39,420 nucleotides of DNA from Cyanophora paradoxa CCMP329 (lineage: Eukaryota > Plantae > Glaucophyta). The notes beneath the pieces were generated by a model. It was not told the origin of the DNA. It did not search any database and saw nothing but the letters and a program-made list of their open reading frames with translations. The stretch lies in assembly GCA_004431415.1 (NCBI GenBank), contig QPMI01000025.1, positions 1 to 39,420 of the forward strand, in the 5' to 3' direction. The translations under genes and the position numbers were made by a program. Shown here piece after piece: positions 1-39,420 of the stretch (positions are counted from its first letter, which is position 1; every line of letters begins with the position of its first letter).

Positions 1-698
1 CCATCCAAAGCCACCAACAACTGGTGAATGTAATTAACTCTAAATTCGAAGGCAGAAAATCTCCCAACATCCATTCGCTGCAAATGGGATGAATCACTGA
101 AACGAATTATATTCCACTCAGCAGTACCATTTTACTTGGCTTTCTCAGTAGCTGTGAAACCCAGCAACAAACAATCCAAAAGCTGTTGAGTCAGCTAGAC
201 TGCTGGGTCTTGATCCTGGAAGATATGGTAACTCCCCAATCCAATCACAGGTCTATATGCTCTCACTGATGGAATCTTTACTGGTGGTCGCGTGAATGGC
301 ATTATATCTTCTTTTGAGCCTGAGAAGACCAGGGACAGTGTTTTGTTTGTGAGAGTAAAGGAGCTGGGTGATCTGGTGCAATGTGGGGATGGTCTTCTGA
401 CTGGTTACTTCACAAATAGTGGTCCCTGACATAAAGATTATGGTGAGCATGTTGTTTACAATTCAACAGAGGCTCACCACTTTACAAATACTATAATAAA
501 AAGGTTGGATTATCCACTTTCTCGGTTGATATTGTTAATGCTATTAATGAACCAATTGATTTTGAGGGTCAACCTGTTCATCTTACCTTTGAAATTCGCT
601 ATGGTGATGAGCCAGCTGGGGACCCAGTTTATGAATACTTTAAGATGCGAATGTCACAGCTTCACCCTTCCTATCCAGTTATTACAAACTTCGCATAA
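1..698 (+). pseudogene. Minor capsid (penton, single jelly-roll)-like gene, 5' end outside window, multiple frameshifts
   Basis: Manual frame-stitching gives IRCKWDESLKRIIFHS, SARLLGL, VLFVRVKELG, DYGEHVVYN and LSTFSVDIVNAINEPIDFEGQPVHLTFEIRY. The last matches the typical penton C-terminal pattern (i.i.l.d..g..idF.G..v.ltlei). Lies directly upstream of the MCP. Confidence 0.65.
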
Positions 699-751
699 AT
701 TAAGGATCATTGGTAGATTTTTTATGTTGCAGTATAATAAAAGAGAATATA

Positions 752-2097
752 ATGGATATCACTTCCACTCTTCAAAGACTTTCGCTGAAAGAAGCCCTAA
801 CAACCCCAGAAGAGGCGAAAGCCTTTTTCCTGGATAACTCCCTTATGCTTGGTCTCGAATCCAAATCTAAGCCAGTTCTAGTTGTTGTGAATCCAGCAAT
901 ACTTTTGAGAATAATGTTGGAAATCGCATTTCCTTCAAGCTACCTCGCTACAATTTCTGTGGAAAACTCGAACTTGCTTTCGACCTTCCAGCCATCACGT
1001 TTGCTGGTGATACTGACCTAGTTCGCAATGGATACACTCGCCCAGTTGGTGCTTTAGTTCAGCGACTTGAAATTACCTATGGATCTTACACCTACCATAT
1101 TCCATCTGATTTCCTTGCTCATTTCCCCCTGGTCTATTATTCGGAGGATCAACTAGCTAAAAAGAAGCGATCAATGGGCATGGTTCATGGCATCCTGCTC
1201 ATGGAACCAACCGCCTTGGTGGCTCATTTTTGTTGAAATCCCTGTGCCTTGGCTAAATCACTACCTTCCCCTTGGTGCTTTATCTGGTGAAATGGTTGTT
1301 ACTGTTTGGTTTAAGGATGCTGGAAAGGGTTATGTTGAAACTTCCTATGGTGGTCGCTCCTCCTGTTGTTGGTGGGACAGTTGCTGATAAGACAGAAGAT
1401 GATGGTCTTGGTGATACTGCTAATGCCACACTTGCCATGTTGGTCAAAATATCACACTTTCAGTCTTGGTGCAACAACTCCTGTTTTTTATTACTTCTCC
1501 TCGCCTTTACATGCATGCTATTAATGTTTCTGATGAGCTTTTCGCTACTGTATTGAAAAGTTAAGACACTGGCATGGCTATTCCCTCCCTTGATATTGGA
1601 TTTGTAGATGCTAGTGCTTTCCCTGCCAAGGGCAATGCCCAACCCAATCGAATTAACCTCTCTCAAATCTCAGGTCTTGTATATGCTCTGCTTGTTTCAG
1701 TTCGTGATATGAACTGTTGACAAATCCAATGGCTCCCACAGTGTTCTTAAGACCTATGCCAACTCCAAAGACATACATTACAACTGAAATAAATGGTCAG
1801 CGACTTTTTGCCACTGAGCCAATTTCCCTACTCAAAGGTGCTGAGCTAATTGCTGATGCCTTCAAATGCTCTAACATGGATAAGGTTGCTGATCGCTATG
1901 TCCTTTCAGGACTCCCATTCTGCCTTGATGGAGAAAAGGCAATTCGAAATATTGCCCAGTCTGGTTTTGTCGATTTAACAAATTCCTCCTCTTCATTCCT
2001 CACCCTCTACATGCCTTCAGATAAGGTAATCGATGTTAATGTTCGCGCTCTCATGCATTCGTTTATAATTTTGGACAAGGATGGATTACGCGATTAA
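752..2097 (+). pseudogene. Double jelly-roll major capsid protein (NCLDV/PLV-like), frameshifted
   Basis: Stitched frames give GNRISFKLPRYNFCGKLELAFDLPAI..YTRPVGALVQRLEITYG, IFVEIPVPWLNHYLPLGALSGEMVVTVWF, PRLYMHAINVSDE and EINGQRLF..PFCLDGE..SGFVDLTN..VNVRALMHSFIILDKDG. These are colinear with conserved blocks of NCLDV-type capsids. Total length is about 450 codons. Confidence 0.75.
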
Positions 2098-2169
2098 TTT
2101 ATAGATTGTTACGATATTTCAGTCTCCCTGCATTATTTTTATATGTCTTTATTAGAAAGATATACAACA

Positions 2170-2940
2170 ATGACTGATTTGGATGAATTTGTGGCTGGTG
2201 AAATGATAGAACCACCATTTCGTGTATGCAATAGGAAAATCAGCAACTGGTAAATCAGAAGCTGTAAAGTATTGGTTAAAGCAGTTGCATGATGCCAAAA
2301 AGATTGATGTTGTATTAGTTGTGAGTGGAACCAGCTTCAATCATTTCTGGGATAAAGTGCAACATGCAACTGGGAAAATGGGATGCCCCTTACATTGCTA
2401 AATTGCTAGATGAGAGGCAAGAGAAAATAGAAAAGGTGAACCTGTTAACCAATTGTGTGGTTTTAGATGATTTAATCGATAATGAGATAGTCGATCTCAC
2501 AAGGATAAAATATCGGATCTCTGTATTCCAGAGGTCGCCATTCGAAAATATCCATTATCTGCATCACACAAAAGCTAAGGAAAGTCTCTTCGACTATTCG
2601 AGTTAATTCGGACTATGCTATGTTTCTAAGTGCTGCAAATCGCAAAGAACTGAAGCCATAGAGGAAGAATACAATATAATGCGAAATAAAGAGGATTTTA
2701 CAAGATGTTTGAAGAGTATGTTCACTCCTATCAGTAATATTTTGGTCCTCTGCAAACTACTCAGTTAAATACTATGTAGATAAAGCTGAGCTTGTGAAAG
2801 ATTTCCCATTTCCTCGCTTCCACAGGAAGCCAAAAAAGAAAGAAGATGAACTGAAACCACCAGAGAAAGAGGAAGCCCCTAAAGAAGTGAAAAGCCAAGT
2901 CCATAGCAATAAATTGATGCGATATAAACGCGGTTTATAA
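2170..2940 (+). pseudogene. A32/FtsK-HerA-type genome packaging ATPase, frameshifted
   Basis: Walker A GKSATGKS (2234-2257) followed by VVLVVSGT, Walker B VVLDD, the A32 motif LYSRGRH and IRVNSDYAMF, spread over successive frames. An in-frame alternative ATG lies at 2143. Confidence 0.85.
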
Positions 2941-2968
2941 AATTATCTCTCATTCTAATAAAGATACA

Positions 2969-4310
2969 ATGCCTCCCAAACGAAAGATAGGGATCCCAGC
3001 TGGGGCTGTTGGCTATTCAGGTGGTGGAAACAATGGATCCATTAACACTGAACCACTGAAATTCAATGGTATGAATGAGTGAAGCCCTCCACAACAAGAA
3101 GACCCCTCAATGCTGCCTATGAGGAATCAGTCGATGACAAAGCCCCACAGGCTTCAACCAGTGACCAACTCAACATTTCACCTGAAGCCTCAAATGAAGG
3201 CTGTTGCTGAGGGGCCAGGCGAATTATTGGTGCTGCTGATGATAAAGGTTTAGGCTTGCAAGATCTTCACTGGCTCGCAAAGGTGAAGGTCTTAGTAAGG
3301 AATCAGACAAGGTAATTCAGTCTATGGCTGGTGAAGTCACATATAAGACTGCTCCCACTCAAAATATTCATCGAATTCCCAAGGCTCAATGGGATGAGAT
3401 GACTGCTAAACTCAAAGATCTGGAAGCCAAATCAAGTGCCTTGGAGCAGTATGTTACTGAGAAGAAAGAGAGAGCCAAGCTAAAGGAGATGCTTCGAAAG
3501 GAAGTTTATAAAATGGGCATTACTGGTGTCCCAGATAAACAGTTTATTGCTAAGAAAGAGAACCAAATCGATGAGCAGGCAGTAGATGAAATGAAAACAA
3601 AGACCCAAAAGGGAACCATTGAACCTGGTGCCACCAAAGCTGAAGTAGAAAAGGGAGTAGCTCCCACAGTATATAAAACGAGTTTGGCTTTAATTTCTCT
3701 GTTTTATTAGAGACATGGATATACGAAAGTTTTTGAGATGTTCAGTCTGCATGTGGTGAGCAATTGCCACAGTGGATGCTGTGACACAACAGTGAGTTTG
3801 AGATGTCAGATACTGAGGATAATGCCTCAGAAGCAAGAGAGAGAAGGAGATCAACAGTTTCTGTGGAGTCAATGCCAGCAGACCCCACAGAGTATACATA
3901 TGAGCAACAGGAGTATCCAAGGAGAAGTTCTCTGCCAGCAGAAAACGTTTTCTCTGGGAATATAAATGGAGGATACTATTAGTTTAATCGAGTTTACCAG
4001 TGATGAACCTGTTACTGAGGGTTCTATTAGACACATTCTAGCAATGCAGAAACGATATAGAGAGGACCCAGCATATAGAGAGTATAAAACAGCAAGCCCT
4101 GGCATCCTATTATCGCAGAAAAGCCCAAAAAGAGGAGCAGAGACCCAGAGGGAGACCGATTAAATATTATTTGCCTACTGAAAGTAGCAATGGACCCCCA
4201 GGTCTATAAGATAATTGAGAAAAAGCGGTCTCAGTATGCCACTGAGGCAGCTATAAAAGTTTACAGACAGGAACTGGTGTTCGCAACAAAAAATGACTTA
4301 AGGAAAAAGT
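2969..4310 (+). pseudogene. One or more disrupted ORFs of unknown function (charged, coiled-coil-like; possibly virion core proteins)
   Basis: ATG 2969 (MPPKRK..) follows a promoter-like motif. Fragments 3324-3710 and 3966-4163 read as Lys/Glu-rich protein. No recognisable domain. Confidence 0.4.
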
Positions 4311-4332
4311 AGATAGATTGTATTGAGGAAAA

Positions 4333-4348
4333 ATTATTTTCGTATCTA
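4333..4348 (+). promoter_or_regulatory. Candidate element promoter motif ATTATTTTCGTAYCTA
   Basis: 15/16 identical to 16835-16850 upstream of element-2 pPolB. Ends 13 nt before ATG 4362. Confidence 0.5.
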
Positions 4349-4361
4349 CTATTAAAGAGAA

Positions 4362-4689
4362 ATGCCGAATATCCGCAAGATACTCACAGATGATGAAAAA
4401 GCAGAGAAGCTGAGACTGAAAAGGGAGCAAGATGCCCAAAGAAAACGCGAAGCCTATCATAAAAAGAAGGAGGAACGATTATCCCAAGGAGCCGCTACAG
4501 TTCACACACCAGAAGAACTCAAAAAGATTGCCCTCAGACACCAGAGGAAATACAGGGAAAATGAAGAATAATTCGCGAACAGAAAAAGGCGAAAGCGCTG
4601 GAATACTACCACAAGAAAAAAGACGAACTACCCAAGACAACCAAAGAGCATAAACCGGTTGGAAGACCTCGAAATATATCGAAGAATAA
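4362..4689 (+). CDS. Small basic protein with C-terminal AT-hook-like GRPR motif (frameshift near 4568)
   Basis: ORF 4362-4571 continues in another frame as IREQKKAKALEYYHKKK..KPVGRPR (GRPR at 4661-4672). The YHKKK motif occurs twice. Confidence 0.55.
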
Positions 4690-4905
4690 ATTCTCGATCG
4701 AAACAAATTTTGTAGAAATCGATTTGATCGGAGGCAAAAAAATGACAGCTTTTCTTCCTCTTTTTTAAAACTGTACCTATATATCGAGACAGTATCCCGA
4801 CCCAAAACTACTTAAGGACTTGGCAAATAATAGGATATATATAAAAGACAATTCCTCCTTCCGAAATTATTTTCTTCGTTAAAGGTAGAAGTCCCCAAAT
4901 CGAAA

Positions 4906-7498
4906 ATGAACAAAATCGAGAAATTCGCCACCCCTGTTGAAATGCTACATTCCTTAGTACTCTCATTGGTGATCGCAACAAGGTCACCCATGTATTTGAA
5001 TTCTGCCGAAGATGCCCTTGAAGCCATTGATAATAGCAAGGTTAAGACCTGGGCTGAATGCATTCAACCTGAGCAAGTGACCAGAGTTTACCTGGACCTG
5101 GATAAATCGCTGATTTGAAGGAGAACATTGCTGATAACTATGCTGAGGCGGAAACTGTTGTAAGAGAGATGAGAGATAAGCTATGGAAGCGATCTGGTAC
5201 CACTTCTATTAACGATATTGCTGTTGCAGTTCGCCATAGAAGGGTTTATTTGATTAAGGAGGATGTCACCAAGTTCAAGATTTCAGCCCACTTTATTATT
5301 AAATCGCTTGCATGCAAACATGAAGATATCCCCAAGCTTTTCAAAGCGATGGGATTGGTGAAAAATGAGGATTATGACAGTGGAGTTTACAGCTCCACAC
5401 AGAACCTAATCTGCCTCAATTGCTGCAAAGGTGAGACTCTGGATGCTCAAAATAAGTCGAAAAAAGATGTTGATAAAAACGTTTGCTTTAAGAAATTCGT
5501 TGACTGTGACAAAGTGTTAATGCGAAATGAGGACTTCTTTGTATCTTACTTCTCAGCTACTACTAAACTTGTGGATGAATCAAATATTTCTGCATTTGCA
5601 AATTATACTCCTGAGCCAAAACCAGTTAAAAAGGAGCCAAAAAGTGATAAAGTGAAGACTGAGAAGGTAGAAGCTGAAAAAGACACTGAACCCGAAAATC
5701 CTGTTACTTTCGAACTGCTACAAAGTGTTATAATGGGTCTCAATGCTGAAAGAGCCAGCGAGTATAAGACTTGGATTGATGTTGGACTGGTCATCATCAA
5801 TGTTGGGGAAGACAACAAATTTACCCCTAAAATGCAGGCTGAACTCTTCCACCAATTCTCAGAACAGAGTGACAAGTATGATTATGATGAATGCCAGGAA
5901 AAGTTTACACAGCTTCGCAGAAGCAAGAAGAAGGCTGAGCCTGGCAAAGTGTTGACCTTCAAATCCTTGGTTTATTGGTTGAGCAAAGATAACAATGAGC
6001 TTTTCAAGGAACTCTTCCCCAAAAAGTATGCATTCCTACCAGAGGACACAGATGAAATCGATTACAAGACTGCAAGTATCCCTCCTTTGGCTGAACATTA
6101 CAATGTGCATAAGAGGTATTTCAATGCTCGCATGCATCATGTTGAAAATGTTGGTTGTGTGATGCTCTGGGATGAACAACTACTTTGCTGGATGCCCAAA
6201 GACATTGGAAAACTGTCTACAAAGCATTTCCCCCACTTGATGCATAAGGTGATTGTGAATGAGGGGACAGATAATGAGAAAGAGAAATGGGAGCAATCAT
6301 TTAGGAAATGGATTGTGGATCCAACAGCCACAAGATCAACTTACATGGATTTCCTCCCACCTCCTGCTACTCTCAGTGCAAAATGCAAGTCTGTATTTAA
6401 TCTCTATCCAGGAATGAAGGTCGACCATCAGCAATTCGAAAATGCTCCAGAGGATGTAACTGCTGAGATGATTAAGCCTTTCCTTGATCACTTGTTCTTA
6501 ATGTCTGGTGAGGATCAAAATACCTATGAATATCTGTTGAAATGGTTTGCCCACATGCTGCAAAAGCCTGGGGAACTCAATGGAGTATCCTTAATCTTCA
6601 TTGGTGAACAGGGAACTGGTAAGAATGTGTTGGTTGATACTTTCCAAAAGAAGATACTTGGAGATGCCCTGAGTTATGCAACTGGTAAGCCAAAAGAGGA
6701 TCTGTTTGGTCGATTTGCCCACAATAGAGAGGATAAGATCTTGATTGTTGTGAATGAAGCCTCAGGCAAGGACACATTCGAAAATAATGATATGCTTAAA
6801 GATCTCATTACTTCTGATAAGATTGTTATTGAACACAAAGGGATAGATTCATACACAAAAAGCAACTTTGCCAGGATTATATTCACCAGCAATAACAACA
6901 TTCCAGTTAAAATTGAAGCTGGAGATAGGCGATTTGTGGTTGTTGAAGTTAGTAAGAAATTCGCAAAGGATAGGTCATACTTCCTTCCACTTGTAAAATG
7001 GCTTAATGATCACTGCAATATTCGAAACATTGCCCACTATTTGAGAACCAAAGTTGAATGTGAGGATGTGAACTGGATTGCTGATAGACCCTTACAAATA
7101 AATACTATTTAGCCCAGCAGGTGTGCGCTCCAATCATCCTTATGTTCACTAAGTGGCTTGTGGATCGAGGCTTAATTTCCGAGAATAAATGCAAGTCTGG
7201 TAGCCTTGTGGAAACCTGGAAATGGTTCCAGGAGTTCATTACCAGCAATAAATATAAAAACGATTATAATAGTCGCAGATATTATACAGAAATGCGAAGT
7301 GTTACATATATCCAAGTGAAAACTACAAATGGTAAACAATACTATCATTTCCTATTCCCACAAGTATTTGAGGAATTCAGAAAGATGAAGCTTGTAGATG
7401 ATGAGACTATTGAGGAAGAAGCTAATCCAAGGATGAAACAGGACCTACCTGCTGCTGATCCTGATGCATCAGATTATGATTCTGATGTTGAAGTTTAG
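4906..7498 (+). pseudogene. AEP primase (PrimPol-like) - PriCT-2 - SF3 helicase; one frameshift near 5115 and an in-frame TAG at 7110-7112
   Basis: AEP motifs RVYLDLD, KISAHF and YDSGVY. PriCT-2 motif YKTWIDVG..FSEQSDKY. Walker A GEQGTGKN, Walker B IVVNEA, motif C IIFTSNN and GDRRF. ORF 7121-7498 is in frame after the stop. Confidence 0.85.
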
Positions 7499-7508
7499 GT
7501 TTACTCAA

Positions 7509-7689
7509 AAGTGGACTCACAGTTGACTCAAATTTATCATAAAAGACCCAAACAGTCTTTTATTTATGGTTTATTTATCGATTAGGTTGACTAAGTGGGG
7601 GAGTTGACTCATTTTTTCACAGATTCTAAAAGAGGACTCTGCCCTAAAAAGAAATAAAAAGTGCCTCAACTCCACCCACTAAGTCAACC
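7509..7689. repeat. Iteron/inverted-repeat module (GT[G/T]GACT), candidate replication origin
   Basis: AAGTGGACTCA..GTTGACTCA, then GGTTGACTAAGTGGGGGAGTTGA (7585-7607) and its near reverse complement TCAACTCCACCCACTAAGTCAACC (7666-7689) around an A-rich spacer. Lies immediately after the primase-helicase stop. Confidence 0.75.
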
Positions 7690-7740
7690 AAAAAATGATT
7701 TAAGAGATAGAAAAATATATTTATATGTAACTAGTAAGAA

Positions 7741-8145
7741 ATGGCTGGAACAGATCATGATTCTGGATCGATCTATATGATTGAGAGTCAGGAAATGAAC
7801 AAAGTCTACATAGGAAGAACCTCACAGCCACTTCAAAAAAGATGGAGACAACACAAATCAGGTCAAATGCCATCTACAGCAGACCTATGCAAGGCTTCTG
7901 ATGTGAAGTTCTCAGTCCTGTATTCAAGTAAGAAGGGTGGGCATGAAGACCTAATGAACAGAGAAGCATATTACATGTATCTCTTTGAACCTTGGATAGT
8001 CAATTTACAAAAACCGAAATCCCGATTTAGGATTAATAGGTTTTGCGATTCCATTCAGAGGAAGCCAGTGGATCCATTAAAACATTTTAAATTGCGTTTA
8101 GAACATCCTAAAATAAAATATCCCCTTAGAATAGGAACAAGTTAG
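7741..8145 (+). CDS. GIY-YIG endonuclease
   Basis: SIYMI...VYIGRT..LQKRWRQH..REAYY..VN matches the GIY-YIG pattern (Y, YIG, R, H, E, N). Confidence 0.85.
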   Translation: MAGTDHDSGSIYMIESQEMNKVYIGRTSQPLQKRWRQHKSGQMPSTADLCKASDVKFSVLYSSKKGGHEDLMNREAYYMYLFEPWIVNLQKPKSRFRINRFCDSIQRKPVDPLKHFKLRLEHPKIKYPLRIGTS

Positions 8146-8150
8146 GAATA

Positions 8151-11100
8151 ATGCCCCGAATTACCAACAAACTCATAAGGGAGAAGAAATGGGAACTCAT
8201 GGGATTGCTGGGAACACTTTATGCAGCCCATGAAATTACAGAGGCTGAATATGACCGGGAAATAGATTTAATTGCAAAGGGCAGACCCACTTTAAGCAGA
8301 TTAACCAGAAAAGCAAATAACCTATATGATAAAATTGAAACCTTGGATGAATTGGATAGGCTTAGGCAAATAGAACCAGATGCAGAAGATGGAACAGCCA
8401 TGAATGAATTATATCGCTGGCTCACTTACAGAGCCAGAAGGGAAGTTGTTGTAGATGTGATTGAATTCCTGGACAGAATTGCTACATCCCTTCCCAATCG
8501 ATTAAAGCAGGGTTTAGATCAATTCAGGGCAATCAAGGTTCGCTTGTCTTTTATCTGCAAGTTCGTTAAAGTGAGCAATCCACAGGTTTGGATATCGAAA
8601 TACATTTACAGTGATTACTTTGTATTAACCAGGTCGAGAAATATTCGAACTGAGCTGAATAAAGCAGCCCAAATGTGTCAGGAGCAGATGAATGTGGTTG
8701 ATAGCTATCGCTTAGAAAGAATTGAAATACTCAGAGTGGCTATTATGAGTTATGCTCCAACTGGTGGATGCTTTCTACAAACCCCAGAGTGGATTGCTAG
8801 GAAGAGAGCCACAGTGAATATTCGAAATATAGATGATTCCTGCTTCGAAAATGCGATTTTAGCCTCGATTTACAGAAAATCTATTAACTCTCATAAGAGG
8901 AATGAGCTTTCACAATATCGCAAATGGAAATACTCAGCAATCGCTTATAATCCGCTGGCTCTCAATTTCGACAATATCCCATTCCCTGTTGCCTGTGATG
9001 CTGAAATAATTGATAAATTCGAGGCTCAAAATGCAGGCATTAGCATTAATATATTCGGAATCGATGGAGAGGTTGTTTATCCCCTGCATCAATCCAGTTA
9101 CCCAGGCAGAAAGCATAAGGTTAATCTCATGCTGATATTTGATGATGAAGGGAATGGTCATTATATTACAATCATGTCCCTTTCAAGATTATTGAAAGTA
9201 AACCATGAAACATACAATGATCAGAAGTTACACTACTGTGACACATGCTTATCTCGATTCAGGTCTGAGGCTAAACTCACTGCTCATGTGGACTCAAATA
9301 GATGCATTGATTGGAGACTCTCAAAGGGAATCACACCTAAACCTGAGACCACCATAGAGTTTGGACTGAAAAACCTCAGGAAAACTGTTTGGCTTCCTGT
9401 TGTGGTTTACTGCAAGATTGAACATAGAAGCATCCCCATTGATGCATCAAAATCTAAGAGGGAAGTCTCAGCAGTCAACCTGAGAGTAGTCACTGGGCAG
9501 ATGTTCAGGAGTTTCGATTTGAGGGTCAGGATCCAATGGGAGGTCTCTTTGAATGCTTGGAGTCCAAAGCAAGAGAACTAATCGATTTCCTGTTTACCAA
9601 CATTCCTATGAATGAACTCACAGATGAGCAGAAAGCAATTTACAGAGCTACCAAACACTGTTACCTTTGCAGTGAGAGGTTCACTAAGGAGAACTTCAAA
9701 TGCAGGGATCATGATCACCACACAGGTCATTACATTGCACCTGCATGCAGAAACTGCAATCTCCATAGGAGAATCTCAAAGCAAACAAAAGTAGCAGTGG
9801 TTGTTGACCAAATGGATGACTGTGGGACATTCATTTTCAGAAAAATAGCAGGCATGGGTGATAAAAAGCGAATCGAAATCCTTTCGAAAAACTTTGATCA
9901 ATACCTTTCATTGCAATGGGTCTTTACAAGTTCATTGATGCAAGTAATTTTATGGAATTTGGGGCTGCTGATGTAGATGAGTTAATGGACAAATTCCAAG
10001 CCTTCAGAAGGCTTTCACACACAGTATATGGATTGGACCCAGTTCATTATGTATCTGCACCTGGGTTATCTTGGGATGCTATGCTTAGGACCACCAAGGC
10101 AAAAATAGAGCTTATAAGTGATGTAGAGCAATACGAATTTGTTGAGAGGGGAATCAGGGGTGGCTTTGCAACAATGCCTTGTAGGTATGCTGAGGCTGAT
10201 GGTGAAAACTCCCACATTATGCTGTTTGATGCTAACAACTTGTATGGCTACTGTTTGAGTCAGCCAATTCCAGTTGGTGATTTTAGATGGGAGACCGAAT
10301 TCAACCCACAAGATAACAGATCCAGTTTCCTAGAAGTTGATCTGGATTACCCAATTAGGCTGTTTCTAGATCACAGTGATTTCCCCCTAATTATTAACAA
10401 GAAAATAGTAGAATATGCGGAATTATCACAATATCAAAAGAGCCTATTAGATCTCTCAGGAGAAGAGCTTGATAAAACCCCAAAGCTAACTGCAACCTTT
10501 GGTTCTGTGGCAAACTATGTGATTTCTGAGCCTCTTCTGCAATATCTGTTGGACAAAGGGGTGAAATTAAAGAAAGTTCACAGGGTCCTATCATTTACTG
10601 TGGCTCCTGTAATGAAACCCTACATTGAGCTGAACACTGAGATGAGAAGGAAAGCAGTGAATAAATTCGAGGCTGATTTCTATAAACTCATGAATAACTC
10701 AATCTATGGGAAATGCATTGAATCTTGCAGAGGTAGATCTGTGGTTAAGATTGCAAACAGTGAGAAACTGTTTATGAAATATGCAGCCTCTCCATTGGTG
10801 AAATCAACCAGCCCCATAAACGAAAAAGCAGTTGCCTTTGAGTTTTACACAAAGCATGTGAAACTAGATAAGCCTGTTGCAATTGGGGCTTATGTTTTGG
10901 ATGCTGCCAAACTGTATAATTACCAATTCTTTTATGATACTGTAAGGACCCAGTGGACAAAAGCCAAGTTACTATTCCATGATACTGATTCCTTTTGTCT
11001 ATATATCGAATCTAAGACCCTCCAAGAGGACCTAGATAATATATCCTATAATCTGGACCTAGGGGGATCCAACAGAATGACCCCAGGTAAATACAAAAAT

Positions 11101-11394
11101 GAGATGCCAGGTTCTGCTATATTGGAATATGTGGGTCTGAGAGCCAAAGTTTACAGTTTCAGAACTGCTGAGATTGAGAGAAGTAAGCTCTCTGGGACTT
11201 CAACTGAGGAACTCCAATTTAATGATTTTAAGCAGTGTTTATTTGCAGGTATAAGCAAGACTGTGACTGCCAAGCAGAAGAGAAGGGCAGATCACACAAT
11301 AATAGATACTGTAAGTAGAAGGGTTGCCCTAAACTGCTTTGATGCAAAGAGATACATCTTACCAGATGGTATTAATTCTGTTCCTTTTAATTAA
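8151..11394 (+). pseudogene. Protein-primed family B DNA polymerase with N-terminal OTU-like Cys/His region, Zn finger and EndoVII-like insert; at least two frameshifts (near 9500 and 9915)
   Basis: Three ORFs (8151-9581, 9536-9976, 9916-11394) are colinear with the intact element-2 PolB. Motifs: NIRNIDDSCF, GHY, CDTC..H, CYLC..DHDH..ACRNCN, IRGG, DANNLYG, KLMNNSIYGK, HDTDS, RAKVYS. Confidence 0.9.
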
Positions 11395-11397
11395 GAG

Positions 11398-12782
11398 ATG
11401 CCAGCAACTGGAAGAATAGTTAGAAGAACCACTGAGCAACTGCAAGGTAACCTACTGCCCATCACAATTCCAAAGGAGGAAAAGGGGAATCTCGAATTGT
11501 AAAAAAGTCAGAGATGAAAGAGCTTGTCCCAGTAGAGATCCCAGTTGCTATTGCAGTGAAAGAAACCAGCAAGATTGCCAAGAGATTCTATGATGTGAGA
11601 ACTGGTTACAAAGGGCTTCAAGCTATGAGGGCTGAGTTACCTGATGAATCCTATAAGCAGTTGCAAGAGTTCTATAAAAAACAAGAGGTAGTTCAGATCA
11701 ATGCACCAGCTATATCTAGGAAGAGAGATCCCATGGTCCCAATCAGGCAACCCCTTGATACCTATGTGATTGATTTGCTCTTTTTCCCAGCTTATAAGAA
11801 ACAAAACAATGGCTATGATACCTTTATGACTGCTATGGAATCAACACTGAGAACTGGGTATATCATACCTATAAGAGATAAATCAGCTCTCACTACATTA
11901 GCTGCATTTAAGCAACTTGAAATGAGAGTGGCAAGACCCATAGTAAAAGTTCAATCAGATGCTGGGAGTGAATTCCAAAATCGAATATTCCAGGAGTATT
12001 TATCTAGTAAATACATAGAACACCAAGTGAGTGGAACTGCTGACCATAGAAGCCAAGGTCGAATTGAAGCCTTTAACAAGCAGATTAAGAGACTGATCAC
12101 AAACTACTGCATAGCTAATAACACAGCTAGATTCTTTGATGTGTTAGGTGATATTGAGTATAATTACAATAATACAGTTCACTCAGCTACTAAGATGAAG
12201 CCAGGTGAAACTACAGAGGAGCATTACAGGTATATAGTGGGATTAGAAGATGAGAGATTCAAGAAATCAATAGCTTATCTTGATACCATGCAGCCTGGCA
12301 TGTTTGTTAGAGTGAAAGTTGAGAAGAACCCCTTTGCTAAACAGGGTAACAATTGGTCTAGGATGGTTTACACAGTTGATAGTAGGGAAGGCTTTAAGTT
12401 TAAGCTAAGGAGTCCCACTGGTGAGATCATAGATAACAGGTTTGCATTCCATGAGCTGTTGCCTGTGAATGCAGTTGAGTATCTGGAAACACCTACAGTG
12501 GATGCCTTGGAGCAAGCTAAAGAGGAAGCCAGGGTTGATGCTGCTATAAGGAGAGAGGGCATTGAGGCTGCTAATGAAGTCCCAGATAAGCCTTTGATAG
12601 AAGCTAGAAAGGAGAAGACTGGCAAGGTTAATAGGGAACTCAAAAAGCTCACTATAGCAGGGACACAGAAACTTTCAGAAGTGAATAGCCAGAGATGGTA
12701 TAATGACTTTCAGACTACTAAGGAGTCATATACAGCCCCTAAACCTCAAAGAACACTAAGAGAAAGGACCAAAACTAGCTAG
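11398..12782 (+). CDS. RVE (retroviral-like DDE) integrase, Polinton type; true start probably ATG 11398 with a frameshift near 11490
   Basis: DDE triad in VIDLLF / QSDAGSEF / IEAFNKQIK, then YNNTVHSATKMKP and an SH3-like VRV..F.K..NWS segment. 11398-11513 aligns with the N-terminus of the element-2 integrase (RR.TE..LPI.IP.EE..RI.KKS). Confidence 0.9.
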
Positions 12783-13158
12783 TTTCATAGCCGAAAACTC
12801 GTTTTTTCCAAATATATGTATGTGTGATATACATATATGCATATGATATACACATCAACGTGTAGATCTTCTCAAGCGCTTCACAACGCTATGCAGAACG
12901 CTGCAAGTTGACTATCTGGTGATGAGATACAAGCGTTTGAAGATGCCGATTATCGATTTTTCGAGATTTCGGAATGATGCATCATAATGATGTAATAATG
13001 ATGTATCATAAACATATAACATATATATATCGCCGTGATCGTCATGATCTCCCGAGTTCGATGGTGTGTCATATATATCATATACATTTGCATCGTCATT
13101 ATGACATCATTTCGTAAAATTACACGTCCGTCATCGTCTTTTTCCGCAGCGAACAGAT

Positions 13159-13359
13159 AAGTGAACAGTTAAGGAGACAACTATTGTAATAGTGGACTGC
13201 AACAACAATTGAAAACAAGATCTGTGGGAAAGCTATTGAAAGACAATGAAGCAAATTGCGAACAATTAAGTGAACAGTTAAGTGGACACCTGTTGGGAGC
13301 AGGCAGTGTCTACTCGTTTATCGTGAAACGGTGTCCACTTAACTGTTCATTTAACTGTT
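13159..13359. repeat. Subterminal AAGTGAACAGTT repeats with a 30-bp inverted repeat
   Basis: 13261-13290 (AACAATTAAGTGAACAGTTAAGTGGACACC) versus 13330-13359 is a reverse complement with 2 mismatches and a 39-bp spacer. A further direct copy lies near 13159. Confidence 0.8.
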
Positions 13360-13530
13360 GACGAAAACCCATGCATTATGACATCATATCATTAAACCCC
13401 ATACAAAACACTAAAATGCATGTATCTCTTCACCAACTCATCATCTTACAAAGATAAAAACAGATTCGGAATCCTCTTAACGAGACCAGCGTGACTATGT
13501 AAGTATCATAGGCTCAATAATTCATATGTT

Positions 13531-14420
13531 AATAAGCATCTCCCCTTCATTCCCCCTATTATATAATATTTATATTAAAGTGGACTCAAGGTTGACTCAT
13601 ATTAATCGTAAAAGTAGTAAAAGTATATGGATTTTGTTACGAATTCAATGCAAGGGTTGACTAAGTGGGTTGAGTTGACTCAAATTTCACAGAAAATATT
13701 TGGGACCTAAAGTTTTCTAAAAAGGATTTCAAAAAATGTGTCAACTCCCCCCACTTAGTCAACCCTGACCATAAACAGTAAGGATTTGAGCTAACATGTA
13801 TCACAAAGTGAACATTTTGAGTCCACTTAGAAGATCCACCTAACAATTTAGAGTCAAATTTACTTGGGAATTCGATTTGTATGAAAAAGTGAGTCCACCC
13901 TGACCATATTCAATAAGCATTCCTCTTAATCCCCTTGTTTATATTTACATTGATTAATATTTAATACTAAGTGGACTCATGGTTGATTCATATTAATCGT
14001 AAAAGGAGTAAATGTATATAAAAATGTGACCATTTCAATGCTAAGGTTGACTAAGTGGGTTGAGTTGACTCAAATTTCAGAGGAAATTTTGAGATCCAAA
14101 GAATATTCTATAAAAGATTTTGAAAAATGTGTCAACTCCCCCCACTTAGTCAACCCTGACCATATACAGTAAGCATAAGAACTTAAATGTATCACAAAGT
14201 GAACATTATGAGTCCACTTAGAAGATCCAATTTTGAAATATAAGTTGATTTTGCTTGAAATTTCAAAGTTGATCTAAAAGTGAGTCCACCCTGATTGATT
14301 ATGGTAACAAAGTTGACTAAGTTGACTAAATTGAGTCATCTTAAGAAATTCAAGGAGACTAAGAGTTCAAAATGTTTATGAAAAGTGAGTCAACTTAGAC
14401 CACTTATGGTAACAAAGTTA
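13531..14420. repeat. Two diverged ~390-bp tandem units (13531-13903, 13912-14294) plus a degenerate tail, each containing the GTTGACT iteron/IR module
   Basis: GGTTGACTAAGTGGGTTGAGTTGACTCAAATTTCA occurs at 13655 and 14045. GTCAACTCCCCCCACTTAGTCAACCCTGACCATA occurs in both units. Offset is 390-391 bp. Confidence 0.9.
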
Positions 14421-14455
14421 AATATTTAATTGATTTAATAGGAAAAGAACATGAT

Positions 14456-14682
14456 TTAATCGAATTTATTGATATAATTCCGATTAGATTCATTTAGGAT
14501 TCAATTAAGATTAATCGAAGTTATAGATATAATTCCGATTAACTACAATTAAGATACAATATCGATTAATCGAGTTTATCGATATAAAATCGATTAAATT
14601 AATTGAAAATGCATTTAAAAATATGAAAATTCATGTGAAAATTCAAATAAATTAATCGATTTTATTGATATAACATCGAATC
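14456..14682. repeat. AT-rich quasi-palindromic 31-bp motif, three copies at 55-bp period plus a fourth abutting the hairpin
   Basis: TTAATCGA.TTTAT.GATATAA..(T/C)CGATTA-like copies start at 14456, 14511, 14566 and 14652. Confidence 0.8.
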
Positions 14683-14755
14683 ACACATATGAATATTCAT
14701 ATTTTAATCCTGAGGCGGAACGCCGAGGGATTAAAATATGAATATTCATATGTGT
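14683..14755 (+). other. Terminal fold-back hairpin of element 1 (28-bp perfect arms, GGCG-GAA-CGCC cap)
   Basis: ACACATATGAATATTCATATTTTAATCC (14683-14710) + TGAGGCGGAACGCCGAG + exact reverse complement (14728-14755). Confidence 0.92.
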
Positions 14756-16419
14756 CCTGTCCAGATGTGGAAGCGCTGGTCTTTGTTGCCCTTCCCAGAG
14801 AGGGCACCTGCCAATGTCCTCACAAGGAATTTGCCAGTCTCTTGATCTTTGAATGGCTCATACACGATTTTCTTGATTTCTTCCATGACATTCCCATCAA
14901 TCATAGGGGCATATGGATAGCCACAAGTCCTACTGACATACTCATCAGCTTTGGCTGGGCGAAAGACCTTATTTTGAAGGTCATAGACTCCATTGGTAAA
15001 CCCAATCAGCTCCTTAGATTCATCCATACTGGCAGCTATTTCAGTGTCAGCAAAGTGAGCCTTGGCCTCTTTGATGATGGAATCTTTGAATCCACATTTC
15101 AGGAGCTGTTTGGAAATTTCAAGGCATTTCTTGGCATTCTCCTCATACTTTGAGCTTTCATCTGGATCAGCAGCAGCTGAACGAGTGTTTTCCATTGCCT
15201 CCTTCATAAAAAGCTTCATGACATCAGTGGAAAGCACTTTGCGCAGTGTATGGGGTTCCTTTTCAGCTCTCCACAGTCCAGTGAGCTTATTCCTGACAAA
15301 CCAGATGTCTTTTTGATTGGCATCATAGCGGAATTGGTCTTTTTGTGTGTGGTACAGGACTTCAGCCACATTGTAATGACCCCCATTTGAAGCAATGGCA
15401 TTTTTAATGGCCTGCTTGAGGTCTCCCTTATTGGTAAACAGCTGAATATATAGATCCAGATTATCAGCTTTGAGCCAATAGACAAGAGAAGCATATGCCA
15501 ATGGCTTTACTGAGCTACCTTTTTGGAAGCTCTGCCAAGCCTTGTCACACGCCTCAGCCCTATACTTGCTGCTCTGTTGGCTGAATTTGTGCCAGATGGC
15601 CAGTACTTTGTCCTCAGGCATTTTCTTGTCTTTCATAGTGCTTGTCAGGGCCAAGCCAACATTAATCCAGTCAGCATAGCCATCAGCTCGTTTTTCACTG
15701 AGTCCCATCACAAGCTTTTCTAGCTCTTCAGTGGTGATGATTTCGCTGGAATAATCATTATTTTTGGGCAGCTGCTGGGCAGGCTCCTCCTTCTCTGGAA
15801 GAGTGAGCAGGGCCTCCTTGCCAGTGAGAAGCTGGACAAAGAAATCAGTGTCCTCATGGGATGTTAGCTTGGTGAACACAGTGTTCCAGCATGGTTCCTC
15901 ATAGGTGCTGCTCTTGTCAGCAAGAGCCTTCTCTTTACAGCACCCAAGGCACACAAGCGCCCTGTTGTTGTTGTAAACAGATGGATCATAGTCCTCATGA
16001 GGCTTGAGCCCAGCCCTCTCAAGGAAAACAGGGAAATCCCTGTAGATGCCATGAAGGGTGGTACATACCATGTGGGCACTCACTTTGTAGCATGGATCCT
16101 GTGTGTCTTTTTTTATCAGCAGCCTTGATCTGGTGGAGATGGCAATGGTGCTGATGTGGACACCAAGTGCCTTGGCCAGCTTTTCAGCCTTGGAGTTAAT
16201 TAGCCCAAGTCCCTCATCATCAACCTCATCAACAGGCAGAACCTGTTCGAAATCAATGTAGAGCTTGGTGAATTTATGGCCACTCAAGTACTCAGCCATG
16301 TGCTTGTTGCCTGAGGCAATCAATTTGAGTGCCTCAGTGACCCTGATGGTCACAGTGCTGGCTTCGCGACTGCCAATGATGCTTGTTAGGAAGGTGCCAA
16401 TGATGCTGGTGGATGCCAT
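14756..16419 (-). pseudogene. AEP primase - PriCT-2 - D5_N - SF3 helicase, truncated at the start of Walker A
   Basis: AEP motifs KLYIDFE, KVSAHM and YDPSVY. PriCT-2 YADWINVG..WHKFSQQSSKY. D5_N LIGFTNGVYDL..FRP. Reading stops at FHIWTG, where G.G.NGK is expected. The final HI* codons come from the element-1 hairpin. Confidence 0.88.
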
Positions 16420-16533
16420 TCTACTATAGGGTGAGATAATTATTTCAGTGAACTATACCCTTAAGTACTTTTCGAAAAAAGGAGTAACTCAAATCAATTT
16501 TTCGGACCCCCCTCCCCCCTGCCCCCTGCCCCC

Positions 16534-16725
16534 TCACACATAGGGATCCCGCTTTCTCGGCCGCCCCCTCCTGTCTGGGGTCGCCTCCTCAAACAGATAC
16601 CTGATACACAGGAGAGCCCCAGCCTTGTATGTGCTGACCCTCACGTATGTTTTGTGGAGCTCGCGAAACTCTGGATCGTTTTGAATCCTGCGCTTGATGT
16701 ACCTCATTTGCTTGGTGTACGCCAT
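16534..16725 (-). CDS. 63-aa basic protein with AT-hook (RRGRPRK)
   Basis: MAYTKQMRYIKRRIQNDPEFRELHK...RRGRPRKRDPYV. AT-rich leader upstream of ATG 16725. Confidence 0.55.
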   Translation of the reverse strand: MAYTKQMRYIKRRIQNDPEFRELHKTYVRVSTYKAGALLCIRYLFEEATPDRRGRPRKRDPYV

Positions 16726-16834
16726 TGCTGGATGTGTTCCTCTTATAGTATAGTTGAGATTTCTTTTTAAATAGGGATCGCGGGGTTTATTCTCATTGAG
16801 CGCTGCGAATTTTCCACAATATACCCATTTAAAG

Positions 16835-16850
16835 ATTATTTTCGTACCTA
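16835..16850 (+). promoter_or_regulatory. Candidate element promoter motif ATTATTTTCGTAYCTA
   Basis: Followed by TATATAAG and ATG 16874. Matches 4333-4348. Confidence 0.5.
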
Positions 16851-16873
16851 TATATAAGTACAACCCCCCAACC

Positions 16874-19800
16874 ATGCCCCGCCCCAGCCACTACCAAATT
16901 AAGGAGCTCCAGGACAAGATTCTCGGGAATCTTGCGTTCCTACTGGCCAATCACTCCATCAGTGAAAGCGAATATGAATCATACATAAGCCAAACCAACA
17001 AGAAGCTCAAGGGGCTTCAAGCTCTCAATCGAGAGCTATTAGGGAAAATCGACGCCCTTGATGAGACTGATCGCCTTGGCCACATTCAAGTCGAACAAAC
17101 AACCACAACTCAAGTCAGAGGAGATGAATACACTACCTTAATAAATGAGCATCGTGCTCTAAATAATAAATACATCGATTTCACAATCAGGGCTCAGCAC
17201 CAGATCCTGACCACTCAAGAGTTTATAGACACCTACTCTGAGGAACTCCACACAAGGCTCCAAGATGCCATCAATTCACAGATGTCGATTAAAACTCGCT
17301 TTACATTTGTCTGTCGCTTTTCGAAGGCCAATAATTCGAGAGATTTCATAACGAAACATATCTACAGCAGCTATGCCATAATGACAAGATCTCGAATCCT
17401 CACAAAAGAGACTGCTAAACTTGCCAAGGAATGCCAGTCGCAAATTAATGTCACAGATAGCTACAGATTAGAGAGCATCCAAGCCCTCAGGGTCATTGTT
17501 CTCTCCTTTAAACCCATCTCAGGAGGTGCTTTTATCCCACTCCCAGAGTGGCTAAAAAATAAACGAGCTATTGTCAATGTCAATAACAAGGACAATAGAT
17601 GCTTTGAGTATGCTATCCTTTCTTATATTCACAAGGACGAAGTAAATAGCCACAAGCGCAATGAGACTTCCCAATACAGGAGGTGGTTCAAAAAAGAACT
17701 GAATTTCGAGGGCATTGAGTTTCCTGTAAAGGCAGATGCTGATACTATTGATCTCTTTGAAAATCTCAATCCAGCGATCTCTATTAATATTTACGACCCC
17801 TCTAACTCTACAGAAGAAATTAATCTACTCCACAACAGCTCCTCAAGGAACAGGAAACACCAAGTGGATCTGCTGCTAATTACAGACGAAAATGGTAACA
17901 GTCATTATACCACAATATTCAGCATGTCCAGAGTCTTAGCTAAAAATGATAAGCAGCGACTCCATTTCTGTAAAACCTGTTCCAACCACTTCAAGACTGA
18001 GGAGAAGCTTCAATCCCACATTCAAAGCAAACGTTGTGTGGATTGGAAGACAAGTGCTGGAGAGACCCCAAAACAACCCACATTCATTGAATTTGGTCTT
18101 AAACATCTCTCAAAGACTGTATTCCTCCCCGTGATTGCCTATTGCTATTTCGATTATGAAACAGATATTTCTGGTATGTTCAAGATCAAATCAATCTCAC
18201 TGACAGCTCTTCATAATAATAGAGTAGTACTCACTAAAACCCCCTCCAACATCTTTGAGCTCCTGAGTACCCTCGACAGCACAGCCCCAGAGCTATTCAA
18301 AGCCCTATTTACCAACATCCCAATGTCACTGACCAAAGAGCAGAAACGTACCCATTACCTTGCTAAAACCTGCTACATCTGCCAAGGTGATTTCACCCAA
18401 GACAATTATAAAGTGAGGGATCACGACCACCAAACTGGCGATTTTGTAGGCACTGCTTGTCGCAAATGTAATCTCCACAGACGCACCAGCAATCTCACCA
18501 AGATTCCCATAGTGACCAATGATCTGTCCCTATCTGGAACGCAGATATTCAAGGCAGTCGCCTTAAATCCCGAAAAAAGGGTGGAAGTCCTCGCGAAATC
18601 GTTTGACAACTACATGTCGATCACTTGGGGTTGCTTTAAATTCATTGACATCAAAAACTTTATTGATTATGGCGTCCAGAATGTCAATGACCTTCAAGAA
18701 AAGTTCCAGCTTTTCCGCCAGAAATCACACAAAACTTTTGGGATGGATGCTGCCCACTATGTCTCAAGTCCAGGGCTTTCGTGGGACAGCATGCTATCGA
18801 TTACCAAGCCCAAAATCGAACTCCTCTCCAACCTTGATATGTACAACATGGTTGAAGGCATGATCAGGGGAGGCCTTTCGATTATGAATCATAAATATGC
18901 CAAAAAGGAAAGGGACAGCCACATTATATATTTGGATGCCAATAACCTATATGGTTATGCCCTGTCCCAAAAGCTACCCCTCTCGAATTTCCAATGGCAC
19001 CCAGAACCCTCAAATTACGACCTGTCATCAGCAGAGGGGGCCATCTTAGAAGTTGACATCCATTATCCCCAGCACCTCCATCAACTCCACAAAGAACTGC
19101 CTCTTGTCATCAAGAGAACAGAAGATGGGCTACAAGCAGCCTGCGAAGACATATCCAACTTTGTGGTGTCGAAACCTTTGCTCCAATTCATGGTAGCGCA
19201 AGGCTTAAAGGTCACCAAAATCCACAGGGTGCTAACATTTACACAGGCTGCCTTTATGAAGCCCTACGTCGAATCCAATGCCCAAAACCGCAGAGCAGCC
19301 CCTTCCAAACCCGAAAAGGACTTCTTTAAAATCATGAACAATAGCCTTTTCGGCAAAACCATTGAGAAAGTGAGAGGAAGGTCTAATGTCAAGATTGCCA
19401 CCAACGAAAAGCAATTTATGAAATACGCCAGATCGCCCCTACTCAAAGCAGAAACAAGACTAAGCGATTCAGCAGTAGCCTTCGAAATGCTACAAAAAGA
19501 TGTCAAGTTAGATAAGCCCATAGCAATTGGGGCAGTTGTTTTAGATCTTGCCAAGCTGCGCCTATTTGATTATTATTATAACACCATCAAGCGGAAATGG
19601 CCAGACTGTAAACTGCTTTTTACTGATACAGATTCGCTTTGCCTTCAAATAAATTCGAAAACTATAGCAAAAGACCTACAAGACATTGATACCCACCCCA
19701 CAGAGCTTGGCAAGTTCAAAGATGAGTTTGAGGGCAGAACCATTACTGAATATGCTGGGGTAAGGCCGAAATGTTACAGCATTAAAACAGGTGATGAGGA

Positions 19801-19969
19801 AATAAAAAAACTGGCAGGTGTTTGTAAGGAGACCATTCAAACAGATCTGTCTTTCCAAGATTATAAAGACCATGTGCTCCACCAAAAACCCAAGCAAATC
19901 GAAATGACTGTCCAAAAGAAGCTTGAAAATGAGACCTACAATGTGAAGATGTCAAAGATTGCTTTCTAA
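16874..19969 (+). CDS. Protein-primed family B DNA polymerase (uninterrupted), OTU-like/Zn-finger/EndoVII-like modules, degenerate exonuclease
   Basis: Start MPRP.. at 16874 aligns with element-1 MPRI... Motifs: NVNNKDNRCF, SHY, CKTC..H, CYIC..DHDH..ACRKCN, IRGG, DANNLYG, KIMNNSLFGK, TDTDS, RPKCYS. Confidence 0.93.
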   Translation: MPRPSHYQIKELQDKILGNLAFLLANHSISESEYESYISQTNKKLKGLQALNRELLGKIDALDETDRLGHIQVEQTTTTQVRGDEYTTLINEHRALNNKYIDFTIRAQHQILTTQEFIDTYSEELHTRLQDAINSQMSIKTRFTFVCRFSKANNSRDFITKHIYSSYAIMTRSRILTKETAKLAKECQSQINVTDSYRLESIQALRVIVLSFKPISGGAFIPLPEWLKNKRAIVNVNNKDNRCFEYAILSYIHKDEVNSHKRNETSQYRRWFKKELNFEGIEFPVKADADTIDLFENLNPAISINIYDPSNSTEEINLLHNSSSRNRKHQVDLLLITDENGNSHYTTIFSMSRVLAKNDKQRLHFCKTCSNHFKTEEKLQSHIQSKRCVDWKTSAGETPKQPTFIEFGLKHLSKTVFLPVIAYCYFDYETDISGMFKIKSISLTALHNNRVVLTKTPSNIFELLSTLDSTAPELFKALFTNIPMSLTKEQKRTHYLAKTCYICQGDFTQDNYKVRDHDHQTGDFVGTACRKCNLHRRTSNLTKIPIVTNDLSLSGTQIFKAVALNPEKRVEVLAKSFDNYMSITWGCFKFIDIKNFIDYGVQNVNDLQEKFQLFRQKSHKTFGMDAAHYVSSPGLSWDSMLSITKPKIELLSNLDMYNMVEGMIRGGLSIMNHKYAKKERDSHIIYLDANNLYGYALSQKLPLSNFQWHPEPSNYDLSSAEGAILEVDIHYPQHLHQLHKELPLVIKRTEDGLQAACEDISNFVVSKPLLQFMVAQGLKVTKIHRVLTFTQAAFMKPYVESNAQNRRAAPSKPEKDFFKIMNNSLFGKTIEKVRGRSNVKIATNEKQFMKYARSPLLKAETRLSDSAVAFEMLQKDVKLDKPIAIGAVVLDLAKLRLFDYYYNTIKRKWPDCKLLFTDTDSLCLQINSKTIAKDLQDIDTHPTELGKFKDEFEGRTITEYAGVRPKCYSIKTGDEEIKKLAGVCKETIQTDLSFQDYKDHVLHQKPKQIEMTVQKKLENETYNVKMSKIAF

Positions 19970-19980
19970 TCCCAATATAG

Positions 19981-21351
19981 ATGTCATCAAAGATCACACG
20001 CAGACAAACAGAGTACGATGTGAGTATATTGCCAATCCCAATCCCTCAAGAGGAGAGATGGGGTCGCATTCAGAAAAAGAGTGACCTCAAAGCTTTAGTT
20101 CCTGCGGATATCCCAACTGCCATTGCTGTGCCTCACTTGGATCCCTTAGCAAGGACATTCTATGACACCAAGGTAGGATTTAAAGGCCTGGCTTCATTGG
20201 CCAAAGAGCTTCCAGATGTGCCAAGAAAGACAATCCGTAGATTCTATGATGCCCAAGAAATCAACCAAATAAATAAACCCCTCCCATCTGCCAAGAAGAC
20301 TGCCTATATCCCAATAAGACAGCCACTCGATACATTCGCTATTGATTTAGTCTTCTTTCCCTCATATAGCAAACAGAATCAAGGCTACAACACGTTCCTC
20401 ACAGCTGTAGAAAACACCACCAGACTGGGATTTATAATTCCAATGAGGGGCAAGACAGCAGAAGTCACACTGGAAGCATTTAAGGAGCTTGAGCGACAGG
20501 TTCCACGTCCAATTGTGAAGATACAAAGTGATGCTGGGAGCGAATTCCTGAACAAGGCATTTAAGGACCACTTAGAAGCCCAGATGATTGAGCACCAAGT
20601 ATCACAGGTTGGAGATCACAATAGCCAAGGCCGAATAGAGGCCTTTAATCGCACAATAAAGAAGCTAATTAACTCATATTGTATAGCGAATAACACTGTA
20701 AAGTTTTTCGACAAGCTCCAAGATTTTGCCTACAACTACAATAATACCATCCACTCAGCAACAGGGATGAAACCAGCAGAGACCACAGAGGTACATGTTC
20801 CCCTCATACTCGCAAAAGAAAACGAGAAATTCATGAAGTCAATTGAATATCTAAAGGACTATCCAGCGGGAACCCACGTGAGAACTAAAATAGAGAAGGG
20901 TCCATTCGCCAAGCAGGGCAATAATTGGAGCCGCGAAATATTTACAATAGAAGGAGTGGAGGGGTTCAAGTTTAGATTGAGGGACATTGCCGGAAAAATG
21001 ATTGATCGACTTTATGCCCACTACGAATTACAGAAAGTGGAAGCCGTGGAGTTCTTGGAAGCCCCATCAATAAATGTCATTGAAGAGGCAAAGAAAGAGG
21101 CCAGAACAGAGCGACTGTTGGCCAGAGAGGGGATTGAGAGGGCTCCAAATGTGCCAGATAAACCATTATTGGAGGACAGAGCAGGGAAGAAGAAGAAACA
21201 GGGGAGAGAGTTGGAGAGATTGAGGGTGGCGGGAACAGAGAGATTAGCAGGGGGGGCAGAGGCAGTAAGGTGGTATAGAGATTTCTCGAATTCAAAGGAG
21301 ACCTATGAAGCTCCAGCAATTTCCACGAGATCAAGGAGGAGGGCAGGATGA
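19981..21351 (+). CDS. RVE (DDE) integrase, Polinton type, intact
   Basis: AIDLVF / QSDAGSEF / IEAFNRTIK triad, YNNTIHSATGMKP and SH3-like C-terminal region. Full-length homologue of 11398-12782. Confidence 0.93.
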   Translation: MSSKITRRQTEYDVSILPIPIPQEERWGRIQKKSDLKALVPADIPTAIAVPHLDPLARTFYDTKVGFKGLASLAKELPDVPRKTIRRFYDAQEINQINKPLPSAKKTAYIPIRQPLDTFAIDLVFFPSYSKQNQGYNTFLTAVENTTRLGFIIPMRGKTAEVTLEAFKELERQVPRPIVKIQSDAGSEFLNKAFKDHLEAQMIEHQVSQVGDHNSQGRIEAFNRTIKKLINSYCIANNTVKFFDKLQDFAYNYNNTIHSATGMKPAETTEVHVPLILAKENEKFMKSIEYLKDYPAGTHVRTKIEKGPFAKQGNNWSREIFTIEGVEGFKFRLRDIAGKMIDRLYAHYELQKVEAVEFLEAPSINVIEEAKKEARTERLLAREGIERAPNVPDKPLLEDRAGKKKKQGRELERLRVAGTERLAGGAEAVRWYRDFSNSKETYEAPAISTRSRRRAG

Positions 21352-21357
21352 GACATC

Positions 21358-21540
21358 TGTAAAGGTTGTTAAGGGTTGTTAAGATTGTAAAGGGTGTAAA
21401 GGGTGTAAAGAGTGTAACGGGTGAACGGGGTGAACGGGGTGAACGGGGTGAACGGGGTGAACGGGTTGTTTGTATAAATTCCCGTGAGAAGGCATTTTCC
21501 TAAGAAAATATACAAAGAACCCGTTCACCCCATTCACCCT
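21358..21540. repeat. 9-bp tandem iterons (TGTAAAGGG-type grading into five GTGAACGGG) plus 23-bp inverted repeat
   Basis: GTGAACGGG x5 at 21421-21465. 21454-21476 versus 21509-21531 is a reverse complement with 1 mismatch and a 32-bp spacer. Confidence 0.88.
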
Positions 21541-21661
21541 GCTGGTGCCAAACTCATGTGTTCAATACCCCAGAGGGGGCCAACATACTGGTGCCAAAAA
21601 GACAAGATTAATACCCTAAGACCTGAAATAAATGCTTACTACCCTAGTACCTGAAACGCGC

Positions 21662-21736
21662 ACACATAGGGATACCCCTGATCCAAGCCTGTAGGCCGAA
21701 GGCCGGAGGGCTTGGATCAGGGGTATCCCTATGTGT
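21662..21736 (+). other. Terminal fold-back hairpin of element 2 (28-bp perfect arms, GGCC-GAA-GGCC cap)
   Basis: ACACATAGGGATACCCCTGATCCAAGCC (21662-21689) + TGTAGGCCGAAGGCCGGAG + exact reverse complement (21709-21736). Confidence 0.92.
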
Positions 21737-22047
21737 GCCGACCCCCGGGCAGGTGATCCTGGCGGGCGTCTCGGGCATGATGGGCTTCATCTCCTTCCAC
21801 GAGCTCGTCCCGACCGCCCAGCGCCACATCCCCCCCATGCACGCCTCCCTCGCCGTCGTCTCGGGGATGGCCGTGATATCGTTCTCCGTGTTTTTGCTAG
21901 GAATGTCATCTTAGCCCGCGTGTCCCGCCCCCGCACACCCTCCTTCCCGCCAGACCGGTACCGCCAGACCACTAGCAGCCTAAGTAACGGACTATCGCAA
22001 CTGGTATTCATTTATTTCAGTCGCTACGAAGATGTTCTATTCTACAA
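21737..22047 (+). repeat. 311-bp direct duplicate of 25131-25441 (end of last intron, last exon and 3' flank of ZIP gene)
   Basis: Identical by eye from GCCGACCCCCGGGCAG to GTTCTATTCTACAA. Offset is 3394 bp. Confidence 0.95.
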
Positions 22048-22755
22048 TGCGCACATCCTGTCCTTCCAATGAACACGCTTATCGAGGTATGCGCGTCGCT
22101 CGCGGAGCCCTTGCAGAGTGCGACGTTGCGTCAGGTGGAGAACACCGCAAACGGGAACAAGGTTGTCGTTCGCGTCAACGATCGCGGCCCTTATGCGGAT
22201 ACGCCAGAGGGAGACCCGCGAATCATCGATCTGTCCCACGGCGCCGCCAAGTACGTGCCGTGCTGACAGGTGTCACGCAAGTGCTCACGGTCCTCCTCCG
22301 CAGCCTGCTCAAGATGCTCCGGTCCGGAGTCTCTCCCGTTAAGCTCCGTGTCCTTCGGTGGCCGGAGAGCATCGACCGCGTGCGGGGGGTCGAAGCGTAC
22401 CGCCAGGTCTGCCGCCCGATCAGCCGGCCGCCGCTGCGCCACTGCTGATGCAGCCCTCGCGTAGTGGGTGGTGCAAGTTGGCTCCTTCGAAACACAAAAG
22501 CACGCGGAGATGCACGTGGCGGCGATGCAAAAGAAATGCCCGTGGGCCAGTGAGCTCTTCATGGTCGACCGGGCCCCGGCTCTCAGCGCCACAACGTCGT
22601 TACCGCTCCCCAGGCAAGCTTCTTTTCTATTTCCCCAGTTCAATTGGATCGCCGGCCTGACGGCATCGCAGCCCGATAGCGCAGCGTGCTACGAGCTCGC
22701 GGAACGGTTCAAGCAGGCGGGCGTCAAGACTTTGGTCACTAACCTCCGCAAATGA
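22048..22755 (+). pseudogene. rlpA: Spliced RlpA-like lytic transglycosylase (DPBB + SPOR), 5'-truncated
   Basis: Removing GT-AG introns 22087-22134, 22251-22303 and 22407-22464 gives CAHPVLPMNTLIE-VENTANGNKVVVRVNDRGPY..RIIDLSHGAANLLKMLRSGVSPVKLRVL..WVVQVGSF. The N-terminal ASWYG/TA.GE part is absent. Confidence 0.8.
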
Positions 22756-23650
22756 GTCTTGTCGTCGGCCTTTCTTCTTTCCACGTCCGCGGCGGTCCCC
22801 TGCCGATGACTTCTTTTGCGTTCCTTCTTCGCTTTCCGATCAAGCCTCCGCTTGCTACGAAGAGATGTATTCTAGTTTTGTTGTCTCGCGGGCGTTTCAG
22901 GCTTCGTGGGATTTAGCAGTACATGCATCGCCTCCCAGCTGCAGCTCCCGTGATTTAGTTCATATAGGCCCTGGGTTTTGAAGTTTCTGTCCGGTGTAGG
23001 TTCGACATCAGCGTATATTAGAGATAGATGACCGTCTGTAGTAAATCTATGTAAATGAAATCGCTGATTCCTCGGCTGGATCGGCCGATTGCAACGTTAC
23101 AGATAGCTGAAAACGTAACGGCGGGGGGGCGGGGGGGCTCCTTATGCAAATCACGCTTCGTAGTTGTCAAAGTATCACGATACCATGGCCCATCGATATC
23201 TAGATCTATCACGAAATAATCGTAAAGGTAGAAAATTGACGATACGAGCTAGTCGCGCGCGAAACTAAACGCGAGGGGCGCGCCGACCGCGCGGCTAGCT
23301 TAAAGCTTGGAGCCGACTAGCCGCTGAGCTTGGAGCCGCCCGCGCGAGCTAGCTTGGATTATCTCGAATTCAACGCGTAATCGCAGCTGCAGGGCGGCAT
23401 TCTTAGCTATAGCTTTAGCGCAACTGCCGTTCGAAAGAGCTAAAGCGGGCGGTGCGCACGCGCGCGACCGGCCATTATAAACTCGGCTCGCGGCGGCACA
23501 GCCAGAGCGCGCAATCCGATCGCTGAGCTCGCCAACAGAAGGCGTATCTGCTGCACGCACCAAGCGGGAGGACCGGAGGAGCGCTGCGGCGCGGTCGCGG
23601 ACTTCGCGGCTTCGCGTGCGCACGCGCTGCTGGCGCCATCGGAGAGGCGC

Positions 23651-25308
23651 ATGCCGAAGAGAATGTCGACCTCCGGCGCACACGAGACGGCGAGGGCCGG
23701 AGACAGTCATTCGACCTCGACCTGAATGATGAAAAGCCCAAAGACTCCCCGCGGCACCGCGCTACCATCACAGTGGACCAGGATGTGAGCATAGCGCACG
23801 TCCTTCGCGATCCCTACATCGGTGCGCGCTGCCCGCGCGCGGGGCGGGCGGCGCGGTGACAGACGGGCGGGCGCCTGTCGACGGGCGCAGGTGGCCGCTG
23901 CTGATCCTCGCGCTGGCGCTGCTCTCGCAAACGCGCTACGTGGGCCTTGGGAGTACATGGGCTTCGAAAACGGCGCCGGCTTCAACGCCATCTTACTGAC
24001 CCTCACTAGCGGCATCTCCACGGGCCCGCCCCGACCCCTCCCCACCCCGCCCCGCGGCCGCCGGCCTGAGGCGGCGGCGGCGGCGCAGGGATCGGGGCCT
24101 GATTGTGGTGCTCTGGCCGGGCGTCGGCCGCCGCGAGGTCGCCGCCTCGATGGCCTTCGTGAGCGCTACCCCCGCGCCTTGGCCAGCCCGCGGGGCGCTG
24201 GGGCGAGCGTGCGGGGCAGGCCGGGGCGTGATGATCTACCTCGCCTTCGTGGAGATGATGCCCGAGGCCCTCGCCGAGGCCCGCCCCGCCCCGCCCCGCC
24301 CCGCCCCGCCCCGGCGGCACCGGAGGGGCAGCGCCCTGACCCCCGCCGCAGGTGGGGCACCTCAAGGTCCCCGCCCCCGCCCCGCCCCCGCCCCCGCCCC
24401 CCGCCCCGGCTTGCGGGTGGGGGCGCGGGTGAGGCGGGCGGCAGGCGAACGGGGCGATGTTCGCGGGGATGGGCCTCATCGCCGTGCTCGTGACCGTCCT
24501 CCCCGACCCCGACGTCCACCTCGACGCCTCCGCCGACGAGGCCCGCCCCGCCCCGCGCCCCACGCCCCCGCACCCGACCCCCCGCCCCGCAGGTCCGCCG
24601 CCACATGCTCCGCATCGGCTACCACACCGCCATCGGTGCGCCGCCGGGCCCGGGGCCCCCGCTTGGGCGCGGGGCGAGTGGATGCAGGGCTGGCGGCGCA
24701 CAACATGCCGGAGGGCGTGGCGGTCTTCATGGCGTGCCTCCGCGGCCAGCGCACCGGCCTCCTCCTCATGCTCGGCCCGCCCCGCCCCGCCGCCGCCCCG
24801 CGCCCCGGCGCCCTGAGGCGGGGGGGCAGCGATGGCGCTGCACAACGTGCCGGAGGGGGTGGCGGTGGCGATGCCGATCTACGCGGCGACGGGCTCCCGC
24901 TGGCTCGCCCTCCGCTTCTCCCTCATCTCCGGCCTCGTCGAGCCCGTGCGCCCCGCCCCCGCACCCGCCCCGCCCCCGCCCCGCTGAGCGCCCCGGCCCC
25001 GGCGCTGGCGGCAGGTCTCGGCGGTCGCCGTCGGCTTCGGCTTCTCCCGCTTCCTCACCCCCAGCGCCGTCAAGGCCCGCCCCGCCCCGCCCCGCCCCGC
25101 GCCCCGCGCCCCGCCCCGCCGCGCGCAGGGGCCGACCCCCGGGCAGGTGATCCTGGCGGGCGTCTCGGGCATGATGGGCTTCATCTCCTTCCACGAGCTC
25201 GTCCCGACCGCCCAGCGCCACATCCCCCCCATGCACGCCTCCCTCGCCGTCGTCTCGGGGATGGCCGTGATATCGTTCTCCGTGTTTTTGCTAGGAATGT
25301 CATCTTAG
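23651..25308 (+). CDS. ZIP-family (ZupT/GufA-like) metal transporter, about 11 exons; start uncertain
   Basis: Spliced product contains [61 protein letters not shown] and [15 protein letters not shown]. Stop TAG at 25306-25308. Single-G losses in G-runs near 24095 and 24224 break the frame (probable sequencing errors). Confidence 0.85.
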
Positions 25309-26889
25309 CCCGCGTGTCCCGCCCCCGCACACCCTCCTTCCCGCCAGACCGGTACCGCCAGACCACTAGCAGCCTAAGTAACGGACTATCGCAACTGGTA
25401 TTCATTTATTTCAGTCGCTACGAAGATGTTCTATTCTACAAGAAACACGAGAAGTTGTTCGCGGCGCAATACGCCTCACTCTCGCGCTCGTTAGGTGACA
25501 CACAGCGTGACACGGCGAACATATCCGCAACGGATATGTTCCCGCGTCTCGGCAGGTAGGAACGATGTGTAAACGAAACTGCGATAAGAAGGCGTGGGGT
25601 AGCTTGGAGGTGGCGGCCGGGGGCTGGCCATCCACGCAGCGGTCGAGAGCGTGCAGACGAATCAAGCATTCACTGCCAGCACAGCCCCTGGCGCGCATTG
25701 AGCAGAGAGCTGAAAGCGCGACAGCAGCTGCGCTGGCAGCAAACGATGGCGTCGCCATCAGGTTCCGGCAGCTAGCCTGGTCGAGGGGTCAGGGGCATGG
25801 TGGCACGGGCGGGCTCGTGAGACGGCGGCGGCGCACTGCGGCAGGAGCGAACCTCGCGGGGTCGAAGCAATGGAGAAGCGGGCGTCGGACTTGGCGGCGC
25901 GCACGATCGCTCCCAGGAGTCCGCTCGAGCTCCCGTGGTGTACAGCTTCACACCGAAGAAGTGCCGCTCTCCCGGGGCTGCTACTATACTCCATTCCGGA
26001 TATCGATGCAGTTTCGAACGGCGTCGCCGCGGCGTTCTGCGGCTGCTGGAATCCGGGAAGCGCCGGCCTGAGCTTCTGGTTCTTTAACCCGTTAACCCCG
26101 TTCTTCTGGTTCGGGACGAGCGCGAGGCACCCCGGCCGCGGCCCATGGCCAGGGCTGGCGACGCCGAAGTCAGCGGTTGCGGGGATCCGCGGCCGGAGTG
26201 CGTGCGCGCGAGCAAAAATCTCGCAACGAACCCGTGGGATCCTCAATGGCGAGGGCGAGGCCTCTGCGGGCGCGGAGGGTTCGACGCTGGGTCACTCGGG
26301 AGCTCGAGTCGGGAGTCGGGACGTCGACTGGCCATGGGAGTCGGCGCGCGCCGCGCGCGGCCGGAGGAACGCGACGCTTCGCGCTGCGGCGCCTGCGATG
26401 CGCACTTGCCCGCGGCTGAGGTTGCGCATGATGCTACGCTCGCCGAGTCGGCCGTGCCTTTCCGCGTTCCAGGTTAACGCGCGCGAAACGGCCGGCTAAG
26501 GGCGGCCAGGGTCAAACTCAACCGCCAGGTTCGAACTCTAACAGGCTCTCCAGAAGCGAGATCCGTGTAAAGCGGCGGCTGCTCACCGGTTTCGCAAAGT
26601 TGATCAGCCGAGCCGGGTACAGCGGCAAAGTTCATCAGCCGCAACTTGGCAAAGATGCCGGCATGAGGCGGCACTCGCCTCAGTTTGTCCTCTAGGATCC
26701 CAGCAACTTGACTGGCCAGCGACGTCTGCCGCCGGCCGCCGGAGCTCCGACCAACGCGCCGAGTCGCCGGTCGCAGGCCGCGTTATCGGGCCGGTGAAGG
26801 CGGACGGCCGTGTCGTGCTTGAGACAGGTGGCGCTGTCTTCCGTTGCTGGACTGCCGCTGCGACGAGGGCGCGTCGGAGCTTCTCGCGA

Positions 26890-29800
26890 TGCCTGACGCC
26901 GACCACGCCGCTGCGCCTCGCGGTGCGCACGAAGCAGCCCTAGCGCGGGGATTCGCACCGGGTCGCTCGGGGCGGGCGTGGCGTCTGACCGGAGGCGGGC
27001 CGGCAGGTGCGGCGGGCCGGCTGGACGAGGCCGGCGCGGTGGCTCCGGAGACGGAGCAGGCGGTGGACGGCGCCGGGGGCTTCGGGTGGGAGGCCGCCGC
27101 GGGGGATGACCCGCTGAGAATCGCCGCCGCCGACGCGCCCGGCGTCGTCGCCGCCGCCGCCCTCGTCCCCTCGCCCCCGCCCCCGGCCCCGGCCCCGGCC
27201 TATGCCCCGCCGGCCGCGGCCTACCCTCAGCCGGCTGCTGCGTACTCGCAGCCGGTCTCACCCGGCCCGGCGCCCGCATATGCAGCACCGGCCGCTGCCC
27301 CTGCACCTGCTGTGGCCCCGGCTCCGGTCCCGGTAGCTGCCCCGGCCGCTCCCCCGGCCCCGGTCGCTGCCCCGGCTGCGGTTTCGGCGCCGGCCCCGGC
27401 CCCGGCCCCAGCTGCAGCCCCGGCTGCCACTCCGGGCGGAGGGGGATACATGCCGCCGCTGCCGGCGCTGCCGATCGCGGCGACGGCGCTGGCGCTCCCC
27501 CCCGGCTGGCCTGCCCGCCCTCCCTTTCCCATCGGCAAGGAGGCGACCGTCACCGGCGCGCCGCCCCCGCGCACCCTCCCTCCGCCCCCGGCCCCGCTCC
27601 GGCGGAGGCGGCGGGCGGGGCCAGGGCCGGGAGCTGCGGGGCGGGACGGGGCGCTGCGGGAGGCGCTCTCGCGGGCGGAGGTGCAGGCCGCCCTCCTCAG
27701 CGCCGCCAAGGTCCCCGGCCCCGCCCCGTCCCCCGCCCGCCTGCTCTCCTCCTCGTCTCCTGAGGCGCGCCGGCGGGTGGCAGGGGGCGGGGCGGGCCCG
27801 GCGGGGCGGCGCTGCAGGAAGCGGTGTCGGCGCTGCGGGAGGCGCTCGAGGCCGCCACGACGACTGGCGCGACGACGCCGAAGGCGGCGACGACGGGGCC
27901 GGCGGGGCGGGGCGGCGGGGCGGCGGGGCGCGGGCGGCGGGCCGCTGGGGGCGGTGCTGGAGGGGCCGGCGTGCAGCGCGCCCTCGCCGCCGCCATCGCC
28001 GCCTCGGGCCCGCGCGCCGCCGCCCTCCTCCGCGAGGCCGACGCCAAGCTCCAGGCCGCCCTGCGCGCCGGCGCCGGGGCCGCCCCGCTGCCGGCGGGGC
28101 CGGGGCGGCGGCGGCTCCTTCCCGGGGCCCGACGGCGACGCGGATGACGGCGACGGGGACGACGACGAGGGCGGTGGCGCCGGCTCGGGTGCGGGGGCGG
28201 GCGCGGGGCGGCGCCGGCGACGGTGAAGGCGGGGCGGTGCTGTGGGCGGAGCTGCGCGGGGTGAACGCGGGGTGACGAGGGGGAGGTGCGGGGGCGGTGG
28301 AGGCGGGCCTGCGGGCGGCCGGGCCGGCGACGCGGCGGCGCTCGCGGGGCGCTGGCGCGGATCCACGGGGACGTGGCGGGGCCGGGGTGACCCCCGCCGG
28401 CGACTCCGAGCTCCTCGTCATCAACGCCCTCCTCGAGCCCCCGCCCCGCCCCGCCCCGCGCCCGGCCTCGGGCTCGGGGTCGTGACGCGCGGGACGTGCG
28501 GGGGCGGTGGGGGAGGCCCTGCGCGCCGCCGGCCCGACGGCGCCCTCGCCCTCGCCCTCGCCCTCACCCGCGTCCACGCCTACGCCCCGCGCCCGGCGCT
28601 CCAAGGCCCCCCACCGACCCCCGCCCCACCCCCGCCCCGCCTCAGCTCCGGCCAAACCGCTCGCACCAGTTCCCGCTCCCGCCAAAGTCCCCGCACCAGC
28701 CCCGCCGCCGGCCAAGGCAGCGTCTCCCGCGCCGGCGAAGCCGCCCGCCCGGCGCCGGCGAAGGCGGCGGCCCCCGCGAAGGCAGCCGCGCCCGCGCCAG
28801 CGGCGGCGGCGGCGGAGGCGGAAGAGGACGACGACGACGCGGATGGGACGGCGAGGGCCGCGCCCGGCCAAGGCCGCCCCGGCGGCGGCGGCGTCGCCGG
28901 CTCGGGCGCGGGGCTGACGGTGGAGGACGTGGAGAAGGCGGTGGTGAAGGCGCTGGCCAAGGGGGCCCCCGCCACGGCGGCTTCCCTCGCGTCCGCACAG
29001 GCCGCCATCGACAAGGCCCTCGCCGTCCGCCCCGCCCCGCCCCGCCCCGCCCTCGAGGCGCCCGGTGTGAGGCGGGGGGGCGCAGGGGGCGCAGGCCGGC
29101 TCGCTGGCGCCGGGGGACCTGGCGAAGGCGCTGGGCGGGCTGAACGCGACGCTCGCGGGGGGCCTGCGGGCATCTCCGAGGCCCAGAGGTACATGCTCCA
29201 GGTCATCCTCGCCAAGACCGAGGGTCCGCCCGCCCCCCAGCCCCGCCCCGCGCGCCCCGCGCTGAGCGGCGGGGCGCAGTGGCGAAGCGCGCGGTGACGA
29301 CGGCGGAGAAGGCGGCGGCGGCGGCCTCGAGCGCGGCGACGAGCGCGGCGGACACGGCGAAGCACGTGGCGAGCGCGACGGAGACGAGCGCGAAGCTGGC
29401 GGCGACGGCGCAGGAGGCGGCGACGATGGCTCTCGACGCGACGCGCTCCGTCGGGCGGGAGCTGACGCAGGCGGCGACGTCGACTGCCGCGTCGGCGGCC
29501 AAGGCGGCGGGGGCCACGGTGGACCTCGCGGCGGGCACGCAGGAGGCGAGCGTGCAGATCGCCCGGGCGGTGGAGGCCGCGGCGCGCGAGGCGGCGGGTC
29601 GGCCAAGGCGGCGGCGGGGTCGGCCAAGGCGGCGGCGGGGCGGTGGACGGGGCGGCGCCCGAGCTCGCCGAGGCCGTCGACGGGCGCGCCCGCCCGCCCG
29701 CCCGCCCCGCCCCGCCTTCCGCCGCTGAGAGGCGGCGCAGGGCGCTGCGGGCGGTGATCAACTCGAAGTTCCCCAAGGCGCCGAGGGCGACGTGCGCCGC

Positions 29801-31044
29801 CCCGCCCGCCCGCTAGCCGGCGGGAGCCGAGGCGGGGGCGCAGGAGTCGGCGGCGCGGGCGGCGAGCGCGCGGGCGATTGAGCGCGCCGTGGGGCGCCTC
29901 GCGGAGCTGCTCGACCGGCCCGGGAGGCGGCGCAGGGCGCCCCGCGCCCGGCGGGGCGGACGAGGACGGGGACGGTCTCGACGAGGGCCTCGACGAGGAG
30001 GGCGGCGGCGCGGGCCCCGCGGAGGTCAAGGCCGCCGAGGAGCGCCTCGGCAAGCACCTCGGCAAGATCGCCGACCTCGCCACACGCGACCGCGCCGCCT
30101 CCGCCGCCGCCGCCGCCGCCGCCAAGCACGCCGCCGAGGCGGCCGCCAAGGCGGCGGGGGCGGCGGCCGAGGCGGGGCGAAGCTGGGGCGCTGGGGAGCG
30201 AGATCGCGGCGCTCAAGGCGGTGGTGCAGCAGGCGGCCTTCGCGCGGGCGCTCGCCGCCGACCAGGCGGCCGAGGCCAAGGCCGGGGAGGCCAAGGCGGC
30301 GGCGGCGCGGGCGGCGTGGGAGAAGGCGACGGGCCCCGCCAAGGCGCTCGTCTGCGGGCCCTCCATGAAGGCCTCCCTCACCAAGCTCATGTCGTGCGGC
30401 CCCGCCCCGCACAGCCCTCAAAACCCCCAGGCGCGGGCGGCGGCTGAGAGCGGGCGGGGGCGCAGGAAAGCGACGGTAGCGCCGGTGGGCTTCCCCGCGA
30501 GCTACGTGGAGCACTTCCTGGACCTGGCGCGGGGCGGGGCGGCCAAGGCGGTCACGGCGGGGGCGCGCCACGTCGGCAAGCAGGTCCCCGCCGCCCTCGA
30601 GGCGCTCAAGGCCCTCGCGGGGGGCCTGGACGCCTCGGGCAACGGCTGGGTCGAGGAGCGCGAGGTCGCCGCCTTCTTCGAGGGCGGCGCGTGCGCGGCC
30701 GCCCTGGAGCGCGCCCTCGCCCGCCCGAGGGCCCGCCGCCCACCCCGTCGCCCGCCTCGTCAAGGTCCCCGACGCCCCCGCCCCGCGCCCCCGGCCTCGC
30801 CCGCCGCTGACGCGCCCCGCAGGCGCTGGGCGCGGGGCCGGGGGCCAAGGAGGTGGACCACGCCCCGTACAGGGCCGGCGGGGAGGAGGCCGGGGCCGCG
30901 CTGCTGGACGCGGGGCTGGGCGAGGAGGCCGGGGAGGCGTGGGGCGGCCTCGAGGGGGGCCCCGCGGGAGGCGACGAGGCGGTCGACGCCCTCGGCCTCC
31001 ACTGGGGCCACCCCGGCAGCCTCCTCGGCGGCATCCACGCCTGA
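26890..31044 (+). CDS. Multi-exon Ala/Pro-rich protein of unknown function with an EF-hand-like motif near the C-terminus; boundaries approximate
   Basis: Exon-like blocks (ELLVINALLE, VEDVEKAVVKALAKG, YMLQVILAKTE, LGKHLGKIADLATRD, LDASGNGWVEEREV) alternate with (GCCCC)n..CTGA..GCAG introns on the + strand. Confidence 0.45.
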
Positions 31045-32127
31045 CCCCTCCCGCCCCGCCCCCACCTGCACCCGCCACGCCGTAAGCTACTTTAGGACAT
31101 CATTTCATGCAGAAATCGAACTTCGGATTGAACAGTGCATCAATCACTAACTCAGGAAGTCGCGTTGCAAAAGTTGAGGGGTTTTGAACGGGCAGAGGGC
31201 GAGCTGAGGTGGGCTTCAGAACTCGGAACGTCTAGAGCGGAGAAACTTGGGAACGTCACACGCGTACGGCGTCAAAGTTGCGAAACTTCGGGAGGGACGC
31301 GCGCGACTTCACGTGGCTTGGCAAGCCTTGAAGGGCGCCGGGGGGGATCCGGACCGTCGGACCCGGGGTCGCCAATTGCAAGTTGTTTCAAGTTTCCCGA
31401 ACTTTGACTTGGATCCGGAAACCTTTGAAATTCCAGGAGGGGTTTGGCGAGGCTTAACCATCAGAAGGCTTGGCTCAAATCCCGAAATTTGGAGGGCCAC
31501 TGGCCATGGGGTTCAACGGTTACTAGCCATTTGCATGTACCACTGCACGGCAGGGGAGCTCGCAGGCCGACGGTGATCATGAGGGATCTGACGGTCGCCG
31601 TGAGTCCGACGGTCGTTTGGCAGGACAGGATCCGGACATTGTGACAATCATTGAATCGTTCTGAACTTCGGAAGGGGGCTCCGGATCCCCGGCGGGGCCC
31701 GGCCCGGGGACGCCGGCTGTTGCCCCAGTGCCACGGTGCCAGCGCTAACTAGATCTGGTCCGATGGAACCGTTGGAATCTTGAGTCTCGGAGGACCCGTT
31801 CTCTTTGAAATGGAACTCACTGAGTCAAGTGGATTCTAAATCTAAACCTGGAAGCCGAGGACTACGGGATCGGACTCCGGGATCGGAGCTAGATCTCAGA
31901 TCCGATGATCTCGAGCCTCGGAGTATGGCCTCCAGCCTGGCTCAGTGGAAAATCTCTCAGTCTGTAGCTAATGCGAAGTCGGCGTCTGGCCAGGAGCCTC
32001 GGAGCTCTAGATATGCCTTGGTGCATGCGCAGGCCAATCACGACGGCTACTTCACGACAAGAATTCTGCGGCCTTAACCGCAGAATCGGGCTGAGACGTC
32101 GATCATCGGACACTGAAAGATGTGCGA

Positions 32128-35100
32128 CTATTTGCACATGGACATGCACACTTTGGGCGAACGCGAATCATCATGGCATACTCGACGCGAATCACGCGGC
32201 GCGGCGCGAGCCTTGAGGGGGAGAGAAGGCCTAGGGGAGCTGGGGGGGCTAGGGGCCCGGGGTGGGGGCGGCGGGGGCGGGCGGGGCCTCGCGCGCGGGT
32301 CGGGCTGGGGGGCGGCCTCCGGGGGCCCCGAGGCGCGGGAGGCGGCGGTGGTGGAGCGGCGCGTGAGGGCGCCCCGCGCGAAGGAGCGCTGGGGGGCAGG
32401 CGGGGCCCCGCGGGGCGCGGGGGCCCCTGCTTGGCGATGCTCCGGTGCATCTCCGCGAGGACGGCGAGGGCGGCGGCGGCGCAGAGGGCGGCCCGCGCCG
32501 CCGGCACGTCGCCGCGCTCGGCCGCCGTGCGGGCCGCGACGCGGCGGAAGAAGTCCCGCCGCTCCTCCAGGTACCGCCCCAGCGCCCCGTCCCGCCCGCC
32601 CGGCCCCCGCCTCCCCGCCCTCCTTCTGCGCGGCGCGCCGCGTGAGGGCGCGAGGGGGCGCGGCGGCGGAACGGGGCGGGCCTGGGGGCCGAGGGAGGCG
32701 TTGATGCGCGCGGTGGAGGCGTAGAGGGTGCGCGCCGCCTGCAGCCGGTCCTCCGCGCTCTGCGGCATCTCGATCCTGCCGCCCCGCCCCGCTCGAGGCC
32801 GGCAGGCGGGGGCGGGGCGGAAGGGGCGTCGGGGCGCGCACGCGAGGAAGGTGGCGTCCGCGGAGCTGCTGATCGCCGACAGGATGGCCGCCGAGACGGT
32901 GCGCCCTCGGGGCCCGGGCCCGGCGCCCCCTCCTCGCGCGCCCCGGGCAGGGAGGCGGCATGGGAGGGGTGCACGCGGGCCGTGCGGCGGGCGCGGAGGA
33001 GGGCGAGGCAGCCGACGCCGCCCCGGGGCCCGCCCGCGCGGCGATCGCCATCGCCCGGTCCACGGCGCGGGCGGCGAGCTCGGGCCGCCCCCGATGGCGC
33101 GCGCGCACTCCCACGCCGCTTCGAGCGCCTCCGCCTGCCCCGCCCGCCAGCCCCGCGTCGGAGGGCGCGCGGCGGGGCCGGGGGCGGGGCGGTGGCGGGC
33201 GGGGCGGGGGCACGTGGGCGGCGCGGTGCTCGAAGCCGGGGACGGCGGTGGAGCGGAGGAGGGGCAGGGAGGGGGCGAGGAGGGCGGGGTCGGCGGCGGC
33301 GATGGCGAGCTCGACGAGCGAGGCGCCGATCATGTAGCGCCCCGCCGCCGCCGAGGAGGCGCGCATGATCCCCAGCGCCTCGGTGAAGCTGCGCAGCGCC
33401 CCCGCAAAGTCCCCCACCAGCATCGACGTGATCTGGCCCCCGCCCGCCCCAGCCCTCAGCCGCGCGGCTGGCGGGCCCCGGCGGGGGGGGTGCGGACCCC
33501 GGCGCCGTGGCGGGCGTCGGCCTCGAGGAGGGTCTGGCCGAGCCAGCGGGCCATCTTGGCGACGGTGCGGAAGAGGGAGTGGGCGCGCTGCAGGAAGCCG
33601 CCCTCGCGCTCCAGCATCGCCAGGCTCGCCAGCACCGACGACTCCGCCCCGATCGAGCCGATCTGCCCCCGCCCGCCTCGCAACCACGCCCCGGCCGAGG
33701 GCGCGGGCAGGGCGCGGGGGCGCGGCGCACGCGGCGAGCGGTTGCGATGCCGCGCTCGCACCAGAGGCGCGCCTCGGCGAACTTGCCCTCGGCGCGGGCG
33801 GCCTTGGAGAGGGCGCGCTGGACGCGGCAGAGGAGCTCGGAGGGGGCCCCCTCGAGGAGCGCCTCGGCGCGCAGCAGCAGCCCGCGCGCCCCCGCCGCGT
33901 CCTCCCGGAACATCGCCTGCCCGCCCGAGCCCGTGAGGCCGCCGGGCCGGGGAGGCGCGCGGGGCGGGGCGGGGCGGGGCGGGGACCTGGATGGCCTCGA
34001 AGTGGAGGAGGCGGGCGCGGTTCTCCCGCGAGACGCCCTCCCCGGCCCGCTCCACGTACTCCCGCGCCCGCCGGAGCGCGGCGAGCGCGTCGGGGTGCGC
34101 CGAGGCGGTGAGGCCCGAGGCAAGCATCAGCAGGAAGCCCGTCCAGTCGTCCTGCAGGGCGCCGCCCCCGGTGGGCGAGGGAGGGGGGCGAGGGGAGGGA
34201 GGGCGGCGCACGGCGCGGTCGAGGCTGAGGGAGTCCACGGGCCGCTCGGGCGAGACCGCCGCGCGCGCCGCCTCCGCCACCGCCACCGCCCCGCCCCTCC
34301 GCCCCTCCCCCCTTTGTCCGCCCCGCCGCCGTCCTCGTGGGCCGCCGGGGAGGGCGCCGGGCGGAGCTCGACGGGGCCGGGGCCGGGGCCGGGGCGGGGT
34401 CCCGGGGGGCGGGAGAGGAGCTCGAGGAAGCCTAGGCACTCGAGGGCGAGCGCCTGCGTCTCCCCCGCCTCCGCGCTCTCTGCGCCCCCGCAGCCCCGTC
34501 ACGCCCCGCCCCCCGCTCCCAGGCGGGGCGGGCGGGGCGGGGCGGGGGGGCACCGTTCCACTCGCCCCGCACGAGGCCGCGGGCGACGCGGAGGCACTCC
34601 TCGTAGGCCCCGCCCCGCTTGTAGTGCTCGTACTGGATCGTCGGCGTGAACACCTGCCCGCCCAGCGTCCGCCCCCGGGGGCCTCCAAGCGGGGCGGGGC
34701 GGGCGAACGGTCATCTGACGGTGGCCATGGGCGGCGTCGGCGGCGGCGAGGCGCTCGAGGGTCTCGGCGCAGAGGAGGTGCAGCGCGCGGCGGCGGCCGG
34801 CGTCGATGGTGTCGTAGAGGACGAGGGCGAGCAGGCTCGACTCGAAGGCGAACCACTGGGCGTGCGGGCCGGCCGCCTTCCCGTCCCGGGGGTACACGAG
34901 CAGCAGGCCGGCCTTCACCGCCTCCTCCTTGAGGCGGTGGAGGACGGGGAGCGTGCCGCCCCCGACCATGCACCCGAAGCACTCCGGCTCCCGCTCCCCG
35001 CTGCAGTGCTCCCACCCCCCGTACTCCATCTCCCCCGCCTGCTTCCTCTCCCCCGCCGCCGCCTCCTTCTTCTCCCGCACCTCCTTCTGCGCGGGGCCGG

Positions 35101-38100
35101 TGAGGCGAGGCGGGGGCGGGTGCGGGGAGGGACGGGGGCGGGGCGGACGCGGAGGGCGGCGCAGGCGCGGCAGGGGCCGTGCTGGAGGCGGCAGCCGCGG
35201 GCCGCCTCGTCCCCCTGGCGCGCCACCTCGCGCCAGAGGGGCACGCAGAGCACCAGGGGGCCCGAGCGCCCCACCACGCTCATCAGCCGCAGCAGCTCGA
35301 AGCACTGCGCCCCCGCCCCCCTCGCTCGGCGACCACGGCGCGGCGAGCGGGGCTGAGCGGGGGGGGGGGACCTCGGCTGAGACTGTGGAGCGGGCGCGGG
35401 CGAGGAGCCCCGCCCCGCAGGCCTCCTCCGTGTGCACGCCGGCGTCGACCGGGGCCGGCGGCGGCACGCACGGCTTTTCCTCGTCGCAGCCGGCGCGCGC
35501 GAAATCCGGGGGCGGGGCGGCGGGGAGGGCGTTGGGCTTGGTGACGTTCAGGTGGCAGGCGGGGCAGAAGTTGGGGCGGGTGGGGAGGCGGCAGTGGGCG
35601 CCGCCCTCGGAGCCGTCGCGCCCGCGCTCGTCCTTCTCCGCGCCGGCGGGCACGGGGAGGAGCTCCAGCAGCACGCACCCGGGGGCTCCCCCGAAGGCCT
35701 CCCCTGCGTCCGCCCCGCCTCAGCGGCCCGCCCCGCCGCCGCGCGAGCCGGGGCCCCACGCGCGTCGCACCAATCGTCGTCGCCCGCATCCCCTCTGGCG
35801 TCGCCTCCTCCGCCCCGTCCTCCTCCGCCGCGGCGCCCGTTGCGGGGGCCATGGCCGGGGGCGGCGAGGGGGGGCGCGAGGCTTCCCCGCTCCCCACGGA
35901 GACGAAAGAGAGGGACCGGAGGGAGGGGAGCCGCCGCGGCCCGCCCCGCCCCGCCTCCTTCGCCCCCGGCGCTTCCGGGGTCCCCTCGCCGCCCTTCTCC
36001 GGCTTGTCGTCGGCCTCGGGCTGGGCTAGGGGCGGGGCGGGGGCCTCGGGGGCCTCGGAGGCGGCGGAGGCGGGGGTGGGCGGGGGCGCGAGGGCGAGGA
36101 CGGGGGCGGCGGGGTCGTCGGCGTGGAGGAGCCAGAGGACGGGGAGGTGCGCGCTCCAGCGCACGAGCTGCGCCAGCACCGCCAGCGACGCCTCGTCCGC
36201 CGCGCACATCGTCTCCACCGCGCTGCGCCCCGCCCGTGAGCCCCCCGCAAGCGCCGCCGCCGGGGCGGGCGCGCATGACGCAGGGGAAGGAGCGGCGGCA
36301 GCCGGGGCCTGGGCGGCGGCCTCCCAGTAGGCGTCGGGGAGCGGGGCGGCGCCTTGGGCCGGCCCGCGGCGCCCGTGCGGTGCGTCGTCCACGCGGCGAG
36401 GAGCGCGACGAGAGCCTCGGCGGTGGCGCGCACGGCCTCGGCGGGGGCGCGTGCGTACTCGCGGGAGGGGACGCGGCGGGCGTGGAGGAGGGTGAGGAGG
36501 GCGGGGAGGTGGCGCGGGGGGAAGCAGGCGGGGCAGGTGCCGGCGAGGGAGCGGAGGCGGCGCTCGGCGTAGCGCGGCGCGAGGCGGGCGACGCGGGGCC
36601 CCCCGACGAGCGCCCACACGAGCTCCTGGAGGGCGCCCATAAACTTGACGGCCCCCGTGTTGCGCCCGGGGCCCAGCAGCTCCGCCCCCTCCCGCGGCGC
36701 GCACGGCACGTGCAGCGCCCGGAGGCCCCGCTCCCGCGCGCGGCGGCGCCAGTGGAAGAGCAGCCGCGGGGGCTCCGGGGCGGCGCGGGGGTGGGCGGGG
36801 AGGAGGAGGAGGGCGCTGGCGGCGGGGAGGCGGCGGAGGAGGGCCTCGAAGAGGAAGGTCTCGTGGCGGCGGCCCCGCAGGCGGCGCGCGCGGCACCAGT
36901 GCGCGAAGGCGACGTTGTGCCGCCCGGGCAGGGCGCGGCGGGCGGCCTTGAGGAAGAAGGCCTCCGCCCCGTCCCCGTCCCCCGCCACCGAGGCGAGGTA
37001 GGAGGCGTAGGCGGCGGTGCGGTGGGCGGAGCGGATGGCGCGCTCGAGGAAGCGCGCGTGGACGTCCTCGGGGCGGTGCCCGACCTCGACCCGCAGGAAG
37101 AGGCGCTCCAGCGCCGCGTTCACCCGCTTGCTCCGCGCCCACGGCTGCACCAGCAGCGCCCCCAGCACCCCCGCCCCCAGCAGCGGCGCCGCCAGGGCGG
37201 CGGCGGCGGCGGCGGGCTCGAGGGGCGGGGGGCTGGGGCCGGCGCGGGCGAGGGCGAAGGCGGCGGCCCAGAGGAGGGATGCGTAGAGGGCGCCCCTGAG
37301 GCGGGCGATGGCAGCTGGCGGCAGGGCGGAGGGCGGGGCGATCAACTCTCCGAAGGCTCCGCCGCCTCGCGCAGGAGGGGCCTCGCGCACCGCTGTAGAA
37401 GGGCTGCATGACGACGACGCCCCAGAGCATGAGCGCAACGCAGGCGAGCAGCACGGCGGCGGTGGCGAGGCGGGAGGCCGGGGCGAGGAAGACGTAGGCG
37501 GCTGTGATGAGGGTCTTGGCGGCGAGGAGCAGCACGTCGAGGCGCGGGTGCTGCGCCGGCCCCGTGAGCGGGGCGGCGAGCCGGGGGAGGGCGGGGGGGC
37601 GGGGACCTCGCGGCGCATGGCGTGGCGGGAGAAGGGGTCCGCCGGGTATATGTTCAGCGAGCACCTGCCCCCCAGAGGCTCGCGCCGGCGGGGCGGGGCG
37701 GGGCGGGGCGGGGCGGGGCGGGGCGGGGCGGGGCGGGGCGGACCAGACGGAGAAGGGGAGGTGCATGCAGAGGCCGTAGAGGCCGAAGGAGAGGGCGAGC
37801 CAGCGGGGCGTGCGCTCGCAGAAGTCCCCCGCGTAGTAGCTGCGGCAGTGGATCCCTTGGAGGAACTGCTGCAGGATCGGGATGTAGAGGGTCGTCGAGA
37901 GGAAGGGGGCGATCTGGCAGGCCGCCACCAGCCAGCGCGGCGGCTTCGGCTCGTTCAGCGCGTACGCCAGGCACATCAGCCCCACCAGCGCGCCTGCCCC
38001 CGCCCCCGCCGTCGGCTGGGCGGGGCGGGGCGGGGCGGGGCGGGGGCGGACAGGAGAGTGTGGTGAGGAAGACGAGGAGGTAGAAGACGGAGAGCTGGAC

Positions 38101-38590
38101 GGCCTCGAAGAGGGCGCCCGGGAGGAGCCGCCCCAGCTCCAGGCTCACCAGGTCCAGGCCCCGGATGCCGCCCGTGCCCAGGCCCTCCACCCCGGACACT
38201 TGCGCCGCGATGTTGAACAGCTGCACCCACTCCGAGAGCACCGCGAACCACCTGCGCCCCGCCGCCCCGCCTCGGCCCGCCAGCGGCGCCGGGGCGGGGC
38301 GGGGGCGCGGGGCGGGGCCCACGGCATGATAAAGGCGGTGAGGAGGTTGTTCCCGACCTCGTCGCCGACGCTCAGGAGGACCCCGTAGAGGACCCTCTTC
38401 CCCTTCCACCGCTGCTCCTCCAGCTGCAGCTGCGCCGCCACTGCGCCGGAGATGATGTTATGGCGGCTAGAGGAAGCACGCGCGCTGCGCGGCCGCGGCC
38501 GCTGGACTCGTTCGGCCGGTCGGCGGCGAAGAGCAAGCACTCGCGCTGGCAGCGGGCACGCTGGACTCGCTCAAGAGAGAACATTTTGGA
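32128..38590 (-). CDS. Large multi-exon gene (possibly two): N-terminal multi-TM region (TmcB-like), degenerate STAND/AAA-associated helical region and TPR-like repeats; boundaries approximate
   Basis: Minus-strand exons: VLSEWVQLFNIA, LYIPILQQFLQGIHC, HPRLDVLLLAAKTLIT, MQPFYS..RLRGALY, FAFESSLLALVLYDTIDAGRRRALHLLCAETLE, GKFAEARLWCERGI and GDFAGALRSFTEAL. Intron signatures run on the minus strand throughout. Confidence 0.5.
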
Positions 38591-39420
38591 AAGAGGCAGT
38601 GCTAACAACTATCGCGAATCTGAATCTGCGCCACGCTACGCACCACTCGAACCGGACGCCGACGACGCCATGATCCAACAAGCGTTTCGGTCTGATGCGA
38701 TCTGGTCGAGGGCACATTAGATGCGCTAAAGCAAGCTGCGCTTGCCTGGCCTCGCCTGGCTTGGGCCCTGGCAGGCGGCGCAAGCCTCCGAGGTTTTCAG
38801 CTACCGGCGCTGGTCCAGCTGGTCGGGCCGCCCGCTCCAGCTGATCAGGCGCCGGCTATCTAGTCCAGCGGTTACCGTCCCGAGCGCTTGATCGACCATG
38901 CTGAGCGCCGTCTAATACGTACCCGGCTCAGCCAGCAGAAAAGCGACGAAAAAGCTGCTGGCGCACAAACAAACCAGATTGAAGCGTTACAACATTGCTT
39001 TCGACGTAATCCAGAGCATCTGATATAGTTCCCCAACCGGCGGACAAAACCTATACCGGCGCCCATCAGATCTCTACAGCTTCGATCGGCCGTTGAATAT
39101 AGGCCATATACAGACACTAGGTAGAGCCAGCAGAGCCACCCTTGAGCTTAGCACGATGGCGGACGGAGAGCGGGCAGCCGCCCCGCACGACGTGCGTGGT
39201 TCTGCGTACAAACGTCTAGCCGGCGCCTAGCTCCTGTTCTGGCCTTAGCTGCGGCCTCCCAGTATCGAATGGAAGTCCCCCGATTGGGAAGCGACACCTT
39301 AAGGAACCCTTGAATCCGCGCTTGGGGTTTCGCTAAGAACCCTTCATCGTTTGCATCTGCAGATCTTCCAGATGGTCGTGTCGTCAATCGCAGTTGGTCG
39401 CAAGCTCGCAGCGAAAGTGC

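Follow-up and report, generated by a model that had tools for sequence, protein, structure and literature searches.

Mavirus and the mavirus-like virophages (pMVRE group 1) encode a pPolB with the order terminal protein (TP), vOTU and palm that has lost its exonuclease, alongside an rve integrase, a GIY-YIG nuclease and a separate SF3 helicase (often DUF5906), and they integrate into protist genomes (PMC11161782; PMC13215967), all traits in which the two elements examined in the present study, A and B, resemble them (the SF3 ATPase domain being seen in A only). The pairing of an exonuclease-less pPolB with an SF3 helicase has already been described for mavirus (PMC11161782). According to the accessible part of its description the mavirus SF3 protein has no recognisable primase (PMC3671162), whereas the AEP of A and B has catalytic motifs; as to a virophage-type MCP, penton and protease, A's capsid-like pieces gave no family match. 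Polintons/Mavericks with an Endonuclease VII-containing pPolB share with A and B a zinc finger and an Endonuclease VII (Endo VII) finger in pPolB, the adjacency of pPolB and rve, an A32-like ATPase and terminal repeats. In contrast to A and B, 149 of 153 other relatives of the pPolB retain the four exonuclease carboxylates in full, not one of 93 pPolB-relative loci matches the primases of the window (tblastn, with which divergent primases can miss distant helicases), and Polinton ends are AG...CT, whereas A and B end in ...ATGTGT with a fold-back. Canonical intact 3'-5' exonuclease motifs, a criterion for Polintons/Mavericks, are absent in A and B.

The architecture AEP-PriCT2-SF3 is shared by A, and by B up to the start of Walker A, with AEP-S3H-only PLVs, NrS-1 and ASFV C962R; unlike A and B, AEP-S3H PLVs usually lack pPolB and are paired with tyrosine recombinases. 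Helicase-domain swapping under a common AEP is described for PLVs in the available portion of a preprint (10.64898/2026.10.13.758929 section 11). The accessible text on endogenous virophages and PLVs of Halocafeteria seosinensis (10.64898/2026.07.28.741278) describes end palindromes with a hairpin-priming model, nested insertions and, in some elements, both pPolB and a D5 primase-helicase, as in A and B. The palindromes there occur preferentially with non-pPolB replicases, unlike in A and B, and in the main text the word exonuclease is absent and double replicases are read as transient. Terminal palindromes, and pPolB with primase-helicase, are thus on record for virophages and PLVs in the accessible parts of 2026 preprints, and our literature search found no report of the full combination in the pPolB lineage of A and B. 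We conclude that A and B are a rare variant of set-ups already known in related viruses, for which precedents exist separately. The replication of most Polintons and PLVs has not been experimentally tested, and the handover of a TP-capped genome to a retroviral-type integrase has been called unknown (PMC11161782, section 6).

The window, the whole stretch of 39,420 nt analysed here (Cyanophora paradoxa contig QPMI01000025.1), contains two nested, abutting, endogenous Polinton-like elements, and the anatomy originally predicted for them is largely real. Element A runs from the window start to 14755, beginning upstream of 4906 with an A32-like ATPase and capsid-like remnants at 1-2800; its genes are frameshifted, its replication genes are in pieces, and its end sits inside the primase-helicase gene of element B, which extends to 21736. 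The left ends of both lie outside the window. Each carries a pPolB (45-47% identity between A and B) and an rve integrase (55%), and gene orientation differs between them. The features are as follows.

1..2097, + strand: A, fragmented putative minor capsid-like (to ~695) and major capsid-like (~752-2097) genes
2210..2765, + strand: A, broken A32/FtsK-like packaging ATPase, Walker A GKSATGKS
3966..4765, + strand: A, small ORFs of basic character that lie upstream of the primase and carry AT-hook-like RGRP/GRPR motifs
4906..7498, + strand: A, AEP-PriCT2-SF3 helicase of the DUF5906/NrS-1 type, split into three pieces; DUF5906 1.5e-21, PriCT_2 1.7e-9
7499..7690, unstranded: A, convergent GT(T/G)GACT(C/A)A boxes round AT-rich spacers (71-76% AT); fold z -5.1
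7741..8145, + strand: A, GIY-YIG endonuclease; Pfam 1.5e-10
8151..11394, + strand: A, pPolB in three pieces, TP-vOTU-exonuclease remnant with Endo VII finger-polymerase
11398..12782, + strand: A, rve (DDE) integrase, broken close to the N-terminus; Pfam rve E 1e-4
13149..13359, unstranded: A, inverted-repeat module with GTGAAC core; fold z -7.2
13564..14400, unstranded: A, two sub-terminal copies of the 7499-7690-type module, 391-bp period, 82% alike
14456..14706, unstranded: A, 55-bp repeats
14683..14755, + strand: A right end, fold-back of 29 bp with a GA/GA internal loop, then a 4-bp stem and GAA loop; last bases TATGTGT
14756..16419, - strand: B, AEP-PriCT2-D5_N primase-helicase (ASFV C962R-like); Pfam PriCT_2 and D5_N, C962R E 2e-7
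16534..16875, - strand: B, small ORF with C-terminal AT-hook-like RRGRPRK
16535..16547, + strand: the outermost 13 nt of B's hairpin arm, repeated internally; chance about 6e-4 for this 13-mer
16874..19969, + strand: B, uninterrupted pPolB of 1031 aa without exonuclease motifs
19981..21351, + strand: B, rve integrase, DDE intact; Pfam rve E 2.5e-6
21358..21539, unstranded: B, 9-mer repeats (GGGTGAACG x5) facing an inverted partner on the other side of an AT-rich spacer; fold z -5.7
21662..21736, + strand: B right end, fold-back of 29 bp with a GTA/GGA internal loop, then a 4-bp stem and C-GAA-G loop; last bases TATGTGT
21737..22047, + strand: host flank, identical to 25131-25441 (311 bp at 100% in blastn), holding a host gene's intron end, last exon and 3' region

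The two pPolBs and their sole close database relative (P0001) lack all exonuclease catalytic motifs and about 105 residues, so that an exonuclease-less pPolB, as originally predicted, is borne out by the loss of ExoI, ExoII and ExoIII in both elements. The ExoI DxE position reads YCYFD in B, YCKIE in A and YAQI in P0001; the three also lack the ExoII Asp and the KxYPY/ExoIII region, and the span from ExoII to DxxHY is 70-71 aa compared with a median of 177. The loss is old and common to all three sequences. Beyond the exonuclease domain, the enzyme is reduced only in B, which is without part of TPR1 and the final ~25 aa that its relatives have; the C-terminal [DN]xKR segment, found in 141 of 159 others, is missing from it. 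The TP fold and TPR1/TPR2 are otherwise present, and the vOTU Cys/His, polymerase motifs A/B/C and TPR2 are kept in 3/3 at about 50% identity. Structural comparison of the B pPolB model is consistent with this layout: residues 95-215 resemble a Y-family LF/PAD, which is the fold of the TP (Z 8-9.4), residues 222-353 an OTU (Z about 7), and residues 418-965 the phi29 polymerase (Z 12.7, rmsd 5.8, 399 aligned), which was also the top Foldseek match (E 1e-12).

In a quick tree of 51 rows (25 random of 119 protein matches plus the long loci, no mavirus sequence included) the pPolBs of A, B and P0001 form one branch with SH-aLRT 100. Of 675 matches, the best 120 are pPolBs of Polinton type, many of which contain an Endo VII domain. 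Since the closest pPolBs are those of Endo VII-containing Polintons (which we take to be the bearers of the label 'group 2'), with mavirus absent from the tree, the exonuclease loss looks independent of that in mavirus. The Endo VII-type DHxH motif occurs in 144 of 160 aligned pPolBs, so the finger is not specific to this lineage.

The original prediction gave each element an AEP primase-SF3 helicase and a pPolB; AEP and pPolB are indeed in both, whereas B's SF3 ATPase lies outside the window, B's gene ending at the start of Walker A (...HIWTG) where A's end interrupts it, so that within the window the domain is seen in A only. PriCT-2 was found in both by Pfam, and both have the AEP DxD/E, SxH and hD motifs (DLD, SAH and DSGVY in A); the helicase subtypes are DUF5906 in A and D5_N in B. 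A's helicase matches the NrS-1 primase-helicase 6k9c at E 7e-16. B's AEP gave an Atlas feature match to AEP_C962R of 0.95 (183 features, 69% of the cluster being assigned to the family), and A's was assigned as AEP from its 34% identity to B's. A poor AF2 model of the AEP region (pLDDT 46) had no Foldseek match, and a 2-row primase profile matched nothing in PDB.

The four-fold GC of primase and pPolB is 0.30/0.34 in A (p 0.27) and 0.49/0.53 in B (p 0.36) and differs between the elements (p 3e-4 to 2e-9). This match within each element indicates that primase and pPolB have long been resident together and suggests that genomes with two replicases can persist stably instead of being a passing state. 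We rejected a recent foreign insertion as the origin of B's primase, as its GC4 matches that of B's pPolB. These values also bear on a reading in which pPolB-rve and AEP-SF3 are independent, AEP-SF3 replacing a decaying pPolB with no cooperation between them. The accessible parts of two preprints treat double replicases as transient (10.64898/2026.07.28.741278 section 7; 10.64898/2026.10.13.758929 section 13), and the differing helicase subtypes and gene orientation, the GIY-YIG nuclease adjoining A's helicase and the 13-nt copy of B's terminus bracketing small ORF-pPolB-rve all point towards turnover. We nevertheless consider it unlikely: homologous AEPs occur in both elements despite identities of just 47-55% in pPolB and rve, primase and pPolB co-vary by element in synonymous GC, and polymerase motifs are intact despite an exonuclease loss that extends to P0001.

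Iteron and inverted-repeat modules had been predicted in both elements. They are real in both; the module at 7509-7689, however, is not unique in A, being 69% alike to 13577-13764 with a further copy at 13955-14294, and B's is only sub-terminal. Non-coding sequence holds 39 copies of the GT(G/T)(G/A)AC core in 2,714 bases, coding sequence 15 in 14,341 (p 5e-20); of the 32 non-coding boxes in A, 27 are located between its integrase and its end, and in B every repeat box lies 213-315 bp from the end. Convergent iterons with an AT-rich spacer beside the primase-helicase gene are found in A only, where the 7499-7690 module begins one base past the helicase stop codon and may be a candidate origin or helicase-loading site; the corresponding stretch of B, downstream of its helicase, is itself missing. 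A box module right after the helicase is the arrangement of P4/SaPI-type replicons. A has three paralogous modules, as against the single origin per replicon of the P4/PICI type. The box contains TGACTCA and TTGAC(C/T), presumably AP-1 and W-box cores, so that host factors could be the binders. A general promoter motif was rejected: boxes lie just upstream of a start only at 16448, besides the module before GIY-YIG.

An internal origin is central to the original prediction, in which bulk replication may start internally and pPolB is limited to end-patching; AEP-SF3 would bind the iterons and act as prim-pol or work with host polymerases, leaving the 3' overhangs to pPolB. The position of A's convergent-box module argues for such a scheme, as does the resemblance of the helicases to those of NrS-1 and ASFV C962R, both of which have polymerase activity. 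Linear replicons of Streptomyces (Tpg/Tap) offer an analogy in fold-back 3' ends, G.A-type pairing and a TP primer in the accessible part of PMC4513846. Within that same limit they differ from A and B in a separate Tap, a host replisome, several palindromes over about 300 nt where A and B have one hairpin, and an internal origin demonstrated in Streptomyces only; homology is not expected. Against the scheme, the same module recurs twice near A's end, the boxes of both elements lie mostly towards the ends, about 50% divergence has left TPR2 and a full polymerase domain in place, and four-fold-site skew, a weak test, showed no switch marking an internal origin, with C>G on both sides of 7499-7690 and a skew in B that follows the coding strand. 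A pPolB limited to end-patching is not supported, because of the paralogous module copies, B's solely sub-terminal module and the lack of a skew switch. A Streptomyces-like split in integrating eukaryotic viruses, with AEP-SF3 bulk synthesis via iterons and pPolB for telomere completion on the GAA fold-back, is in our judgement improbable; if true, these elements would stand as a living intermediate that links pPolB Polintons with AEP-SF3 PLVs.

The GAA-capped fold-back ends of the original prediction were confirmed in A and B. All 29 outer pairs form in both, 10 of them changed on both sides (compensatory), and stability is high (z -9.9 in A, -11.0 in B; 0/200 shuffles equally stable). Loop orientation is the same in 2/2 elements, which is uninformative. 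The 3'-terminal hairpin contains purine-purine (G.A-type) mismatches, whose sheared geometry, which ViennaRNA does not model, is suggested by sequence; as they would favour the 3'-ended strand, pPolB finishing a single-stranded 3' end is plausible. The ACAC repeat at the ends suits slide/jump-back initiation, compared here with the available part of PMC4974454. As a weak control, 16 long exonuclease-intact loci were scanned for hairpins: stems of at least 18 bp occurred in 4, none at a demonstrated end, and the only locus showing TIRs (L001) had no such hairpin. A terminal-hairpin pattern scan matched 17 viral stretches, 0 of them palindromic.

In these hairpins the base at the 3' terminus is fully paired and so offers a primer-template junction, and a rolling-hairpin, parvovirus/poxvirus-like scheme would have the flush fold-back prime pPolB, with a vestigial TP domain and a nuclease resolving the ends. 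Perfect arms with 10 double changes fit copying of one arm from the other, the Endo VII-like finger, GIY-YIG or rve are candidate resolving nucleases, and the accessible part of the Halocafeteria preprint (10.64898/2026.07.28.741278) puts forward this model for its elements. Gly/Pro lies near the linking residue in all TP domains of one survey (PMC11161782 section 6). The predicted linking loop is xDSY in A, B and P0001, without the GSG pattern or any Gly/Pro nearby (the usual column is Ser in 140 of 153 relatives, mostly with Gly next), so protein priming may have decayed. We nonetheless rate self-priming as slightly more doubtful than either of the preceding alternatives, given that all three proteins retain the TP fold, Ser/Tyr and the vOTU catalytic pair and that the DHxH finger is not lineage-specific.

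We favour, at a probability of roughly 40%, a proofreading-less pPolB as the main replicase, starting at the ends with help from the AEP-SF3 helicase, the fold-back being that of the leftover 3' strand. Retention of the TP fold, vOTU, TPR2 and polymerase motifs without the exonuclease argues for this end-started model, as do the crowding of boxes towards the ends, the terminal ACAC repeat and the long co-residence of primase and pPolB; in mavirus and PLVs the combination of a lost exonuclease with an acquired helicase has been called compensatory (PMC11161782 section 10). In phi29, TPR2 confers processivity and forms the template tunnel with the exonuclease domain, according to the accessible part of PMC4974454. 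The helicase would load on GT(G/T)(G/A)AC boxes beside AT-rich spacers and unwind for pPolB, which may need this help if the exonuclease deletion weakens the template tunnel; pPolB would start from its own TP domain on the 3'-TGTG repeat; the AEP would prime the displaced strand discontinuously; the far-end 3' tail would fold into the GAA hairpin and be filled in by pPolB; and rve would integrate the duplex. A's internal box module may be an extra loading site travelling with its helicase gene. Against the end-started model, context is known for only two elements in one genome, A is broken, and the ATPase half of B's helicase is outside the window. The altered linking loop, the segments missing from B's pPolB, the box module right after A's helicase, the chance that host factors bind the boxes and the shortness of most comparison loci count against it as well.

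Searches of viral contigs with B's pPolB, the rve and primase alignments and A's primase found no exonuclease-less relative with genomic context, so the co-occurrence rests on two elements in one genome. Viral contig scans with the pPolB alignment and with P0001 brought up nothing but ordinary Polintons at 30-36% (L111 keeps ExoII/III), and a metagenome scan with pPolB gave 147 ordinary loci, 80 of which were kept. No relative was found in metagenomes with rve or in prokaryote genomes, the iteron pattern had no match, and the primase N-terminus had 0 homologues among 3,757 candidates; the rve search yielded 2. P0001, P0121 and P0122 are singletons. Among the 93 pPolB-relative loci, 77 are short fragments under 9 kb and the 16 of at least 9 kb show only A32-like P-loops.

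The lineage of A and B represents an apparently independent exonuclease loss paired with a helicase, here carrying a primase. It offers short defined substrates in the 73-75-nt terminal hairpin of conserved structure and the 6-9-bp boxes, and B's uninterrupted pPolB gene makes protein priming, hairpin priming and helicase dependence directly testable.

Among the remaining genes, the capsid likeness of A's pieces is our assumption from motifs in the translation, with no family match in Pfam or PDB, and the Pox_A32 match of A's ATPase is weak (E 0.0067, below the curated cut-off). No protease gene was found in the window. A's rve integrase has its D, D and E residues. The 13-nt internal copy and B's terminus bracket a 5.2-kb unit of small ORF-pPolB-rve that has no target-site duplication. 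The small basic ORFs of A match B's small ORF weakly, over 13 aa (E 0.039).

GC content per kb is 32-48% across 1-21736 (counted to 21000) and 59-83% in the flank beyond, where introns are short, C-rich and in many cases have GC donors; these features point to a protist or algal host. The low-GC part comprises two related, abutting Polinton-like elements, with pPolB denoting the protein-primed-type DNA polymerase and rve the DDE integrase:

Before the window start to 14755: element A; in order, capsid-like pieces, A32-like ATPase, primase-helicase, repeat module, GIY-YIG, pPolB, rve, 2 kb of non-coding repeats, hairpin.
14756-21736: element B; in order, primase-helicase (minus strand), small ORF, uninterrupted pPolB, rve, repeats, hairpin.

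Decay or sequencing error has left the majority of genes in A fragmented; the capsid-like pieces, presumed to be such from their resemblance, gave no match in database searches, and the A32-like ATPase is based on a weak Pfam match. As the terminus of A lies within the primase-helicase of B, at the start of Walker A, A was most simply inserted into B, the remaining half of which would lie upstream of the window.

The prediction that each element encodes an exonuclease-less pPolB was borne out. Among the best 120 of 675 matches to pPolB in a protein search, the sole close relative was a protein without genomic context (P0001; 49%, full length), the remainder being Polinton pPolBs at 32-39%. A, B and P0001 all lack the ExoI DxE and the ExoII Asp, and a deletion has removed the segment with KxYPY and ExoIII, leaving 70-71 aa from ExoII to DxxHY versus a median of 177 in an alignment that joined B to the 120 proteins and to 39 long ORFs drawn from 93 pPolB-relative loci (five partial rows left out). 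All four exonuclease carboxylates are kept in 149 of the 153 other rows, the exceptions being three partial sequences and one ExoII D to N change. The three exonuclease-less pPolBs form one long branch in a quick tree and retain motifs A, B and C, TPR2, the vOTU Cys/His and an Endo VII-like finger. A structure model (pLDDT 60.6) matched phi29 polymerase (Z 12.7), OTU (Z about 7) and the LF/PAD fold (Z 8-9.4), the last equated with the terminal protein in PMC11161782. Counted against function are the linking loop, xDSY without Gly/Pro, unlike that of relatives and departing from the rule in section 6 of that paper, and, in B's pPolB alone, the lack of the last ~25 residues and part of TPR1.

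Both elements pair this polymerase with an AEP-PriCT2 region, common to A and B (34%) and carrying DxD/E, SAH and hD motifs; the predicted AEP primase-SF3 helicase in each element holds less fully for B, whose gene is interrupted at the start of Walker A. The helicase halves are unlike (DUF5906/NrS-1 type in A, D5_N/C962R type in B). B's primase-helicase matches AEP_C962R clusters in Atlas, a feature-cluster resource (0.95), and AEP fold prediction gave no usable structural assignment. GC at four-fold sites does not differ significantly between primase and pPolB within A (0.30 and 0.34) or B (0.49 and 0.53) and differs significantly between the elements, which suggests, from composition, long co-residence of the two genes in each. 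None of the 93 pPolB-relative loci matched either window primase; just 16 of these are at least 9 kb, and the P-loops present in those 16 are A32-like only. Replicase turnover we consider improbable.

Each element ends in the GAA-capped fold-back described originally (14683-14755 in A, 21662-21736 in B; fold z about -10 for both). On the outside is a flush stem of 29 bp; inside it come a purine-rich internal loop and a 4-bp stem capped by the GAA loop. A and B differ at both bases in ten of the 29 stem pairs, with pairing preserved throughout, in a comparison of two sequences from which the structure was itself derived. The G.A mismatches and GAA loop are present on the 3'-ended strand only. 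Motifs of this kind would be expected to stabilise that strand; in computed folding energy the two strands hardly differ. Internal-origin replication, end-initiated replication that uses a lagging-strand primase, and simple strand displacement would all generate a single-stranded 3' end, so the hairpin does not discriminate among these modes. Hairpin self-priming, in which the folded end would itself serve as primer, appears quite improbable.

The outermost 13 nt of B's hairpin arm (21661-21673) recur once, at 16535-16547, adjoining a C-rich tract (16506-16534), and the copies bracket the small ORF, pPolB and rve as a 5.2-kb unit; no internal copy of the terminal arm sequence was found in A. 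The copy at 16535 may mark a former end of a transpoviron-like module, or may have arisen by chance within coding sequence. In one metagenome contig that carries two Polinton-like segments, an internal 120-bp palindrome (L101:1226-1342), a candidate terminus at most, lies upstream of a second, degenerate copy of pPolB.

The iteron/inverted-repeat module predicted at about 7509-7689 is real: at 7499-7690 in A, convergent GT(T/G)GACT(C/A)A boxes are separated by spacers of 71-76% AT, with two paralogues at 13564-14400. The GT(G/T)(G/A)AC core occurs 39 times in 2,714 non-coding bases versus 15 in 14,341 coding bases, an enrichment of about 14-fold in non-coding DNA. Between rve and the end of A lie 27 of its 32 copies; B has six at 213-315 bp from its end plus another that precedes the primase. 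Such an arrangement would suit helicase loading at sites that are mostly close to the ends. The boxes contain what we take to be AP-1/W-box-like cores, and binding by host transcription factors is a conceivable alternative. No inversion of four-fold skew was found across 7499-7690, the sign being the same on both sides (G vs C p 0.065), in a test that is weak because coding-strand bias dominates. The observations of the original prediction mostly stand; its interpretation, an internal iteron origin for bulk replication with pPolB limited to end-patching or hairpin extension, seems unlikely to us.

We tentatively favour (probability about 0.4) helicase-assisted replication in which pPolB would start from the element ends, the AEP would prime the displaced strand and pPolB would complete the folded 3' tail, a reading drawn from two elements in one genome and one protein without context. 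Mavirus pPolB lost its exonuclease and a separate S3H was gained, interpreted as compensation in section 10 of PMC11161782; the comparison literature also took in further papers (PMC13215967, PMC12721341, 10.64898/2026.06.19.733378, PMC11296320, PMC4513846, PMC4974454). A literature search of paper texts found no account that combines exonuclease loss with AEP-SF3 and terminal hairpins for this pPolB type, and no end-patching model for Polintons; the figures or supplements of the preprints could contain one. Each part has precedent; the combination, with its short testable substrates, is what this case adds.

The Endo VII-like finger (18330-18480; pPolB residues ~485-534) is common among relatives (144/160) and keeps a D-H-x-H plus Asn pattern, which we take to match the active site of T4 Endo VII. 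At 16873-16876 the start ATG of B's pPolB overlaps that of the divergent small ORF (CATG), which probably starts further in. Directly at B's end, 21737-22047 is an exact 311-bp copy of 25131-25441, the 3'-terminal part of a host gene that is presumably ZIP-transporter-like by its HNxPEG motif; Pfam gave no confirmation of this on the two pieces tried. A DPBB_1 (RlpA-like) fragment follows at ~22090-22260, and host introns at 23900-25300 frequently show GC donors and CCCCG repeats. CpG observed/expected is 0.39-0.41 with TpG excess in both elements (1-21736) and 1.07, not depleted, in the host flank; the depletion could reflect methylation history or avoidance.

What the first reader, a model, noticed from the sequence alone, without database searches (positions are those of the whole stretch)
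14683..21736. Two diverged Polinton-like viruses end in the same co-varying 28-bp fold-back hairpin with a GAA mini-hairpin cap
Seen: 14683-14755 and 21662-21736 are each perfect palindromes with exactly 28-bp arms, beginning ACACATA and ending TATGTGT. The arms are 18/28 identical between elements and all 10 differences are compensated in the opposite arm. The cap stem also co-varies (GGCG/CGCC versus GGCC/GGCC) around a GAA triloop, flanked by G.A and T.G juxtapositions. Each TATGTGT falls exactly on an independently defined junction (helicase truncation; start of host duplicate). Known: canonical Polintons end in TIRs with 5'-AG..CT-3'. GNA triloops and sheared G.A pairs stabilise ssDNA hairpins at parvovirus ends and Streptomyces linear-replicon telomeres. 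Inference: the fold is strand-specific, favoured on the strand carrying the right 3' end, and pairs to the last base. It could be a self-primer, an end-patching template or an integrase attachment structure. I do not recognise this terminus from described Polinton/PLV families.
Basis: partly seen in the sequence, partly recalled or inferred. Interest (0 to 1): 0.9.

Follow-up and report, generated by a model that had tools for sequence, protein, structure and literature searches.

The report
Capped hairpin ends of integrated viruses
Two distantly related virus-like elements inserted in a microbial eukaryote's genome both stop at a 28-base-pair fold-back hairpin of the same design, which likely lets the viral DNA start copying itself from its own end, a kind of end already reported for related viruses in a 2026 preprint but never tested.

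Summary
Both hairpins have perfect 28-bp arms and a GAA-capped stem. They are the true right ends of two nested Polinton-type elements (integrases 55% identical). In public DNA contigs, element A's hairpin stands at roughly 45-90 ends with no variant, 96% of them attached to viral DNA, and depth collapses just past TATGTGT. It is therefore not a MITE or an assembly artefact. The kind of end is not new: a 2026 preprint (10.64898/2026.07.28.741278) reports terminal palindromes in Halocafeteria virophages and Polinton-like viruses, with the same hairpin-priming model, and this scan noted such ends in at least three other genomes. What differs here: fixed arm length and cap across two families, and a protein-primed-type polymerase, whereas the preprint ties palindromes to other replicases. 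That polymerase has an altered priming loop and a deleted proofreading domain in both elements. Best reading (0.55): self-priming end that the integrase joins to host DNA at the terminal T. Strand specificity is weak (about 1 kcal/mol). Left ends, target duplications and cap orientation could not be seen; no relative with this end was found elsewhere.

The parts
14683..14755 (+). Terminal hairpin of element A: 28-bp arms, 17-nt cap with 4-bp stem and GAA loop; its last T is the element's right end
21662..21736 (+). Terminal hairpin of element B: 28-bp arms, 19-nt cap holding CCGAAGG; last T is the right end
14687..14702 (.). Perfect 16-bp dyad nested in A's arm; the same positions in B keep 5 of 8 pairs, 2 through double changes (possible dimer-binding site, inferred)
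752..2097 (+). Element A major capsid protein gene, broken into several frames
   Evidence: P0192 (456 aa) matches in pieces; P0192 scores 0.98 to clusters carrying Capsid_N/Capsid_NCLDV (12-18% of members)
2170..2940 (+). Element A probable packaging ATPase, in pieces
   Evidence: P-loop piece AAA_22 E 0.0045, below cut-off; a second piece matches 6 of 53 related loci, best E 4e-7
4906..7498 (+). Element A primase (AEP-like motifs, PriCT-2)-SF3 helicase, in pieces
7741..8145 (+). Element A GIY-YIG nuclease
   Evidence: E 1.5e-10
8151..11394 (+). Element A pPolB with endonuclease VII insert, in three frames
   Evidence: 43-49% identical to B
11514..12782 (+). Element A rve integrase
13529..14682 (.). 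Element A subterminal region: 391-bp and 55-bp repeats; candidate TIR whose inner border may lie near 13529 (inferred)
   Evidence: loose ends before 13529
14756..16419 (-). Element B primase (PriCT-2)-D5 helicase gene, cut at its P-loop by element A
16874..19969 (+). Element B pPolB, 1031 aa: TP-like domain, vOTU Cys/His, endonuclease VII, eroded exonuclease, palm with TPR1/TPR2
19981..21351 (+). Element B rve integrase, DDE residues D122, D184, E220
21564..21661 (.). Element B subterminal stretch; candidate TIR inner border near 21564 (inferred from one contig)
   Evidence: table 7
21737..22047 (+). Host flank of element B: intron end, last exon and 3' end of a ZIP-transporter-like gene, identical to 25131-25441
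   Evidence: Zip match E 0.0076, below cut-off

Best explanation
The two hairpins are the exact right ends of two integrated Polinton-type elements, and each likely works as a fold-back primer for copying the viral genome. Shown: the top strand can pair to its last base, which leaves the terminal 3' T paired on A14683 (or A21662) with the whole element as template. Inferred steps: after release from the chromosome the 3' end snaps back; the element's strand-displacing family B polymerase, helped by its SF3 helicase, extends it, giving hairpin-linked or hairpin-closed duplexes; the integrase (or the endonuclease VII domain) cuts after TATGTGT, 28 bp from the cap, and the integrase joins that T to host DNA; host repair copies the opened hairpin. 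One arm is thereby re-copied from the other, which would keep the arms perfect while their sequence drifts. The fixed arm length, the invariant first 7 bases, the nested dyad and the GAA cap would be the ruler and binding sites for these proteins.
For: End falls on the last paired base at both junctions. Same arm length and cap in families with 55% identical integrases and no similarity in the 300 nt upstream. No variant at 1% or more among 109 contigs laid on A's hairpin, core depth 8000, against hundreds of variant places nearby. A 3' end paired to an internal base is a primer-template junction, which would compete with protein priming (inference). In both polymerases the loop that is G-S-G-W in homologs reads (T/V)-D-S-Y; the column holding Ser in 25 of 26 homologs holds Asp in B; B's TPR1 region is 106 aa against 117-139 in 26 of 26 homologs. 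The same model was proposed for Halocafeteria elements.
Against: No free genome, left end or target duplication was seen. The polymerase keeps a TP-like domain, a Ser and a Tyr in or next to the alpha2-beta4 loop where the linking residue is predicted to lie, and the vOTU Cys and His; A's TPR1 is of normal length. So protein priming may persist. The preprint ties palindromes mainly to non-pPolB replicases. The energy gap between strands is about 1 kcal/mol. Both elements also encode a primase, which could make the primer. A strict G-S-G-W pattern was found in only 12 of the 30 loci L098-L127 (several are partial and the pattern is narrow), so loop variation is not unique to these elements. Only two families, from one host, carry the hairpin.
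Confidence: 0.55

Rival explanations
1. Protein-primed origin: the TP domain primes at the terminal ACAC repeat, and the hairpin only rebuilds a duplex origin or protein-binding site on the displaced strand, as with adenovirus panhandles (recalled) or Streptomyces end patching.
For: pPolB fold, best solved match phi29 polymerase E 4e-19; TP-like domain, loop Ser196/Tyr197 shared by A and B, vOTU Cys/His kept; Streptomyces telomeres combine terminal proteins with G:A-closed hairpins (PMC4513846 passages).
Against: Pairing to the last base hides the template end; the conserved G-S-G-W loop is changed and lacks the nearby Gly/Pro noted for linking residues.
Confidence: 0.22
2. Primase signal: the GAA mini-hairpin marks a single-strand initiation site for the element's own primase-helicase.
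For: B's cap holds CCGAAGG, the mini-hairpin of plasmid ssiA next to the RepB' primase contact (PMC13037366 section 4.2); both elements encode PriCT-2 primase-helicases, 30% identical in the primase part.
Against: Does not explain 28-bp perfect arms that end on the last base; A's cap has the reversed closing pair (G-GAA-C); priming inside the end would not copy the tip.
Confidence: 0.1
3. By-product: accidental fold-back repair of a broken end, with no function.
For: Raised by the preprint; fold-back copying makes perfect arms without selection.
Against: Identical 28-bp length and cap design in two diverged families, and no variant among about 45-90 ends.
Confidence: 0.06
4. Transcription stop hairpin of the kind used by giant viruses and virophages (recalled).
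For: It lies downstream of the integrase gene in both elements; related loci have long hairpins after genes (L083 5891-5967).
Against: It is 1.9 kb from A's integrase stop; nearer hairpins exist in both elements (13261-13359, 21419-21539); coincidence with the last base is not explained.
Confidence: 0.04
5. An independent 73-75-bp MITE or an assembly artefact.
For: Arms facing each other look like a tiny TIR element; the A-into-B junction is not bridged in run X5 and the B-into-host junction in none of 4 runs listed.
Against: Depth of the viral flank is 96% of the hairpin core (7670 vs 8000); the hairpin is assembled from short-read data independent of the window.
Confidence: 0.03

Closest known systems
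Terminal palindromes of Halocafeteria seosinensis endogenous virophages (subtypes 1, 2, 5, 6) and PLV subtype 4 (bioRxiv 10.64898/2026.07.28.741278; passages and section 7 read, supplements closed)
   Same: Palindrome at the tip of an rve-integrase, capsid-encoding element; same proposed hairpin priming; nested insertions.
   Different: There the palindromes go mainly with non-pPolB replicases and are 52 nt in subtype 5; no structured GAA cap or cross-family covariation is mentioned in the text I read. Here both elements carry a pPolB.
Polintons/Mavericks with an HNH/endonuclease VII-bearing pPolB (group label recalled); domain plan per Krupovic et al. 2024, PMC11071308 (passages and section 7 read)
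   Same: TP-vOTU-palm polymerase, rve integrase, DJR capsid, ATPase.
Mavirus-type virophages/EMALEs (PMC8547959 passages; PMC11071308 passages)
   Same: pPolB with a remnant exonuclease plus SF3 helicase and rve integrase; strain-specific insertions.
   Different: The words 'palindrom' and 'hairpin' do not occur in the EMALE paper's main text; capsid homolog here resembles Capsid_N/Capsid_NCLDV clusters.
Parvovirus hairpin ends and Streptomyces telomeres (PMC4513846 passages; parvovirus mechanism recalled)
   Same: 3'-terminal fold-back with G.A-closed loops.
   Different: No HUH Rep or Tap/Tpg among the 14 ORFs scanned; single long stem instead of rabbit ears.

Membership tests
Polinton/PLV (Preplasmiviricota, integrating) | Protein-primed-type family B polymerase | tested here: met
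   DNA_pol_B_2 for A; B model pLDDT 79.5 matches adintovirus, bidnavirus-like and phi29 polymerases
Polinton/PLV (Preplasmiviricota, integrating) | Retroviral-type DDE integrase | tested here: met
   rve E 2.5e-6 and 1.2e-4, both under Pfam's cut-off; D122 and D184 invariant, E220 in 90% or more of 50 aligned sequences
Polinton/PLV (Preplasmiviricota, integrating) | Double-jelly-roll capsid protein | tested here: met
   Element A only, through homolog P0192; no Pfam match; fold model unusable, pLDDT 34. B's left part is outside the window.
Polinton/PLV (Preplasmiviricota, integrating) | Packaging ATPase | tested here: inconclusive
   P-loop fragments at 2170-2940, weak matches
Polinton/PLV (Preplasmiviricota, integrating) | Terminal inverted repeats | tested here: inconclusive
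   Left ends outside the window. End depth 7670-8000 against about 3000-4200 inside A in run X5, and branch points at 13529 and 21564, fit two ends per element; the tool warns that depth is no copy number.
Polinton/PLV (Preplasmiviricota, integrating) | 5-6-bp target-site duplication | not testable with these tools
   No whole genome held; no contig spans an element
Canonical Polinton/Maverick | 5'-AG...CT-3' termini (recalled) | tested here: not met
   Right ends read ...TATGTGT-3'
Halocafeteria-type terminal palindrome | Palindrome forms the element's last bases | tested here: met
Halocafeteria-type terminal palindrome | Present at both ends, beside a TSD | not testable with these tools
   left ends not held
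Halocafeteria-type terminal palindrome | Preferential link to non-pPolB replicases (a tendency in the preprint, not a strict rule) | tested here: not met
   Both elements encode pPolB, plus a primase-helicase
Protein-priming pPolB | TP domain with linking Ser/Tyr between alpha2 and beta4 | tested here: inconclusive
   Domain topology present; homologs' Ser column is Asp, Ser lies one place on, no Gly/Pro
Protein-priming pPolB | vOTU Cys and His | tested here: met
Protein-priming pPolB | Intact exonuclease motifs | tested here: not met
   ExoI, ExoII, KGxYPY patterns absent in B, present in 21-24 of 26 homologs; span 21 aa vs 108-124; same loss seen by eye in A
MITE | Occurs free of the large element with its own flanks on both sides | tested here: not met
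   (element A)
HUH rolling-hairpin replicons (parvovirus, Helitron) | HUH Rep endonuclease | tested here: not met
   None among 14 ORFs scanned; parts of both elements lie outside the window

The most novel reading that the evidence does not exclude
A Polinton lineage whose protein-primed polymerase has switched to self-priming from a measured 28-bp, GAA-capped hairpin, with the integrase opening the hairpin end during insertion: a living intermediate between terminal-protein genomes and hairpin-ended genomes, in elements that are still moving.
Probability: 0.3. Interest if true: 0.8.

Novelty: new variant of a known kind. Interest (0 to 1): 0.5.

Why it matters
How most Polinton-like viruses start replication is unknown (abstract of the preprint). 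Terminal palindromes were reported once, without a test. This case adds two diverged families, which show what is held constant: arm length, the first 7 bases, a nested dyad and the GAA cap. It also puts the hairpin next to a pPolB with an altered priming loop. A 75-nt oligonucleotide, an intact polymerase gene and an intact integrase gene from element B make the priming question directly testable in vitro. The elements are multi-copy, and the window's two insertion sites were not seen bridged in the public runs examined, so they appear recently mobile.

Tried and rejected
No whole genome is held, so left ends and TSDs could not be read. Loose pattern in viral contigs: 74 matches, 0 of 74 palindromic, best 12 of 21 inner pairs. 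Strict pattern in metagenome contigs: 0. Integrase searches: 0 loci in viral contigs with the single protein or the 3-sequence alignment, 1 short locus in metagenomes, 22 and 33 distant loci with wider alignments. None of these 53 loci has an inverted repeat of 16 bp or more at a recognisable element end, apart from a 19-bp-arm hairpin within a 115-bp inverted repeat of L094; most lack their ends, so this says little. A covariance model of the two hairpins (arms only paired) found only the two source hairpins in 54 sources, 653 kb. Genome contigs was not scanned. Rfam: 9 matches, all far below gathering score; generic hairpin hits, rejected as miRNA. No RNA holder listed. Sequence search of PDB with pPolB found nothing useful. 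Capsid fold from a single sequence failed and was not searched. Flip/flop of the cap cannot be told from 31-mer contigs because the arm is 28 bp; both window copies have GAA on the 3'-end strand (2 of 2, uninformative). Scan notes by place and by integrase sequence: nothing. Paper searches; only the Halocafeteria preprint holds both 'polinton-like virus' and 'terminal palindrom', and 0 papers held 3 of 4 terms on covalently closed hairpin ends of Polintons. The library lacks most subscription papers, and the preprint's supplements, which may list palindrome sequences and which subtypes carry pPolB, could not be seen.
Full report
OBSERVATION. They are far beyond chance: longest arm 11 bp or less in 40 of 40 simulations, folding z of -13 and -11, 0 pattern matches in 100 shuffles. 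The 300 nt upstream of each share only 9 nt. Four corrections: the caps make them imperfect palindromes; B's stem extends 2 bp into host bases; compensation of all 10 arm differences is automatic if one arm is copied from the other, so only the arm length, the first 7 bases and one swapped cap pair speak for selection; and the strand preference is about 1 kcal/mol in the nearest-neighbour model, which may undercount mini-hairpin stability.

THE ELEMENTS. Window 1-21736 is about 40% GC against 60-80% in the host part. Element A runs from outside the window to 14755 and carries a capsid gene in pieces (homolog P0192; atlas score 0.98 to clusters with Capsid_N), ATPase fragments, a PriCT-2 primase-SF3 helicase, GIY-YIG, a pPolB with an endonuclease VII insert and an rve integrase. 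Many of its genes are frameshifted, from decay or assembly error; I cannot tell which. Element B (14756-21736 visible) has a primase-D5 helicase, a 1031-aa pPolB and an integrase. A and B are 55% identical in the integrase, 43-49% in the polymerase and 30% in the primase part.

ARE THESE TRUE ENDS? Fourteen of 24 listed public runs hold half or more of the stretch's words; I laid 4 of them, all as contigs. In run X5 the hairpin core of A has depth 8000 and its viral flank 7670. Host contigs have depth 180 and one rare junction 92, which gives roughly 45-90 ends; the tool warns that depth is not copy number. No variant reached 1% among 109 contigs laid. Mean depth drops from 26,500 (14748-14753) to 631 (14760-14765), the level of B's helicase gene. 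Two contigs run through 14756 without the hairpin; their upstream letters, read by eye, continue the helicase frame into its P-loop. So A's end is exactly 14755, copies do not extend beyond TATGTGT, and the hairpin is not a free MITE. For B, the host copy at 25131 fixes the junction at 21736. In all 4 runs a 347-nt host contig passes 21737 with 36 letters that are not B's end, and no contig bridges A into B in X5. Both insertions may be private to the window's genome, which fits recent mobility, but contigs show presence, not absence, and a mis-join cannot be excluded. One contig in 3 of 4 runs joins an A end to a B arm. TIRs are only inferred, from a roughly twofold depth rise and branch points at 13529 and 21564. 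Left ends, TSDs and cap orientation stay open.

THE POLYMERASE. B's model (pLDDT 79.5, 27 sequences) matches pPolBs of adintoviruses, bidnavirus-like viruses and phi29. It has the TP-like alpha/beta domain described in PMC11071308 (section read), with helix 177-193, loop 194-196 and strand 197-211. Homologs have G-S-G-W there (Ser in 25 of 26); both A and B read (T/V)-D-S-Y, with Asp in the Ser column and Ser one place on. That the homologs' Ser is the linking residue is my inference from the paper's stated position. The vOTU Cys and His are kept. ExoI, ExoII and KGxYPY patterns are missing in B but present in 21-24 of 26 homologs, and the ExoII-ExoIII span is 21 aa against 108-124; A shows the same loss. 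The window's B copy differs locally from run contigs at 18684-18698, so I make no claim on the ExoIII Asp. TPR1 is shortened in B only; TPR2 is normal. Protein priming is thus neither excluded nor secure.

MECHANISM. A strand that pairs to its last base offers a paired 3'-OH with the whole element as template. I think self-priming most likely (0.55): snap-back, extension by the strand-displacing polymerase, then a cut after TATGTGT whose 3' T the integrase joins to host DNA. This predicts the integrated layout seen (internal DNA, arm, cap, arm, host) and arms that stay perfect while drifting. Every step after the pairing is inferred. Rivals are protein priming with the hairpin as origin (0.22), a primase signal like plasmid ssiA, whose CCGAAGG mini-hairpin is in B's cap (PMC13037366 section 4.2; 0.10), a repair by-product (0.06), a transcription stop (0.04) and a MITE or artefact (0.03).

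WHAT IS KNOWN. bioRxiv 10.64898/2026.07.28.741278 (passages and section 7 read) reports palindromes within the TIRs, next to TSDs, in four virophage subtypes and one PLV subtype of Halocafeteria seosinensis, and proposes hairpin priming. It links them mainly to non-pPolB replicases. I found it, before reading the scan's notes, five of which describe such ends in at least three other genomes (unchecked AI notes, not counted as support). The cryptophyte PLV paper PMC12220804 and the EMALE paper PMC8547959 contain neither 'palindrom' nor 'hairpin' (passages); PMC12721341 and 10.1101/2022.07.28.501842 (passages) gave no terminal palindrome in what I read. No relative with this end was found in public viral or metagenome contigs.

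VERDICT. Real, very likely functional termini, of a kind described once and untested. The variant here adds a fixed 28-bp arm and structured cap shared by two families, and a pPolB with eroded priming loop and no proofreading domain. Interest 0.5; new variant of a known kind.

Noticed in passing
window 14756-14761; table 7: Two other contigs follow A's end with the same 6 bases as the window's flank and then diverge. About 0.01-0.07 such flanks are expected by chance (after the fact; the tool lists only some flanks). May be a target-site preference of A's integrase or a carried-along duplication.
   Followed up: partly
window 14756 to 21662; table 5: A low-depth contig in 3 of 4 runs joins an A end directly to the start of a B arm: an end-to-end insertion elsewhere in the genome.
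   Followed up: no
window 14720; table 7: One contig joins unrelated DNA at the GAA loop of A's hairpin, as expected from a break or insertion at the hairpin tip.
   Followed up: no
window 14687-14702 and 21666-21681: Each arm holds a nested dyad: perfect 16 bp in A; 5 of 8 pairs in B, two kept through double changes. Weak with two sequences.
   Followed up: partly
window 16874-19969 and 8151-11394: Both polymerases have lost exonuclease motifs and about 90 residues found in 26 of 26 homologs, an independent-looking parallel to mavirus pPolB.
   Followed up: partly
window 5169-7112 and 14746-16419: A and B share the primase part (30%) but their helicase parts match different families (DUF5906 vs D5_N), which suggests a module swap.
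   Followed up: no
window 22048-25441: Contig breaks at exactly 22047/22048 suggest that this 3.4-kb host unit with the ZIP-like gene is tandemly duplicated, with element B inserted in an intron of one copy.
   Followed up: partly
window 13261-13359, 21419-21539, 13564-14700: Further hairpins downstream of both integrase genes, and in A a 391-bp duplication, 55-bp repeats and inverted GTTGACTAAGTGGG motifs that recur at 7584, upstream of the GIY-YIG and polymerase genes.
   Followed up: no
L083 5891-5967; L094 94-146 and 15303-15355: A 37-bp-arm hairpin between convergent integrase and polymerase genes in one relative, and a 19-bp-arm hairpin repeated in inverted orientation 15 kb apart in another.
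   Followed up: no
window 12700-14946; Element A's contig depth relative to host differs between runs more than B's does (for example at 12824 and 14208); could be copy-number change or free copies, but depth is a poor measure.
   Followed up: no
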